Shown in pieces: positions 1 to 64,000 of a stretch of 64,000 nucleotides of DNA. The notes beneath the pieces were generated by a model, which saw only the letters and a program-made list of their open reading frames with translations, did no database searches and had not been told where the DNA came from. How positions within the stretch are numbered: the first letter of the stretch is position 1; each line of letters starts with the position of its first letter. A program made the translations under genes and the position numbers. The DNA lies in the sequence record MN871453.1; one strand, 5' to 3'.

Positions 1-79
1 GCGTAGTGAGGTTATTCTGCTGACTGATCAGATCAGCGAGAATCTCGTATTTGGGACGACCGAATAAATCGACGTACAT
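1..79 (-). CDS. 5' end of a probable virion protein (runs off the window edge)
   Basis: ATG at 79 with GGAG RBS; reads MYVDLFGRPKYEILADLISQQNN, resembling the N-termini of the virion paralogues at 50168-53759. Confidence 0.5.
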   Translation of the reverse strand, partial: MYVDLFGRPKYEILADLISQQNNLTT

Positions 80-128
80 TGTGTATACTCCATCTTAATT
101 TTGTAAGCTTACACAGTAATGCGTGCTA

Positions 129-515
129 TCACCAAATCGGCTCGCCACGATCAATAAATCGAATTCTTTCTTTTCTACAGAGTTTTTCTAGGATATCTTT
201 TAAGAGGTGACGATGACAGAAGCAGTCGTGTTTACAATAGCAGGCTAAACAAATCCGTTCCTGATTAATCAACCACAGCCACGGTTCCGGATTTTTGATA
301 AATCGTTCACGAGTCAACCGGTAATAGATATCAACGTATTCCGCTTCACTGACAATACCTTGCTTAAATGGCCAGAGTAATTCTGGAGTGGGCGCAAAGT
401 CTTTTATTCCGCTTTTTAAGGTGGTATCGACAAAGACAATATCCAGTCCTTCCCAAACTCGCCAATCAGGTATTCTGCCTGTCCATACTTCGAGTTGCTT
501 GAATGAACGAAACAT
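129..515 (-). CDS. DUF488-like protein
   Basis: FAPTPELL and LACYC...CHRHLL motifs; start moved to ATG 515, which has a GGAGGAG RBS. Confidence 0.6.
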   Translation of the reverse strand: MFRSFKQLEVWTGRIPDWRVWEGLDIVFVDTTLKSGIKDFAPTPELLWPFKQGIVSEAEYVDIYYRLTRERFIKNPEPWLWLINQERICLACYCKHDCFCHRHLLKDILEKLCRKERIRFIDRGEPIW

Positions 516-582
516 CTCTCCTCCGTTCAATGAAACCAAAAAAAAAAACAATGAGACGATTAACCTGCTTAGGTCAAATGAC

Positions 583-1104
583 CTAAGCATAGAAGTTTAA
601 CCATTCCAGAAAACGCCGACTGCGTTTTTCGATGTTCCCTTCAACTGGGTATCTTGATGCGTAATCTTCGTTGAGGGTCAGCGGATAAAACTCTGGGTTT
701 CTCTCGGTGGCGTACATTAAATGCAATACGTAGTGCCGGGTACCGTAAACGTCCAGGAAAGTCCAGAGTACATAACGTTGAAAGGCGTGCTTAAACGTAT
801 CCAATCTCAGCTTTTTGAACAGTCGATAAAATTCCGTGATATCAATCTTTAGTGCTTCAAGACTAGTGATCTGAACTGGGACACCGAGCTGAAGTGATAA
901 CCGGAATCCCCGGCAACGATACTCCCTCGCATTCATTCCCAGATATTCGACGATCAGTTTAGACCCGATGCGTTTATACGTTATATCCGTGGTCGCACGC
1001 GTCGTTTCACCTACACGTCTACCGAAGGTGGTGGTGTCAATTCGATATTTTGCCAGGTCTTCTACGGCTTTCAGAAAGGACAATTTACTGACTTTGAGGC
1101 GCAT
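583..1104 (-). CDS. hypothetical protein
   Basis: 173-aa ORF with GAGAG RBS, co-oriented with neighbours. Confidence 0.75.
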   Translation of the reverse strand: MRLKVSKLSFLKAVEDLAKYRIDTTTFGRRVGETTRATTDITYKRIGSKLIVEYLGMNAREYRCRGFRLSLQLGVPVQITSLEALKIDITEFYRLFKKLRLDTFKHAFQRYVLWTFLDVYGTRHYVLHLMYATERNPEFYPLTLNEDYASRYPVEGNIEKRSRRFLEWLNFYA

Positions 1105-1119
1105 AGTTTCTCTCTTCGA

Positions 1120-1152
1120 AAAATAAAAGAAAGAGAGGCCAGCGCCTCTCTT
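1120..1152. repeat. 33-bp direct repeat copy 1 (terminator hairpin AAGAGAGGC-cagc-GCCTCTCTT plus A tract)
   Basis: 32/33 identical to 4182-4214; T tract follows the hairpin on the minus strand. Confidence 0.85.
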
Positions 1153-1157
1153 GGTAT

Positions 1158-1709
1158 TTACGCTCTGACCTGTTTCAGCCAGGCGTCGTCAAGACCCGCT
1201 TCTTTCGCGGTTTTACGATTCACGTACTCGGTCAGGTCTGGATCGTGACGGGTCACCAGGAAATGCAGGGCACGGAGACCGGCTAACCAGAAATCGGTTT
1301 CGAGGAATTTGTATTCGCACGCCGGATGGAGGACAGTGAATTCCCAGCATTCCGCTTCGTCAGATTCCGTTTCCGCCACGTTGCGGTACTTGATCTGACC
1401 ACTGGTTGATTCCAGATAACGATTAACAGCCTGGATTGACAATGCGTGACCTTTAGGGACATCGAAGCCCAAACCGATGAACAGTGAATGGGTCAGGGAC
1501 ATCTTGGAGATACGATCAACGTACTCTTCGTGTTTGGCGATGATCTCTTCTTTGCTCGGCGGGACTTCGCCGTCTTTGATGATTTCCGGGTAAGAGGAAT
1601 CAACCAGCACGAAGTCTTCGTGTTTGAAATCCTTCAGGACTTCCTGTTTCATTTCGCTGTCAATAGTTGCGGCAGCAGAGATTGCTTCGTTTACAACGGT
1701 GTTTTCCAT
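1158..1709 (-). CDS. hypothetical acidic protein
   Basis: 183-aa ORF flanked by terminator hairpins. Confidence 0.8.
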   Translation of the reverse strand: MENTVVNEAISAAATIDSEMKQEVLKDFKHEDFVLVDSSYPEIIKDGEVPPSKEEIIAKHEEYVDRISKMSLTHSLFIGLGFDVPKGHALSIQAVNRYLESTSGQIKYRNVAETESDEAECWEFTVLHPACEYKFLETDFWLAGLRALHFLVTRHDPDLTEYVNRKTAKEAGLDDAWLKQVRA

Positions 1710-1739
1710 TTGATAATTAACCTAATTGAAAGAAAAGAA

Positions 1740-1762
1740 AAAGCGGGGAAACACCCCGCTTT
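1740..1762 (-). terminator. intrinsic terminator
   Basis: AAAGCGGGG-aaaca-CCCCGCTTT downstream of 1786-2247, with T-rich tail on minus strand. Confidence 0.8.
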
Positions 1763-1785
1763 ATTAAACTACCCGGCCGCCGAAA

Positions 1786-2247
1786 TTAATCGGACAGTTC
1801 GGAAGTTTTGGATTCGATCATACGGCGAACTGCGACGTGATCTTCGCGCTCTTTACGGCGATATGCCACGGTCACCGACGGGTCTTTCATGGTGCCGTCA
1901 GCCTTTTTACCGGTCGGCGGAGTATAGTTAACCGCAACGCCTGTTTTACCCGTCTGGATAACACCCCAAACGCGTTTGGTGTCGCGATGAGTTTTCAGGT
2001 GATCGATGGCCTTAGGGCCGGCGTTATGCAGCAGCGCGGTGGCGAACAGGCTTTCGTATTCCTGAACCGCTTCGATCTTGTCTTTGATATCCGCCGGCGC
2101 GTTATCCATGAAACAGTCTACGCCTTCTTTCTGCGAGATGGTTCCATGTTCTGAGACGAAAATGCTGTCGCCGATTTTAGCGGAAAGGTCCAGTACCTCT
2201 TTAGAAATTTCCAGTACGGTTTCTTTCTTTTCTTTTACATCTGACAT
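1786..2247 (-). CDS. hypothetical protein (probably early)
   Basis: 153-aa ORF, GAGG RBS, downstream of candidate early promoter. Confidence 0.85.
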   Translation of the reverse strand: MSDVKEKKETVLEISKEVLDLSAKIGDSIFVSEHGTISQKEGVDCFMDNAPADIKDKIEAVQEYESLFATALLHNAGPKAIDHLKTHRDTKRVWGVIQTGKTGVAVNYTPPTGKKADGTMKDPSVTVAYRRKEREDHVAVRRMIESKTSELSD

Positions 2248-2350
2248 TTGTATTTCCTCAATTGAGTGTGTTTCGATGAGATTAATAAGAACTGCAGTTC
2301 TACTACTTCACTATCGACCGATGATCAATTCGGCGCGATGAGAACTTTGA

Positions 2351-2370
2351 AAGGTAGATTTCTCTACCTT
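2351..2370 (-). other. stem-loop (terminator or 5' leader hairpin)
   Basis: AAGGTAGA-GAAA-TCTACCTT on minus strand, GNRA loop. Confidence 0.6.
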
Positions 2371-2373
2371 ATT

Positions 2374-2390
2374 TCAATAGAGTGATATAG
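2374..2390 (-). promoter_or_regulatory. candidate early promoter CTATATCACTCTATTGA
   Basis: Motif recurs at 26928-26944 and 38561-38577, always intergenic and upstream of minus-strand accessory genes. Confidence 0.5.
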
Positions 2391-2398
2391 ATGTTAAA

Positions 2399-3130
2399 TT
2401 AGTTTGAAATGGCACCGAGACATTCAAACAGATAGCCGGTCATGAATTCTGCCGAGGTGGGCTTCGTGTATTGGCCGGTGCTGTTATCGGAACGGATAAT
2501 AGTTTGGTAGATGTTACCAAACGTCGTGGCGTTACTGTCGTCAAATAACACCTTAAACAGTCCCTGATGGATCGCAGCGTAAAGATCAGTAGATTTTACC
2601 CCTTCTGTTACAAAGTCGCTCACAAAGCTGTCTGTTTCGTTATACTGATCAACGAGTAACGGGTGAGCGTTCTTCAGGAGGAAGTAAAACTCTTTCGCCA
2701 ACGACGTCAGTAATTCACTCCGTTTGTCTTCATTACTGAGGTAGATTTTATACAGCTCATTACTGTAACCGGTCACCCAATTGGTGCCGACAGTACGCGC
2801 TTCTTCGCGGAATTTCGTTTCCGGTTTCAGGTAATACCCGATCCCTTCGGTCAGGGAAAGGTAGGTCAATGCATCCGGGTTATCGATCGGCGCGTTCAGG
2901 TAAAGGACACTTCCTTCAACGCGATACGTTTCAACGCTCGGGTCGATGACGATTTCCACGTTTTCGAGTTGATACTTTTCACCGATAGCATGGACGCCGT
3001 ACACGAAGACTTGACCCGGGACAATCACTCCTTCGATGGTTTCCTTCACCGCCTGTGCTAAAGCAACTAGACGTTGGGTTTCACTGGCGTTGAGACCCTT
3101 GATGCCGTTGAGCAGACTGGATGGTTGCAT
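2399..3130 (-). CDS. hypothetical protein
   Basis: 243-aa ORF, GAGGTG RBS. Confidence 0.85.
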   Translation of the reverse strand: MQPSSLLNGIKGLNASETQRLVALAQAVKETIEGVIVPGQVFVYGVHAIGEKYQLENVEIVIDPSVETYRVEGSVLYLNAPIDNPDALTYLSLTEGIGYYLKPETKFREEARTVGTNWVTGYSNELYKIYLSNEDKRSELLTSLAKEFYFLLKNAHPLLVDQYNETDSFVSDFVTEGVKSTDLYAAIHQGLFKVLFDDSNATTFGNIYQTIIRSDNSTGQYTKPTSAEFMTGYLFECLGAISN

Positions 3131-3201
3131 GGCTACACCTCAATAGTTTTACGTTTACATAGTAGGAACGGTAACTGTAAGGTTTGAAATGTTACAGCAT
3201 A

Positions 3202-3227
3202 GAGAGGAGGGCGTCTGCCCTCCTCTC
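3202..3227 (-). terminator. stem-loop, probable terminator
   Basis: 11-bp perfect stem GAGAGGAGGGC/GCCCTCCTCTC immediately after the stop of 3234-3395. Confidence 0.7.
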
Positions 3228-3233
3228 ATCTGG

Positions 3234-3395
3234 TTAATGTCTCTGCGGTTTATTTGTCGGCGTAGGGAGTGTTACTCCTTTAAACCGGCATTCTTTGTAA
3301 ACATTCCGTAAAAAGCGTTGGCGGTCTTCTTCACGTTGTTTCTCGATTCGTTCGTCACCAGGGAATCTGGCGATATAGCAGGGGCGTTTCACCAT
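3234..3395 (-). CDS. small basic protein, 53 aa (absent from ORF track)
   Basis: MVKRPCYIARFPGDERIEKQREEDRQRFLRNVYKECRFKGVTLPTPTNKPQRH; AAGGTG RBS; fills the gap and ends at a hairpin. Confidence 0.6.
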   Translation of the reverse strand: MVKRPCYIARFPGDERIEKQREEDRQRFLRNVYKECRFKGVTLPTPTNKPQRH

Positions 3396-3433
3396 AGCGT
3401 TCACCTTTTGTTCATGTGGGCTTTACCGGCCCG

Positions 3434-4111
3434 TTAGACAGTCGGGTTACTCTTGCTCGTTATCCACTGACTCGCAAGTGTTTTGAGTGATCCACCGCGA
3501 TCGACGAAAACACTCAAATTACTGTTGTCAGTGTAGACTACATTGCGGTCTTCGCTATTGACGGTAGCGGAGACAATGACATGGTTTCCTTTCACAAGTG
3601 CATTTTCGCTTATGATAGTACGAAGCGTGTAACCCACGATATCAATAAGATCAGACAACTGCTTATAGCGGTATTGTCCATCGTTGGTTGTGTCCTCTTC
3701 GTAGTCAGTACGTAAGGATTCGAATAAATAGTATCCTACCCACAGCGGTGCCACCGCGTAGATACTCGGGTTAAAAACGTTGTCGAGTCGGGGAAGGAGA
3801 CTATAGTGGTACAAAGTCGTCACGCCGTAACCCAGATTTGCCAACGTGTTAAGAACAAATCCATCCGGGAGGGCGTTGATCTTGGCGTCAATTCCTGGAA
3901 ATTTAGTTCCCAGGTGACTGATAAGACGGGAGCGTACTTCCGTTTCTCGCATATTGATTGGCCAAGATAAAATAGGAACTTGCTTAAACGGTTTATTCTC
4001 GCCTGCAAAATCCGAAGCACTCGGCGTTCTTGTCCAAGGAGTTAATAACTCAATCGACTGGATAATAGCAGGGAGCGTACTGTCGTCGTAAATTCCAACT
4101 GAAGTGGGCAT
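3434..4111 (-). CDS. hypothetical protein
   Basis: 225-aa ORF, GAGAGG RBS. Confidence 0.85.
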   Translation of the reverse strand: MPTSVGIYDDSTLPAIIQSIELLTPWTRTPSASDFAGENKPFKQVPILSWPINMRETEVRSRLISHLGTKFPGIDAKINALPDGFVLNTLANLGYGVTTLYHYSLLPRLDNVFNPSIYAVAPLWVGYYLFESLRTDYEEDTTNDGQYRYKQLSDLIDIVGYTLRTIISENALVKGNHVIVSATVNSEDRNVVYTDNSNLSVFVDRGGSLKTLASQWITSKSNPTV

Positions 4112-4181
4112 GATAAATCCTCTCTTCGTAATAAGTGTCTCTTAAATTAAATCAGATTTTAAGTATTATCATAAAACTAAG

Positions 4182-4214
4182 AAAATAAAAGAAAGAGAGG
4201 CCAACGCCTCTCTT
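4182..4214. repeat. 33-bp direct repeat copy 2 / terminator of the protease operon
   Basis: AAGAGAGGC-caac-GCCTCTCTT plus A tract; one mismatch versus 1120-1152. Confidence 0.85.
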
Positions 4215-4220
4215 TTCTAT

Positions 4221-4967
4221 TTACCAACGTGCAACCAGACCACTTTTCCCGGAAAGTAAGGTAGCGCGATCTAAGTTACGAATCGCATCAATCGTCCCTT
4301 TAAAACTGGACTCTACCGAAACCAGACTTTTATCTTCCGCCATACTACGAATGATTGCCGGTTGAACCGGAACCACCAACGCCGATTCGCAAGACGGCGA
4401 CATGTATTTGTTCGCAACAGAAAGACCCGGTTCGTTAACGAGATCCCAGGTGATGATGTTATCAACGTACTTACGTACCTTCCCGCCCACGACTCTGTCG
4501 GTCGCCATACTGCGAATACTGAAGGCCAGATTCTCGTCCGGGTTAGCCATGATTTTATCAAAGTCATCACGACGTGCACCGGTGGAACAGACTTCGCCCA
4601 TGATCGCACAAATGCGCTGACCATTCGGTAACACGAAGTTAGGTACTACCCAAACTTTACGGATATGGATCGCCCAGTTCCGCTCATCAATCGTGTGGAT
4701 ACGCTGAATGAACTTACGGTAGTCAGGGTAGTCATACTCTTTTGGATGACCCCACTCACCACGCAAATACCCTTCGTTAATCCGCTTCTGAAACAAGCCG
4801 TTTGCAGCGAGGATACGCTCTACACGCTGCTGGTCATAAACTGCCCCGATGCTGTTATCAAACTCTAACGCACCCAGGATAACTTCCAGGTAGTTATTAT
4901 CGAGGCGTTTAATGTTACCGACCCGGTTCACTCCTTTCAGCGCCGTTACTTCAAATGACATTCCCAT
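4221..4967 (-). CDS. prohead protease (phiKZ gp175 / SPN3US gp245 type)
   Basis: LRGEWGHP, AFSIRS and IITWDLVNEPGLSVANKY motifs; start moved to ATG 4967, just after the upstream stop. Confidence 0.9.
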   Translation of the reverse strand: MGMSFEVTALKGVNRVGNIKRLDNNYLEVILGALEFDNSIGAVYDQQRVERILAANGLFQKRINEGYLRGEWGHPKEYDYPDYRKFIQRIHTIDERNWAIHIRKVWVVPNFVLPNGQRICAIMGEVCSTGARRDDFDKIMANPDENLAFSIRSMATDRVVGGKVRKYVDNIITWDLVNEPGLSVANKYMSPSCESALVVPVQPAIIRSMAEDKSLVSVESSFKGTIDAIRNLDRATLLSGKSGLVARW

Positions 4968-4971
4968 GATT

Positions 4972-5697
4972 TCACCATCGTACAATATTAGAGAAACTCG
5001 ACTCATACGAAAGCAGTCCCGCCTTGCGTTCCTTGGCAGCGTTGAATTCTGCCTTCGATAACGGGAACATCTCAACTTGGCTTTGGTCGAACGGCTCTTC
5101 TTTGTACCGTTCTAGCGCAGGGAGCACCATCTGATAATACCCGCGTTTCAACGAAAAGAACGGCGAGAACTTTAAGGACGGACCCGTCACCTCAATGAGG
5201 ATTCTGGTTTCAATACTTTTCTGGTAGTCGTCTTTGATCAAACGAAGTTCGTCGATAAAACACTTCCCGACGACCCGCGCTGGGTAGGGCTGGTCTTCCC
5301 GGTCGACATTCACTAACCAACGTTCTTCTGACCACTCTGCCATCGGGCAGATAGATTTCCCTGGTCGCAAAGAACCCTCTACATCAATGGCGTAGATCGT
5401 ATAGCCACCGAGCCATGTGTCATCACCCGCGCAGTGGGCTTTACTGTCGAGAAAGTCCCGTAACGCGACACCGTATCCTCGCAGACAATCCACCACAGTG
5501 ATTCCGGTACAAACCCGTTTCACACTTTCATCTTCTCCCGCCATCGTCCGTTGAATTTCACGCGGAACGAAAACGTCGATCTTTGGATTAGGTGAGATAT
5601 GATAAAGGACGCGGTGGTGTGTATCGACCTGTAAGGCGTTGATGGCGTGCTCTTGCTGTTTACGGACGAAAGCAGTTAACCGTTCAAATGGTGACAT
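4972..5697 (-). CDS. probable head protein with ADP-ribosyltransferase-like motifs
   Basis: LYHIS...FVPR...ED..KRVC..TVVDCL...SEERW pattern; lies within the vRNAP/protease operon. CDS is secure, function is inferred. Confidence 0.55.
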   Translation of the reverse strand: MSPFERLTAFVRKQQEHAINALQVDTHHRVLYHISPNPKIDVFVPREIQRTMAGEDESVKRVCTGITVVDCLRGYGVALRDFLDSKAHCAGDDTWLGGYTIYAIDVEGSLRPGKSICPMAEWSEERWLVNVDREDQPYPARVVGKCFIDELRLIKDDYQKSIETRILIEVTGPSLKFSPFFSLKRGYYQMVLPALERYKEEPFDQSQVEMFPLSKAEFNAAKERKAGLLSYESSFSNIVRW

Positions 5698-5699
5698 AC

Positions 5700-6425
5700 T
5701 TACGCCCTCAAGAGTCGTTCAATCGGCTGCGTGACTTCGTTAGGGTTCACAATCGCCGAATCCAAGCCATCACCAGTGTAGCTTCCTGAGATCTTCGCCG
5801 TGGTATCGGACGAACCATCAATTACGTTACGTAACGGAATCCACGTGAACGGCGTTGTTTTGAGTTCGTTGTAGCTGAAGAGTTTCTCACGAAGTGGGAC
5901 TTTACGGTCATGCGATAAACGCGCAATCTGTGCGATAATCATCTCGCCGATGGTCGGGGTCGCTACCAGTTGCGTTCCGGTGTATTTTTTCGTTTCTTCA
6001 AAGAACCCGCTGAGCGAGATATAGTTGTAGAAGAATGGGATTCTTCCTCGGGCCAGAATCTCTTCAAACAGGTAATAAAGAAGGGTGTTGTCTTTGACCA
6101 GGTTCAAGTTTTTGATCACGGTGCTACCAGGAGTAAAATGGAAGTCGTAATAGCTCCGACCTTGGTACTCTAACTGACGAATTTCAGCCGGGGCGATTTC
6201 CATCATACTGGGTGTGGTTGAAACTGCGTATTCACCCGCTTCGTTACAGATCGCAAAGAAGCCGATGATCATAATACGCTTACCCATACTGATCAATTGT
6301 TTTGCGCGAAAGGACTCTTGGATCACAATCCGGCAGCCGGTCGTAGTGACCAGACTGCCGTTTGGGAGTTCACGTAACGTCGCTTTCATCGCATCAGGTT
6401 TATGTTTCCACTGAGCGATATCCAC
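5700..6425 (-). CDS. rpoC: virion RNA polymerase beta' C-terminal subunit (phiKZ gp176 / SPN3US gp244 type)
   Basis: EMIIAQIAR resembles EVIVRQMLR; WIPLRNVIDGSSDTTAKISGSYTGDGLDSAI aligns by eye with beta' region H; operon position. Confidence 0.7.
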   Translation of the reverse strand: MDIAQWKHKPDAMKATLRELPNGSLVTTTGCRIVIQESFRAKQLISMGKRIMIIGFFAICNEAGEYAVSTTPSMMEIAPAEIRQLEYQGRSYYDFHFTPGSTVIKNLNLVKDNTLLYYLFEEILARGRIPFFYNYISLSGFFEETKKYTGTQLVATPTIGEMIIAQIARLSHDRKVPLREKLFSYNELKTTPFTWIPLRNVIDGSSDTTAKISGSYTGDGLDSAIVNPNEVTQPIERLLRA

Positions 6426-6436
6426 ACTCGACTCCT

Positions 6437-7969
6437 TTAAGCTACCGTAACATCATCCGCTTCGATGATACCGATCTTTTCCGCTGCACTGAAACTCAGG
6501 ACGTCAAAGTTGGCCACTAACCATTTCGCCAGGTAACGTACCGCGGCGGTATAGGCTGCGGTAGTCCCGTCTTCCTGATTCTCTTGCATCTCCGTTTCCA
6601 CGATGTCGATAATGTCCTCGGCATCGATAAAGGTGAAGATGTGCTGGCAGACTTTCTGTTTGACTAACTCGAACAGGTTCGGGTCGTTGTCAATGTTCCA
6701 GTTAACGTAAAACTTGCCGGACTTGAGATCTTCAATCACCCGTGCCATCGCTTCTTCTTTACTGAAGCCACCCGGGAGTTGGTCATCGTTCAGTTCACCC
6801 AGCGCTGCTGAAAGTTCCGGTACGAAACAGTTAGATAGGCGTTTAAGGAACGTGTCGCGCGAATAACGTTGACGTTGCACTTCGAGTGCCTGCCAGCGTT
6901 TAAGGTTCAGTTCATTATTGGACAGGAACTGGGTCAGTAAACGCTGACCGCCTTTCGGGTCTAGAACGCCGCCAATCACGCTCTCCGGGGTTAAACCCTG
7001 GCTGAGCCCCTGACGGTAGACCGGGCCGAATACAACGATCTCTGCGTCTTCTGAGGTCGTTGCAATCTGACTTTTACCGGTGAAGCGAATCACCAGTTGT
7101 CCACGGCGACTGCAACCGCTGAGCCAACCCAGGCCGTTCTGAATCAGGTAGCCGTACTGGAGTTTCATCGCGTTGATCGTCGCGTTGAATTCCGGTAAGG
7201 TTAACCCGGTACCCGGCAGCGGGTCTTGACTAAAGCTGTCAATCAGGAAATAGGTAATAATACCCAGATCAGTCATTGACGCATCGGTAAAGGTACCAAC
7301 ACAACGCTGGCCTTCTTTCTGCTGTACTAAACCAGCAATGAACCGGGTCACCGGACAAACCGGTACAACCGTCTCGTTACGGAAGAGGACGTTGTAGATT
7401 GCAACAACGGTATCGGCGCCGTATTTCGCAATAGCATCCGCTAACCCGTCGTCCAGTTCGCTCACACCGGTCTTCATTCCGTCAATCAGATCGACGTCAG
7501 TTTTTTCCGGGGCATTTTTGATTCGGGTAAACAGCGGCGCATTCGGTTTGTACTGACCGAACGTATCGATGACGTACGGGTTGTAGATGATCGGCGACGG
7601 GTCGTATTGAGTGATGGTGAACTCTTTCGGTTCCACGCCTTTCATGCGATCGAGGATCTTTCCGGTAACGTCGCTGATCAACGGAACAACGGTGTTACGG
7701 ACATACCCGATCTGACGCAGTAACGCTCCGCCGACTACCTCTGCTGCACCGGCCACCGCTCCTTCGTGCGGTTCCGCCATCCCAATGGTACGCTGGGCAT
7801 TGTTGAACAACACCGCGTCGTAGTTCTCCATGGACGGCTTATGGCTCTGGAAGAGCGGTAAAGATTCGGCCACCGGACTAAACATCACGCTACCGGTGCG
7901 CGGGAAAAGAAACAGCCCTTCATTACTGACGACCGTTTTCGCCAAGGCGATAGATTTTTTATTTAACAT
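6437..7969 (-). CDS. internal head protein (SPN3US gp243-like)
   Basis: 510 aa, synteny between vRNAP beta and beta'-C genes, N-terminal PSME candidate cleavage site. Confidence 0.65.
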   Translation of the reverse strand: MLNKKSIALAKTVVSNEGLFLFPRTGSVMFSPVAESLPLFQSHKPSMENYDAVLFNNAQRTIGMAEPHEGAVAGAAEVVGGALLRQIGYVRNTVVPLISDVTGKILDRMKGVEPKEFTITQYDPSPIIYNPYVIDTFGQYKPNAPLFTRIKNAPEKTDVDLIDGMKTGVSELDDGLADAIAKYGADTVVAIYNVLFRNETVVPVCPVTRFIAGLVQQKEGQRCVGTFTDASMTDLGIITYFLIDSFSQDPLPGTGLTLPEFNATINAMKLQYGYLIQNGLGWLSGCSRRGQLVIRFTGKSQIATTSEDAEIVVFGPVYRQGLSQGLTPESVIGGVLDPKGGQRLLTQFLSNNELNLKRWQALEVQRQRYSRDTFLKRLSNCFVPELSAALGELNDDQLPGGFSKEEAMARVIEDLKSGKFYVNWNIDNDPNLFELVKQKVCQHIFTFIDAEDIIDIVETEMQENQEDGTTAAYTAAVRYLAKWLVANFDVLSFSAAEKIGIIEADDVTVA

Positions 7970-8160
7970 TACACGATCCCCTCTTGAACACGACGCGCGG
8001 CGATGGCAGCACCAATGGCGGCAGCCAGGTCTTCTTCGATGTTAGCGCCATCGGGGATTCTGAGGTCTTCGCTACGGGCATCAAGCATAATGCGACGCCC
8101 TACTTCGAGAATATTGGCGACGCTAGTCTGCGCAATTTCCTGTAAACCTTCGTTATTCAT
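7969..8160 (-). CDS. small conserved protein of the vRNAP operon
   Basis: 63 aa, AAGG RBS, stop overlaps the next start (translational coupling). Confidence 0.7.
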   Translation of the reverse strand: MNNEGLQEIAQTSVANILEVGRRIMLDARSEDLRIPDGANIEEDLAAAIGAAIAARRVQEGIV

Positions 8161-8203
8161 CTTCTTAACCTTATTTTACAAAGCGCTTTGAAAAGTAGGG
8201 AAT

Positions 8204-8228
8204 CAGGGCGAGTACGTTTCTCGCCCTG
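8204..8228 (-). terminator. stem-loop after the vRNAP beta gene
   Basis: 9-bp stem CAGGGCGAG/CTCGCCCTG. Confidence 0.55.
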
Positions 8229-8235
8229 TGGTCAG

Positions 8236-11200
8236 TTACTGTTCATTATCGTAGGCTTTCAGCATCTCCTGCTGAATGTTTTCAATAAGAACGTTACCCA
8301 TCCCAAGGAGTAATGCGGAGTTTACGATACGTGCGTTGATCGCGCGATACGAGAACTGAAGGTCGATGTCCCACGGTTCTCCGCCAGGCAGTACAGGGTT
8401 ACGTGTACGGCAAATACCGTTATACACACCACTTACCACCGACTTCTTCTGGTTACCCACCACCAGTTTATCGCCGTCCCCCATACCACGCTGATGCGTG
8501 ATATAAATACGAATCGCCATCATATCAATCTCTAACGGCAAACCGTCGATCCGACTCGGCGTGAAGACCTGTCCGGTCGGACTCGTTTCTTGCTTGAGTA
8601 CCTTGACGTTTTTCGCACGAATCGCGTCGTATTTATCCGCCACCTTACGAACCGAATCCGACATGTCCTCTTTCTCACCGAAATAGAACACCTCAATCTT
8701 CTCAACCGTTCCTACGTGTTTTGCACGAGGGGCTGGGTTACCGAGTCGCGCTAAGGTTTCCATAGAACTGGCATCAAAGTAATCAAAGTTCGCTGAGATT
8801 TCGTCTTCGATAAACGCGAGGGTGTCGTCGATGTCAACGTGTTGTCCTTCGCTCACCAAATTACGGATTGCCTGATTAAAGTTCACCATCAGGACACGGG
8901 TATGCGTCACCAACGTCGCCATCTTCTTAGAGAGCCGTTCTGAAATCAGACTGGCGTCTTCGAAGGTGTTGTTGTTTTCCATCAACGCGATGTTTGTGGT
9001 GATCCCGTTCTTGAACGCGACCTGACCTGGCTCACGCCAGTCTTTCGCAAAGAACCCCGGATGGTAAGCGATAATGGTATCCTTCTTCACGCTCGCACCG
9101 ACTTCCAGATCACAACGCATCTCATGCGGGACGGTATGACCTGTCACGATACCGAACTTACGTCCAATCTCGATACGGTCTTCACCGAGCGCGGGATCAT
9201 CGTATTTCACGACAACGTAATTCTTTCCTTTCTCTGTTACCACTCCCTGACCTTTTGCGCTGGCAGCGAAAAGATCATCATTACGGTGGGCCATCATTAA
9301 CTCGTAACCCGTGCGGATATAACCGAGGTCATCTCCTACACTGCTTATTTTGTGGCTACTCTGAATACCGATAAAGTTAACGCGCTTCGGGTCGTCATAA
9401 GTCGCAAAGGGTGATACCAATGCGCTAGTAGAAAGGATATTACTAAACCCTTTCTCTTTACTCAGGTCTTTCTCAGTCCGTGCTGTACCACGTAAACTGG
9501 TGAGGTTAGGGTTCGCTGACAGGAAGCAGTTAATCCCAACGTCGCCGTTATCCACCGAGGATTCAGAACGAATACCAATATCACTCGGATGGAACGCACG
9601 GGTACGTCTCGTCATGGAACGCTTACCGCGGCCGCCAGTACCGGAATAAGTCAGGTTCTCTTTCTCTTTCAGGTTTTGGATAGGGTTAGAATCTTCTACC
9701 AGAGAAACAGAAGGATCTTTCTGTATCGCGGACAATACCTCGAACGGTGGGAAATCCAAAGACGCCCTTGAACTGAGGTTACTGGAAGATTGTCTCCGGA
9801 CGGCTTCTGAGAAGGTACGGTAGACCGCTCCTGCCATACGCTCGTAACCTTTGAATAACGAGCCCTCTGAACTCAGGTCACTCGGGTATTCATCGGTCGC
9901 CAAGTAAAAGGCGGCTTTCTTCAACAGCGGGATGAACGTGGTGGGTTCGTTCATCATCTCCAGGTTCTCTTCTGCGATCGGGTCGATAAAGATTGCATTA
10001 AGGTTAGTGAACTCGTAGAGATAGCGTCCTGATAACTGCATGTCAGAAAGCAGTGCGTTGTAGTTGTCCCGATTGTCCAGTTCTGCAACAGAATAGTTTT
10101 TCAGGGCAGCTTTCCACAGAAGCAACGAAGCGTAGATCAAGACATCAGGGTGTGTCTTTCTTGGGATACGCCAGATCTCATCGGCAAAGACGATCTCGAA
10201 GGTATTCGGGTCGGGTTGTACACGTGCCCCTTTCGTTCTCCGTTCCGGCTGAATCTCTAACCCTTCTACCATCTGACTGAATCCTTCCAGATAAGCCAAT
10301 ACAATGGCTAACGGGAACTCTTGTCCTAAGATAGAGATTGTCACCAATTCATTCGGACGGTCATCTGGGTTAGCTCCAAGGAGTTTTGCGATATGCCCGA
10401 GGTTGTCAGCACCGGCGCGCAGGTAACCCTCTTTATCCATCGTGACCGTAGTTTTCCCGCGTTTTCCTACTGGGATATCCGTTGTTCCATTCCAATCCGG
10501 GAAATTTTTCTTGATGTTCTCGTAGTCGAAAATAAACTGTATGCCCACTGCCTCAAACGAGATGACCTCTTTGGCGATAGCCGAATAGGTTCTGGGCACC
10601 GGTTGGGAATCTTTGAACGAGTTACCGTAAACAATTTCCGTCATGATCGGCGGGTTAGTTAACGCCGCGCGGTTCATGGCATCTTTAAGCCACTCTCCGT
10701 AATCGTAACGACGTTTATCGCTGCGGTCGACAAACAGCTTGCCATAATACGTGGACAGCGCTACGGTCGATGGAGAGATCTTACGGATGGGTTTATCAAA
10801 ACGCAATTTGCGCATGAAGTATTTAATCCCACCGATTTTATATTTCCCATTTTTATCGATGACCGGTAACTGGAAACGAACCGTAGAAGGCGCGCCTTTA
10901 ACCGGCGAGATTTTCACCGTGTAATCGTAAAGGTCATTTAACGCATCGACTTGGCGTTCCACTTTAAAGTCGGTAATGGCAAACCCGGCTTTCTGGAAAT
11001 TAAGGATTAAATTGATCACGTCCTTTTGCATGACTTCTTTAACGTACTTTTGATCGAAGTCGATCAAGGTACTTTTTAACATGCTTTTATCTTTGACGTG
11101 GGTAATATCCTCGATGACCTTCGGTTCAAAATTCCAGACGACTTCTTTCGGGATCTGTCGGTACTCTTCCAGCGAAACGCTTTCGTTGAACGGGGAAGGA

Positions 11201-12723
11201 ATAACCTTGTAACTTTCGGCCAAACGAAGATGACGCTTGTACTCGGCATTGCTAATCAGCCCTTTACTCAGGAGCGATTCTGCTTGGGTTCGAATCCCTG
11301 AAACCAAAGGCGATTCCTGAACCGCTTCTTGCGGTGGGTCGATAATGACCTCTGCGTCAATGTCAGGGGCAGCAACCAGACGAACAGCGCGAGGCGGTTC
11401 AGTGGTCTCAATCTCCTCAGTGACGCTCTTAAAGGCATCAACTAACTGCGTACGAAGACCAGGTTTCCCTTGGTTAATCTTTTCCCTGAGCGCTTTGACT
11501 GTGGTGGTTTTAACGACAGGTTCTTCTGGGTTGTTTTCTTGGGTTTCTGTTTCCGTTGTTTCCACCACAACCGTTTCTTCCGCGTCACCGGTGATCTCGA
11601 GGATTTCACTTTCCCCGGTATTCTCATCCGGGATAGTTTCTTCGATGGTGACCTGTTCCTGCACACCGGTCAGCAATTTCAGCGCAGTGATGTGTTGTAG
11701 CATCAATCGGGAGATCTGTGCGTAAGCATCGCCTTTCGGGTTAGTTTCTGATTTGGTCCATTGGTGAAGCAGGCCCAGATTCAGAACCGTGAATTTCCCC
11801 ATTCGCATAAAGACGAAATTAATCTTGCTGTAATGTTCGACCGGGATCATGTTCAACAGCGAGTTTTCCCGTTTCTCAGCAAGCCACTGCCAAAGGTCTT
11901 GAATAAAGAGCGCATCGTCGTTCTGGAAATATCCGAGACGAATACGGTTCATCTCTTCCAGTGAAACACCGGACGCCGCAATGAAACTGTCGTCGCTTTC
12001 AAAACCCAACGCTGACTCATCAAACGCCTCTCGTGCCACGTCAGCTGGTAACTCACTCGATAACCCTGGCATATGGAGATCGAAGACATCTGCGTACGAG
12101 AGGGCAACGGGACGTGCTCGGAGCTGATTCTGATACGCATTGAGGATAGGGATACCCGCATCCTCAACTGAAATGTTTAACTGCATCTTCGTTGGGAGTT
12201 CATCCGGGACATTGACCAGAATAAACTGATGGCGGTCAGAATGTTCAGCGTAGAACTTAGCCTGTCCGTATAACGTAGCGAGCAGGTTTTGGAAACGCCA
12301 GAATCGGGCCATCGGTAACGGCAGGTAACGCCACTGCATGGGGATGAGCGAGTAGTTGGCGACAATCGCAGCGTTACGGTCGTCTAATGCTCTGGCGATA
12401 TCGGTAACCCGACGGAAACCACGGCGCTTTTGCAACCACGTCCGTTTTAGGTTAGCAACATTGAACGCTCCTTTCCGACGAGGACTGCCGTTAAAGAGTG
12501 TCATTTCCGTAATGTTATCGGCGTAGGGACGTAGTCTTTCTTTTTGGATTGCGAAGAACGTCTCGTCAGGACCTAAGTCAGTGGCATTACTGGGAAGATA
12601 ATGGACGATGCTATTCTTAGGGAGAATAAAGTTCTCGACATTGAACGCTCTTGGGTTAGCCAGTCGCGTTTTATTACGTGTCCCGTAGGACATGTAAAAT
12701 TGCTGGTATTGAATATTACTCAT
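8236..12723 (-). CDS. rpoB: virion RNA polymerase beta subunit, N-terminal/major part (phiKZ gp178 type)
   Basis: RSESSVDNGDVG, KRVNFIGIQSSH, ALMENNNTFEDA and GDKLVVGNQKKSVV correspond to RpoB conserved blocks; 1495 aa. Confidence 0.92.
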   Translation of the reverse strand: MSNIQYQQFYMSYGTRNKTRLANPRAFNVENFILPKNSIVHYLPSNATDLGPDETFFAIQKERLRPYADNITEMTLFNGSPRRKGAFNVANLKRTWLQKRRGFRRVTDIARALDDRNAAIVANYSLIPMQWRYLPLPMARFWRFQNLLATLYGQAKFYAEHSDRHQFILVNVPDELPTKMQLNISVEDAGIPILNAYQNQLRARPVALSYADVFDLHMPGLSSELPADVAREAFDESALGFESDDSFIAASGVSLEEMNRIRLGYFQNDDALFIQDLWQWLAEKRENSLLNMIPVEHYSKINFVFMRMGKFTVLNLGLLHQWTKSETNPKGDAYAQISRLMLQHITALKLLTGVQEQVTIEETIPDENTGESEILEITGDAEETVVVETTETETQENNPEEPVVKTTTVKALREKINQGKPGLRTQLVDAFKSVTEEIETTEPPRAVRLVAAPDIDAEVIIDPPQEAVQESPLVSGIRTQAESLLSKGLISNAEYKRHLRLAESYKVIPSPFNESVSLEEYRQIPKEVVWNFEPKVIEDITHVKDKSMLKSTLIDFDQKYVKEVMQKDVINLILNFQKAGFAITDFKVERQVDALNDLYDYTVKISPVKGAPSTVRFQLPVIDKNGKYKIGGIKYFMRKLRFDKPIRKISPSTVALSTYYGKLFVDRSDKRRYDYGEWLKDAMNRAALTNPPIMTEIVYGNSFKDSQPVPRTYSAIAKEVISFEAVGIQFIFDYENIKKNFPDWNGTTDIPVGKRGKTTVTMDKEGYLRAGADNLGHIAKLLGANPDDRPNELVTISILGQEFPLAIVLAYLEGFSQMVEGLEIQPERRTKGARVQPDPNTFEIVFADEIWRIPRKTHPDVLIYASLLLWKAALKNYSVAELDNRDNYNALLSDMQLSGRYLYEFTNLNAIFIDPIAEENLEMMNEPTTFIPLLKKAAFYLATDEYPSDLSSEGSLFKGYERMAGAVYRTFSEAVRRQSSSNLSSRASLDFPPFEVLSAIQKDPSVSLVEDSNPIQNLKEKENLTYSGTGGRGKRSMTRRTRAFHPSDIGIRSESSVDNGDVGINCFLSANPNLTSLRGTARTEKDLSKEKGFSNILSTSALVSPFATYDDPKRVNFIGIQSSHKISSVGDDLGYIRTGYELMMAHRNDDLFAASAKGQGVVTEKGKNYVVVKYDDPALGEDRIEIGRKFGIVTGHTVPHEMRCDLEVGASVKKDTIIAYHPGFFAKDWREPGQVAFKNGITTNIALMENNNTFEDASLISERLSKKMATLVTHTRVLMVNFNQAIRNLVSEGQHVDIDDTLAFIEDEISANFDYFDASSMETLARLGNPAPRAKHVGTVEKIEVFYFGEKEDMSDSVRKVADKYDAIRAKNVKVLKQETSPTGQVFTPSRIDGLPLEIDMMAIRIYITHQRGMGDGDKLVVGNQKKSVVSGVYNGICRTRNPVLPGGEPWDIDLQFSYRAINARIVNSALLLGMGNVLIENIQQEMLKAYDNEQ

Positions 12724-12738
12724 TGCAGAGAAACTCCT

Positions 12739-14370
12739 TTAAGCTTCACCAGTAATGTTACGTAAGACTAATTGTACGTTATCAACATCCGCGCTCTTAG
12801 AGAGAGTACCGCGGGAAGAGAGGAACCATTCTTTACGACCTTTTAGCATTTCGTATTCAGCAATAGAATCCGAGGCATAGATCGCTGTAAAGGTACAACG
12901 GTCGCCATCGAAGTCGGCACCCAATGGAGAGAGATAGCTGACGCCTATCCCCATAGAGTTAACGTACTCTACCGATTTGCTTTGATCAGGGAATTCGAAA
13001 CAAATGAAATCGTCACCCAGTCTCCGCCAGTCGTGGCCGAGTTCAGCTTTTACGCTAGAAACAATAGTCGGTTTGCAGTAAATGTTTGCTATGAAAGTCG
13101 ACCCTTGTCCTGTAACAGGGTAACGAGTCACTACGCCTGCTAACTTACCCCATTCACGATACCCGGACAGGTAATAAAGCGAGGTCATGTTAATCGGGCT
13201 AACAAACCGCTTATCAAAACCCGCTGGGAGTTCGTTGATATCAGCGAAGAACCGGAACCCTTCTTCACCCCAATAGAGCAGTCCTAAGTAATAACCGTCT
13301 ATTAAAATTGGTTTATTTCTGAAAGCCGGGGTTTTATAGCGGGTGATCTGGGCATCTAAACCGTCACGGGTTGTCCAACGTTCAACGGCCTCCGGGGAGG
13401 GCTGTACGTATTCAGCACGGAGAGTTTTGGGGTTCGTCAAACGGATTTCATCTTCGCTGTTACCCGAGAAAACTTCACCTAGCCAACCTGAGCGTAAGAA
13501 ATAGCGTGTCTTAGGCAGGACCGCTTTGATGGTCTGGTAGAGCCCTAACTGAACGTGGTTGATCCCTGGCGTATTCGTTTCACCGATCCGAGTCCCTGTG
13601 ATCTTCATTGGCGAAATAACGTTTGCTGTACCGTTAATGATTTTACGTGACGCCCATTTTGCAGCCGCAAAACCTTTCTTTCCTTTAATCATGTTAAAGA
13701 TACTTTCGAATATCTCGTTGAACTGTCGTTGTAATTGTAAACGACTGTTATTGATTAAAGGGTCTTCAGAAGGCTCACGACCCATCTCCAGACTGTTGGA
13801 GATTGAGATGATAGAACGATAGAATTTGTTGATTTCGTCTTCGCTCGTACGCCCTGAGGTTTCTACCATCAGATCACGCAGACCTGCCGGCATGACCAGG
13901 ACTTTATCAGTCAGCGCTTTGTCTTTATTTTTGTTGATGAGCTTCACGCGGAGATTACGGAGTTCGGAATCGCCTTCTTCTAATTTCAAATCGGGGAAAT
14001 GACGTACAAAAAAGGAGAAGCCGGTTTCGCCCTCCATTTCGTTGCTGGGTTCGAAATCGAAGGTTTCTGTGTTAAAGACGGCATAACGTCGCCCTTCCAG
14101 AATATCCAAATAAAGACGTTTTAATGAACCGAGTCGTTTATAAACGAGCGGGTGAAAAACACGAGTATGGAGTTCGATATAACTGAAACGCCCATCGCGT
14201 TCAGGTGAACCTAAGGGACCGAATGTTTCTACTGAGAATAAACCGTCCTTATGGAAATTACGGGTACCGGTTTCAAAGATCTCGGTCGTACTGGTCGGCC
14301 GCATACTCCGTATCAGTTGAGGGGTTAAATCCATGAGGAAGATATTGAATGGGATATCGTTAGTACGCAT
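12739..14370 (-). CDS. rpoC: virion RNA polymerase beta' N-terminal subunit (phiKZ gp180 type)
   Basis: GLFSVETFGP, GKKGF and the catalytic ADFDGD motif. Confidence 0.93.
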   Translation of the reverse strand: MRTNDIPFNIFLMDLTPQLIRSMRPTSTTEIFETGTRNFHKDGLFSVETFGPLGSPERDGRFSYIELHTRVFHPLVYKRLGSLKRLYLDILEGRRYAVFNTETFDFEPSNEMEGETGFSFFVRHFPDLKLEEGDSELRNLRVKLINKNKDKALTDKVLVMPAGLRDLMVETSGRTSEDEINKFYRSIISISNSLEMGREPSEDPLINNSRLQLQRQFNEIFESIFNMIKGKKGFAAAKWASRKIINGTANVISPMKITGTRIGETNTPGINHVQLGLYQTIKAVLPKTRYFLRSGWLGEVFSGNSEDEIRLTNPKTLRAEYVQPSPEAVERWTTRDGLDAQITRYKTPAFRNKPILIDGYYLGLLYWGEEGFRFFADINELPAGFDKRFVSPINMTSLYYLSGYREWGKLAGVVTRYPVTGQGSTFIANIYCKPTIVSSVKAELGHDWRRLGDDFICFEFPDQSKSVEYVNSMGIGVSYLSPLGADFDGDRCTFTAIYASDSIAEYEMLKGRKEWFLSSRGTLSKSADVDNVQLVLRNITGEA

Positions 14371-14414
14371 TGTCTAATCCTGTTAACAGACGATTAACCT
14401 TTTAAGGGAACAAA

Positions 14415-17400
14415 ATGGCCAAAAGAGAAAAAATAGATCTGGATCGTTTTGACGATTTTGATCTCGAAGATAATTGGGGCATGGACAAAGAACCTCAAGG
14501 TGCGAAAGACGGAAGCGGTAAACGCGAGGCTGTAAAAAAGGCAGGAAAGACCGTTCTCCGTGAGATGGGGAAAACGACCTTTACCAGTCAGATGGCGAAA
14601 ACCATCCTGAAAGAGGCCATGCCGCGTTCTTTCACTACAACCTTAGATAACGTTGATAAAGGTTTAATCGACGTTCGATCGCTTTACGCTGACGTCCGTA
14701 AAGATGCCGCCCCGATGCTGCGAGAAATGAAAGCGTTGGGTCGTACCGTCAACCGTCTTGTTCCTACACCGTATCAGAAAAAGATCGATGCGTTTCTGAC
14801 GAGAAACAACGGGGCAGATAAATCAGGTTCTCAACTGGCAGCGCTCAATATTGAAGACGCCGCGGTACTCCAGTCGTTAGCTCAAGTCTTCAATCAAGAC
14901 GACGACAAACCGAAGCAGATGAGCCCTGAGGAACTGACTGAGAAACTGACGGATCAGCAGTATAAAATAAAACTGGGTACGGCCATTGCGAGTATCCAGA
15001 ATCTCCTGGCGAAGCAGACCGCTTATCAGTTTGGTGCACAGCGTGCATTTCAAAAGAAAAGTATGGAGCTTCAAATTCGACAGCTGATGGTTTCGCGTGC
15101 CCATTTAGACGTGGCACAGAAGTCTGCGGTTGAAACCTCCAACCTGCTCAGAAGCGTTGTCGAAAACACCGCGTTACCTGACGTAGTAAAACAGCACCGT
15201 TCGGAAGAATTCCTTCGAATGGGCCGCGAGAAAATCTTTGGTCGCATCCAACAGTCAATGTACGACTGGACCAGTAATTATCGTAACCAGTTCAAAGACC
15301 GTGCGAAACAAGCCATTAACGACAGAATGCAAAAACTCACTATGGGTTTTTCAATGGCCAACGATTCTCTCGAACAGCTCGAGGCGCAACGGGAATTACT
15401 GGCGTCAATGGGTGTCACCCCGGAGGAGTTTTTAGCAGGGGCAGCAGGGAACTGGGGTGCGTTACAAATCGGTAAACGTATCGGAAAACGCATTAATAAA
15501 AGTGCGCCTTCACTACGTCGATTGGACGGTACATTCCAGGGCGTCAACTACCTCTTTAACAACAAAGAACGTTTAGCGTCAGATTGGGGAAATTCCGGTT
15601 ACCGTTACGGGAAATGGTATAATCCCATCGAGAACTTTGTTAAAGACACCTTACGTGGCGGTTACCGTGACGAAGGCGTAGTTCGCGCCGGAGGGTTGGG
15701 GAACGGAGAAAAAATCTCGACTGTAGACGAGCGTAAACTCAGCTATATGGAAGAGATGTCCGGGTACCTGTCCCGAATCTTACATAGTATCGACGTCCTC
15801 AGGACGGGCGATAATAACACGCAGCGCACGGTTTTCAACCGTCAGAAGGGCATTTTTACCTCCTTTAATGAATCGGTGGCGTCGACGCGTCAGGCGTTGA
15901 TTAAAGATACCGATATCAATTCACAGCGTGAGAATATTAATCGTCTTATCGAGAACATCGATAACAACAACCGGTTATCTCCCGACGCTAAAGGTAAAAT
16001 TTCTGATCACCTGATGACAAGGGCAAGAACCTCGAAAGCCTTTAACCCGGCAGCCCTAGCTAATGAGAAAATCTCAGGGTTATCCCGTGACGACCAACGC
16101 CTTTGGCAAGGACTGATGGCGAAACGTTATGGACTGAAACTGAACGAGAAAAGTGAATGGTCGCTTAACCCGTTCTCTTCTTCAAACGTTAACCTTAATA
16201 TCGATGCCGGTCAGTATAACTACGCCTCTAACCAAACGCAGGGTATCTTTAATCGTGCCCATGCGTTAGCGCAAACCGGTAACCTTGAAGAACTGATCTC
16301 AGAAGGCGCAGTGGTCTTTAAGAACGGTAATTGGGAAGTTAACCCAGACTATTACGGTTCACGCGTATCTGGTAAACCTTCACCGGGTAACAACGACTCG
16401 ACTAACCCTAACGACATGGGTCCACATCGTCCTCGTAACCCACCGCCGGGTACCCCGCCTATCACTGAACTCCGTCGCTTCGGACAAGATTGGACCAACC
16501 CGAATTCGGTTAACTTTAATCTTAATGGGAACCAACAAAATTCTTTCGGGACGGCGTTAGCGGAACAAACCGATAGAATCCTTGAGTCCATGAAACACTC
16601 TCAGTTGTTCTGGGATGAGCAAATGGCCAGAATAGAGGCACAGCTTACCGCGCTGGAAGGGTGTTGTCTCAACGGAGGAGGTGGCGGTGGCCAAGGCGGT
16701 GATACTGGCGATCAAGGCGGGCGTCGTCGTTTCTCACGGAACTGGGCTAAACGCGGGCTCCGTGCGGGTATCGGCGGTATTCGTCGTGGTGTGAAAGGGA
16801 TGTGGGATCTTGGCGGTTTACCGCTTAAAGCAGCAGGAGAGATCTTTAAGCGAGTACGTCGCCCGGCTTTCAATGCAGCGATGACGATCGGTACCTTTGG
16901 CCTGAATAAAGTCTTAGGTTTCGGGATGCAGGCGTTTGAGAAAGTTCAAGATGGCTATATCGCGACGGCACAGGGTTTAAAGAAAGTCATTGAAAAAGAA
17001 GGACTGGCAGCGGGTCGTTACGTTGACCAAGCCACCGGGAAGGTTATCAAGAAACTTTCTGACGTACGGGGCGCAGTCTGGGACGTGGTAAATAACACTC
17101 AGGTCCTGACCGACGACGAAGCGAGACGGGGTTTGTTTAACGCCGCAGGAAACCGCATTAAGTCATCCTTTAACAAAGCACTCGGTGCAGTGGGGAGTCT
17201 ATTAAACGGAAGGTTTACTCCTTATCATTTACTCAAAGGTGCTGCAGGCGGGTTAGGGAAAGGTCTCTTTTCCTTATTTGGTCGCTTACCAGATATTTAC
17301 GTGCTCGGAGAAATGAAACCGCGTCTCTACGCCAGTAAGTTGGCGAATGGGGAATATTTCTCGATGCGTACTGGGAAAGTCATCAAGAAACTTTCCGATA

Positions 17401-20400
17401 TTGACGGTGACGTCGGGGTAATTGACCCTCGTACCAGAACCATGACGCCTGTACTTTCCGCTGAGGATGCTGCTAAAGGATTGGTTGATAAGAATGGCCG
17501 TGGCGTTCGTACTGGACTGGCTAAACTTACGGGGATGATCGGCAATGGTCTCCGCGGTGTGGGCGGTTTACTTACAACCCCGTTTAAGATTTTAAATGGA
17601 CTGAAAAACGGTGCAATTAATTTAGCTTCTAACGGTTTGAGTGCAGTAGGCGGTGTTTTAAATAGAGGCTTGAATACAGGGATAGGATTCTCTGGCGGGT
17701 CGACATCGTGGCTAAAACGTATCTATCGACTCTTAGTTAATCAGTTCACCGGGAAAGATCCACTTGACGGCCTCGATACCGAAACAGGTAGTGTTTCGGG
17801 TATCAAGAATCGCTTAACGGGCGGGTTCGAGAAACTCAAGAATCGTACCGGGAGTTGGTGGCAGCGTCTTCAGAAAAAGAAACCGGAAGAGACCAAACCT
17901 GAACACGCTGAGAAAGCGGCGAAGGAAGGGGGTGGTTGGGGTAAACTGATCTGGGCCGCTATCACGGGAGTCGGTGCCATTGTCGGGAAAATTGCAACCG
18001 GATTCGGGAATTTCTGGAAATGGATCAAAGAACTTCCTCGCTGGATAAGTGGTGCGAAAGCGTTAGATGCTGCTGGGGATTTGGCAGGGGATGTAGCAGG
18101 CTCAGGAGGTAAGAGAGGCGGTCTGCTACGTAGAACCGGTAACGTACTGAAGAAAGTCGGGAAAGGGGCACTAGGGGTTGCGGGCTTCTTAGGAAGAGGG
18201 TTGTTTAGCGGAGTCGGGATGTTAGCAAGGGGCGCCGCGGTAGCGGCAGGGTCATTGCTCTCTGCGCCTGTTCTGGTCACAGCGGCGGTAGCTGCGGGCG
18301 TGGGTTACCTGATTTATAAAGGATACCAAGCCTACAAGAACAGAATGACCTCGCTGAGAAACTACCGTGCAGCACAGTACGGCGTCAACCCGAAAGACAG
18401 TGACCGGGCGGGTAAAGTACTTGCATTAGAAGAAGCGGTTCTGAAAAACAGTCAGATCTCAGGGCAAGGGAAACTCAAGATTGGTTCGTTACCTTTCCAA
18501 GAGTTACTGAGTGCCTTTGATGTTGAGATCACTGACCAGCGTAGTGTACAGCGTTGGACACGGTGGTATCAGATGCGTTTCGTTCCGGTCTTTACCCGTA
18601 ACGTTGAAACACTTTATCGGATGGACCCTAAAGCTAAAATCACCGAGAGTGAATTCCTGAAACCGAGTCAACGAGGGGACTTCGCCAAAGCCACCTTCAT
18701 TGCATCCGGTGGAAAAGAATCTCCTTATCTGGTCTCTGACTCGCCATTCCCTAATATGTCTTCAGTAACAGGTGATCGGTTTGTTGCCGGTTTCCGTGAC
18801 CAGGTCATTGCTGAGTTTGCGGAAGCAGAGAAAAAGGCGATCGCCTCGGGCGAGAAGAAACTGGTCACTGCTTCAGACGTGAAGCAACCGAAGGGAATCG
18901 AGTTACTGAACAAAAAGGCACAGGAAGCACAAGCCAATAATGCTAACCGGGCAGTAAATCCAACAACCGATCTCTACTATTCACCGGGCGATACCCGGAA
19001 AGGGCTAACTTCCCTGACCGGCGATAAGCGCAAGGATGAATTGATCGAGATGGGGAACCGCATTGATGACCTGACCTCGATACGTGTTAAACTTTACGGT
19101 TTACGCGAACTGTTGAAAGGGGACGTTAACGCCTTACTCGCTTTAGAGACTGAGGCGTTGAAATTCATTCGATACGGTGATAAAGGAGTAGCCCTCTGGA
19201 CAGGGAACAGCGAACAGTTCTTCGCTAACTGGAACGGTCAATTCGGTATTAACAGTAATAACGCCAATGAAAAGGCACAGTGGCTATTCTGGTTCACGAA
19301 ACGTTTCCTGCCTGTCTTCTTGAACTTCTGTTCTGAAAGCAATTTCATCGCGCCTAATAGTTCGCCGATGGTCGCATGGAAGAAACTGAACGCGAGCGAT
19401 CTCCTGAAGATTGCAAACTTCATGAACAGCGCGACGACCGAGGTCAATGGCGGGAAAGTCTCAGTCTGGACCATTAAAGCATCACCGTGGCCTAACCGCT
19501 TCTCAAACACGGACAGTAGTGTTATTCAGTCTAACCTGGATGCATTACGTCTCGAAGGGAAAAAGGAAGTTTACCAAGAGAAAGTGAAGACAGAAGCGGA
19601 AATCGCCAAGATGACCTTTGATGGTAAAGCGCTTCGTAACTCGTCACTGGGTAACAAGATTGCTGACCTTTATAGCGATAACCGTGCGTTAACTGCCGAT
19701 ACGCGGGGACGCGCTACTGGCGCTAACGGTGTCGGTGTTTACGGTCAACGTGTGGGTTCAATGGGAACCTCCTTTGAACGTTCGGAAGCGGGTAGCAGTT
19801 TCACGGATACCAACTTACTGCATTCCGGTGAAGGTACCGGCGGGTCGATTAATGATATCCCTGATCCGAAAGGAGACGGTTGGGATAACGTGAAAGATTC
19901 GATTGCAGCAGTGGCTAAGATGGTCGGCGTTGATGCCGGTTCATTGGCGGCAATGGTGGCGCAGGAATCTCGCTTTGAGCTTCGGGCGAAGAACGGGAAC
20001 TCCTCAGCAGCAGGACTCGGTCAGTTCCTTGATGGAACCTGGAAAGAGATTCTCCCTACTCTTGTTAAGAAATACGGTGTGAACCCGAATACGTCTCAGT
20101 ATGACCCACGTGCGTCGTTATTGGCCACGGCGGAATACATGAAACAGAACGCGAAGATCATCGGTGACATTGGTAGACCATTGACGACCACTGATATCTA
20201 TATGGCGCACTTCTTAGGGCCAGGGGGTGCAAGGAACGTACTGCGTGTACCGACCAACACACCGATTCAATCGGCGATGGGTGATAACTATTATAAAGTT
20301 GCGAGAGCGAACCCTGAGATCTTTAAGAACGTCAGGACGACGGGCGACCTTGTAGCGAGTCTTGGTGGTTATCTCTCCAGAAACGGTGGGCAATACGCGC

Positions 20401-20999
20401 AGCTGGCGAACGGGATGACAGGGAAGGCTGGACCAGCCGTTCCGGGTGGGGGAAGTGATGCGGTCAGTACCAGTGCCCCGAAAGAGACAGAGACAACTCC
20501 GCCTGTTGCACCATCGACGGGATCAAACACTATCGTCAGCAATCCGGCGAAAGGTGAGATGCCTGTCGGTAGTACGACAAGTACGTCTGTCACGACAAGG
20601 GGGACCGATACGGTCACACCGGCAACGACCCGAACCACGGATAGCCGTGACGCTAAAGCATTGGCTCAGCAGGCAGTACAGCGCGAGAACACTGCGGAAG
20701 CTAATCGCATTGCTGTGGCAGCATCCAGAAAACAATCAGCTGAAACGGCGAGTACGACAAGTACATGGGCCGACACGTTGAATGAACAGCTTGAGACGCA
20801 GAAATCTATGGACAGTACGTTGAAGTTGATCAAAGGTCTTCTGGAGAAAGGGGTGCCGGTAACCGGTGGGGAAAATAATTCTTCCCCTAAGACCAATCCT
20901 AACAGCAGCGAATTAAGAGGGAAAGATATCAGTACGGGGAGTCGAGGGAAACAACCTTTTGAACCGTTCGATACGAGTATCTCGCAGAACTTTCGTTAA
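14415..20999 (+). CDS. tail tape-measure protein with C-terminal lytic transglycosylase (phiKZ gp181 type)
   Basis: 2194 aa, helical/Gly-Ala rich; SLT motifs AQESRF, AAGLGQFLDGTW and YMAHFLGPGG at about 19860-20420; divergent from RNAP genes as in phiKZ. Confidence 0.88.
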   Translation: MAKREKIDLDRFDDFDLEDNWGMDKEPQGAKDGSGKREAVKKAGKTVLREMGKTTFTSQMAKTILKEAMPRSFTTTLDNVDKGLIDVRSLYADVRKDAAPMLREMKALGRTVNRLVPTPYQKKIDAFLTRNNGADKSGSQLAALNIEDAAVLQSLAQVFNQDDDKPKQMSPEELTEKLTDQQYKIKLGTAIASIQNLLAKQTAYQFGAQRAFQKKSMELQIRQLMVSRAHLDVAQKSAVETSNLLRSVVENTALPDVVKQHRSEEFLRMGREKIFGRIQQSMYDWTSNYRNQFKDRAKQAINDRMQKLTMGFSMANDSLEQLEAQRELLASMGVTPEEFLAGAAGNWGALQIGKRIGKRINKSAPSLRRLDGTFQGVNYLFNNKERLASDWGNSGYRYGKWYNPIENFVKDTLRGGYRDEGVVRAGGLGNGEKISTVDERKLSYMEEMSGYLSRILHSIDVLRTGDNNTQRTVFNRQKGIFTSFNESVASTRQALIKDTDINSQRENINRLIENIDNNNRLSPDAKGKISDHLMTRARTSKAFNPAALANEKISGLSRDDQRLWQGLMAKRYGLKLNEKSEWSLNPFSSSNVNLNIDAGQYNYASNQTQGIFNRAHALAQTGNLEELISEGAVVFKNGNWEVNPDYYGSRVSGKPSPGNNDSTNPNDMGPHRPRNPPPGTPPITELRRFGQDWTNPNSVNFNLNGNQQNSFGTALAEQTDRILESMKHSQLFWDEQMARIEAQLTALEGCCLNGGGGGGQGGDTGDQGGRRRFSRNWAKRGLRAGIGGIRRGVKGMWDLGGLPLKAAGEIFKRVRRPAFNAAMTIGTFGLNKVLGFGMQAFEKVQDGYIATAQGLKKVIEKEGLAAGRYVDQATGKVIKKLSDVRGAVWDVVNNTQVLTDDEARRGLFNAAGNRIKSSFNKALGAVGSLLNGRFTPYHLLKGAAGGLGKGLFSLFGRLPDIYVLGEMKPRLYASKLANGEYFSMRTGKVIKKLSDIDGDVGVIDPRTRTMTPVLSAEDAAKGLVDKNGRGVRTGLAKLTGMIGNGLRGVGGLLTTPFKILNGLKNGAINLASNGLSAVGGVLNRGLNTGIGFSGGSTSWLKRIYRLLVNQFTGKDPLDGLDTETGSVSGIKNRLTGGFEKLKNRTGSWWQRLQKKKPEETKPEHAEKAAKEGGGWGKLIWAAITGVGAIVGKIATGFGNFWKWIKELPRWISGAKALDAAGDLAGDVAGSGGKRGGLLRRTGNVLKKVGKGALGVAGFLGRGLFSGVGMLARGAAVAAGSLLSAPVLVTAAVAAGVGYLIYKGYQAYKNRMTSLRNYRAAQYGVNPKDSDRAGKVLALEEAVLKNSQISGQGKLKIGSLPFQELLSAFDVEITDQRSVQRWTRWYQMRFVPVFTRNVETLYRMDPKAKITESEFLKPSQRGDFAKATFIASGGKESPYLVSDSPFPNMSSVTGDRFVAGFRDQVIAEFAEAEKKAIASGEKKLVTASDVKQPKGIELLNKKAQEAQANNANRAVNPTTDLYYSPGDTRKGLTSLTGDKRKDELIEMGNRIDDLTSIRVKLYGLRELLKGDVNALLALETEALKFIRYGDKGVALWTGNSEQFFANWNGQFGINSNNANEKAQWLFWFTKRFLPVFLNFCSESNFIAPNSSPMVAWKKLNASDLLKIANFMNSATTEVNGGKVSVWTIKASPWPNRFSNTDSSVIQSNLDALRLEGKKEVYQEKVKTEAEIAKMTFDGKALRNSSLGNKIADLYSDNRALTADTRGRATGANGVGVYGQRVGSMGTSFERSEAGSSFTDTNLLHSGEGTGGSINDIPDPKGDGWDNVKDSIAAVAKMVGVDAGSLAAMVAQESRFELRAKNGNSSAAGLGQFLDGTWKEILPTLVKKYGVNPNTSQYDPRASLLATAEYMKQNAKIIGDIGRPLTTTDIYMAHFLGPGGARNVLRVPTNTPIQSAMGDNYYKVARANPEIFKNVRTTGDLVASLGGYLSRNGGQYAQLANGMTGKAGPAVPGGGSDAVSTSAPKETETTPPVAPSTGSNTIVSNPAKGEMPVGSTTSTSVTTRGTDTVTPATTRTTDSRDAKALAQQAVQRENTAEANRIAVAASRKQSAETASTTSTWADTLNEQLETQKSMDSTLKLIKGLLEKGVPVTGGENNSSPKTNPNSSELRGKDISTGSRGKQPFEPFDTSISQNFR

Positions 21000-21006
21000 C
21001 TAAATT

Positions 21007-21024
21007 GGGGAGAGAAATCTCCCC
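21007..21024 (+). terminator. intrinsic terminator
   Basis: GGGGAGA-GAAA-TCTCCCC followed by TTATTTT. Confidence 0.8.
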
Positions 21025-21044
21025 TTATTTTTAAAGGAACAGAA

Positions 21045-23189
21045 ATGGCGACATTAGATACAGTAACTGACGATAGCTGGACGCGTCAGGCATTCTTACT
21101 TCCTGCCGATGCGGTTGATGATGACGACATTTATTACCGTAACCACTCCAGCGCCTATTTTAAATACACCGATACTACGTTGGGCGGAAACTGGGCATTG
21201 AATGCACCACCCCAACCTTGTCTCTTTTCAGACCCTGTCTTAGACCGTTATGTTGAAATCGGCGAGGGCCAAGGTGCGTGGTATTCTGAAAACATTGATG
21301 ACAACTCAGTTTTACTCCACATGCGATTTGGTGTACCGAACTATAACAGTCTGGCGAGTTTCTTCGGTAACTTCTACAGCTCCGACGATGCGCGTTTGGT
21401 TCGTACTGGACGAGCATCTGGTGTAGGGAATTTAATTGGTCGGGCGATCGGCTGGGCGTTCTCTGTTCGACTTGTTCCGTTTATCATGACATTCACCGCC
21501 ATCAAATGGTTTACCGGAACGGTCAGTACGAAATTCTATTATCTTAAACCGACGATGGGCCTGTACTGGAAATACGTCAACGACTTTGCCAACAACATTG
21601 CCTCCAACCTTGATCTCGCAGCAAAGCCTACTACGGATTCATGGCTTAAACTTACAGAAGGTGCGAGTTTAAACGGTACCACACCGATGTCGGAATCTGG
21701 TGACCCTGGTGTGGAGTCTATCGAACAAGCAACAAAAACAGCGTTTGAGATTGGCGCCAGAGAGAAGTCGGTTTATGACCAGATGGTACCGGAACTTTTC
21801 CGTGCTGACGGTTTAACCGGTATCGATATCTACGCGACGGCGACACGGGCGCAGGCATACGCTAACGCGTGGCATGAGGCAATTAATGAAATTGCCGCAC
21901 AAAACCAGAGTAACGGTAATGGCGTGATGTCAAGTATCTACGCGTGGATGACTGGCGGAGGTGCAACGGCATCACTGAACAAGGCCAAAAAGAAAACTTA
22001 CGCGACCACTGAAGAGTTCCTTAACGCTTATCTGAAAGACCCAGACGGACGTCTCACTGAATCACCTGCTACGGCGGGGAATGAAGCCAGCAATGCCGAG
22101 GTTAACACCGCTCAGCAATCCACGGCGACAACGACCGATGCCAACGGTAATGCGATTAGTCCCGTGGCTGATAACGGAACTAATGAAGCGCAGAAAGGTG
22201 TTATTGAACAAGCGTACGAAAGCGTCAAAGACTATTTCACTGATGAGGTCATTGGTCGTGCTTATGCGACCTTTAAAGCGGCGCAGCGCGATGGTTCTCA
22301 ATGGCTAACCCTTCGAATCGATGGACGTGAGTCGGCCAGTGAATCTTTCTCAAACAGTGTACGCGAGTCCGATCTCCAGTCGACGATCAACAGCACTTCT
22401 TCCAGAGCGGCCAGTATGCGTTTCAGTATGGCAGAAGGGAATTTCCTTGGTATTCCAGGGATGCAAGAGATCGTTAACACAGTGAAAGACATAGCGGGCG
22501 GGATTATGGATTCTCTTCATATCTCGGGTGTTGGCGCTATTGCAGGGAACGCCTTTGTCGATATTCCTAAACATTACGACAGTTCTTCTGCGAGTTTTAA
22601 CCAGATGTCGCTAACAATTCCGTTACGAGCATGGGCGGGAGATAACTTCAATCGCTTCCAGTGCGAAATCCTTCCGTTGATCACAATGTTAGTGGGGGCG
22701 TTACCAAGGGCAACGGGGACTGGTTCGTATACAGCACCTTTCATCGGTGAGTTTTATTGCCAGGGTCGTTGTTCGATTCCTTTGGGGATGATCACGGCCA
22801 TCGATATTACTCGTGCAACCTCGAATATGCCTTGGACGAAAAACGGGGAATACCTCGGGATTGATGTCAGGTTAACGATCACTGACCTTTCGTCAGTGGC
22901 GGCCATGAACCTTAACGAGGCATTTGGTCTACGTAACTTTGACCCAACGACATGGAACCGGCTGCTGTTCCCGCAAGATTCGTCGTTTGAAATGTACACT
23001 AACGTATTATCCAGTCTGGGTCTCCATGACCAGATTTACATGTTACCGCGCTTCAAGCGTAACTGGAACAGGGTAGTGAACAGTTTCGATAGATTCTTCT
23101 CGTACTCTAACCTGGCCAATACCATCTTCAGCGGTAATATGGGCGGGCAAATACTTTCTGCGCTCAGTAAAACTGACCGTGGCTTGTAA
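21045..23189 (+). CDS. tail/baseplate structural protein (phiKZ gp182 type)
   Basis: Directly follows the gp181-like gene; YTDTTLGGN, GRYYSE-like (GAWYSENID) and FGVPNYNSL blocks. Confidence 0.75.
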   Translation: MATLDTVTDDSWTRQAFLLPADAVDDDDIYYRNHSSAYFKYTDTTLGGNWALNAPPQPCLFSDPVLDRYVEIGEGQGAWYSENIDDNSVLLHMRFGVPNYNSLASFFGNFYSSDDARLVRTGRASGVGNLIGRAIGWAFSVRLVPFIMTFTAIKWFTGTVSTKFYYLKPTMGLYWKYVNDFANNIASNLDLAAKPTTDSWLKLTEGASLNGTTPMSESGDPGVESIEQATKTAFEIGAREKSVYDQMVPELFRADGLTGIDIYATATRAQAYANAWHEAINEIAAQNQSNGNGVMSSIYAWMTGGGATASLNKAKKKTYATTEEFLNAYLKDPDGRLTESPATAGNEASNAEVNTAQQSTATTTDANGNAISPVADNGTNEAQKGVIEQAYESVKDYFTDEVIGRAYATFKAAQRDGSQWLTLRIDGRESASESFSNSVRESDLQSTINSTSSRAASMRFSMAEGNFLGIPGMQEIVNTVKDIAGGIMDSLHISGVGAIAGNAFVDIPKHYDSSSASFNQMSLTIPLRAWAGDNFNRFQCEILPLITMLVGALPRATGTGSYTAPFIGEFYCQGRCSIPLGMITAIDITRATSNMPWTKNGEYLGIDVRLTITDLSSVAAMNLNEAFGLRNFDPTTWNRLLFPQDSSFEMYTNVLSSLGLHDQIYMLPRFKRNWNRVVNSFDRFFSYSNLANTIFSGNMGGQILSALSKTDRGL

Positions 23190-23199
23190 AAGTAAACAA

Positions 23200-23231
23200 A
23201 AAAAAGAGAGGGTTTTCACCCTCTCTTTTTT
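23200..23231. terminator. bidirectional terminator
   Basis: 14-bp stem with A/T flanks between convergent genes. Confidence 0.85.
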
Positions 23232-24033
23232 ATACTGTTTCTAATTTTAACGTACTCACGGTACGTTTTGCTACCCGCGGAGCGAGTCGTTGACAACTCT
23301 CGTTTATTGGATTAAACCAGTCCTCTTTCGGCCAACCTTTCTTCACTCGATAAAGTAACGTAGTATAAGGGATTGCCTTTTCTCTGGCGAGTTCTGCAAC
23401 AGAGACCTGCTGACCTTCCCACTCAACGTTGATGGTTGCTATTCTCCCTGGTTGCGTTGTGTACCGCGTATAGTCAGCGCGTCTTTCAGCGGGTGCCCAG
23501 TAACAACTCAATGCATTGAGGGGCTCATCTGTTTTTTCAATCCACAAGAAATCAGTTTCTTCTCTAGGATAACCTATTTCGTCAAACGCCTTTCTGTACG
23601 AAGTCCAATGAACTGGAAGAGTCAACGATTTCCCGCTGCGGTTCTTTATCCTTGAGAAACTTGCTCTCAATTTTGCGCGGGTCTTCGGGTGTATAATTTC
23701 TGGTCGACTCTTTTTAGCTCGGCGTTCCAATACGGTAAGAACACTATCTCCTCGGAATAAAGAAGATTGTGTTTTCCTGTAATCTAACCGGTACCGTTCA
23801 ACGATCTCACTTAACGTAAGGACTTCACTCAATACAGGATAAAGTCTTTTCTTGTACCCCACTAAATTTACGAAGAGGGGTCCGACATCCTTCATACCGG
23901 GAGTTTTTACCAACGCTCTCTTTATTCTCTGGTAAACCGTGATTCTTTTCATACCCGTAATCTCCACGATTTCCGGGACAGTGCGTTTAACGCCGTTGTA
24001 AAGATATACAGGCTGATTTTTAACAGCAGGCAT
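23230..24033 (-). CDS. DNA-binding protein: three HTH-like modules plus degenerate HNH-endonuclease-like core
   Basis: Repeats YNGVKRTVPEIVEITGMKRITVYQRI / LTLSEIVERYRLDY / WEGQQVSVAELAREKAIPYTTLLYRV; central HWTSY...IGYPRE...SCYWA. Confidence 0.6.
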   Translation of the reverse strand: MPAVKNQPVYLYNGVKRTVPEIVEITGMKRITVYQRIKRALVKTPGMKDVGPLFVNLVGYKKRLYPVLSEVLTLSEIVERYRLDYRKTQSSLFRGDSVLTVLERRAKKSRPEIIHPKTRAKLRASFSRIKNRSGKSLTLPVHWTSYRKAFDEIGYPREETDFLWIEKTDEPLNALSCYWAPAERRADYTRYTTQPGRIATINVEWEGQQVSVAELAREKAIPYTTLLYRVKKGWPKEDWFNPINESCQRLAPRVAKRTVSTLKLETV

Positions 24034-24091
24034 CTCATCATCCTTATCGAAAAGATATTTTCTACATCAATAAACGGTGGTGTGTAAATAG

Positions 24092-24121
24092 AGTAGAGAG
24101 GGCAATTAAGCCCTCTCTACT
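24092..24121 (-). terminator. terminator hairpin
   Basis: 12-bp perfect stem AGTAGAGAGGGC/GCCCTCTCTACT just after the stop of 24125-25192. Confidence 0.75.
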
Positions 24122-24124
24122 GTT

Positions 24125-25192
24125 TTATGCAAGTGCGATAAACGTGTATTGTTGTTTTGCTAATCCAACCACAGTGTTCTCTGTAAAGTGCTGAACCACT
24201 GCAATCTGGTAAGCGTATTCCGGTAATGTATTCAGTACCGTTTTCGCATTGGTGGAAATATTCCGGAAGACACTCAGACGATGTCCTGTGGGAGTGAACT
24301 GCGAAGCATTCCAGCGTGGGTCAATGGAGGATAAGACCGAGACTAACTCTGTCGCGTAAGTACTGTACTGGTTCGCGTCAATGACTTTACCAAAACGATA
24401 GTTCTGGAGAATCTGTTGTACGGCATCAGGGGCTTTCTGTAAGATGTAGACACCGCCTAAACTTTCTACCATCGCCTTGATCATTGACAGGTTCCCAGAA
24501 GCCAACACCGTCGGTAGACTGTCGCCCATTGCCGCGGTCAGTGTCGGATTAGAGGAATCGCTACTGTAGACAGCGGAGACAACGTTAGAGAGTCCGAGAA
24601 ATGAAGCCTGCTGGAGAATAGAAGATTTCAGTGCCGTCATCGACAGTTTGTCTTCCAAATTCTGAAAGGTCATATCCGCATTGGCCAATAAGGTATTAAC
24701 ACTACTGATCAGATTATTCGCGTTCAGGATATCCCCGGCAGAGGTCAACTGGGTAACCGCGCCATTGATATCGCTAAAGGTACTATCGACGGTGCTGTTA
24801 ATTTCCTGAAGCGTACTGGTAGCACCATTGATAACCTCATCAGAGATCCCTTTGACGGTACTGATACTTTGACCAATCTCGTTACTCAGCTGACTGGTAT
24901 ATTCGCTGATGTCTTTCTTTACTGCGCTGGCTTGAGTGAGCAGGTCATTCAACGACCCTAAATCACTGATAGTGGTGTTTAAAAGATAATTCTTTGTTTC
25001 AGCGAGTTTCCCTAAAACCATATTCTTCATGTTACTCAATACGGTTTTCGTTTCCTTTCCGTAACCATCTACGGCCACCATCGAATCCTTAACACCCGTT
25101 GCCACTAATGAGCTTTGGGTTTGCGCGGCAGCCTTAGCAGTTTGCGCTGAGTTACTTAAGGTCTTAACGTAATTACTGACGCCTAACGCCAT
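24125..25192 (-). CDS. probable virion structural protein (Ser/Thr/Ala-rich)
   Basis: 355 aa; composition and position near the gp181/182 block as in related jumbo phages. Confidence 0.6.
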   Translation of the reverse strand: MALGVSNYVKTLSNSAQTAKAAAQTQSSLVATGVKDSMVAVDGYGKETKTVLSNMKNMVLGKLAETKNYLLNTTISDLGSLNDLLTQASAVKKDISEYTSQLSNEIGQSISTVKGISDEVINGATSTLQEINSTVDSTFSDINGAVTQLTSAGDILNANNLISSVNTLLANADMTFQNLEDKLSMTALKSSILQQASFLGLSNVVSAVYSSDSSNPTLTAAMGDSLPTVLASGNLSMIKAMVESLGGVYILQKAPDAVQQILQNYRFGKVIDANQYSTYATELVSVLSSIDPRWNASQFTPTGHRLSVFRNISTNAKTVLNTLPEYAYQIAVVQHFTENTVVGLAKQQYTFIALA

Positions 25193-25476
25193 ATGTCCTC
25201 CTTACTAAAAATAAAGCGAATCTTCTCCCAAAGGGTTTTTGGTGTCCTGTTACGGTATCGGGTTAAACCGTGGCTGTAGAAATGACTGGCGGCAATGGCG
25301 ACGAATTCTATCTTTTCTTCTTTGGTGAAAATGGTGCTAAAAATACGGTTATTCAACTGCTCTAGAAAATACACTGCATCCGCTTCCGAGTGACGGTCTT
25401 CCTTGAAAAAATTTTCAATGTCCTCTTCGATCGTTTTAAGTAAATTTTTTACAGCGGTAGAATTTGTTCCGGACAT
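25183..25476 (-). CDS. small hypothetical protein
   Basis: ORF coupled to the downstream gene; start placed at MSGTNST. Confidence 0.65.
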   Translation of the reverse strand: MSGTNSTAVKNLLKTIEEDIENFFKEDRHSEADAVYFLEQLNNRIFSTIFTKEEKIEFVAIAASHFYSHGLTRYRNRTPKTLWEKIRFIFSKEDIWR

Positions 25477-25515
25477 AGCGGGAGCGCTCCAAAAAATAAA
25501 AGAGTGAAGGTGCAT

Positions 25516-25549
25516 AAAGAAGAGTGGGGTAAAGACCCCACTCTTCTTT
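25516..25549. terminator. terminator hairpin
   Basis: 15-bp perfect stem AAAGAAGAGTGGGGT/ACCCCACTCTTCTTT. Confidence 0.8.
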
Positions 25550-25558
25550 TATTCTCGA

Positions 25559-26380
25559 CTACTCATCCGGGTCATCAGCAACGTTCAAGAACCGGCCGTC
25601 CATTCTGACTTCATGGAATGTAACGACATCGTCCGGGAACGTCAGTTCTAACATCAGATAAACACGTAACGGGTCAATGACCTTTAACGCCTTCGTAAAG
25701 ACCTTAATGGACATATCCGCATTCCGTATCCCACGGTTCAGGTTAGACCGTTCCGTACTCTGCCGGTTACGTTCAACAAAACCGTTTAACGGGTCATTGA
25801 CATAACGATTAACACGTTCCGCCCAATCGGCCTCGTCTTTGATGATTTGACGTTTAATGTCACTGAACAAACGATGGAGGACATTATACCGTGTTGGGAA
25901 TTTCTCGTTATGATATTCCGTGTATAGGTCTTCTTCGTCAATCTCGTCGATATGAGAAGTTCGTGTTCCGTCACGATGTTCGAGGAGAAGAATAAACTTC
26001 AGATTAATGGGGCGAATTACTCGCATCCCACGAATGAAGTTATGCAGCGTCATCTCTTGCTTTGCCAGCTCACGGTTAAGATTACTGCGTTCTGTCGATT
26101 TTCCACGGCTCGTCTGTACGACATTGTTCCGTGGATCTTTAACGTATTGCGATAACCGATTATTCCAAAATAACGACGAAATGTTCAGGTCATTTCTGAC
26201 TTCTCTGAACATTAGCGATAACAGGTTCATGGGCCCGGTGTGTTCATTTACACGGTTACGTCGCAACTCTTCTGCCAAACGAAATCGGGCTGGGATTCCT
26301 CGGCTTTTGATCATGGAGTAGACCTTTTTAACGTTGACTAAAATAACGTAGGTGTACCTCGGCGATAGACAACATATCAC
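25559..26380 (-). CDS. hypothetical protein with tandem duplicated domain
   Basis: Two ~97-aa repeats sharing YVxDPxN and STERSNLNR; true start may be 26314. Confidence 0.8.
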   Translation of the reverse strand: MICCLSPRYTYVILVNVKKVYSMIKSRGIPARFRLAEELRRNRVNEHTGPMNLLSLMFREVRNDLNISSLFWNNRLSQYVKDPRNNVVQTSRGKSTERSNLNRELAKQEMTLHNFIRGMRVIRPINLKFILLLEHRDGTRTSHIDEIDEEDLYTEYHNEKFPTRYNVLHRLFSDIKRQIIKDEADWAERVNRYVNDPLNGFVERNRQSTERSNLNRGIRNADMSIKVFTKALKVIDPLRVYLMLELTFPDDVVTFHEVRMDGRFLNVADDPDE

Positions 26381-26843
26381 AGTGCACCGTATAGAGAGAA
26401 AGAAGCATCCCTTGATATTGATTTTTATTCATCCCTTTTTTCAGTTGGTCGAGCAAAAGCAAATGTTCGACAACGGAAGGGATTAACACATCAATAAACG
26501 CATAATAATCAGCGCGACGTTTTTCGTGGTCAACTAACCACTCGTCGAGCTTATAGCGCGTGAGTGCTTGTTTCAGATTGTAGTTCTCTACAACGGCCTG
26601 ATGCTCACTAAGGATTTCGTTTATTCGGTTAACGGTATCAGTGAACTCTTTCAATGGTCGGTAAAGATCTACATACTGCTCTCGGTAAGCTACGTCGTTA
26701 GGGACACTTTCACGGAGCTTGGCCATAGCGGTATAGAGGGTTTCAATGTTGTCACGAGTAACGGCATATTTCTCTCCTTTGTTGATTAATTTAAGGGCGG
26801 CTTTAACAGGGTCTAATTTCTGGCGGCGGAAGAACGAAAGCAC
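26328..26843 (-). CDS. hypothetical protein
   Basis: GTG start with AGGAGG RBS, 171 aa. Confidence 0.8.
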   Translation of the reverse strand: MLSFFRRQKLDPVKAALKLINKGEKYAVTRDNIETLYTAMAKLRESVPNDVAYREQYVDLYRPLKEFTDTVNRINEILSEHQAVVENYNLKQALTRYKLDEWLVDHEKRRADYYAFIDVLIPSVVEHLLLLDQLKKGMNKNQYQGMLLSLYTVHCDMLSIAEVHLRYFSQR

Positions 26844-26927
26844 AACTCCTCCTGTTATTGATTATGAAATGATTTTACTTTACATAGAAGTGAAGTCAGC
26901 ATCTTTTTAAACAGATTTAAACCTTTC

Positions 26928-26944
26928 TCAATAAGGTGATATAG
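26928..26944 (-). promoter_or_regulatory. candidate promoter CTATATCACCTTATTGA
   Basis: 15/17 match to 2374-2390; intergenic. Confidence 0.5.
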
Positions 26945-26956
26945 TCTTGAAAAATA

Positions 26957-27484
26957 ATGGAGTTTAACATGGCCGCGTATGAGCAAGTCGAAGAGTTTGA
27001 ACCTATCCCGGAAGAAAAAGAAGGTGAAGTCCTGAGCGCCAGACCTGCCGACGGAATGCCGCAAGACAGCGATGATCGTTTGGATTTTACCCAGAATGTC
27101 CGTGCGTTGATTGTCAATGAGATTATCAAAGGCGGGAAGGTTCCAGTTAATGACAAAGACCAGATGAGCATCCTGAAAGATGCATTAGATGGTATTGACC
27201 GTCAGGAACTAGGCAAGAAGAAAATCTCAGCCAAGAAAGAAGAGACCGCCGCAAACATTAATAACGTGGCTAAAATGCTGGAACGCTTCAGTATGGAAGT
27301 GAGTCGTAGCACCAACGGGGCACCGATGGAAAAAATGTTGGCAGAGAAACCGAAACGCGACCCTTCCGTTTTCAATCGTGACGTCAGGGCTCAGTTCCCT
27401 GATATCAATGAATCAGAACTGGAACTGACGCGCCGGGAAGAAAGCAGTGAAGAATTCTTCGAACGGATGAAAGAAGATGAATAA
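26957..27484 (+). CDS. conserved helical protein (small-terminase-like, speculative)
   Basis: 175 aa; probable start at ATG 26969 (MAAYEQ) with GGAG RBS; isolated plus-strand gene with its own terminator. Confidence 0.7.
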   Translation: MEFNMAAYEQVEEFEPIPEEKEGEVLSARPADGMPQDSDDRLDFTQNVRALIVNEIIKGGKVPVNDKDQMSILKDALDGIDRQELGKKKISAKKEETAANINNVAKMLERFSMEVSRSTNGAPMEKMLAEKPKRDPSVFNRDVRAQFPDINESELELTRREESSEEFFERMKEDE

Positions 27485-27490
27485 CGCATA

Positions 27491-27518
27491 AGACAGAGAG
27501 GGGAATCCCTCTCTGTCT
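27491..27518. terminator. bidirectional terminator
   Basis: 12-bp stem AGACAGAGAGGG/CCCTCTCTGTCT between convergent genes. Confidence 0.8.
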
Positions 27519-27522
27519 ATAA

Positions 27523-28224
27523 TCAAAAGGGGGCATTGAAATATTCAACACTGATAAACCTGATCGTCCAGGAAGGGGAGACATATTGTTCAGACAATTG
27601 GTGAACGTCATCAAGAAGATCTTTAAAATACGCAAAATCTTCAACGTTCGGTTTGGTCTGGAATAACGCTGGACCAATCAATTCTGTATTAAGAAGATTG
27701 ACCGACTCCTGTGTCTCGATATGCTCCTCCAGCCAGCCAATAATATCGTAATGAATAAAATGCGTAAAATCACTGGCTACAGATTGCGGGGTCAGTTGTT
27801 TATCGCTTTTTCTCACCCAATCTATTTTGGTCTGCGGGTGAAGGAACGTTTTGATGGCCTTGGACAATGACTCCCTGACGTTATTGGTGAGTCGATACGG
27901 GTATTCGTTTACCGTTACGGAAACGTTGAGGTCTGTAGGCGAGATACGTGGACCTTGCTCCGACCCTTCAATAATTTCCTTAATGACCCCGATCAATTTC
28001 GATCTGACCGATTTCTTCAGGATCTCGGAATCACGTCCCCGATAAGCCTTTCTCCATGCCTCTTCGGTAATACCCAGACCTTCCCAAATCACCCAATCAC
28101 CACGGCGTCGGCCATAACCCTTGGCGATCATGTTAACGGCCTTGTCAAAATTAAGACTCAATGCCACCGACATCCGGGTGTCGAGTAGATCGTCTAATCT
28201 GAGATGGATACGTAGTGGTCTCAT
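27523..28224 (-). CDS. conserved protein, HAD-like N-terminus
   Basis: HLRLDDLLDTR resembles HAD motif I; ATGA coupling with the upstream gene. Confidence 0.6.
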   Translation of the reverse strand: MRPLRIHLRLDDLLDTRMSVALSLNFDKAVNMIAKGYGRRRGDWVIWEGLGITEEAWRKAYRGRDSEILKKSVRSKLIGVIKEIIEGSEQGPRISPTDLNVSVTVNEYPYRLTNNVRESLSKAIKTFLHPQTKIDWVRKSDKQLTPQSVASDFTHFIHYDIIGWLEEHIETQESVNLLNTELIGPALFQTKPNVEDFAYFKDLLDDVHQLSEQYVSPSWTIRFISVEYFNAPF

Positions 28225-28697
28225 CCCTGTTCACCCAGTTCAGTGAAACTCGGGTAAACAAACCCAAGGGACATCAACGGAATGATCCACGTGTTCGCCT
28301 CGTAGAGCGAGAGGATTTCGTTAAACTTCACAGTCCACATCTGAGCGTCATTAGGGACAACAGAAAGGTCTTGTATTTCTGACTGCGTCGGTCGATTCGC
28401 TGACGCGTTAGCAAACGAGTCAATGATCTGACTGAGTTCTTTACGCGTGAATGGGCTCAATGCAAAGAACCGTAAACCAAATACGTAGTTAACCAGTATA
28501 TCTCGGGAATGAATCTCATTTTGAACCGAGATTAACTGATCACGGGTAACCAGTAATGGTTGCGCAGTTACGGAATAATATTGCGATACAAACCCGGTAA
28601 AGACATCAATGTCAGTTGGGTCTTTCAGGTCGTTCTTAAAAGCCAGTGTGAACTGATGTGCCTGGCCAGAGAGAATTTCAATTTCTTCTTTGATCAT
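28221..28697 (-). CDS. conserved hypothetical (possibly virion) protein
   Basis: 158 aa, directly downstream of vRNAP beta-C. Confidence 0.8.
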   Translation of the reverse strand: MIKEEIEILSGQAHQFTLAFKNDLKDPTDIDVFTGFVSQYYSVTAQPLLVTRDQLISVQNEIHSRDILVNYVFGLRFFALSPFTRKELSQIIDSFANASANRPTQSEIQDLSVVPNDAQMWTVKFNEILSLYEANTWIIPLMSLGFVYPSFTELGEQG

Positions 28698-28699
28698 GG

Positions 28700-29371
28700 C
28701 TATTTATCCAACGTGGTGTCGAGGTGAGCGGTACGCAGGAGCGTGGCGAAGTTTTTCGTGGCAGTAACGCCTGTACCCCATTCTTTGGCGTTTGCCACAG
28801 TTCCTTCACCGGTAAGTGAGATATCAGTTTCCAGTTTCTGGTTAGCGCCTTCATCGCCTCCACGTACCGAGATCAGTTCGCGGATTAATACATTACCGCC
28901 CAGGGATTCAATGTTGTTGAGTTCCGGGAAGGAAATACGTGAGCCTTTCGACGGACCCGTCACCTGGCCAGTGAGATCATCCACGTGTGTATTATCGTCG
29001 GGGATACTCTGCTTATCTTCGATCATCTGCTGTAAGCGAATAACGCCCTCACGAATGACCATATAGCGAACAGGCGTAGTAAAGACCTTTTTCGTTTCCT
29101 GGTCTTCCATTTCAAGGTACTGGAAGAATTCCACACCCCAGCGTTTTGCCACGGCCTTAAGATGGGCGTTGTCGTAGATTGGTGACGTTAGGTTAGGTAA
29201 GGTAGCGGAGATCATGGGCTTTCCTTGGCGGATACCTTCCATGATGCCGTCAAACTCTTCGTCACTCAGTGCTTCCAGATCTTTGCCAATTTGCATGGCG
29301 TTTCCTGATCCGGGAAAGAGTTCTTCCATCAGCCTTACGCAAACCGCTGTGGCGGCGACGCGGTTTTTCAT
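28700..29371 (-). CDS. rpoB: virion RNA polymerase beta C-terminal subunit (phiKZ gp149 type)
   Basis: LQQMIEDK...GSRISFPEL...RELISVRGGD matches RpoB LNHLVDDK...GQRFGEME...QEMLTVKSDD; start moved to ATG 29371 (AGAGG RBS). Confidence 0.88.
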   Translation of the reverse strand: MKNRVAATAVCVRLMEELFPGSGNAMQIGKDLEALSDEEFDGIMEGIRQGKPMISATLPNLTSPIYDNAHLKAVAKRWGVEFFQYLEMEDQETKKVFTTPVRYMVIREGVIRLQQMIEDKQSIPDDNTHVDDLTGQVTGPSKGSRISFPELNNIESLGGNVLIRELISVRGGDEGANQKLETDISLTGEGTVANAKEWGTGVTATKNFATLLRTAHLDTTLDK

Positions 29372-29747
29372 TTTTAACCTCTTTAGGAATAGTGATACTG
29401 CGATGGGAAACGCGGTATTCGGATATCCGGCGAACCACGTCACCTGTCCCCTTAGATTCCCCATCCCAGAACGTTACACAGTGTGTAGCCACTGCCATCA
29501 TTTCGGCATTACGAATAAATCCTGCGCCTTTCCCCTTTCCGTCCCAATCTGCTGGGAAGGTTAAACAACGGAGTCCTCTCCGTAATGCATATAGGAACGC
29601 CAGGTAATCCGTCCCGTTAGCACCGCCTTCCAGAATGACAATTTCTTCTGGGGGGAACCGAGACGTGAGTTTATCCATATGTTTTGCAAACTGATAATAG
29701 TTACGGTAATGACGGCAACCCGAAACCATCACCTTGAACCGTGCCAT
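29262..29747 (-). CDS. SLOG-family (YspA/DUF2493-like) protein
   Basis: VSGCRHY, EGGANGTD, ADW..GKGAGFIRNAEM and FWDGESKGT motifs. Confidence 0.8.
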   Translation of the reverse strand: MARFKVMVSGCRHYRNYYQFAKHMDKLTSRFPPEEIVILEGGANGTDYLAFLYALRRGLRCLTFPADWDGKGKGAGFIRNAEMMAVATHCVTFWDGESKGTGDVVRRISEYRVSHRSITIPKEVKNEKPRRRHSGLRKADGRTLSRIRKRHANWQRSGSTE

Positions 29748-30034
29748 TATTTACCCCAACGGAAAATAATATCTGGGAGGACACGGTCTGAGAAATCCGA
29801 TAGCCAGGCATCGATGCCGTTATCGGTTGAAATCTGTAGAACATTACGAGACGCTCTCGGAGAGATGGTTTTTAGTTCCTTCTCCCAGAACGCATTGATC
29901 TCTTGCATCTCGACCCGATTACTGGAGCGTACTCGCTCTTCGTGATTAAATTTGCGATCAAACAAATTCGCCACGCCGTGCGAGTACTGCGACAGTAACA
30001 TGGTCATGTGAAAACGTGCTTCTTGACGTACCAT
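29747..30034 (-). CDS. small hypothetical protein
   Basis: 95 aa, GAGGTG RBS, stop overlaps the next start. Confidence 0.75.
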   Translation of the reverse strand: MVRQEARFHMTMLLSQYSHGVANLFDRKFNHEERVRSSNRVEMQEINAFWEKELKTISPRASRNVLQISTDNGIDAWLSDFSDRVLPDIIFRWGK

Positions 30035-30054
30035 GTTACACCTCGATAGCTACA

Positions 30055-31470
30055 TTACTGTTTCCAGTAAGGTTTGTATTTACCCATTGCAATTCTGATC
30101 AGGTCATAGCTGCTCAGGAAATGTTTCTCTTCTTTGATTTCCTTGAACTGCCAATGGCCGCGAGTTTCCCCTAACAGCTCGTCCCAATCGTAACCTTGCT
30201 CTTTGATCTTTTCGAAGATCTCTGGCGGGGTCATCGCATAACCTTCCAGTTTCCACATGAAGTTACGAATCTGACACAGACCAGAGGTCAGCTCTAACGC
30301 ACGGCGCAGTTTATAGTCGTCGTCGATTTTGTCACGGACGGCGTTACGCGTGAAAGATACTTCCGGGTAGATCGCCAGAGAGAGGTTAGTTGTATTACTA
30401 CCCATCCCGTAATACTTATTCGTTTCGCGCAGGTAGTGTAGCTGAGTTAAGTGAACGAGTAAGCCTTCTGCCTGAGAGAAGACCAGCTCAAACGGTGCAC
30501 CGGATTGACCATATTTACCGCGCAGGTTCATACAACGCACTTTAACGAGGTCTTTGTCTTCCTTCGATCCCATTTCACCGCGACCGTAAAGCGGAAGACG
30601 CGAGCCGTCAGTTAGCGGAGAACGACCGTGAACAAACCACATGTTATTCGGAATAAAGGTGAATTTTTCGGTGGCGTTCTTGATCGTCTTACCAGACTGG
30701 AGGTCGGCCATGATTTTGTGCGGAGGCGCATTCGGGTCCATATTCGCTTTCGCCCCGATATGGGCAGTTAACATGGAATAGAACGAATGGCGGCCATTGA
30801 GCCCCGGCATCTGCATCATGATCTGGGTTTTGTAACGCCCGTCGTTCATGAAGATCATGTTGTTGTCTTTAGAGCCGATTTCGTTATCGCCAAATTTTTC
30901 TTCAATGGCGTCAAAAGACATCATTGACCAGGAATCGATTTCTTCCATGGTTGGCGGATACATCTTGATCAGCTGTCCGTCATGGTTAGGGAACGGAGTG
31001 GTCAACATAGGGACTTTCGTTTTCTTATCGACTTTCATTTCGCCGTATTTTTTACGGACGTCCCAATAGTCGTTCCCGGACATTTTTAACATGTTAGTGA
31101 AGAGAAACTTTTCATTCTCTTCGAGGCCGTGTTCGGTGATACGCGGCATTCTGGCAGCACGGTACCCTAAACCTTCAATATCTTTAGAGCCTTCGGTCTC
31201 GTAGAAAAAGCTGTTGACGGCATCGTAGTACAGTTCCTGAGGCTGTAACATCATGAAATCAGCCAGGGTCGATTTAAACTGGTTGTTCTCGCCTACGACG
31301 GCGTTGATATTCGCCACCCCACCGTTTAAATACATTTCCCCGGCTTCGCCTTCGACGTAACGACCAGAGAAATGATCAAACAAACAGTTGGTGTTCAGTT
31401 TAGGGGTAGAGGCATCGGCTTTCTTATCTTCGCTCATGACACCCGCCGGGCTCAGTGAAAATCCGCTCAT
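30055..31470 (-). CDS. uvsX: RecA/UvsX-like recombinase (phiKZ gp152 type)
   Basis: P-loop-like GENNQFKST, YETEGS, EIDSWS (Walker B region), KGKYGQSG-like RGKYGQSG. Confidence 0.8.
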   Translation of the reverse strand: MSGFSLSPAGVMSEDKKADASTPKLNTNCLFDHFSGRYVEGEAGEMYLNGGVANINAVVGENNQFKSTLADFMMLQPQELYYDAVNSFFYETEGSKDIEGLGYRAARMPRITEHGLEENEKFLFTNMLKMSGNDYWDVRKKYGEMKVDKKTKVPMLTTPFPNHDGQLIKMYPPTMEEIDSWSMMSFDAIEEKFGDNEIGSKDNNMIFMNDGRYKTQIMMQMPGLNGRHSFYSMLTAHIGAKANMDPNAPPHKIMADLQSGKTIKNATEKFTFIPNNMWFVHGRSPLTDGSRLPLYGRGEMGSKEDKDLVKVRCMNLRGKYGQSGAPFELVFSQAEGLLVHLTQLHYLRETNKYYGMGSNTTNLSLAIYPEVSFTRNAVRDKIDDDYKLRRALELTSGLCQIRNFMWKLEGYAMTPPEIFEKIKEQGYDWDELLGETRGHWQFKEIKEEKHFLSSYDLIRIAMGKYKPYWKQ

Positions 31471-31576
31471 TGATAATCCTTGGTTCTGTTTTATGAATTG
31501 TCTTCATTACAATTAAGGAAGGTATTTAATTTTATGTTAACGCTCTTTAGATTACTGACTACATAAGGTATAGATC

Positions 31577-32449
31577 ATGCCATTCTCAATGGAATATTTG
31601 AACGCTGAAAAAAATGCCATTATTGCAATGACCAAAGAAATCCCTGTCCACTCCACGCCCAGTAACGAAGCGCTCTCTATCCAGCGAGCAGCGATGGGTG
31701 TCGTCGATCGCTTTGCCGGGTTCCTGAATAAAATTGCGGCGCGCTTTAGCAGTCCAGTTGATAAACTGAGCGATTTTAAAGACAGCGCGAAACCTAAAAC
31801 CAGTCAACAGATCAAACTGGAAAAAGCACTGGATTCTATACTGTACGCGGATATCACCGGTCAGCGTGTACAAGTGGTTCCTGGTTTATCTGGTACCTGG
31901 CTGGAACTGCTGGATTCATGGAGACTCCCGGTGAAATTCTCCGTGGACTTTTACGACGATTACCTGAATCCGTTTGAAAAATTCCTGGCAGTCGCCATTA
32001 CTGACCCAGAAAAATTCACTACCGTAGGGACAGTGAATCGTATCAGTCAAATTGACATTGATTCTCACATTCAGTCGTTGACCGCTTATCTGAAAGGGAA
32101 TGTGAAAACTAACCTTCGCGCTTACGGTGAATGTACCGAACGTAACGGTGATACGGTTAAGGTTTACGCTAAGACCCAAGAGATTTCTACCGCACTTCAT
32201 AAGGGTAATTTGGACCTCGTGAAAGGCACCGTTGATCGCTGTGCAGAGATGTTGGAAACTCTGTCTAAACAAATCAAGGACAGTAACTTACCCTATCGTC
32301 TTAATGCTAAGACCATTAACGATCTGACCGAGGTCGTTTTCCAGATGGCGAAAATGGCGGAGCTTTACGCAGCGACTTACACCTACGTTGAATCCCAACG
32401 GACGGCAATGGATGAAACTGCTGAGAAACTGATTGCTTTAGCAAAATAA
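31577..32449 (+). CDS. probable head structural protein (phiKZ gp153-like)
   Basis: Plus-strand gene after UvsX as in phiKZ; N-terminal FSME and PSNE candidate cleavage sites; TATG upstream. Confidence 0.6.
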   Translation: MPFSMEYLNAEKNAIIAMTKEIPVHSTPSNEALSIQRAAMGVVDRFAGFLNKIAARFSSPVDKLSDFKDSAKPKTSQQIKLEKALDSILYADITGQRVQVVPGLSGTWLELLDSWRLPVKFSVDFYDDYLNPFEKFLAVAITDPEKFTTVGTVNRISQIDIDSHIQSLTAYLKGNVKTNLRAYGECTERNGDTVKVYAKTQEISTALHKGNLDLVKGTVDRCAEMLETLSKQIKDSNLPYRLNAKTINDLTEVVFQMAKMAELYAATYTYVESQRTAMDETAEKLIALAK

Positions 32450-32455
32450 ACATAA

Positions 32456-32488
32456 GAGAATGGGAGAGGTCAACCCTCTCCCATTCTC
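32456..32488. terminator. bidirectional terminator
   Basis: 14-bp perfect stem between convergent genes. Confidence 0.85.
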
Positions 32489-32491
32489 ACT

Positions 32492-32869
32492 TTATGACAC
32501 TGCCGACAACGAATGCATGTTGACAATATTTTTCAGTTCCTGACGAAGTGTGAACTCGCCATCCTCCACGCCTTCTTTTAACCAGCGGGGGATCATCTCT
32601 TCGAAGTAATTAGCGACCTTTTCGTGCGGTAAGGTTCTAATCGCTTCGCACTGTTTTTCATCCCAAAGAATCTCAGGGAGAATCGTACCTAGCAATAATC
32701 CTTTGGAATCCGTTGTCAAGTTTAAGCGACGATTCATACTCGAAGCTAATCGTTGACATCCACCCGAACGACCAGAGAGTAGCGTGTAAAAAGAACCCAA
32801 TATTAAAACACGCCTACCTTTCGTCGTAAAGAGTTTAGGTCCGAAGACCGCTAAAAGTATTTTGATCAT
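32492..32869 (-). CDS. hypothetical protein
   Basis: 125 aa, coupled to the RNase H stop (ATGA). Confidence 0.7.
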   Translation of the reverse strand: MIKILLAVFGPKLFTTKGRRVLILGSFYTLLSGRSGGCQRLASSMNRRLNLTTDSKGLLLGTILPEILWDEKQCEAIRTLPHEKVANYFEEMIPRWLKEGVEDGEFTLRQELKNIVNMHSLSAVS

Positions 32870-34524
32870 AGTTTACCCGTGATCTCAAAAAGGTTAGAAT
32901 TGAGCGACGCAGTAAACAGCGTGTCACCGTCCACTTCCATTAACGTGGCGTAACGGAAAGCACGCGTGCCATCTGGCCATGTGATGACGCGTATTCTGAG
33001 GTCTTCAGAACCCAACGCGTTGACCGTATTCCTTAACGGGATATCTTGTCCTATTTTTAATTTGATTGTGGCTTTCCCTGTTGTCCCGTCAGCCAGTTGG
33101 TAATTGGCTGTAACAGAAATTGCCTTGTTCGGCGGGTCCATGGCCTCAGTGGGTTTTGTGACAGGTTTCTTTTTCCCTTCTTGGGTCGTCTTCACACAGT
33201 ATGAAGTGATATCCGTGATCGTCGTTTTTCCCTTGCCTGTAAACCCGTATCCTAACATGGTCAGAAGTGTCTCAAACCGCGTCAACAGACGGAAACCTAA
33301 AAAGGTCGGTCTCAGCTCCTCAATAAGCGCAACTTTATCCGGAGACCGGATAGTGCTCTTCTCGGCGTCGTCCCATAAGACAGAACGTTTGTCCTGTATC
33401 AGACTGACGTATCGATCTGCGTTAAGGATATTTTCAAGATGACCCAGCGTCATGATCTGAGTGCCGTCGTAGTACCGGCTCTTCAGAAACTCTCCGAGTA
33501 ATTCCAGGACAGGTTCTTTTTCCTTAGCGAAGAGGATGGCTACTTTAGCAGTGGCAGTGGCCTTACCGATCATGTCGACTTCGGTGTCGTTACCGTGGTT
33601 CCCGAAGAAATAAACGTAGCGATCGTCATAGTCAACTTTGTAATGTGTCCGGTCAGTTAACGCATACCACCAACGTTGTTCCAGTAAGCGATTACTGGTT
33701 TTGGTGTTTTGTACGTATCCTTTACGGTCTGAAATGAGATAAACGGTTTTACCAGGTTCATCGCGTTCCAGAATCATTCCGCGGTTGGCGTTGTAATCAG
33801 CACGTTCATTCCCTGTATAACCAGCGTGACCTGGGATATACCCAAATAACATTCTGGTTTTCCCTTCCTCAACAATACTGTCGAAGAGAGAACAGAGCAA
33901 TTGCCAAAGATCTTTGTTTTGGACAGGTCGACGATCAGCAGTTAACCAACCGTTTCTTTCCCAATTAACACGATAGAAAAGTAACCCTTCTAAAACATAT
34001 TTCGAGTCCGCAAAGATAACAGACTCTTTTGGGCTCTTTTCTTTGACAATTGTGAGACTGTTTAACATCCCCATTAACTCAGTAAAGTTATTACTGGTTT
34101 TGTACTGACCACCGTATGCATCAATAAAGCTGATGGGGTTGACAGGCTTCACCGTTTTATTTTCATCGGCGTGTAAGATAAGATAGTTTTTATCTACCTG
34201 CCCAGTGAAGCCCGTCTCTTCATCTGCCTTAGTGACGACATCTTTACACCGGTGTTGTCTACCGTCGACATAACCGATGTTAGTAAACGCACCCTTAGCC
34301 TTTTTAATCTTCGCTTCTTTCTTGTCCGCAACCGGGTACGAATATCCGTGAATACCCCAGCCAGAAAGTAACGTTTGGGTATTACTTCCGCCGTCGCAGA
34401 ATAAAACAAGATTAAAACTGCCCGGTTCTGGGAATTCACCTTCCCACGGTTGCTCAATCTTCATGTTCAGAAGTTCCTGTTTCAAAGTATGTTCAGAAGA
34501 ATAAAGCGTCGCGTAAGAAATCAA
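32866..34524 (-). CDS. rnhA: ribonuclease HI with C-terminal extension (phiKZ gp155 type)
   Basis: FCDGG, SNNFTELMG, FADSKY, VQNKDLW and GHAGYTGNERAD motifs. Confidence 0.9.
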   Translation of the reverse strand: MISYATLYSSEHTLKQELLNMKIEQPWEGEFPEPGSFNLVLFCDGGSNTQTLLSGWGIHGYSYPVADKKEAKIKKAKGAFTNIGYVDGRQHRCKDVVTKADEETGFTGQVDKNYLILHADENKTVKPVNPISFIDAYGGQYKTSNNFTELMGMLNSLTIVKEKSPKESVIFADSKYVLEGLLFYRVNWERNGWLTADRRPVQNKDLWQLLCSLFDSIVEEGKTRMLFGYIPGHAGYTGNERADYNANRGMILERDEPGKTVYLISDRKGYVQNTKTSNRLLEQRWWYALTDRTHYKVDYDDRYVYFFGNHGNDTEVDMIGKATATAKVAILFAKEKEPVLELLGEFLKSRYYDGTQIMTLGHLENILNADRYVSLIQDKRSVLWDDAEKSTIRSPDKVALIEELRPTFLGFRLLTRFETLLTMLGYGFTGKGKTTITDITSYCVKTTQEGKKKPVTKPTEAMDPPNKAISVTANYQLADGTTGKATIKLKIGQDIPLRNTVNALGSEDLRIRVITWPDGTRAFRYATLMEVDGDTLFTASLNSNLFEITGKL

Positions 34525-34946
34525 GGGTGACGGCGTTGAAATTCCTCAATGATGTGATGGCTTTGGGCGTCGCACGCACTGGGCGTCTTGGTGCAAATTC
34601 TCTGGAGTTCAGAGAGTTCCAGACGGGCGTCATTTTCCCAGCCAAATTTTTCCATGGTCAACGTATGAATATCGGCTTCATAACGATCGCGACTGATTCC
34701 TGATACCGGCTGATTACTGGCATCGGAAAGACGTTTTAACGCGGCATTATAATTACGATATAATTCACGGTATTTGACATAACCTACCGTTGACGACAAA
34801 CCAAGAGTGAAAATTAAAATGGTTATTATCGTACGATAGAAGTAACGCTTCCTTTTCGGTGGTGGTTCTCTGGTATTATCCAAACGGTATTGCTCCCGTA
34901 TGAAATAATACAAGTACGGTAAAAAACGCAAGAAAAAGTAATTCAC
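34521..34946 (-). CDS. membrane-anchored protein
   Basis: Basic stretch KRKR followed by hydrophobic TIITILIFTLGLSSTVGYV, then coiled-coil-like region. Confidence 0.7.
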   Translation of the reverse strand: MNYFFLRFLPYLYYFIREQYRLDNTREPPPKRKRYFYRTIITILIFTLGLSSTVGYVKYRELYRNYNAALKRLSDASNQPVSGISRDRYEADIHTLTMEKFGWENDARLELSELQRICTKTPSACDAQSHHIIEEFQRRHP

Positions 34947-35005
34947 GGCGGTACCTCCGCTGACAGGTTCTTTTCCTGTTTAATAATAATTATGGAGTAG
35001 AAACA

Positions 35006-36307
35006 ATGTTGAATGTGTATAGTTTTGTAACTATTAAAAATTTTATCAATAACGCAGTGGGACAGACTGCAAAAGTAGGTGAACTGACCACCCACGGTGA
35101 AACCTACAGCACAGATGTAGGGACGTATTCTGTTGCCGATTACACCGATGTCATTTTAAAGACGCTGTCTGTCACCCGCGACGGTACCAAAAGTAATCTA
35201 GGGTTGACTTACTACACGCAGATCCTGGAAGTCTCACAGTGGCTCTATCAGCGAAGCATTAATGGTCTGATCACCACAGACACCGCCGCACTACTTCAGA
35301 ACCTGAACGCGCAGTTTTCGGATTACCTCACTGTAAAATCAGTTGGGGCAATTGTCAACAATGGATCATATAATTTTCCTTCTAGTCTCCAAATGTCCTT
35401 TAGTAACTCTGGGGAAGAGAACGAACTGTTTGTCTGGTACGCGATCGATAATTTCCTGGTGGAATATCCGCTTTATGAACTTAGCGTCGTAATGCCGTTT
35501 GATGACATTGATCTGTTGGTTGGTGATTCTGACGCTGCGGTGGCGGCGATCAAAGCTATTACCCCGGTGAGTAACACCGCACGCATCACGAACGCTATCG
35601 GCCAGAACCCGCAGACGGATATCTGGACCGGCTACTTTACGTGGGTGGCAAAAGATAACGACGAAGTCACGTTACAAATTCCGATCAACGTCGTGATCTA
35701 CGGGTCTGCCGGTAAGAACCTTGATTACATCAAAAACGCGATTCGTGAACATATCCTAGGGAACAGCACGGCAGGTACTGACACGTGGGAGATTGTCTTA
35801 CCAGATCTCTTTACACCGACTGAATATTACGTGGTACCGGTTTGGGACAGAATCTCTCTCCCTAATCAGCTGGATACTACCGCGCTCTATTCCCCGGTGT
35901 TACCGTATAAGGATTTCCTGACTTATACCGATAAGTACATGGCGGACTATGAACAACAGCATGTCATTGATGCTGGGGAAATTGCATTTAACACGTACCA
36001 GAACCTTCAGCTCTTGGTTTGTGGTCACGTAAGGAACTATAACGTTTCCTACGTCTTCTCCGAACTCTGGCCGCGCTATGCAGCAATCGCACCAACCAGC
36101 TCTGAATTCGGTAAGATTCCAGAAGCGACCCGAAACTTCATTATCAACTTGATTGCGCTTCTGAAGATTGCAGAAACAGCAACGGCTACTTCTATCCTGC
36201 CGACAGGGTACACTCGTGCCACGCGTAACGGAGTGGTTTACATCACCATGACGGTCAATACCGTTCAGTATCTGGTCCCGGTGAAAAACGGTTTCAGTAA
36301 GGATTAA
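35006..36307 (+). CDS. virion structural protein (phiKZ gp157-like)
   Basis: 433 aa; VGELTTHGETYS and LPDLFTPTEYYVVPVW blocks; synteny after RNase H. Confidence 0.65.
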   Translation: MLNVYSFVTIKNFINNAVGQTAKVGELTTHGETYSTDVGTYSVADYTDVILKTLSVTRDGTKSNLGLTYYTQILEVSQWLYQRSINGLITTDTAALLQNLNAQFSDYLTVKSVGAIVNNGSYNFPSSLQMSFSNSGEENELFVWYAIDNFLVEYPLYELSVVMPFDDIDLLVGDSDAAVAAIKAITPVSNTARITNAIGQNPQTDIWTGYFTWVAKDNDEVTLQIPINVVIYGSAGKNLDYIKNAIREHILGNSTAGTDTWEIVLPDLFTPTEYYVVPVWDRISLPNQLDTTALYSPVLPYKDFLTYTDKYMADYEQQHVIDAGEIAFNTYQNLQLLVCGHVRNYNVSYVFSELWPRYAAIAPTSSEFGKIPEATRNFIINLIALLKIAETATATSILPTGYTRATRNGVVYITMTVNTVQYLVPVKNGFSKD

Positions 36308-36312
36308 AACGA

Positions 36313-36912
36313 ATGGCTAAGACACGTAACACCCCTGCCTTAGGGTTGAAAGGGAAATGGTCATTAATACAACCGTGGACCGCCAGTCAGTCGTTAATTT
36401 ATCAATGTACCGCTATTCGTTTCTTTACCGAGATGGTAGCGGAAGGGATTGATATCTTTAACGTCTACTATTCTCCTAAGGGCCTCACGGAGTCTGACTA
36501 TAACGCAGACCTGTCTGCTGGCGCGGCGATGTGTGTACTGTATTCGTCCTCTGGTAGTGTCATTACGGTTCCCGATACCTACATTGAAACTTTCCCGGGA
36601 ATCGGGATGTCGAACTGGGGGCAGGTGATCCTCTCTGCGTCTTTGGGACCGATGCGTTTAGACCTCGATTACTCGTTCTTGAAAGAACAGATGGGCAACC
36701 TGATCTCTGACACGATCGGCGTTGTTCCTGAGATCTACGTAGATCAACTGGCCACGATTGAAGCGATCAGTACGGAAGAGGCGGACGCGATCGAAGCAGC
36801 GAGACTGTCAGCTATCACCAATCGTACGTCGACCTACGCGCAGAACTTGGCGCTGCAAAAAGAGAACGCTGAGTTACGTATCAAGATTCAGGCGTTATTG
36901 GCAGCAAAATAA
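36313..36912 (+). CDS. virion structural protein
   Basis: 199 aa, operon partner of 35006-36307. Confidence 0.65.
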   Translation: MAKTRNTPALGLKGKWSLIQPWTASQSLIYQCTAIRFFTEMVAEGIDIFNVYYSPKGLTESDYNADLSAGAAMCVLYSSSGSVITVPDTYIETFPGIGMSNWGQVILSASLGPMRLDLDYSFLKEQMGNLISDTIGVVPEIYVDQLATIEAISTEEADAIEAARLSAITNRTSTYAQNLALQKENAELRIKIQALLAAK

Positions 36913-36929
36913 AAAAAAGAAGCATAGAG

Positions 36930-36961
36930 GCTCTCTCCTCCGCAGAAGCGGAGGAGAGAGC
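36930..36961. terminator. terminator hairpin at convergent junction
   Basis: 14-bp perfect stem; T tract on minus strand. Confidence 0.8.
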
Positions 36962-36982
36962 TTATGTTCCTAATACGCAGAA

Positions 36983-37237
36983 TTACTCTGCGTCAGGCGC
37001 TTCGTCGGTGGACGGGCGATAGAGTTCGTTCAGGACTTCGGTTGCCGGGTAGAACTCTTCTTCTACCCAACCGTCGTCAGAGGCTTTTGCAGCCATGACG
37101 CTTTTACCCTGGTCAAGTGAAGACTTAACCCAGGTCAGCGAATCGACTGCCATGTCAATGACCGTTTCAGCAGAGACGGTATCGGTGGTCAGCGCATTGA
37201 TCTTTTCAGCGGTAGTTTCGTTCAGAGTTACTTTCAT
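36983..37237 (-). CDS. small protein, possibly ribbon-helix-helix-like
   Basis: MKVTLNETTAEKINAL...SAETVIDMAVD (strand-helix-helix pattern); AGGA RBS. Confidence 0.65.
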   Translation of the reverse strand: MKVTLNETTAEKINALTTDTVSAETVIDMAVDSLTWVKSSLDQGKSVMAAKASDDGWVEEEFYPATEVLNELYRPSTDEAPDAE

Positions 37238-37336
37238 GTTCAGTTTCCTGTATACGTGTTAATAGTCACATGTGTGTTATGGTTTGTTCAAAAGATAACC
37301 GAGCGGTTTAAAACTTGAAATTGACGGAGGGGATAA

Positions 37337-37576
37337 TTAAGCCTGCGATAGTAACGGCTGAATCATCAGCATTTTCAGACGAGTGATTTCCGCTAAGAGT
37401 TGTTCTTCTTTCACGGTTGTCTCGACTTCACGTACGACAACCTTATAGCCGTTATCCGCTAAGACGAGAGACTCTCTCTTCAACTTGATGATCTCTTCCG
37501 GCTTTCGGTTCGCCTTCAATTCAACGAGTTGACGTTTCAGCTCTCTGCGTTTCCTCATTAATTCAAAGTAGTCCAT
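37337..37576 (-). CDS. small coiled-coil protein
   Basis: 79 aa, AGAGG RBS. Confidence 0.75.
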   Translation of the reverse strand: MDYFELMRKRRELKRQLVELKANRKPEEIIKLKRESLVLADNGYKVVVREVETTVKEEQLLAEITRLKMLMIQPLLSQA

Positions 37577-37577
37577 G

Positions 37578-37898
37578 TTAACCTCTTTGGTTCTCGTCAG
37601 GGGAATCGCCTATAACCGTATTCAGATCGCTCTCAAAGAGCGTTTCGTTCCCAATGTAGATTGGGAAGGGATTAGGCTGTTCGAGCTTCTCCGTGAGGTT
37701 GACGAGCTCTGGGATAATCATCGGCGTATACCCCAGGAACTTAACGACTTTCTTCGCCGCTAAGGTTTTAACGGTCTCGTCGTAACCTCTGACTTCCGCA
37801 CGAATGACCTGGATATAAGGTAGATTTTCAGCGGCGCGACTTTCACGGGTTCTTTCTAACGCCAGCAGGATTTCTCCGGCTTCAGATTCCTTAAAGCG
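37578..37898 (-). CDS. small hypothetical protein
   Basis: Start placed at MRFKESE, overlapping the upstream stop. Confidence 0.65.
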   Translation of the reverse strand, partial: RFKESEAGEILLALERTRESRAAENLPYIQVIRAEVRGYDETVKTLAAKKVVKFLGYTPMIIPELVNLTEKLEQPNPFPIYIGNETLFESDLNTVIGDSPDENQRG

Positions 37899-38532
37899 CA
37901 TAGCGGTTATCTCGCGTGATTTGACTGAAGTTACCGATAACCCGGCCCGGTACAAACATGGCTTCTTTTGCGGTCTCACGCAGCAGAATACTGAGGATCG
38001 TCATGACCTCATACATCTGACTGAGTGTGGTCGAGGTATGACAGGTAAAGATCAGATTGACCGTTTCTGCCGGGAGATCGTTTTCCGCCAACATCTGGCG
38101 AAACTGGTCTTCAAACTCGGTTACGTCCTTTTTATTCTTCACGAAATAATAGACGTTCTGAGAGAAGACCTGCGCCTGGCGAATTTCAATGCGCAAATCT
38201 GAAATTTCAGGCAGCGTTTTAACGACTGTCTGACGGAGCTTTTCGTAACCCGCATTGAAATCAATGACCGGGAAGAATTGCTCGTCGACATTGGCGACGT
38301 TGTCTTCGAAACATTGCGCGATGTTGTTGACGGCTACCTGGAACGGTGCAGAATGAAGGATATCAGTGAGTCGGGCATCGGAAAAACCCGAGTAGTTATT
38401 GTCGACCAGATCATCGTCACCTAACGCTGCGGTACGAATGAACACGGTCTGATGCTGGATCGCAATTTCACCGGTACGTGTCGGCTTCCCGTAACTGGTT
38501 AAACGGTCTGTCATTTTCGAAATGTTTTGCAT
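37891..38532 (-). CDS. hypothetical protein
   Basis: Start moved to ATG 38532 (AGGAG RBS). Confidence 0.8.
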   Translation of the reverse strand: MQNISKMTDRLTSYGKPTRTGEIAIQHQTVFIRTAALGDDDLVDNNYSGFSDARLTDILHSAPFQVAVNNIAQCFEDNVANVDEQFFPVIDFNAGYEKLRQTVVKTLPEISDLRIEIRQAQVFSQNVYYFVKNKKDVTEFEDQFRQMLAENDLPAETVNLIFTCHTSTTLSQMYEVMTILSILLRETAKEAMFVPGRVIGNFSQITRDNRYAL

Positions 38533-38560
38533 GATTGCAACTCCTTTAGTTGGGGTAATT

Positions 38561-38577
38561 ACACTAGAGTGATATAT
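38561..38577 (-). promoter_or_regulatory. candidate promoter ATATATCACTCTAGTGT
   Basis: 12-bp core TATATCACTCTA identical to 2378-2389; just downstream of the SbcC terminator. Confidence 0.5.
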
Positions 38578-38585
38578 GCATAAAG

Positions 38586-38607
38586 CGGACTGGAAAAGAC
38601 CAGTCCG
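38586..38607 (-). terminator. terminator of sbcC
   Basis: CGGACTGG/CCAGTCCG stem followed by CTTT on minus strand. Confidence 0.65.
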
Positions 38608-38614
38608 TTTATGT

Positions 38615-41086
38615 TCAGTAAAATTCAGCCACGGCGTTGACACCGTCTTTAGGGTGACGGAAATCAAAGTCAATGATGTCCGAGAAAGGCAAAGCGCCAT
38701 GCGATACTGCGTGATGCGAAATCAAGAACACTTGTGAGAATCGCCCGTTCTCAACACCGCGTGTAATGAACTGCATCAGTCTCGCTTTGTGCTCAGGCGA
38801 AAGAGGGCGGTCGACTTCGTCTAAACAGAGTGGGACATTGTTCAGGTTCAGGTAGAGCATCGCTGTGATCTGAAACGCGAAATCAATGATCTTCTGTTGA
38901 CCGTCTGACCCAGTCCGCATATCCGGTACAATGTAATCGTCGGAGTCATGGAGACGTAACGGGAACTCGTACGACAGATCACTGTCGTTTGGCTTCCCGA
39001 TTAACAGTTCCATCGAATGCGTCCAGATATCCGCAATGACTTCGTTGACCTGACCAATAAAGACTTTGATAAATTCGTTCATCTGCTCAGCCACTGCCCC
39101 TGACTTCGGTGACAGTGTCCCGACCAACAGACGGTAACAATCCACTTTCTCTTTTTGTTTCTCCAGTTGTTTCCGGGTATCGTTAATCTGGTCTTCCAAC
39201 GTTTTGGCATCGTTAAGGGTTTTGGTCAATGTACCGATGTGACCCTGTAAGTCCTGAATGAGTAGTAAGCGGGTTTCGTTGAATAAGTATTGAATACCAC
39301 TGACAGTATCCTTGACCAGTTTTTCGTAGTTACCCGTGACTGCCTCGACAGCGTTGGTATATTGGTCAGCCAGATTCAACCCTCTTTCGTAGAGTTTTCC
39401 TTCCTCTTTAGAACGCGCTAATTCGCTATAGATGTCCTCCAGCGTTTCTTTAACTTTGACGAAACGTACCCTGACTCCATCAATCCCGGTGACGACGTTC
39501 TCTTGTAATTGCGAAAGCACTAATTGCGCTTCCCGTAATTTATTTTTTGCCCGATATACCTCAAGGTGTTTTTCCAGGTCTTCTTTGAGTAACAACATCA
39601 CCTGGACGGCTCGTAACGGTTCGTCTTTTAACGTGACTTGTTTATCCAATTGAGCAAAAAGACCTTTGGCGGCAGGGGCTTGGTTCCGCAGTCCTATCAA
39701 ATTACGGTACTGGGACAACCACTGTTCAACCTCTTCAATGTTCCGTTGGTTTTCGGCAATGGCCTTTTCACCCTGTATCATGCTCTCCTTGAGTTCCTCT
39801 GCCTGCTTAGTTAACCGCGGGCGTGAGTCCGAAGATACTCCAGGGATAAACTGAAAACGACATTGTGGACACTGAACTTCTTTCCCTTGATTGATGTGGT
39901 CAATCTGCTCTAACGTTTGCGCGTACTTAGCAGAGAGGCTATTGTAATGCTCCTGGAAACGCTGGCGGTTATTCAAGAGTATTTCGTAGCCTTGTCGAGT
40001 AAACCGTCCTTCTGGGTCAGGTTGAATTTCCGTCAGGGTTTTTGACCACTCCGGGAAGATCATGGCGAGTTGTTCTAACGCCATTTCCAGAGTGGTCTCT
40101 TCGATGACCATTTCTGGGGCGTAGAGCTTTTCCAGTGACGCCTGTTGAAACTGCCGATCCCAATGATTCACTTCGTTACGCAACCGTGCTAAGTTTTCTT
40201 CACTGGCATCGGCATTCCGTTTTAGTATCAGTTCCAGTTCGTCATATTCTTCCTGTAATGCCTTCTTACGCGTTTCTAAACCAAAGACATACTCTTTTAG
40301 CTTATTAATCTTTTCGAGCCACAGAGAGCGATTGGTGGCGTTTAAAGGGGTGTCAGGTAATTGTTTTAAGGTTTCTTTTATTTGTTGGGGCAATTGTTGC
40401 CACTGGTACTGTATTCCGGCGGAGTCTTGACTGCGGTTTTGCTCCTCATTGTAATCCTTTAATACCTCAGTAACGATACTTTGGTATTCCGTTAGACGAG
40501 CGGTAAGAGTGGCTCTCTCGTCGTCAGACATTCGTTGGGTTTCTTTTTCTGCTAACGACTCCTCCAGCGCATTAACTGCACCGATAGAGTGTGATAGTTT
40601 CTTTCTGGCTTTACCGAATAATGAGTTAGCGAACGACATATCGGAATCGGCCAAGGCAGTTAATACTTCCTGACGTTTTGCCGCGCCAGCACCAGAGAAT
40701 GAGAACTGTCCTGCCTGGATCATCGCGGAGAGTTTATCGACCGCCAGATATTTCTGCACCAGATCTTTTTGAACGGTAGAAGTCCCACCATCGTTCAGGT
40801 TTTCCCCGTTCAACCAAAACTCGTGTTTAACATCACTGCCGACAATGGTTTTCGTTTCAATTAACCCGTGATCGGTTTCTAACAAAAGGCGAGAGAAACC
40901 ATTTTTATCGAACATGTTAGACGCAGAAGGGAAAGCCGTGATTTCGTCTAAGAGTGCAGATTTCCCAAAACCGTTGGGACCGATGATAATTTGATAAGGA
41001 CTTTTTGGTTTGTAAAGGATACGCTCAATCAACCCGGATCGCAGGCGCTTGTTATGAGAAATTTCGGTTTCAATCACTTTGATCAT
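38615..41086 (-). CDS. sbcC: SbcC/Rad50-like SMC ATPase (phiKZ gp165 type)
   Basis: Walker A GPNGFGKS, long coiled coil with CPQC zinc hook, signature GSDGQ, Walker B LCLDE, ISHH. Confidence 0.92.
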   Translation of the reverse strand: MIKVIETEISHNKRLRSGLIERILYKPKSPYQIIIGPNGFGKSALLDEITAFPSASNMFDKNGFSRLLLETDHGLIETKTIVGSDVKHEFWLNGENLNDGGTSTVQKDLVQKYLAVDKLSAMIQAGQFSFSGAGAAKRQEVLTALADSDMSFANSLFGKARKKLSHSIGAVNALEESLAEKETQRMSDDERATLTARLTEYQSIVTEVLKDYNEEQNRSQDSAGIQYQWQQLPQQIKETLKQLPDTPLNATNRSLWLEKINKLKEYVFGLETRKKALQEEYDELELILKRNADASEENLARLRNEVNHWDRQFQQASLEKLYAPEMVIEETTLEMALEQLAMIFPEWSKTLTEIQPDPEGRFTRQGYEILLNNRQRFQEHYNSLSAKYAQTLEQIDHINQGKEVQCPQCRFQFIPGVSSDSRPRLTKQAEELKESMIQGEKAIAENQRNIEEVEQWLSQYRNLIGLRNQAPAAKGLFAQLDKQVTLKDEPLRAVQVMLLLKEDLEKHLEVYRAKNKLREAQLVLSQLQENVVTGIDGVRVRFVKVKETLEDIYSELARSKEEGKLYERGLNLADQYTNAVEAVTGNYEKLVKDTVSGIQYLFNETRLLLIQDLQGHIGTLTKTLNDAKTLEDQINDTRKQLEKQKEKVDCYRLLVGTLSPKSGAVAEQMNEFIKVFIGQVNEVIADIWTHSMELLIGKPNDSDLSYEFPLRLHDSDDYIVPDMRTGSDGQQKIIDFAFQITAMLYLNLNNVPLCLDEVDRPLSPEHKARLMQFITRGVENGRFSQVFLISHHAVSHGALPFSDIIDFDFRHPKDGVNAVAEFY

Positions 41087-41157
41087 TTATTCGTACCGTA
41101 ACAAAAAGTGGACTCTATTACAATAGCCGGAAAAGTGAAAAATAATAAGGGGACTTA

Positions 41158-42147
41158 ATGAACAACCACGATATCGTCGAGAGGACGTTTGGCATCGTTG
41201 CCGAGAATAAACCCCTAGGACAAAACAATATTTTAGTCTGGGCTCACCAGAAGACACCGTGGATGCAAGGGGACGTACAAAGCCAGTTACAGAAACTTAC
41301 TGTTGAGAGCGTCGATGCTTCGGGGAAAAAGATTGAAGCTACTGCGGTGACCGACACCGCGATCGAAGCTCAGTGGCGACCAGTGGACAGCAGTTGGAGT
41401 ACTGCCCCTGATGTTCAGCGTGGCGAGGTAGTAGAACTGATTCGTTACGCAGACATGAATACCTACTACTGGCGTGAGCGCGGTGACGGTGCGGTTGCCA
41501 GACGACTCGAAACCAAACGGCTGTTGGTCTCTGCGAATCGAGAAGCAGGTATCCCTAGTCCTGACACCCATTACATGATTGAAATCTCCGGTCATACCGG
41601 CGCGATCAATATCACCACCTCAAAAGCCAATGGCGAGATCAGTAAGTACCATATCACTTTGAATGGGGCAGGAGGTGCGATTAGCCTTGGCGACGATGAA
41701 GGGAATGAGTTTTATCTCGAGACCAAAGAGAAGCTTATTCGTACCCGAAACAGTTCGGGATCAATGGTGGAAATGAGCGACAAGAAAATTGGCGTCTTTT
41801 GCTTAGAGGATTTGATTCTGGTCGGTAAAGAAAAAATCATCATGCAAGCGGAAAATATTCTGATTGAAGCGACGGAGAATTTGGAAGTAGAGGCAGGAAA
41901 AAGGATCGCGTTGACTGCCGGGGCGCGGTTTGATACAACCGCGCCGATTATTGCCTTAAACGGCGCTATCCAATTAAACGGACCGATCAGTCAAGAAACG
42001 ACAGACAGTAACTACGATGCAACGTTGAAAGGTACTGTGACCACCACCGTGGACGTTATTGCCGCGGGCGTGAGTCTGGTTAAACACCCGCACAAAGGCG
42101 TGGAAAGAGGTAACGACGAATCGGGAGCACCGGTACCAACAGCATAA
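41158..42147 (+). CDS. baseplate central spike, gp5/VgrG-like (phiKZ gp164 type)
   Basis: OB-fold-like N-terminus (PDVQRGEVV), beta-helical repeats, C-terminal SLVKHPHKGVERG (HxH spike tip). Confidence 0.8.
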   Translation: MNNHDIVERTFGIVAENKPLGQNNILVWAHQKTPWMQGDVQSQLQKLTVESVDASGKKIEATAVTDTAIEAQWRPVDSSWSTAPDVQRGEVVELIRYADMNTYYWRERGDGAVARRLETKRLLVSANREAGIPSPDTHYMIEISGHTGAINITTSKANGEISKYHITLNGAGGAISLGDDEGNEFYLETKEKLIRTRNSSGSMVEMSDKKIGVFCLEDLILVGKEKIIMQAENILIEATENLEVEAGKRIALTAGARFDTTAPIIALNGAIQLNGPISQETTDSNYDATLKGTVTTTVDVIAAGVSLVKHPHKGVERGNDESGAPVPTA

Positions 42148-42151
42148 AAGG

Positions 42152-42179
42152 AGACTGGAGGACGAAAGTCCTCCAGTCT
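42152..42179. terminator. bidirectional terminator
   Basis: 12-bp stem with GAAA loop between convergent genes. Confidence 0.8.
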
Positions 42180-42185
42180 GTGATG

Positions 42186-42716
42186 TCAACCGTAAATCAC
42201 ATCCACTAATGTAATATTACGCAAGTTCTTTCCGTCACCTTTGTCAGATCCACCGCCGTATGCCCAGACTGTGATTCTTTCACCGGCCGCGAATGAACAC
42301 GGTAAAACAGGGGAACGTTTTACCCCGGAACCCGACGGGGCATCCCAGGACCAATCACCCGGTCGAGTTTGGTTCGCACCGTATTTACCTCCAGAACCGT
42401 GCCATCCGCCCTGGTTACCATCGAGGGTAATGTCGATGACCACGCCCACGACTCGCTTCGCTGTCGGGAGATCCCAATACGTGGAGTAAACCGAGTTACC
42501 CCAAAGAACCTCGCCGATAGAACCGCTTCGTCCACCTTCGTGCGTGCTGTTCCAGAAACTCTGCGGAAGATCGATCTTATCCCACAGTGGTTGCCACACA
42601 CCGCCATTAACTACCCAGGCATTATCAACACGATGCCAACTTCCGCCGTTAACGATCCACGGAAGATCAACACCACGCCAGCCGCCACCATTGACTAATC
42701 TAGGGTAACTACGCAT
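42186..42716 (-). CDS. tail-fibre tip/adhesin-like protein
   Basis: Three N-terminal VNGGxW repeats then a Gly/Trp-rich beta domain; downstream of fibre genes. Confidence 0.6.
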   Translation of the reverse strand: MRSYPRLVNGGGWRGVDLPWIVNGGSWHRVDNAWVVNGGVWQPLWDKIDLPQSFWNSTHEGGRSGSIGEVLWGNSVYSTYWDLPTAKRVVGVVIDITLDGNQGGWHGSGGKYGANQTRPGDWSWDAPSGSGVKRSPVLPCSFAAGERITVWAYGGGSDKGDGKNLRNITLVDVIYG

Positions 42717-42729
42717 TTACTCTACTCCC

Positions 42730-44085
42730 TTAGAAAAGTTTATACCAGATGTGGCCTTCGCGGTAACCCGATGTACTACCAGGCGGGGTGCTGTAAGAGA
42801 ACGTACGGTAACCGTCTGTGTAACGTCGAATACTGTACGGCGTAGCGAAGACGCTCCCGGCATTACCATCATAGTTTTCCTGATCGGTAGCTTCTCGCCA
42901 GTTTGGGACACTTCCTAAACCCACTTGCGCTTTAGTAACGCTGTGGGGGTTAGACTTATTATTCGCGTGCGAGGCAATATTCGGGTCCGGCTGATTCGTG
43001 GTGTGTACGCGACCCATCGAGGTGTTGTCAACCTGCGCCAGAATTTGCGTGCCATCCCACCCAATACGAATCGTGTTGGTTAACATGTTCGTGCCACCAC
43101 CACGAATTACCTGCGCGTTATTCGTCACGTTACCTAACCCGACTTGGGCGGCAGTGGTGTTATGCGGGTTACTGGTGTTTTGTACGTGGCTCGTTATGGT
43201 TGGAGTGACGTTGGTCGCAATGTACTTAGTGATCTGTTGGATCCCGCGTAAAGGGGTCATAATCACGTTCAGTGCTGTGCCGGCTTCCGCCTCATCCTGC
43301 GTCGCGGGACGATAGTTCTCAACTGCCCCCAGCCCCACTTGTGCCTTGGTAACTTTATGGGGATTGCTAACATCGTCGATATGCGTGGTCAAATTCGTTT
43401 GAACACCATTGATGCTGTTAATCACCCCGTCAATCCGATTATCTAAACGCTCAATTTCTGCGTAAAGATCTGTATCGGTCTGGTGCAGGGCATCGAGATT
43501 ATCGTCGAGGTACGCTTTGATACGGTCGATGTAATTGTAAAGAACATCATGCGAAGAAACGTCACCGGTATAAGCCGCCTGAACCAATTCTTCTAAGGCC
43601 AACACCACGTACTCAAGACCGTAAAGGTCAGTCGCGGAGTGAAGGTGTTTAGACGGGTTAAACTCAATCGGTTTACCGAGAATGGCGTCCCACGTCACCG
43701 CACGGTTGTCCTGCTGTAGATCAGAGATCAACTGAACAAGGACATCGCGGGCAGTGGTGTAGGGACCCCCTACACATTGGTAAGTCAGATAGACTGCGGT
43801 CACATTAGCGTTGAGAATCTGTACGATCGTACAAATAGGTTTACCGATTTCCAATTCCGCTTCTTGATACGGATAAAGGATTTTATAATCGGTATTCAGG
43901 GTCAACACTGCGCCCGTGGCCTGATCGACCACAACCATGCTCTTGGTAAAGAATGCGCCAGCGTAAGGCGCAATGGCGCGATAAACTTCGCGCCCTACCG
44001 TACGTGCCTCGTTGATAATTTTATTACTCGCTGCGGCGCCTGTCCGATCAAGCGGGTATTTCAAAGCTGCCGTACTTACTGTCAT
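42730..44085 (-). CDS. tail fibre protein (phiKZ gp145/146 family)
   Basis: YPLDRTG N-terminus, three NPHxxTxAQVGLG repeats, C-terminal EGHIWYK. Confidence 0.8.
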   Translation of the reverse strand: MTVSTAALKYPLDRTGAAASNKIINEARTVGREVYRAIAPYAGAFFTKSMVVVDQATGAVLTLNTDYKILYPYQEAELEIGKPICTIVQILNANVTAVYLTYQCVGGPYTTARDVLVQLISDLQQDNRAVTWDAILGKPIEFNPSKHLHSATDLYGLEYVVLALEELVQAAYTGDVSSHDVLYNYIDRIKAYLDDNLDALHQTDTDLYAEIERLDNRIDGVINSINGVQTNLTTHIDDVSNPHKVTKAQVGLGAVENYRPATQDEAEAGTALNVIMTPLRGIQQITKYIATNVTPTITSHVQNTSNPHNTTAAQVGLGNVTNNAQVIRGGGTNMLTNTIRIGWDGTQILAQVDNTSMGRVHTTNQPDPNIASHANNKSNPHSVTKAQVGLGSVPNWREATDQENYDGNAGSVFATPYSIRRYTDGYRTFSYSTPPGSTSGYREGHIWYKLF

Positions 44086-44097
44086 TTTAAACCTCGC

Positions 44098-46329
44098 TTA
44101 AAGGGAAGTCGGTGGATTCAGGACCGCAAATTGATTGTTGGGTAAAGGCATGAAAACTTCTTTGGACCCTAAGTTACAAATAGTACGTCCTACGCGCAGA
44201 TCGGTGTCCAACGTAGTCATGTCAGCGGTTTCGTCGATCGCCCAAGCGGAACCGGAATATTTATAACTTTGACGAGAGATCACATCGACAATACTATAAA
44301 CCAAACCACCGAAGGTAGTAGGCGTAAAGATCAGCGAATCTTTACCATTGACGATAAACCCACCCATGTTCGCAAAAGCGGATGAACTGAAGGTCACCGA
44401 ACTCACGTCAACCGTGACGGTCGTAGAGGCTACGGTCACGGACATACTGGTCCCGGATTTCGTACAGGTAACCTGAATAGAGGAACCCGTTAACGCCGCG
44501 ATTGCAACGTCACTTCCTTTGGTCCAAGTACCGGCGATATACGTACCGAGATAGACCGCACCGTTTTTAAAGAAGATACCGGCGTAATTGTCATTACCGC
44601 TAGTGTCTTGATAGTAACCGAAAATAAACCCAGGTACTGAAGTACCCGTCGCCACATCGACATACCCTTTCTGGGAGTAAGTAGAAGGCGCCGCAATCAA
44701 CAATGCCGATACTTTATCCGCGGCCTGTAACGGAGAAGTCAACGTACGCAGGGTAGCATCCCACGTTTTGTTAATCCCCGTTGAATACGTTACCGCCGCA
44801 TCGAGTAGCCCGCCGGCCGGGAACCCGGTCGTGAGTTTAGCGATATAACTCGGCTGGCAGGAATAATCACGAACGATTACGTTGTTCTTAATAGCCGTCA
44901 CCACACCTGCGGGATCGACGTATTTCTGAGTGACGGTACCGGCGGCGTTCTCTGCACTTGAGGCAAAGCTGGCATTAACCACGTTTCCTAAGCCTACATC
45001 CGCTGCCGTTAAGTTAGTCCCTTGTTCAATCGCTTGGTCGACATAAATTTTCGCAGCATTGGTCCACCAATACGCAATTCCCGCTGGAGTGGTATAGAGG
45101 TTGGCGGCAGTCCCTAAAACGGTTTGGTCGTTCGTTGCCGTTCCGTAGTTCTGAACGTTACCTAACCCGACTTGCGCCGCGGTCACACTGTGCGGATTAT
45201 TTTTATCCAGTAAGTGCGCTGCCAGCGGTTGGTCAGTTGAGTTTGTCAACATCAGGTTGGCCAGATACGGGGTCAGTAAAGTCGTTTTACTCACACCCGC
45301 TAACGCTTCTTCTTCCGTTGCTGTGGTGTAGTTAGGGACATTCCCCAAGCCCACTTGTGCTTTAGTGACGCCATGCGGGTTATTGGTGTTCGTGGTGTGG
45401 AACTCCATGATACCCGGAACCAGCGCGTTTGCCAGAATCCTGCCGCCCGACGGGGTCAGGTACAGGTTATCCGCTACCCCTGCCGAAGATTCGAGGGTGT
45501 TCGCAACACGGTAGTTTTGTACCAGATCTAACCCAACTTGGGCTTTATTCACCTTGTGCGGGTTACTGTCGTCGTTCTCGTGTGCTTCCAGTAACGGCAA
45601 GTAAATTGCCTGGAATTGCTGTGACGTTCTTAAAGACGTCATGTAGTACGTATTATCTGTACCGCCTTCTGCCTGCTCTTTATTCGCCGGAACCAGATTA
45701 CCCAGATCGTCAATACCCAAATCGGCCAATGTGATTTTGTGTGGGTTGTTGTGGTCGGCAATGTGTTCTAGCAAAGATTGCATGGCTTTATTAAAGCCGG
45801 CAGATTGTGCATCAGAAAGCGAATAAATCGCAGAAATCACTTCGCTGAAGCCCGTCATGTCATCAACGTCATGACGGTGGGCGATAGTCGGGAATTCCGT
45901 TGGAAGATCAACCACGGCACCCCATTGCAAGGAACGCGGGTCTTGCGCTTTGTTCGCCATGAGCTGGAGAATTTTATTCTCGTCTAAACAGAATTCTCCC
46001 CCTAGGGTGTGGTATTCAATTTCGATATTGGCGCTGAGTGATTTATCGTTAAAGACAATCGCACCGTAGACCGGTAACTGACTTCCAGAAACCGTAATTT
46101 GGTCGAAACGGAAACCAAAGAAATAATCGACGTCAGGACGTAAGGTGACGCCGGTGGTCGTATTGCGGCAGACAAAGCCGCGACGGAAAAACGGCGCGTA
46201 ACGCGGGACAATAAAGTTAAAGTCGGTTCCGTTAGCTGCTGTTATCGTATGAGCCTCACCTGAGATCTGGTTACTTTCATTCTCTTGGTAAGGATCGAAG
46301 TCATATGGGAATACAATTTCGTCGCTCAT
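44098..46329 (-). CDS. tail fibre protein (phiKZ gp145/146 family)
   Basis: YDFDPYQ N-terminus, about five NPHxVxxAQVGL-type repeats; start moved to MSDEIVF (GAGG RBS). Confidence 0.8.
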   Translation of the reverse strand: MSDEIVFPYDFDPYQENESNQISGEAHTITAANGTDFNFIVPRYAPFFRRGFVCRNTTTGVTLRPDVDYFFGFRFDQITVSGSQLPVYGAIVFNDKSLSANIEIEYHTLGGEFCLDENKILQLMANKAQDPRSLQWGAVVDLPTEFPTIAHRHDVDDMTGFSEVISAIYSLSDAQSAGFNKAMQSLLEHIADHNNPHKITLADLGIDDLGNLVPANKEQAEGGTDNTYYMTSLRTSQQFQAIYLPLLEAHENDDSNPHKVNKAQVGLDLVQNYRVANTLESSAGVADNLYLTPSGGRILANALVPGIMEFHTTNTNNPHGVTKAQVGLGNVPNYTTATEEEALAGVSKTTLLTPYLANLMLTNSTDQPLAAHLLDKNNPHSVTAAQVGLGNVQNYGTATNDQTVLGTAANLYTTPAGIAYWWTNAAKIYVDQAIEQGTNLTAADVGLGNVVNASFASSAENAAGTVTQKYVDPAGVVTAIKNNVIVRDYSCQPSYIAKLTTGFPAGGLLDAAVTYSTGINKTWDATLRTLTSPLQAADKVSALLIAAPSTYSQKGYVDVATGTSVPGFIFGYYQDTSGNDNYAGIFFKNGAVYLGTYIAGTWTKGSDVAIAALTGSSIQVTCTKSGTSMSVTVASTTVTVDVSSVTFSSSAFANMGGFIVNGKDSLIFTPTTFGGLVYSIVDVISRQSYKYSGSAWAIDETADMTTLDTDLRVGRTICNLGSKEVFMPLPNNQFAVLNPPTSL

Positions 46330-46394
46330 GATTATCCTCAATGTACCATCGGCCGATGGATCAACATACCAATACTCATCAAAAAGGACCGGAC

Positions 46395-47639
46395 ATGTAT
46401 CAGCTTATTCAGGCACAAACACGAACGAAAGGCAGTTTTAATGATTGGGAAGAAAAGGCACTGGGTGAAGTACGACTGATTACCATCTTCACTTTGTACA
46501 GCAATGTTCTGGTTTACCTCTTCGACGCGACTAACGAGAAGAACGGGTGGCTGGATCTCTATAGTCTCCCGGTGTCGGTGCGCGATTCTGTCGCCACGTT
46601 AAATCAATACCTTGAATTAGCATCTGGTCTGACTTTGGTGGAAGACGACCCTCGTGGTCAACGCGGTGACAGTTACGTTCGCTTTCTGAATGCAATGGCG
46701 TACAAGTTCACCTTTAAAGGGACTAACGCTAATTTCAGTACCGACGAAAACCTGTTACCAGATCAACGTATTGACCTTCTGGTGCAACGGGACGGGATTA
46801 CCGATTACAGTACCATTGTTGACCAATCTCTTTGGACAGTCAACGGACTCTGTTTCCGAGCATGGCCGATTGATGGCGAAGGGATTACACTGAACCACGC
46901 TGGTAAGTTTGCGTCCAAGTTTAACGACTTACGTGTAGGGATTCTGGATTTTAGTTCAATTGGGAAAGTAGAGACTTACCCTATTTCGGCGAGTATGATT
47001 CAGGGCGGTGGGGAAGCGTTACCATTAGCTAAAGGGTTTTACTTACGTTCTCCGGTGGCGCTGACCGGGAAAACCGTTGGTCTGGTAGTAGCGGGGAAAC
47101 TGTATCTTCTCGATAAAGAAGTCTCTGTTACTGGGGAAACCCGTATCCAAGTCCATATGCAGAATATCAACCTGATCAACCACTTTTTTGAAACGCACCA
47201 ATATTTGGACTACAGTGACATTCCGCTTTCTAAAGATGAGAATGAAACAGAACAGGTGGTTGCAAATCAGTTCATCACTGACGTAGTGATCAAAGCGTTT
47301 ATGACTTCGGTTTATTCTTTCCTGGTGGTGATCGACAGCGTGAACCTCGAGAAAGAATACCTCAGTTTGAAACGGACATTAATTGACGGGACTTATCTCT
47401 CACCGGGCGAGACTTTACCTGACCTTCCGGCACAGATCGGTAACGGGTATCTGGCGGAGTATACCTTGTGGAAACAAGATGGGTTCTATGCACTTCGTCT
47501 CCCGCATTCGTTGGTCAGTCGTTGGTTTTACGAAACTATTCCCATGAATGAACGTCAATTGGTTCAGAACCAACGTTACGGGTATAGACCGACGTTCTCT
47601 TCTGAAGCGCGGTTTCTCTTGATTAAAAAGGTGGCCTGA
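46395..47639 (+). CDS. conserved virion/baseplate protein
   Basis: Start moved to ATG 46395 (AAGGA RBS); divergent from the fibre genes. Confidence 0.65.
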   Translation: MYQLIQAQTRTKGSFNDWEEKALGEVRLITIFTLYSNVLVYLFDATNEKNGWLDLYSLPVSVRDSVATLNQYLELASGLTLVEDDPRGQRGDSYVRFLNAMAYKFTFKGTNANFSTDENLLPDQRIDLLVQRDGITDYSTIVDQSLWTVNGLCFRAWPIDGEGITLNHAGKFASKFNDLRVGILDFSSIGKVETYPISASMIQGGGEALPLAKGFYLRSPVALTGKTVGLVVAGKLYLLDKEVSVTGETRIQVHMQNINLINHFFETHQYLDYSDIPLSKDENETEQVVANQFITDVVIKAFMTSVYSFLVVIDSVNLEKEYLSLKRTLIDGTYLSPGETLPDLPAQIGNGYLAEYTLWKQDGFYALRLPHSLVSRWFYETIPMNERQLVQNQRYGYRPTFSSEARFLLIKKVA

Positions 47640-47641
47640 GT

Positions 47642-48241
47642 ATGTGGACTTCATTTTTCAACAACAAGTTAGTTAGGTGGCTTCTGGTCATTCTCTCTAT
47701 TTTGCTCTTTATCTACGGTGTATTTAAAGCCGGGGAATACGCACAGAAAAAGATCACTGAAACAATCGCCGACGTCACGAACCAAATGACGCAAACCATC
47801 CAAAAGAATTTGCAACAGTCGCTTGATGAGCACATGGGCGTGTTACAAAACGAATTGGATAATAACTTGTCTTCAATCAATGGTAAATTCGATGAACAAC
47901 AAAAAGCGATTAAAAATACTCAGTCTAAGCTTGATGGTATTGGTGATGTGTGGTTGCGCGTCGAAAGAGTACGTACCGACCAAAAACACATCGGTAACGC
48001 TCAAGGTACCGGAAGTCAAACTCCCGGAAGTTCGGGAGGAAGTGATGGAACCTATTACGCCAAACTTCCAGCTGAGAATGTGCAATTTCTTAAAGGGGAA
48101 GCCTTTAGAGCAGATCAATGCGCCGTGCGATTAAACGCTGCGCAGCAGGTCATCGTTCAGTATAAAGGGGCGTTTGTAAAATACCAGGAACTCGTGGAAG
48201 TTTACCTTAACGCCGCCCAACTTGACGGTAAGACAAAATAA
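47642..48241 (+). CDS. inner-membrane spanin (Rz-like)
   Basis: N-terminal TM LLVILSILLFIYGVF, coiled coil, WLRV, and C-terminal EAFRADQCAVRLNAAQQVI as in Rz proteins. Confidence 0.75.
   Translation: MWTSFFNNKLVRWLLVILSILLFIYGVFKAGEYAQKKITETIADVTNQMTQTIQKNLQQSLDEHMGVLQNELDNNLSSINGKFDEQQKAIKNTQSKLDGIGDVWLRVERVRTDQKHIGNAQGTGSQTPGSSGGSDGTYYAKLPAENVQFLKGEAFRADQCAVRLNAAQQVIVQYKGAFVKYQELVEVYLNAAQLDGKTK
47892..48134 (+). CDS. outer-membrane spanin lipoprotein (Rz1-like), embedded in +1 frame
   Basis: MNNKKRLKILSLSLMVLVMCG/C signal-peptide-II pattern; Pro-rich mature part with extra Cys; fully inside the Rz-like gene. Confidence 0.7.
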   Translation: MNNKKRLKILSLSLMVLVMCGCASKEYVPTKNTSVTLKVPEVKLPEVREEVMEPITPNFQLRMCNFLKGKPLEQINAPCD

Positions 48242-48245
48242 AATA

Positions 48246-48272
48246 AAGGTAGAGGGTCAAACCCTCTACCTT
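48246..48272. terminator. bidirectional terminator
   Basis: AAGGTAGAGGG/CCCTCTACCTT stem with A/T flanks. Confidence 0.85.
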
Positions 48273-48279
48273 TTATATT

Positions 48280-48876
48280 TTATCGTCTGCTACGTAACGC
48301 GGTGATAACGTCTGCTACTACACTGCTGTTGATCTTATCGCCTACCACTGCCGAAAGGATATCTCGGCGCTCTCGGTTAATGATGCCCATGTAATACCAC
48401 GTCACCATCATCGTCGGTAAGATAATGATCCCTGCTAACGTCGCCGAGGGGAGTTCTTTTCTATCGATACACACCACGGCCACTACTGAGGTGAAGATCA
48501 AAATAGTGAAGGCCAGTACCATTGCGAACATAGCACCAACCAAACGCCGTGACCTGACTTCGTATTTATCCGGTTTAGCGATCGCACCAATCACTTCTGG
48601 ATGAATACCGGGTACCGTCTTATCTGTTTGGTCATTAACAGGCTCTTCTTTTCCTTGTTCCGGTAAAGGTGCGATTTCCATTTCTAACCATATTGTCTTG
48701 TTATCGTCATCGGGATGACTGTCCAGGTATTCCCGCAGGTCTTTCACGGTGGCGGTTTCTGGGTGAATAGCGGGCGCAAAAAGATGCGCGCGATCCGCAA
48801 GCGAGATACCATCCTTATCAACGTAATTACCCAGGACGGTATCGTCAGGGAGTGACAGGAGTTCATTTAATGTCAT
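48280..48876 (-). CDS. membrane protein with two TM helices (holin candidate)
   Basis: LVGAMFAMVLAFTILIFTSVVAVVCI and LAGIIILPTMMVTWYYMGI; adjacent to spanins. Confidence 0.55.
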   Translation of the reverse strand: MTLNELLSLPDDTVLGNYVDKDGISLADRAHLFAPAIHPETATVKDLREYLDSHPDDDNKTIWLEMEIAPLPEQGKEEPVNDQTDKTVPGIHPEVIGAIAKPDKYEVRSRRLVGAMFAMVLAFTILIFTSVVAVVCIDRKELPSATLAGIIILPTMMVTWYYMGIINRERRDILSAVVGDKINSSVVADVITALRSRR

Positions 48877-49493
48877 TGATAGACCTCATCATAACTTGCC
48901 ATCAGTTGAAGAAAGACCTCGGACAACGGACGGGTGGCATCAATGAGAGCGACCTTTCCGTTAGCCTCTGGCGCAAGGTCATTCAAAACCGTTAAGTAAC
49001 GGTCACGGTAGAAATCAAATTGGGTCGCCAATTCTTCTTCGATGACATCTTTTTTGCGACGCCCTAACCGAGCAACGTGGGTGGCGTAATCGATATCCAA
49101 GAAAAAGATTGAGTGGTGGTGATCGAAGAGTCCTAATCCTTCGTGGAGATTGAAAATCCAATCCCATTCTTCTTTCGGGCTATAGGCGAAAGTCGAAGGC
49201 CATGAGCGGTCAAGAATAACGGTATGTCCACCCTCCAGAGCAAAGTTAACTTGACTGTCGAAGATCTCTTTACGTGCCGAGACGAACAACAGAGCACGAG
49301 CAGCGGGGGAAGACGGGCGATCTGACGACTGTGTTAATTCGCGGATTTTTTCTGCAGGGACATTGCCGCCAGGCTCACGAAACACCACGACAGATTCACC
49401 ACGTTCTTTCAACGCCTGTCGGAGTAATGAGACCGCTTCTGTTTTCCCTGCGCCATCGAGTCCTTCAATGATCAATAGTTTTGCTCTTGCCAT
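48873..49493 (-). CDS. tmk: thymidylate (dTMP) kinase
   Basis: EGLDGAGKT P-loop, FREPGG, LDRSWPSTFAY. Confidence 0.93.
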   Translation of the reverse strand: MARAKLLIIEGLDGAGKTEAVSLLRQALKERGESVVVFREPGGNVPAEKIRELTQSSDRPSSPAARALLFVSARKEIFDSQVNFALEGGHTVILDRSWPSTFAYSPKEEWDWIFNLHEGLGLFDHHHSIFFLDIDYATHVARLGRRKKDVIEEELATQFDFYRDRYLTVLNDLAPEANGKVALIDATRPLSEVFLQLMASYDEVYQ

Positions 49494-49503
49494 GTTTACC
49501 TTC

Positions 49504-50085
49504 TTAAATTATACCCGTTAATTCCCGTTTCCATTTAAGGAACAACCAATACCCGATGGCGATTGAATCGATGCTGTGTTCATCGAGTTCATCGATATCT
49601 ATTTCGCTATCAACATACAACGTCTTTTCTGCAATCAATTTTTTCACCGCTTTACGAACGGCTTCTTTGTCCCCGCCTTTACCTGGTGCACCAACCGCCT
49701 TTTTTGCCGTGGGTGGATCAACTAAAAATAACGGTAATGTATTTTTAAAATCCCAGACTGCCTCACGGGCCATCACAATCCCTTCTACCAGAGACTGGAA
49801 AGCAGAGACAAATTTCAATTTCATGAACGCCGATTCGCAAGAGACTAAGACAGGGTTAAAGTAATGCAAACGTTCGATGAGGAACTCTCTGCACTTTGCA
49901 TGTCGCGCACCTCGGTCCCCTAAGACCAATTCCGGACTAACGTCAGTTAAGAAGCGATCAGCGTGGAAAGTCTCAGCGTGGCGGAGGTAAACTTTCCCGG
50001 TATCGAGATCGTAATCTAAAATCGAAATCCCAAAACAACGACTCCCTGGGTCGATACCCATGATTCTAAAAAATTGGTCATTCAT
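49504..50085 (-). CDS. ruvC: RuvC-like Holliday junction resolvase
   Basis: GIDPGS, CESAF, AKKAVG..G.GDKEAV, EHSIDSIAIG. Confidence 0.88.
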   Translation of the reverse strand: MNDQFFRIMGIDPGSRCFGISILDYDLDTGKVYLRHAETFHADRFLTDVSPELVLGDRGARHAKCREFLIERLHYFNPVLVSCESAFMKLKFVSAFQSLVEGIVMAREAVWDFKNTLPLFLVDPPTAKKAVGAPGKGGDKEAVRKAVKKLIAEKTLYVDSEIDIDELDEHSIDSIAIGYWLFLKWKRELTGII

Positions 50086-50132
50086 TGTCGTTCCTTAACA
50101 CTATTTCAAAATAAATACATGGTCTATAAAAT

Positions 50133-50160
50133 AAGAAAGGGGACCGAAGCCCCCTTTCTT
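50133..50160 (-). terminator. intrinsic terminator
   Basis: 10-bp stem AAGAAAGGGG/CCCCTTTCTT with T-rich tail on minus strand. Confidence 0.75.
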
Positions 50161-50167
50161 TTGTCTG

Positions 50168-51313
50168 TTATTCTTCGGTTTCGATATCGTAACGCAGTGA
50201 AGCCTGACCGACAACAAACGACACCGTAGACGGCGTCACATTGACTGTCTCTGTCCAGCCATGAATAGACCGTTTACGCGTGATCGAGGTGACTCTGGCG
50301 TTAGTGAACGCGGTGGTCAATTTCGCTTTGTTCGCTTCGGTATTCATCGTAGCCCAGTTAGCGGCAATCATGTTCACAATTGCTTTAACCAGACTAGCGT
50401 CCGTGATTTCACTGCCTACACGGAACTGCTGAATCGCATTCTGATAATCCGAGAAATCCAGAGGACGAGTCAAGACCAAGGCCGAGTAACGATTGGTACC
50501 GACACCAGTCGGATAATCAAATCCTACCAACGCACCCGTGCGCAGGCTGCTCAGGTCAATCACCGGCGGGTATTCCAAGCCATTGAGTTCGGAAGTGAAA
50601 TTATTTAGAGCGATGTCACTTGGGTACTCAAGGCCATTAAGTTCTGTAACCGTGATTAACGTATTGAGGTCCTGACTTCCTGGGTACTCCAGACCGTTCA
50701 GATCGGTTTCAACGATCACCTTGTCAAGATCAAAGATCGACGGGTAGTATAACCCTTCCATCGCCGTCTGACGAATTGACCACGTAATACCCGAGAAACT
50801 ATTGCCTTTGAAGGCATCCAGATTATCGGTAATAATGCTGCTGAGAGAAGTTTTCGTATTACGGAGGTAAAACTCGACAGAACCTGTCCAACTCCAGCTG
50901 GTTTCTGCAATCGGCCACGAGATGAAGATTTCTTCATCTCCGGCATCAGTGTTCAGATCCAACAAGCCGGCGGCGAAATCGCTGTCCTCAAATGGTGGTA
51001 GACCATACGTTTCACAGAGCGACGCGAGGATTTTCCGGTTATTTAACCCTGAGCCTGCCTGAACGTGTAATTCAATCCCTTTGAACAACGTTTGGAAGTT
51101 ACGTTTAAACAACGAGATATCATCGCGGACACCGTAATACTTGCCCGAGGTGTCTTTAACGATGAACTTCTGACGTGCCTCGAAACTATCGTATTCGCCC
51201 CTTTCGATTGATAACGTATCAACCGTGAACGACGCGCCGTGATCCGCGTTAGCTTTGTTGATGAGACCAACAATTTCTGCTTCAATCGTAGGGTAACCAA
51301 AAACGGTACTCAT
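50168..51313 (-). CDS. baseplate/tail paralogue-family virion protein with LNGLEYP repeats
   Basis: N-terminal domain resembles 52917-53759; about five LxGxxYP repeats. Confidence 0.7.
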   Translation of the reverse strand: MSTVFGYPTIEAEIVGLINKANADHGASFTVDTLSIERGEYDSFEARQKFIVKDTSGKYYGVRDDISLFKRNFQTLFKGIELHVQAGSGLNNRKILASLCETYGLPPFEDSDFAAGLLDLNTDAGDEEIFISWPIAETSWSWTGSVEFYLRNTKTSLSSIITDNLDAFKGNSFSGITWSIRQTAMEGLYYPSIFDLDKVIVETDLNGLEYPGSQDLNTLITVTELNGLEYPSDIALNNFTSELNGLEYPPVIDLSSLRTGALVGFDYPTGVGTNRYSALVLTRPLDFSDYQNAIQQFRVGSEITDASLVKAIVNMIAANWATMNTEANKAKLTTAFTNARVTSITRKRSIHGWTETVNVTPSTVSFVVGQASLRYDIETEE

Positions 51314-51326
51314 TGGTCACCTCCTA

Positions 51327-52244
51327 TTAAGCCAGTGAACGGATAGTGGCCGTAATGCTGGATGTTGTAGAAAGGGTCGCTACGCTATTTGAGGTCAGCA
51401 TCGGTTCGTTAGCGCCCATTTCCAGCGTGATCACAAAGCCTTGGTTATCGAAGGACAGCTGGCGATACGTCGACAGCCAGGTCAATACCTGGGCGTAGAT
51501 CGCTTCATTCATGTTGATTTGCGCGCCGCCCGGACCCACCGCTTGTACGGTACGCTGGATAGCGGAAACCAAACCGATCTCCGAGATAATCGCCCGCTTC
51601 TGTGAACCGTAGAGAATGCTGGCGACATTATTCAGTTCTGCAACATCGTTCTCGTCGAAAGGTACGTCAACTTCCATACTGGCAGTCAGGTACTCAGAGT
51701 TCGTTGTGGTCGCTTGTGCCGAAGTCAGCGTTGGGCGAGTCGGGAACAAGTTCGATGAGTTCGGGACAAATTCGGTAGTGGTTGCTTCCCCGTCCACTAC
51801 AACGGTATGGCGCAAGGTCGGTTTCGCAGCAGAGAGATCAACCTTTTTCAAATAGTAAGAAAAGTAGTTTACGCCGTTCAAATTCTCTAATTTACGGAGA
51901 CCGTAGTTCGCCCGTTCAGCAACAGAGAGATCATTGGTTTCCAGACGCATGACAAATGGGATCATGTTGAACGGCCCAAAGTCGGCGGCGGTGTGTTGCG
52001 CAGGTTCGATAATGATTTCGTTATCGGCGGTCGGGACGTTATAATGTCCTTTATCACCGATACAGTAGTAAGCAAACGTAGGACGATCAGTGGTAGCAAT
52101 TTGGGCATCGCTATTTACCGCGAGTCTTTCGTTTAGCGTGGTGTACTTTAATGCAGTCAACGGCAGGCCCGCTAACAGATGGGTCTGGAGCAGTCCGCTT
52201 AACGCCGTCCGGGCGATGAGATTCGTATTTGTGCTGGCACTCAT
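51327..52244 (-). CDS. baseplate structural protein (phiKZ gp139-like)
   Basis: TTLNERL, YYCIGDKGH, IPFVMR and ISEIGLVS blocks. Confidence 0.7.
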   Translation of the reverse strand: MSASTNTNLIARTALSGLLQTHLLAGLPLTALKYTTLNERLAVNSDAQIATTDRPTFAYYCIGDKGHYNVPTADNEIIIEPAQHTAADFGPFNMIPFVMRLETNDLSVAERANYGLRKLENLNGVNYFSYYLKKVDLSAAKPTLRHTVVVDGEATTTEFVPNSSNLFPTRPTLTSAQATTTNSEYLTASMEVDVPFDENDVAELNNVASILYGSQKRAIISEIGLVSAIQRTVQAVGPGGAQINMNEAIYAQVLTWLSTYRQLSFDNQGFVITLEMGANEPMLTSNSVATLSTTSSITATIRSLA

Positions 52245-52317
52245 GTTTAAGTCCTATGCGAAAAATTCAATCGAGAAGAAGGTACGCCGACTCAGGACGG
52301 CGAATGTCATAAAAAGC

Positions 52318-52344
52318 GAAGGAGAGCGCTAAGCGCTCTCCTTC
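52318..52344 (-). terminator. intrinsic terminator
   Basis: 12-bp stem GAAGGAGAGCGC/GCGCTCTCCTTC with T tract on minus strand. Confidence 0.75.
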
Positions 52345-52360
52345 CGTATCTTTTTCTTAT

Positions 52361-52897
52361 TTAGCTACCAAAGCCATCCTGAGTATCAGGGATGTTGGTG
52401 GTGTTCATTCGCGTTTCAGCGGCAGTGATGGTCAGAGTGATCGTACCGAAAAGAGTCAGGTGGTTTTCAGCCATCGTCACTTTAACGGAAACGGTACTAT
52501 CTTCATTGGTCACCGGCGCGTCGACGACAATGTCACTCGCTACCATTGAAGAGGAAAACTTATCGACCAGGTACGCTAACGCACTGGCGGCGGCATCAGC
52601 TTCGTCCCAATTAGCCAGGTCATCAGTGATCGCCTTTTCAATAGCGTAACCCGCGATATCTTTACGGAGGTAATACACCGTTTTCGCTTCACCGTAAACC
52701 AGCGTTGAACTGGCCACCGGGGTTAACAGTACTGATGTGTTCGCGCCATCTTCACGTCCAGAAACGGCGGTGATATTGGACGCGGTCAAATCGGCGTCAG
52801 TGAATGCTTCACCGTCAGGGAGAGCGGTAGTTGATTTAGTCAATAAATCATAGAAGGCCGCTTTGGGGGTTTTCGTTAAATCTAATGAGACCGCCAT
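52361..52897 (-). CDS. small virion paralogue-family protein
   Basis: NTSVLLTP...YGEAKTVYYLRKDI and LFGTITLTI resemble neighbouring paralogues. Confidence 0.7.
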   Translation of the reverse strand: MAVSLDLTKTPKAAFYDLLTKSTTALPDGEAFTDADLTASNITAVSGREDGANTSVLLTPVASSTLVYGEAKTVYYLRKDIAGYAIEKAITDDLANWDEADAAASALAYLVDKFSSSMVASDIVVDAPVTNEDSTVSVKVTMAENHLTLFGTITLTITAAETRMNTTNIPDTQDGFGS

Positions 52898-52916
52898 CGT
52901 CTATTTTCCTCTTTGA

Positions 52917-53759
52917 TCAACTTAAATTGTAGTGCAGAATTAAATGTCCTGCAACATTAGTACATAAGGTACTGTCTAAATGGATCACGACGCAACGCTC
53001 GTAGTTAGTGTTGACGTAAACGGGAGCAGAGGTTGTTAGTCCGTTAAAGTACACGGTGGCGCCAGCCATGTTCCATGCGGCGGGTGTTGGGGTATTAATC
53101 CAGGCTTCTGGAGACTTACGGTTGAGGATAGTGAGGAGTTCCCCCTCGATCAAATCACCGTAACCAAACCGCTGCATGTTATCGGCGTCGTAAGTGTAAT
53201 CCTGAGCATAGAGGTAGAGCGGACCCTGAATCTTCACCGACTGGTTTGTCGGGTAAGCCAAACCGTCGAGGTCTTTGTTCCGAATAACCGTATCGATGGC
53301 CTTTTTCGGATCGCCGATGTTGACTTCCAAAATCCCCGTAAACGCCGGACAGGTTGGGCGAATACGAATCTGGGTCACGGTCGGAACAATACTGAGGTTG
53401 AGTACTTCGTCGTAAATATCTTCTGCGGCTAATTGAAAACCAAAGTTAAGATTGATCTCCGCTAACAGATCGGATTTCTTAAACTTGTTGCTGGCAGAGA
53501 CATAAACGTCAACTTCAGCAAAGATTTCAGCGATATCTGGACGGTTCCATGTCAGGGCAATTTCCCCTTCGCGGCCCATCCCTAAGATCGCAACAAGTTT
53601 ACCCGCGGTGTTGCGCTTGGGATCCCCGTTTGTATTTTCGGTAAAATTGGTCAGGCGGACCTGATCTTGCGTAAAGTCGCTTTCTGGGTTCGCTTCTTTG
53701 ATCAAATCAAAGACGAGTTCGTCGGTGGGTTTATTGTAGTAACCGTTCGGTGTGGCCAT
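52917..53759 (-). CDS. baseplate/tail paralogue-family virion protein (phiKZ gp130-like)
   Basis: LVFDLIKEAN, RNTAGKL, LTWNRPDI and LDGLAYP; start moved to ATG 53759 (GGAG RBS). Confidence 0.7.
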   Translation of the reverse strand: MATPNGYYNKPTDELVFDLIKEANPESDFTQDQVRLTNFTENTNGDPKRNTAGKLVAILGMGREGEIALTWNRPDIAEIFAEVDVYVSASNKFKKSDLLAEINLNFGFQLAAEDIYDEVLNLSIVPTVTQIRIRPTCPAFTGILEVNIGDPKKAIDTVIRNKDLDGLAYPTNQSVKIQGPLYLYAQDYTYDADNMQRFGYGDLIEGELLTILNRKSPEAWINTPTPAAWNMAGATVYFNGLTTSAPVYVNTNYERCVVIHLDSTLCTNVAGHLILHYNLS

Positions 53760-53795
53760 TATAGACTCCAAGTGAAAACTGTTATGTCATAACAA

Positions 53796-53817
53796 AAAAG
53801 GCGGTGACCCGCCTTTT
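53796..53817 (-). terminator. terminator hairpin
   Basis: AAAAGGCGG/CCGCCTTTT. Confidence 0.75.
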
Positions 53818-53833
53818 CCGTAGCACAATCTTT

Positions 53834-56278
53834 TTATTCGAAAGGCAATAAAACCGACGTCGGGAAAAACTCATCGAGTAACAGCGGCTCAGTGAACCCC
53901 AAGAGTCTATCTGGCATAACTTGCCACAACTGAACACGCGGGATCTTCCTTACCCATATACCGTCGAGAGTCGTTTCCCCTAAAACAATCTCAGGATCAC
54001 GTTCGATTTTTTTCACCCAGAGACCGTCCAGATTTCGAACGAGAACTTCCGTTTGAAGCAGGTCGTCGGCTTCCGGCGGGTAAACCCAAAGACCGGGGAG
54101 CGCCAATGTTTTAATGATGTCGTCAAGAGGACGGTAATCGACATGGTACAGCCACAACCCATTAAGCTCGGTGTTCTTCACGTCAATAGCGATATCTTCT
54201 GTCAGACTTCCTTTAAAGCGTACCTCGGCAATCGGGATTCGATGAATCGTTTTGATCGCTGTATCGCAAAGTAATCCGATACCCCAATCCAGTCGGTAAT
54301 AGTAGTTAGCGTAGATCTCTTTAACATTGAGATCAATCGCTTTAAACGGCGGGATCACCGTACTACTTTTTCCTTTCTGTTTTTGACCAATGACCTCTAC
54401 ACGCGAAGGCAGCTGAACTTTACCGTACCCCTTACTTTCCACTTTACCGTAACGGACTGCCAGGTTGTCTAAAACGATACCCGGAGCAGCGATCGTTTTG
54501 TGGACGTACTGAACGCCGTAAGAAGAAAGTTGAGTCATGATCCCGATCATTGCGCTGTGAATATCCGAGATACTGATTGTCGACCGAAGATCTGAACCCG
54601 TCGCAATAGTGAATATACTCAGTGCAAAATCTGACCATTCCTGCGGGGTTGACATGGACAATGTCCAGTTCTTTTCTTTAAACCACGTCGCGTATGTTGT
54701 CGGCTGATCGACCAGTGTACAAGGTTCGTCGCAATAGAATTTCCGACAGAGGACTTCCCATTCACCACGTTGGTAAAGATCTTCCATTGACGTATACATC
54801 ATCCGGTGGGCTGACAAGTTCCCTTGTATAGCGACTGCCGTGGAATAAAAGGCTTCCGTAGAGATGATCGTACTTACTGAGGTCGTCTCTGTCATTGCCA
54901 CTTGTATCCCGAGTTCTGTCACGTACGTTTTCTGCGTTGCTTTACGCAGCTCTGAGAACGTTGGACTTGGAATACGTTGCGCGAAGAAAGCGGTCAGTTT
55001 AGGAATGTCCGTGAGCGTTATTTCAAACTGCTGCATCACCGCGTAGACCCAAAGTACCAATGCCTCCTTCACTGACATTGACATCGCTTCCTGCGAAATA
55101 GGGTCAGTTAAGATAATATTGGCAGTGTACTTCCCGTGAGAGGCGAGGTAGATCCATTCCGTTAATAACGTATCGGTCAGCTTCCGCGGCATGGCATCAG
55201 ACTGGTCGACCATAACCGATTCGAGTACTTTCGTGGGGAGTATGTTGGTGATCGCGTTTTTAACCATATCCGGCACGGTAGATTTTTGCGTCTCAAGATA
55301 ATCGGCATTATCTTTTGCAGAGTCGACTTCATTCTCTAACGCGTCTTCGATCGTGATATACTGAATACCGCTGACAGATTCAGCCAAGGTATTCTGCGGG
55401 ATCTTAGCCACGGTACCAGTGCTGTAAATCCCTTCGCCGATACTTGACGTATCTTGTTGTAATTCGTACGCGGTGAGCGGGATACGTCGCTCCGTCAGGA
55501 TATTCGCGATAAGATCAACAAAGGTACTGGTTTTCCCGGCGTGCGCCTCGATGTATTCAATGTTACGGTACAGATACAGCGCCTGTTTGAGACTCGTGTA
55601 GTCTTTGAATTTATTGAGTCGGCCATGCGACCCCAGATAACACCAAAGATGATAACTGTGCACTTGGGGCGTTCTTACGTACCGATTTCGGATATTAATA
55701 ATTTCGCCAGGAAGGTGAGAAAACATTAAACCAAAAAAGGTCGCCGGATATTGCAGTTGTACACGAGCAGGGAGCGGCATGTACCAGCGGTTGGTAAAAT
55801 TATTAATCCACTCTTGCAGGTCGCTGATTAAATACACCTCTTGTGACTCAACGTGCTCTGAATCGTAATAGAGGATTTCCCAACTCTTCGCGCTCAGAAT
55901 CGTCTCCATGGGAACCGGGTTGAGAATCCCACGTATCAGCGTTTCTTGATTAGGGTAACGAGAGAGCAGATTCTGATAATAACTTGTCCCGTACGCGTAG
56001 GCTTTACGCGTGGCGCGGTGTAATAGTAAGTTATCATATGTGAACTCGATCGTCTCGAGTGTATCTAAAGAAACAACCGTCATTGGGGTATCGCTGGCAT
56101 GGTATTGTCCTGCCAGATTCATATAGTACGCCCATGTGCTAGGTGCACTTGGGTCGACGTTATACCCGATAAGTGAAAGGTATTCGTTACGCATCGTGGC
56201 GGCGGCAGGAAATTTAATCGTCAATGTCTGTGCCAATGCCATAACGCTATCTAAATATAACTTCTGCGTGGTATCCAC
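53834..56278 (-). CDS. conserved baseplate/tail protein divergent from the portal gene (phiKZ gp128-like)
   Basis: YYMNLAGQYH, VHSYHLWCYLGSHG, QALYLYRNI and QLSSYGVQY blocks; GTG start with GAGGAG RBS. Confidence 0.75.
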   Translation of the reverse strand: MDTTQKLYLDSVMALAQTLTIKFPAAATMRNEYLSLIGYNVDPSAPSTWAYYMNLAGQYHASDTPMTVVSLDTLETIEFTYDNLLLHRATRKAYAYGTSYYQNLLSRYPNQETLIRGILNPVPMETILSAKSWEILYYDSEHVESQEVYLISDLQEWINNFTNRWYMPLPARVQLQYPATFFGLMFSHLPGEIINIRNRYVRTPQVHSYHLWCYLGSHGRLNKFKDYTSLKQALYLYRNIEYIEAHAGKTSTFVDLIANILTERRIPLTAYELQQDTSSIGEGIYSTGTVAKIPQNTLAESVSGIQYITIEDALENEVDSAKDNADYLETQKSTVPDMVKNAITNILPTKVLESVMVDQSDAMPRKLTDTLLTEWIYLASHGKYTANIILTDPISQEAMSMSVKEALVLWVYAVMQQFEITLTDIPKLTAFFAQRIPSPTFSELRKATQKTYVTELGIQVAMTETTSVSTIISTEAFYSTAVAIQGNLSAHRMMYTSMEDLYQRGEWEVLCRKFYCDEPCTLVDQPTTYATWFKEKNWTLSMSTPQEWSDFALSIFTIATGSDLRSTISISDIHSAMIGIMTQLSSYGVQYVHKTIAAPGIVLDNLAVRYGKVESKGYGKVQLPSRVEVIGQKQKGKSSTVIPPFKAIDLNVKEIYANYYYRLDWGIGLLCDTAIKTIHRIPIAEVRFKGSLTEDIAIDVKNTELNGLWLYHVDYRPLDDIIKTLALPGLWVYPPEADDLLQTEVLVRNLDGLWVKKIERDPEIVLGETTLDGIWVRKIPRVQLWQVMPDRLLGFTEPLLLDEFFPTSVLLPFE

Positions 56279-56342
56279 CGAGCAGTCTCCTCAATAGAAC
56301 AATCGATTCCCCTTTTCAGAGTGAGAGAAGGATTCTGAATTT

Positions 56343-59141
56343 ATGAATAGTTACGAAAAGAAAACGGTGAATCCTACCGGGATCAAAGTTTCCAGTCGTC
56401 CACAGGATTGGCTCCAACGCACCCCTTCGGCTACGGCAATTATGTCGAAACTGGTTCAGGATGCGGTACATCGTACGACTACACCTGGAAATGGTGTCGA
56501 TGTTCCCGACCCAACGATTTTCGACCGTCTCGTCAGTCGTCGCGCCAGAAAGAACCTGGACGCAGAAACAATCATCTCTTTAGCGCCCGACATTAAATTG
56601 ATTAAACAGATGATTGTTTCCACTACCCTTTCTCCGGTCGATATGACCCAAGGGGAGTTAGGATTTAAAACTGATGCGTCAGAGATCCCACCAAGCGTCC
56701 TCAATCAAGTCACAGAGGTCATACGGGATCATTTTGAGTCATACTACCCCTTACGCGATAAACTCCCTGAGATCATCGGAGAGGCGTTATTTGAAACAGG
56801 TGCGTGGGTCGGTGTAATTGTCCCGGAAGCTGTTATCGATGACATCATCAACCTTCGCGAAGTCGGTAGTTATCTGGCCACGGAAAGTTTCAACGAAAAA
56901 CTGAAAACGCATTTCGTTGACGGAACCTTAAAATCTGTCGGCATCTTAGGTGACCCAGGAATTACCGATCAGGAAATCCGTGATGCGAATAAAGGTAAAA
57001 AGAACATTCGCAGTAGTGCGCCGGCACCGTCTTTAGAAAGCATGTTCTCCATGCCGGTTATGAACCCTAATCAGGTTCGTATTAATGACAGTGCCACCAT
57101 CACCGATAACCTCGGAATTATGGGTTTGAGCCATATCCGTAACCAGATTAATGAAGAGCGTTTGAGAAACAAATACCGCTACGGACGTAGCGGAGCAGGG
57201 ATGGAGGCGTACCGGTCAAGAAACGGTCATAACAACGTCTCGACGGTCGCGAGAACGCTTTACAACTCACGGTCTGGTCAAACTAGCGTTAACCCTGTTA
57301 AAGTTATTCCTGCGGCCTCAGAAGCCAGCAGAAGCAGTATCGGTCATCCGCTGGTCATTAAGTGCCCCTCAGAATCGGTGATTCCGTGTTACCCGAAAGG
57401 CGATGAGCGAAACCACATCGGTTACGTCATTGTCCTGGATGAGCTGGGTAACCCGATCAACTTAACCGATGAACTGAACCAGGCAGCCACTAATGGTCAG
57501 ATCGGTACAATGGGTGCTCAGCAACAACTGGACATGACCTCCAGTTTAATCCAGCAAACCCGCATTGCGCAGAACGGTATCTGTATGGATACCGACAAAA
57601 TGGCGGCGGAAGAACGTATTCGCGTCTATAACCAGGTCTTAGAGGAAAACATCCTCAACCGTATTAAAAACGGTTTGATCGGTCGTAACGTGAAGATGGC
57701 TTGGAACGAAGATATCATGCGTATCATGATGTTCCGTCAGTTTGCGAACCAACGTACTAACCTCGTCTTTGTCCCTGCTGAACAAGTCGCGTATTTCGCT
57801 TACGACTACGACAGTAACGGGATGGGGAAATCGTTGCTTGATGACATCAAACAGGTCTCTGCACTGCGAGCCATGACCACCTTCGCTAACTTTATGGCGG
57901 GCGTGAAGAATGCGGTAGGGAGAACCAAAGTAACGATGAACATCGACCCGCGTACACCTGACCCCGAGAAAGCTTATGCGATCTTGATTGATGAGTATCA
58001 ACGAATGACCAGCACCGTTACTCCTACGGATGTCAGTTCTTCGGCGGAAATGTTCCGCGTACTCAGAATGATGGGGACGACGATTGAGGTACAGGGTAAC
58101 CCACGTATCCCGAATACCACTGTGGACATTAATGAGTACCAATCTCAGAAACAGATCATTGACGAGAACTTTACCAATGATCTTCGTCGTCAACAGTATA
58201 TGGGTCTCTTTGTTACACCGGCGATGGTGGACATGACTGACGAGGCAGACTTTGCTATCACCCGTTGGACGTCTAACCAGCTCTACGCTAAACGTATCAT
58301 GATGATTCAAGACGACACCTGTAAGCATGGGAAGAAGCTCGTCAGATCATACGTGAACTCGGATGGTGTTTTAATCGGGCGTATTCAGAAGATCTTTGCC
58401 GAGAACAATGATAAGCTCCCTGAAGAATATCGTCTCGATAAAGAAAGTCAAATCCCGGAAGATTTAAAATACCTCGATGCGATCGACGCTTATTTTGACG
58501 CATTCTACCTTGAGTTACCTCGTCCGGAAAATAACCGGATTGAGAAACAAAAAGAAGAATTCGACAAAGTGAAAGATATGATTGACGACATTGTCGACTG
58601 TTACATCTCAAGCGAACTTCTGGGGGCATTTGCACCGGAAGATCAATCTAAGATCGATATGCTCAGGGCACACATGACAGCGTACCTGAAACGCGACTGG
58701 TTACAGAGTCAAGGCTTCGATATGGGCTTTGTGAAGATCCTGTCGCCGGTCACGGAAGAAGATCCATCACTGGATATGATCAAAGTCTTTACTACCGACA
58801 TTGTCAATATGCTGCATAACTTTGGCGATTTCAGCTCGGCATTGGCGGCCACCCGTGACGCGTTACTGAAACGGATGGAAGTAGAGAACCCGAAACAGCA
58901 TGAGATCCTTACGGCCAATAATGACGCTGGCGGCGGTTGGGACAATGACAGTTCCGGAAATGATTGGGACAACAACAATTCCGGTGGTGGTGACGCCTTT
59001 GGTGGTGGCGACTTCGGTTCCTTCGAAGATACCGAGGAAGATCCTTTCGCCACGGACGAGTTAGAAGGAGGAGGGGAAACTTCCACTGAAGAGGAAGCAG
59101 ATCCTTTCGCTACACCAGAAGAAACAAACGGACCTGAATAA
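56343..59141 (+). CDS. portal protein (phiKZ gp129 / SPN3US gp81 type)
   Basis: 932 aa; APDIKLIKQMIVSTTLSP, HPLVIKCPSESVIP and AFDYD-like AYDYDSNGMGKSLL blocks; acidic tail; synteny. Confidence 0.8.
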   Translation: MNSYEKKTVNPTGIKVSSRPQDWLQRTPSATAIMSKLVQDAVHRTTTPGNGVDVPDPTIFDRLVSRRARKNLDAETIISLAPDIKLIKQMIVSTTLSPVDMTQGELGFKTDASEIPPSVLNQVTEVIRDHFESYYPLRDKLPEIIGEALFETGAWVGVIVPEAVIDDIINLREVGSYLATESFNEKLKTHFVDGTLKSVGILGDPGITDQEIRDANKGKKNIRSSAPAPSLESMFSMPVMNPNQVRINDSATITDNLGIMGLSHIRNQINEERLRNKYRYGRSGAGMEAYRSRNGHNNVSTVARTLYNSRSGQTSVNPVKVIPAASEASRSSIGHPLVIKCPSESVIPCYPKGDERNHIGYVIVLDELGNPINLTDELNQAATNGQIGTMGAQQQLDMTSSLIQQTRIAQNGICMDTDKMAAEERIRVYNQVLEENILNRIKNGLIGRNVKMAWNEDIMRIMMFRQFANQRTNLVFVPAEQVAYFAYDYDSNGMGKSLLDDIKQVSALRAMTTFANFMAGVKNAVGRTKVTMNIDPRTPDPEKAYAILIDEYQRMTSTVTPTDVSSSAEMFRVLRMMGTTIEVQGNPRIPNTTVDINEYQSQKQIIDENFTNDLRRQQYMGLFVTPAMVDMTDEADFAITRWTSNQLYAKRIMMIQDDTCKHGKKLVRSYVNSDGVLIGRIQKIFAENNDKLPEEYRLDKESQIPEDLKYLDAIDAYFDAFYLELPRPENNRIEKQKEEFDKVKDMIDDIVDCYISSELLGAFAPEDQSKIDMLRAHMTAYLKRDWLQSQGFDMGFVKILSPVTEEDPSLDMIKVFTTDIVNMLHNFGDFSSALAATRDALLKRMEVENPKQHEILTANNDAGGGWDNDSSGNDWDNNNSGGGDAFGGGDFGSFEDTEEDPFATDELEGGGETSTEEEADPFATPEETNGPE

Positions 59142-59145
59142 AAAA

Positions 59146-59201
59146 AAGAGGGCACAAACCCTCTTCCCTCCCACAGAGAGCTTTCGCTCTCTGTGGGAGG
59201 G
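59146..59201. terminator. tandem hairpins at convergent junction
   Basis: 7-bp stem 59146-59165 plus 16-bp perfect stem 59166-59201. Confidence 0.8.
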
Positions 59202-59211
59202 TTATTACCGA

Positions 59212-61431
59212 TTAGTCTTGACGACGCAGAGCCAGTACAAAGCTATCGGATTTAGCATCCTGATAATCTTTGCGGACTTCTAACCAGCTGTTATCGGCGA
59301 ACCAGATATAGTTCAGGCACGCGATATCGCTACCGGCATTAAAGTTCATGGCTTTCAGCGCGTTATGCAGTTTAGGTGAGGTTTCTTGGGACACGAAGAA
59401 AATTTCACCCGGCTGAGCATCAGCACTGATTCTCAGTTTCAGGTCGTTAACCAGCATCGGGGCGATAACCATATTGATACGTTTTACCACATAGATGGTA
59501 CGCGCATCAGTGGTTTCGTTGACACCGGCACCGATAATCCCTGAACCCAATTTAAACATCTGGAAGTTAGCCAGGTGGAACGAGAACGCGCCAGCCAGTT
59601 TCTTCGCAAATTCAGCGCCTCGTGCTTTAGTGACGTCATCCGCCAACGTCGCCAGATCTTCAAAACTTTCAATACGCAGACCGCAACCCATTTCCAGACG
59701 GAAGATAGAGTTCACCAGTTCGACGATATGACGTTTCGCAGCCACTACCAGCGCAACAGGAACGCGATCGATGACACGCTTCAGGTTATCGTGGATATCC
59801 TGAATATAGCTCAGTTCAATATTGTCATTGAAGTTGAGGCCCGTCATCTCCAGTTGACGCAACGTGAACCGTGCTTCTTCCGGCGTAGCGCAAGTGTAAA
59901 TCGGCTCGTAGGATTCCGCGGCGGTTTGGAACGCATTGAAGTTGGTGTGCAGGTGACCGTTCTGATCGTTGGTCATTTCTTCGGTGCGAGACATTTCCTG
60001 CATACGGATATGACCCAGACCGAACCCCTTCACCGTTTCATCTGAACGGAGAATATTCTCGAACGAGATTGTTCCCGCGTTCGGGGCTTCAGGAACCACC
60101 TTCTGTTCTTCCGGCGGCAGTGCGCTGTTTTCTTCCTTGATACTGGCGACCACGGCTTCGTACTCCTGACGGTCCTGGTCACGAAGTTCGCGGTTAGCTT
60201 TCACGTTAAAACGTGGGCCGGCGATCGCTTTACGAATCTCGGCGTTTTTCGGGTGATAACGATTATCGGCTTCTTTTGCGCCGATGACGTTCAGTTCGTG
60301 AATTTTACGATCCACTTCTTTTACCTCTTCAGCGGTTAACGGTTCAAACGCCATGTAACGATAACCGTCACTGGTGATGTCCCATACAGGGCGAACAGAG
60401 TCCACTTCCCATGCGATTGGGCGGTGGTTATTCGCTTCGTTAGGATGGAGCGGGATAGACATGACCACTTCGTAATCGTCTAATTTGATCAGACCCGATT
60501 CAATGTCTTCACGGGTAATAGGACGATTCGCTAAGCGGTTACCTTTTGATGAGTAACCCGGTGCAGGTTCAGCCGGCGCGGCTTTCTTTTTACTGAATGA
60601 AGCGGGGCGAGTGACTTCATGCGGTTCTACTCGCTCGTACGCCGGCGCGGCGTTCGCAGTGCGTGGGTCTGGCATTTCGAAATCGTCACGTTCGTCACGA
60701 TTCACTTCATTCCCGTTTGCTTGTTCGCGCATACGGGCGGTGGCGACATACGGGTTAACACGACGACGATTGTTACGGGCAGCATTAATATCTACCGCAG
60801 GTTCCCGACGAGAGTCGGCACGACCACGAGTAGGGATAGCGCTTTCGTAACGACCTGGACGAGAACCGAAACCACCGGAACTCCGTCCACGATCATCACG
60901 ATCTTCGTAACGACCTCTGCGTTCATCACGACCACGGCCTTCATAACGCCCACGACGCTCTTCTTCGCGTCCACGACCGAAGCCGCCACTGCTACGACCA
61001 AAACCACCACGGCGGTCGTCGCGTCCACGGTCACCAAAGCGACGACCACGATCAGCTTCTTCCGCATACTCTTCCAGTGCACGACGCAGTTTATTAGCAT
61101 TGTCAGCCAAAAACAGCATGTCGTCTTCTGTACGGCGATCGGGGATATCGACACTACGGTCTTCTTTGATCAGTGCCCCGGCAAAGAATGAGGCGAGTTC
61201 AATTGCTCCTTCCCAAAGGTCATCTGGTTCTTTACGGAGGTCAACTAACATTTCCATGGAGTCGAAAACGAAGTTGATTAAGTTTTCACGGGTCTGACGA
61301 CTGCGACGAATCGCATCGTCAAGGTATTCGAAGAACGGATCGTCACGGGACAGTTCGCTGATGCGTTCATCCAGGAAAGCAGCCAGGTTGCGATCGTTAA
61401 AATCCATCTCATTACGACGACGGTTATACAT
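59212..61431 (-). CDS. conserved protein with RG/RD-rich disordered region
   Basis: 739 aa, GGAG RBS; residues about 128-206 are low-complexity R/G/D/E; directly downstream of nvRNAP beta. Confidence 0.85.
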   Translation of the reverse strand: MYNRRRNEMDFNDRNLAAFLDERISELSRDDPFFEYLDDAIRRSRQTRENLINFVFDSMEMLVDLRKEPDDLWEGAIELASFFAGALIKEDRSVDIPDRRTEDDMLFLADNANKLRRALEEYAEEADRGRRFGDRGRDDRRGGFGRSSGGFGRGREEERRGRYEGRGRDERRGRYEDRDDRGRSSGGFGSRPGRYESAIPTRGRADSRREPAVDINAARNNRRRVNPYVATARMREQANGNEVNRDERDDFEMPDPRTANAAPAYERVEPHEVTRPASFSKKKAAPAEPAPGYSSKGNRLANRPITREDIESGLIKLDDYEVVMSIPLHPNEANNHRPIAWEVDSVRPVWDITSDGYRYMAFEPLTAEEVKEVDRKIHELNVIGAKEADNRYHPKNAEIRKAIAGPRFNVKANRELRDQDRQEYEAVVASIKEENSALPPEEQKVVPEAPNAGTISFENILRSDETVKGFGLGHIRMQEMSRTEEMTNDQNGHLHTNFNAFQTAAESYEPIYTCATPEEARFTLRQLEMTGLNFNDNIELSYIQDIHDNLKRVIDRVPVALVVAAKRHIVELVNSIFRLEMGCGLRIESFEDLATLADDVTKARGAEFAKKLAGAFSFHLANFQMFKLGSGIIGAGVNETTDARTIYVVKRINMVIAPMLVNDLKLRISADAQPGEIFFVSQETSPKLHNALKAMNFNAGSDIACLNYIWFADNSWLEVRKDYQDAKSDSFVLALRRQD

Positions 61432-61473
61432 GTAGAATTACTCCTGCGAGATTAGTTAATTATTTAAAATGGT

Positions 61474-63090
61474 TTATTCGGTAATTTCCCGCTGTACCAT
61501 ATCGAGGAGTTCAATGTTTTTCGGATTACGAATAAATTTCCCAGCGTCGTCGGTGTGGGCGTAAACGTTTAGACGTCCACGGCCGTCGGGGATACCTTTC
61601 GCAAAGTTGCACACTGAACCACATTCCATGATACTTGAATGCAGGTGGTAAGCCGTTTCGTTAGGTTTGAAACTTTTTGTCTTACCTTTACCGATAACAG
61701 CATTGACTTGACGGATAGCGATACACGTGTGTTTGAAAATCATGTTATCGCCTGGGTACTGAACAGAGTTAAGTTCGCCGTGTCCCCGTTGGATACCGAG
61801 GAATGCGTTAGTGGTTAGGAAACTAGACAGCTTCCATGTTAACCGCTTCAGTCGCAGCGTTTTCTGTTCTTTTTCTAACTGCCAGGTAAAGTTAAAGATA
61901 CTCTCCGTGATGCCCGATAACGCATACCGTTTCACCAGGAGATATTTCCCCCACATGTTACCCGAATTATCGTCTTTCAGTCGATCCTGGATTGTTTCAA
62001 GGATATGGATAAACAACTCGTAAAGGTCATTGGCCATGATCCCTTCTTGACGAAGATTTTTCTTCGTCTCGCCATCGACGTAAGAGTCGAGCGACTTAAG
62101 ATGGAGATCAACCTTGTTGAGCAGTTTCCCTTCGTTCTCGTTCCCCTGATGCAGAATAAAACCCATGATAATGCGCCACGTGTCTGGCATATCGATGTAC
62201 TGCAAATTGAAGCGTTGCGGGTAACGATCGACGACGTAGAAGAAATGCGTCGCCAGTAACTGAACACCTATGTTGTTCAACACCGCTTCACGCGGAATGA
62301 TCAACGCCAGGTTCGTGGGTTTCCAATCGCTGATAGCGCGGCGGCGTTCCGGCGGCGGTAACCCTTGCGTGGTAAAGATCACGTAGTCTTGTTCTGGGTA
62401 ATCCTCACGTAAGTTGTGACGGTTCTCTTCGATCACGACGTCAATGTCGTAGAAACGTTTAAAGGTTTCCGTTACGCCATACTTACAGAACAGGTAATGA
62501 CCCAGCGTCGAGTTAAACGACGATTTCTTCCCTTCGTTCCCTGTTTTACCTTGATAGATATTTCCGTAGACTACAAAGGACGGGATTGATTCGCCGTCTT
62601 GTAGGACACTGTAAATACTCCGTTTCAAGGTGAACTTCGCTCGGAAGAGGATCGTGAACAAATCATTCCCGGCGACCGAGAAAACCAAATCCGCCAGGAT
62701 CGGATGAATTGTTGCACGTGAGCCGCCTAGCCATAACGTCCCTGCTTCCCTGACAAACGGAATATTGATGTTCCGTGGTAGGATGTGGATTTTCTGAAAA
62801 CGCAGTTTCATTTCCGACATCACCGCGTCAGTTTGCGCAATATCAACTTCCCCGCGACGTTCCGCCTTTTCATTCCCTTTAATGATCGCCTGAGACTCTT
62901 CGTAGGGCGTCAGTCTACGCATCCCCAGGTATTCGACATCGGGAGGGAAGTCCTGTGCCGCACAATGCGCAATTCGATCGATATACTGTTCGGCATCCTC
63001 TAAATCCTTAACAGCAAATCCACCGGCAATGTCTTTGTTGAACTTGGGTAACGGTTCAACAATGTCATTAAACAATGCTATATCAGCCAC
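61474..63090 (-). CDS. rpoB: non-virion RNA polymerase beta subunit, N-terminal part (phiKZ gp123 type)
   Basis: LRRLTPYE-like MRRLTPYEE, IPFVREAG and C-terminal LHSSIMECGS...PDGRGRLN; GTG start with AAGGA RBS. Confidence 0.8.
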   Translation of the reverse strand: MADIALFNDIVEPLPKFNKDIAGGFAVKDLEDAEQYIDRIAHCAAQDFPPDVEYLGMRRLTPYEESQAIIKGNEKAERRGEVDIAQTDAVMSEMKLRFQKIHILPRNINIPFVREAGTLWLGGSRATIHPILADLVFSVAGNDLFTILFRAKFTLKRSIYSVLQDGESIPSFVVYGNIYQGKTGNEGKKSSFNSTLGHYLFCKYGVTETFKRFYDIDVVIEENRHNLREDYPEQDYVIFTTQGLPPPERRRAISDWKPTNLALIIPREAVLNNIGVQLLATHFFYVVDRYPQRFNLQYIDMPDTWRIIMGFILHQGNENEGKLLNKVDLHLKSLDSYVDGETKKNLRQEGIMANDLYELFIHILETIQDRLKDDNSGNMWGKYLLVKRYALSGITESIFNFTWQLEKEQKTLRLKRLTWKLSSFLTTNAFLGIQRGHGELNSVQYPGDNMIFKHTCIAIRQVNAVIGKGKTKSFKPNETAYHLHSSIMECGSVCNFAKGIPDGRGRLNVYAHTDDAGKFIRNPKNIELLDMVQREITE

Positions 63091-63113
63091 ACATACATCC
63101 TTATTTCAATCAA

Positions 63114-64000
63114 CTATAACACAACCGCGGCCGCGGTCGCACCCAACACCGCCTTCTTCGTCAAGAAAGACAGTAACCATTTTCCGGCTTTCATCATAGT
63201 CGGTAGAATGGATTTAATAAATTCTCCGCCGGCTTTAATCCAGGCTGAGACCACTTTCGCTTTCTTCTCTTTATCTTCGCTTTGCTTCCCTTCCTTTAAC
63301 GACGCCTTTTCCATCTCAAGTTCTTTCAAAGCTGCTTCTCGGGACGTATGGAACTTAATCCCTAACGGATTGTTTCCCGATATTGCATCTTCGAAAGAAA
63401 AGAAGCTTTTAGTCGCTAATAAGCGAAGTCCCTCCTTAATTTTGCCGTAGTTTTGAACAGTGACGCCATCGGGCTCGTTAGACGCACGAGAGATATTGAC
63501 TTTCAATACCTGGTTACCGATGGTATAATAAAGCCCTTCGACAAATCGTTCTTTGTCGACAGCACTCACGACAATACCTGACACCTTACTGATTTTACAC
63601 CCGATATCATCCTGGACAATATCGTGAATGGTTTCTTCACGATCAACCAATGACGCTTTAGAAATCCGCATCCCTAAACCCGGGACGCTAATCTCCGACC
63701 CTAACGTATCGAAATCGCTTTCGTCTATCAAGAACACCATACGGTATTTGTAATGGTTTCTCGAGCAACGTAGGTCCTCGTCAAAGTGCACCATGCAGTT
63801 ACCTTTGACAGCATCATAAAGGCCGAAGCTCGCCTCAGCATAATTATTCTTCGGGTCGTCAATATTGACCGTATCAGTGCAATAGAGTACGGTAAGGTGG
63901 ATGATCAAATACCCACGTAACTTTGCCGTTCCGTGAGAAAATACAACATTGTCAGTCCCATCGGATTTCTGTACAGCAAGATCATACCGATAGTTGTTAG
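63114..64000 (-). CDS. conserved hypothetical protein upstream of nvRNAP beta (5'-truncated by window)
   Basis: Frame stays open from 63908 to the window edge (NNYRYDLAVQKSDG...), so the listed TTG start is an artefact. Confidence 0.8.
   Translation of the reverse strand, partial: NNYRYDLAVQKSDGTDNVVFSHGTAKLRGYLIIHLTVLYCTDTVNIDDPKNNYAEASFGLYDAVKGNCMVHFDEDLRCSRNHYKYRMVFLIDESDFDTLGSEISVPGLGMRISKASLVDREETIHDIVQDDIGCKISKVSGIVVSAVDKERFVEGLYYTIGNQVLKVNISRASNEPDGVTVQNYGKIKEGLRLLATKSFFSFEDAISGNNPLGIKFHTSREAALKELEMEKASLKEGKQSEDKEKKAKVVSAWIKAGGEFIKSILPTMMKAGKWLLSFLTKKAVLGATAAAVVL

Follow-up and report, generated by a model that had tools for sequence, protein, structure and literature searches.

A single gene in the window (the whole 64,000-nucleotide stretch of record MN871453.1 that was analyzed) probably codes for a new and divergent head protein of the ADP-ribosyltransferase (ART) superfamily, with use of NAD+, ejection, and target as predictions. 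The fullest form of this reading, to which we assign a probability of roughly 40%, is that the gene represents a divergent and previously undescribed ART-superfamily family, accessory in Chimalliviridae, whose members would be packaged in the head, ejected, and active early in infection in an NAD+-dependent manner. The match of the predicted fold and of three conserved positions to the layout of an ART active site is supported, though indirectly, by the structural models and the alignment; these positions are a His or Arg on strand beta1, a [C/S/T]-[T/V]-[A/S/G] pattern on strand beta2 followed by a helix with a Tyr, and a Glu that is invariant and opens a later predicted strand.

Organization of the locus

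Positions 4000 to 8200 of the window are identical (100%) to the Klebsiella jumbo phages KpSz_1, KpZh_1, and KpZh_LPS_45; identity falls to 99% for KpLz-2_45 and to 77% for vB_KpM_FBKp24, whose genus, Maaswegvirus, is assigned to Chimalliviridae, the family of nucleus-forming phages. The late operon is organized in the order virion RNA polymerase (vRNAP) beta, gp177-like gene, vRNAP beta'-C, candidate, S80 protease, and terminator (Table 1). The product of the gene immediately upstream of the candidate shares 35% identity with phiKZ gp176, and the SPN3US homologue, gp244, is the C-terminal piece of the virion RNA polymerase beta' subunit by genetics and proteomics (PMC5105663). The gene preceding that one matches phiKZ gp177, SPN3US gp243, Goslar gp226, and RAY gp167 in position, and a 63-codon open reading frame is listed between it and the vRNAP beta gene on the same strand.

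The candidate ATG lies 2 nt after the beta'-C stop codon and is preceded by a GAGGG ribosome-binding site, and 4 nt separate the candidate stop from the protease ATG at position 4967, the likely protease start. A longer, TTG-started protease reading frame extends to position 5075 and overlaps the candidate, but this is probably not the one used; the Peptidase_S80 match begins at residue 41 of this long form. The hairpin at 4215-4192 is the sole strong terminator-like hairpin of the gene string. That the candidate is part of a tightly packed late operon with vRNAP subunits and the prohead protease is well supported, and its place between vRNAP beta'-C and the protease, as described in a sequence-only reading of this DNA, is correct by homology to gp176 (E 3e-53) and to Peptidase_S80 (E 6e-62).

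The neighboring beta'-C gene also codes for 241 aa, and paralogy between the two was considered and rejected (BLASTP E 7.9; hhalign against phiKZ gp176, 0.07%). The family HMM finds no second copy elsewhere in the window. Among public sequencing runs, the candidate sequence is present in wastewater metagenome libraries only, which are uninformative for expression.

Table 1. Features of the candidate gene and its operon (positions in the window)
Feature	Position	Strand	Basis or remarks
Candidate gene	4972..5697	-	ATG start, 241 aa; phrog_5043, E 1.5e-36; predicted ART-superfamily fold
Residues ~21-176, portion superposing on ART cores	5170..5637	-	VIA-align ranges
His33 codon, strand beta1 (LYHIS), candidate NAD+-binding His	5599..5601	-	Conservation and alignment register
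R61-V-C-T-G, strand beta2, S-T-S-like, then helix 68-84 with G74-Y75	5503..5517	-	Alignment and model
E125-R-W127, strand start, candidate catalytic Glu	5317..5325	-	Invariance, and strand 125-128 in the model
C-terminal tail LLSYE...RW, modeled with low confidence, last residue a conserved Trp	4975..5013	-	pLDDT 43-56
vRNAP beta'-C subunit (phiKZ gp176/SPN3US gp244 homologue)	5700..6425	-	phrog_2926, virion structural protein
phiKZ gp177/SPN3US gp243-like head protein gene	6437..7969	-	phrog_3841; core gene cg58
vRNAP beta subunit (phiKZ gp178-like), 1495 aa	8236..12723	-	phrog_3148, E 0
Further RNA polymerase subunit gene, head of the gene string	12739..14370	-	phrog_2986, RNA polymerase beta subunit, E 3e-185
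Prohead (head maturation) protease, MEROPS S80	4221..4967	-	Peptidase_S80, E 6e-62
Terminator-like hairpin, 10-bp stem then T run, operon end	4192..4215	-	Right after the protease stop

Distribution and diversity of the family

The match to PHROG 5043, which is labeled in the database as unknown function, spans the full length of the profile. Among 1.84 billion cluster representatives, a profile search finds 481 matches at E<=1e-3 (counted as clusters at 50% identity), 410 of them at E<=1e-10, and tblastn matches 60 phage records, all of them phiKZ-like or named jumbo phages, with hosts that include Klebsiella, Serratia, Erwinia, Pectobacterium, Salmonella, Escherichia (Goslar), Proteus, Burkholderia, Vibrio, and Pseudomonas (Noxifer). 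All four of the family contigs inspected have a phiKZ-like context, and in three the gene directly adjoins the S80 protease gene. The order gp177-like, gp176-like, candidate, and protease is common to Goslar (gp224), RAY (gp169), Ea35-70, PCH45, and FBKp24, and is also kept in metagenomic contigs. The corresponding position is empty in phages phiKZ and 201phi2-1, where the family HMM also has no match within ∼6 kb of the protease. The published chimallivirus core-gene table lists cg58 (Goslar gp226), cg59 (gp225), and cg60 (gp223) in succession, with neither Goslar gp224 nor RAY gp169 included, and the candidate gene is therefore accessory in Chimalliviridae.

That the gene is real and under purifying selection is well supported by sequence comparison. 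The dN/dS ratio relative to the FBKp24 orthologue is ∼0.06, a qualitative value only because dS is saturated, and the protein shares 81% identity with that orthologue, compared with 90% for the protease. The family is also varied in architecture: at the same locus, one contig codes for a tandem duplication of the domain and another for a protein of 1059 aa in which the domain is C-terminal and a SUKH-like segment lies upstream. Family members from other loci join the domain to a GNAT acetyltransferase or a Pol-beta-type nucleotidyltransferase. Variation of this kind is usual in effector or conflict genes and unusual in core structural parts, and the diversification of the family by duplication and fusion appears typical of effector genes, in support of the ART-superfamily reading.

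Conserved residues

Conservation was assessed in an alignment of 137 family members drawn from the 50%-identity clusters. The sequence-only reading had listed six motifs in this reading frame, and all are present in the order claimed: YHIS (residues 32-35), FVPR (43-46), GEDESVKRVC (54-63), TVVDCL (67-72), YTIYAID (99-105), and AEWSEERWLV (120-129). Each carries at least one near-invariant column in the 137-member alignment, and they are thus beyond what is expected by chance. The His of the first strand and the late Glu, which that reading had singled out, are among the most conserved positions of the family. Residues P45, E125, and W127 are present in all 137 sequences, and position 33 is His in 134 and Arg in the other 3, which retain all other motifs. 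Conservation is similarly high at E55 (134/137), R61 (136/137), G74 (127/137), C71 (123/137), D56 (120/137), Y75 (119/137), and Y102 (117/137); H33, E55, R61, G74, G98, P112, G186, K222, L229, and W241 are at least 90% conserved, and S35, R50, D56, C71, Y75, and Y102 are 85 to 90% conserved. The proposed late acidic motif stands as a single conserved Glu (E125) but not as an ExE motif, in that E121 and E124 vary.

The segment at residues 61 to 65 follows the pattern R-[VI]-[CST]-[TV]-[ASG], with Cys, Ser, or Thr at position 63 (77, 32, and 18 of the 137 sequences, respectively), Thr or Val at position 64 (67 and 52), and Ala, Ser, or Gly at position 65 (76, 34, and 19). It is followed by a helix containing G74-Y75 and resembles an S-T-S pattern, although the candidate has no clear equivalent of the canonical middle residue of ART enzymes (a Tyr, or Ser at the first position of S-T-S). 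The C-terminal tail is also conserved (L229 in 124, S230 in 104, and W241 in 131 of the 137 sequences), and both RAY gp169 and SPN3US gp246 are without it.

Predicted fold and structural matches

AlphaFold models were built with 9 sequences (pLDDT 82) and with 137 sequences (pLDDT 92.8, pTM 0.88). The model is organized with a single N-terminal helix (residues 1-20), a strand at 30-35 (LYHIS), a conserved 25-residue loop, and a strand at 61-65 (RVCTG), followed by helices at 68-84, strands at 99-105 and 109-112, and a strand at 125-128 (ERWL); the C-terminal part contains three long strands (138-193), a strand at 209-213, a helix at 215-234, and the low-confidence tail. YHIS, RVCTG, YTIYAID, and ERWL are modeled as strands and VVDCLRGY as a helix; FVPR is in a loop and not in a regular strand.

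Both models were compared with 48,161 chains using VIA-align, an unbiased structural search that is independent of Foldseek, and the resulting lists are similar. Among the top 22 chains, 18 to 19 are ART-superfamily proteins, with low Z scores (4 to 6), and the chains unrelated to ART match only the C-terminal hairpins of the model. The matches include TreX, a KptA-like enzyme with ADP-ribose (9ld3), CARDS toxin, Scabin, AvrPphF/HopF, mouse Tpt1, TreTu, ParT, pertussis S1, Xre-RES, VPA0770, NatT, PltA, MTX, MbcT, diphtheria toxin, and pierisin, with Arr, Runella Tpt1, LT, SpvB, and Tne2 lower in the list. The KptA-like chain has the lowest rmsd and the highest identity. The aligned portion of the model runs from about residues 26-30 to residues 144-210 for TreX, 9ld3, CARDS, Scabin, pertussis S1, PltA, and LT, and likewise for ParT, the RES toxins, diphtheria toxin, and Arr. 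The ART-like fold suggested by the sequence-only reading is in good agreement with these lists and with the nearest families by language-model features (Arr, DarT/PARP, and Tox-ART-HYD1). Foldseek, which that reading had named as a check together with AlphaFold, returned nothing significant against PDB and Swiss-Prot models, with noise such as influenza PA and VirB8 at an rmsd of >8 Å, although Arr ranks first when Foldseek's own 418 candidates are re-aligned. Shape searches of the ESM Atlas find RES and DUF6886 clusters at a TM score of ∼0.4.

At the level of the fold, the model contains a split beta-sheet core that is recognizable as ART by structure comparison, with H33 on strand 30-35 and a single invariant Glu, E125, opening strand 125-128. 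The points at which the alignments start (model residue 30 with LT residue 4, 26 with pertussis toxin 2, 26 with CARDS 3, 15 with diphtheria toxin 3, and 27 with Arr 13) place the modeled H33 in register with the beta1 Arg or His of these five proteins. The residues opposite H33 are presumably R7 of LT, R9 of pertussis S1, R10 of CARDS, H21 of diphtheria toxin, and H19 of Arr.

Sequence and language-model searches

Profile searches with the candidate protein give no usable match in Pfam, NCBIfam, or PADLOC, and Pfam searches with all 137 members give noise only (one Enterotoxin_a match at E 0.12 and one DUF6886 match at E 0.097). Two profile searches of PDB sequences were empty, a word-indexed search with the 137-sequence profile added nothing, and none of the curated ART families (Arr-ms, PTS_2-RNA, RES, PARP, ADPrib_exo_Tox, Enterotoxin_a, DarT, and others) gives an above-threshold profile match. 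Comparison by hhalign, in three ways, with an alignment of Escherichia coli kptA and 96 homologues was not significant (E 0.18 to 0.55), and the motif pairings differ between runs. By protein-language-model features (ESM Atlas), Arr-ms accounts for 49 to 65 of the 100 nearest clusters with a score of 0.94, to be read against the 4 to 10% of shuffled proteins that reach 0.9 to 0.95 and the ∼150 shared features, a number low for a true member. The next-nearest named clusters are phage DarT/PARP, Tox-ART-HYD1, DUF3990, DUF3841, and DUF6886, and the ranking is unchanged for residues 21 to 135 alone. The language-model result is a lead that agrees with the structure and not a proof. These searches suggest no sequence-level membership in a known ART family, with the link to the superfamily coming from the model and the language-model features.

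The absence of a sequence link to enzymes is one of the observations consistent with the main rival reading, a doubtful one in our estimate, in which the protein is a non-catalytic head protein and the ART-like domain, or a look-alike beta-sandwich, has a structural or assembly role. It could then belong to the internal protein mass, associate with the portal or inner body, or serve the neighboring protease as a regulator or substrate adaptor, with the conserved polar residues serving as protein contacts. The neighbors of the gene are always the prohead protease and head genes, SPN3US gp246 is a stable constituent of the head, and the conserved, disordered C-terminal tail with its final Trp resembles a docking peptide. 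However, the pattern of invariance (a His with Arg as its only replacement, an invariant Glu that opens a strand, and a small polar residue in beta2) fits an ART active site over an interface, the language-model features indicate enzymes, and the fusions to GNAT and nucleotidyltransferase domains would suit a modifying enzyme. An accessory gene that is absent from phiKZ would also be an odd core assembly factor.

Less probable than a non-catalytic role, and unlikely overall, is an NAD+-consuming enzyme that leaves host proteins unmodified, either a RES-like NADase or NAD+ phosphorylase or a Tpt1/DarT-like enzyme acting on phage nucleic acid, for example by ADP-ribose capping of DNA or RNA ends or by removal or addition of groups on early transcripts. 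RES toxins (NatT, Xre-RES, VPA0770, and MbcT) and Tpt1/KptA score among the best in the structural search, the Atlas shape search includes RES clusters, and by features the closest families are of the Arr, DarT, and Tpt1 types. These likenesses are countered by the lack of a match to Pfam RES or PTS_2-RNA, the nonsignificant hhalign comparison with KptA, and the single helix formed by residues 1 to 20, where there is no Tpt1-like N-terminal RNA-binding lobe; moreover, no feature separates such an enzyme from one directed at proteins.

Proposed location in the head

The proposal that the protein is packaged in the head gains indirect support from a distant member of the family, SPN3US gp246 (HMM E 4.6e-20), which is found in the heads of purified virions. 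In SPN3US, gp244 and the protease gp245 are encoded without an intervening gene, and gp246 (209 aa) directly follows the protease. It is 20% identical to the candidate (hhalign probability 95%), and its orthologue in Stratton matches the candidate model with a Foldseek E value of 2e-13 and TM scores of 0.68/0.77. Mass spectrometry of purified SPN3US virions lists gp246 as a 'Head' protein of 23.9 kDa with 13 unique peptides, 61% coverage, and an SC/M value of 0.92, compared with 0.93 for the portal and 1.07 to 1.19 for the vRNAP subunits (PMC5694885, supplementary table 1). It is reported at its full 23.9 kDa without a note of processing, and eight other SPN3US head proteins are processed (PMC5694885). 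The candidate itself has matches to the loose S/A/G-x-E motif, which are uninformative here. Particles of the 244(am84) and 218(am101) mutants contain gp246 at similar counts and are without any vRNAP subunits (PMC5694885, supplementary table 3), and incorporation of gp246 is thus independent of the polymerase. The possibility that gp246 is the SPN3US 'cryptic protease paralogue' was rejected, the paralogue being gp117 (PMC5694885). RAY gp169 is not among the 44 proteins reported in a shallow crude-lysate analysis of RAY/Deimos-Minion, and the main text of a PCH45 Tn-seq and proteomics preprint (10.64898/2025.12.19.695335) does not mention the homologue, which is encoded immediately before the protease gp81 and is probably gp82.

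It is improbable that the protein acts late in the cytoplasm or nucleus, as an enzyme or other factor, and is unpackaged in the candidate's phage lineage, with its operon place reflecting timing only and the SPN3US head location being lineage specific, because, although the virion data come from gp246, a distant member of 20% identity whose gene is on the opposite side of the protease, the HMM match to gp246 is strong, the fold is common to both, and all neighboring operon genes encode proteins that are located in the head in model phages.

Proposed role

In the favored reading, that of a packaged ART-superfamily enzyme, the protein would be synthesized late, built into the prohead at about ten or a few tens of copies, and leave the head together with the DNA and the virion polymerase; at an early stage of infection, it would then modify a target by ADP-ribosylation at the expense of host NAD+. 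Counted against it are the lack of a sequence match to ART families, the nonsignificant Foldseek searches of PDB and Swiss-Prot models, the unclear middle residue, the absence of RAY gp169 from the crude-lysate list, the origin of the packaging evidence in a relative of 20% identity with its gene on the opposite side of the protease, and the position of the gene outside the chimallivirus core set, with none beside the phiKZ and 201phi2-1 proteases. By two independent measures, the nearest families are Arr, Tpt1/KptA, DarT-type enzymes, and small ART or RES toxins. Enzymes and toxins of these types have small molecules, nucleic acids, or NAD+ itself as substrates. By this analogy, host RNA polymerase is no more likely a target than nucleic acid, a small molecule, or NAD+, and it is also less obvious as a target for phages equipped with a polymerase of their own.

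A more specific version is a head-carried, nucleic-acid-directed ADP-ribosyltransferase, nearer to DarT, Tpt1, or Arr than to Alt, that is released with the genome into the compartment of early infection and acts there on DNA or RNA; we consider it rather speculative and quite improbable as it stands. Such an enzyme might modify host DNA and so stop host replication, or might shield phage genome ends or early transcripts from nucleases and sensors before the protein nucleus exists, and the long SUKH-containing fusions at the locus might be self-inhibited pro-forms.

Nucleus-forming phages are exposed to host defenses during the minutes from DNA ejection to nucleus formation. To our knowledge, the virion RNA polymerase is the sole well-understood ejected activity in these phages, and we know of no assigned function for most of their ∼50 head proteins. 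A conserved, fast-diversifying, enzyme-like head protein would, if the favored reading is correct, offer a concrete candidate for a host-takeover or counter-defense activity early in infection, and would extend the ART superfamily by a sequence-orphan family. Direct testing is possible in Goslar, PCH45, RAY, and SPN3US, for which genetic tools and virion proteomics are available.

Comparison with known ADP-ribosyltransferase systems

Literature searches on ADP-ribosylation in jumbo phages and chimalliviruses gave general statements on jumbo-phage ARTs, Alt as the model, and a DarG-like antitoxin of a chimallivirus, with nothing on the candidate family or on Goslar gp224 or SPN3US gp246 as an ART. 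Arr (NAD+:rifampin ADP-ribosyltransferase, PF12120) is near the candidate by the shared language-model features described above but not by a Pfam Arr-ms match, and the candidate differs from it in its 25-residue conserved beta1-beta2 loop and an extra C-terminal beta-hairpin/helix region. The NAD+ lobe of the RNA 2'-phosphotransferase Tpt1/KptA (PF01885) likewise gives no significant hhalign match, and its N-terminal RNA lobe, with Arg-His-Arg residues, has no counterpart in the candidate. The small ART and RES toxins (TreX, TreTu, ParT, Xre-RES, NatT, and MbcT) have no sequence relation to the candidate, which, unlike them, has no adjacent antitoxin or immunity gene and is embedded in a virion operon.

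The closest comparison is with SPN3US gp246, which belongs to the same family, has the same predicted fold and a gene adjacent to the S80 protease, and keeps H33, S35, P45, R46, E55, D56, R61, G74, Y102, E125, and W127. It differs in its length of 209 aa, in being without Y75 (by alignment) and the C-terminal Trp tail, and in having its gene after the protease, whereas the candidate gene lies before it.

T4 Alt is a head-packaged and injected R-S-E enzyme of ∼70 kDa that is cleaved by the T4 prohead protease. The candidate family differs in being His-type and 27 kDa, with no detectable sequence similarity to known ART families, and whereas Alt is cleaved at maturation, the SPN3US member gp246 is unprocessed. 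Chimalliviruses also bring their own RNA polymerase, and redirecting the host enzyme is a less obvious need. The likeness to Alt is a functional analogy only, to an ART-fold protein that is encoded by a late gene and carried in the head at low copy number (PMC5694885 and established knowledge).

The conserved C-terminal tail and a possible wider spread of the core domain

The family of the candidate protein carries a C-terminal tail (see table below) that might serve as a docking or targeting peptide. Of the 137 aligned family sequences, 131 end in a tryptophan, and within the tail S230-Y231-E232 agrees with a loose S/A/G-x-E protease motif; the family members RAY gp169 and the more distantly related SPN3US gp246 are without the tail. 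The N-terminal core of the AlphaFold model is matched on its own by phage proteins of 120 to 190 aa in BFVD (Foldseek E values of 1e-5 to 1e-2), examples being a second protein of Klebsiella phage vB_KvM-Eowyn and proteins of Pseudomonas phage SL2 and Rhizobium phage RHph_Y68, and cellular AlphaFold clusters likewise match this core alone. The core domain may reach far beyond the 241-aa family, with a possible overlap with DUF6886.

The architecture is also varied among relatives (handles L010, L011, L013, and P0131), which include a tandem duplication and several fusions. In Serratia phage vB_SmaM_2050HW (MF285618.1, 100909-101602) the homologue is split between annotated ORFs of 105 and 110 aa; the split may stem from a frameshift or an error in sequencing, or the copy may be in decay.

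Features of the window and of relatives of the candidate protein
Feature	Location	Strand	Remarks
C-terminal tail (LLSY-x-...), residues 229-241	4975-5013	-	Conserved in family, poorly modelled
Protease, longest ORF	4221-5075	-	TTG start inside candidate gene; would share 104 nt with it
2194-aa ORF	14415-20999	+	Very large 'tail fiber' PHROG match; transglycosylase segment, residues about 1817-2104
267-aa ORF	23230-24033	-	HNH endonuclease match
UvsX-like recombinase	30055-31470	-	
552-aa protein	32866-34524	-	RNase H domain
823-aa ATPase	38615-41086	-	SMC/AAA type
Tandem duplication of candidate's domain, 490 aa	L013:734-2206		
1059-aa relative	L010:8001-11180		SUKH-like segment, with the candidate's domain at the C-terminus; same locus, before protease
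Domain fusions in relatives	L011:8001-9791; P0131		One with GNAT, one with Pol-beta nucleotidyltransferase

Genomic surroundings

The Pfam match of the long protease ORF runs from residue 41 on, and the true start is likely the ATG at 4967, leaving a 4-nt spacer after the candidate gene. About 70 to 84% of sampled 31-mers from positions 4200-8200 are present in 2025 wastewater metagenome libraries, as well as in several isolate-type runs, so sewage commonly contains close relatives of this phage.

The genes for the UvsX-like, RNase H-domain, and SMC/AAA-type proteins make up a block for replication and recombination, located downstream of the virion genes. The ORF with the HNH match possibly encodes a homing endonuclease. 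The 2194-aa ORF is transcribed divergently from the RNAP/protease gene string and probably codes for a tail lysin of the phiKZ gp181 type.
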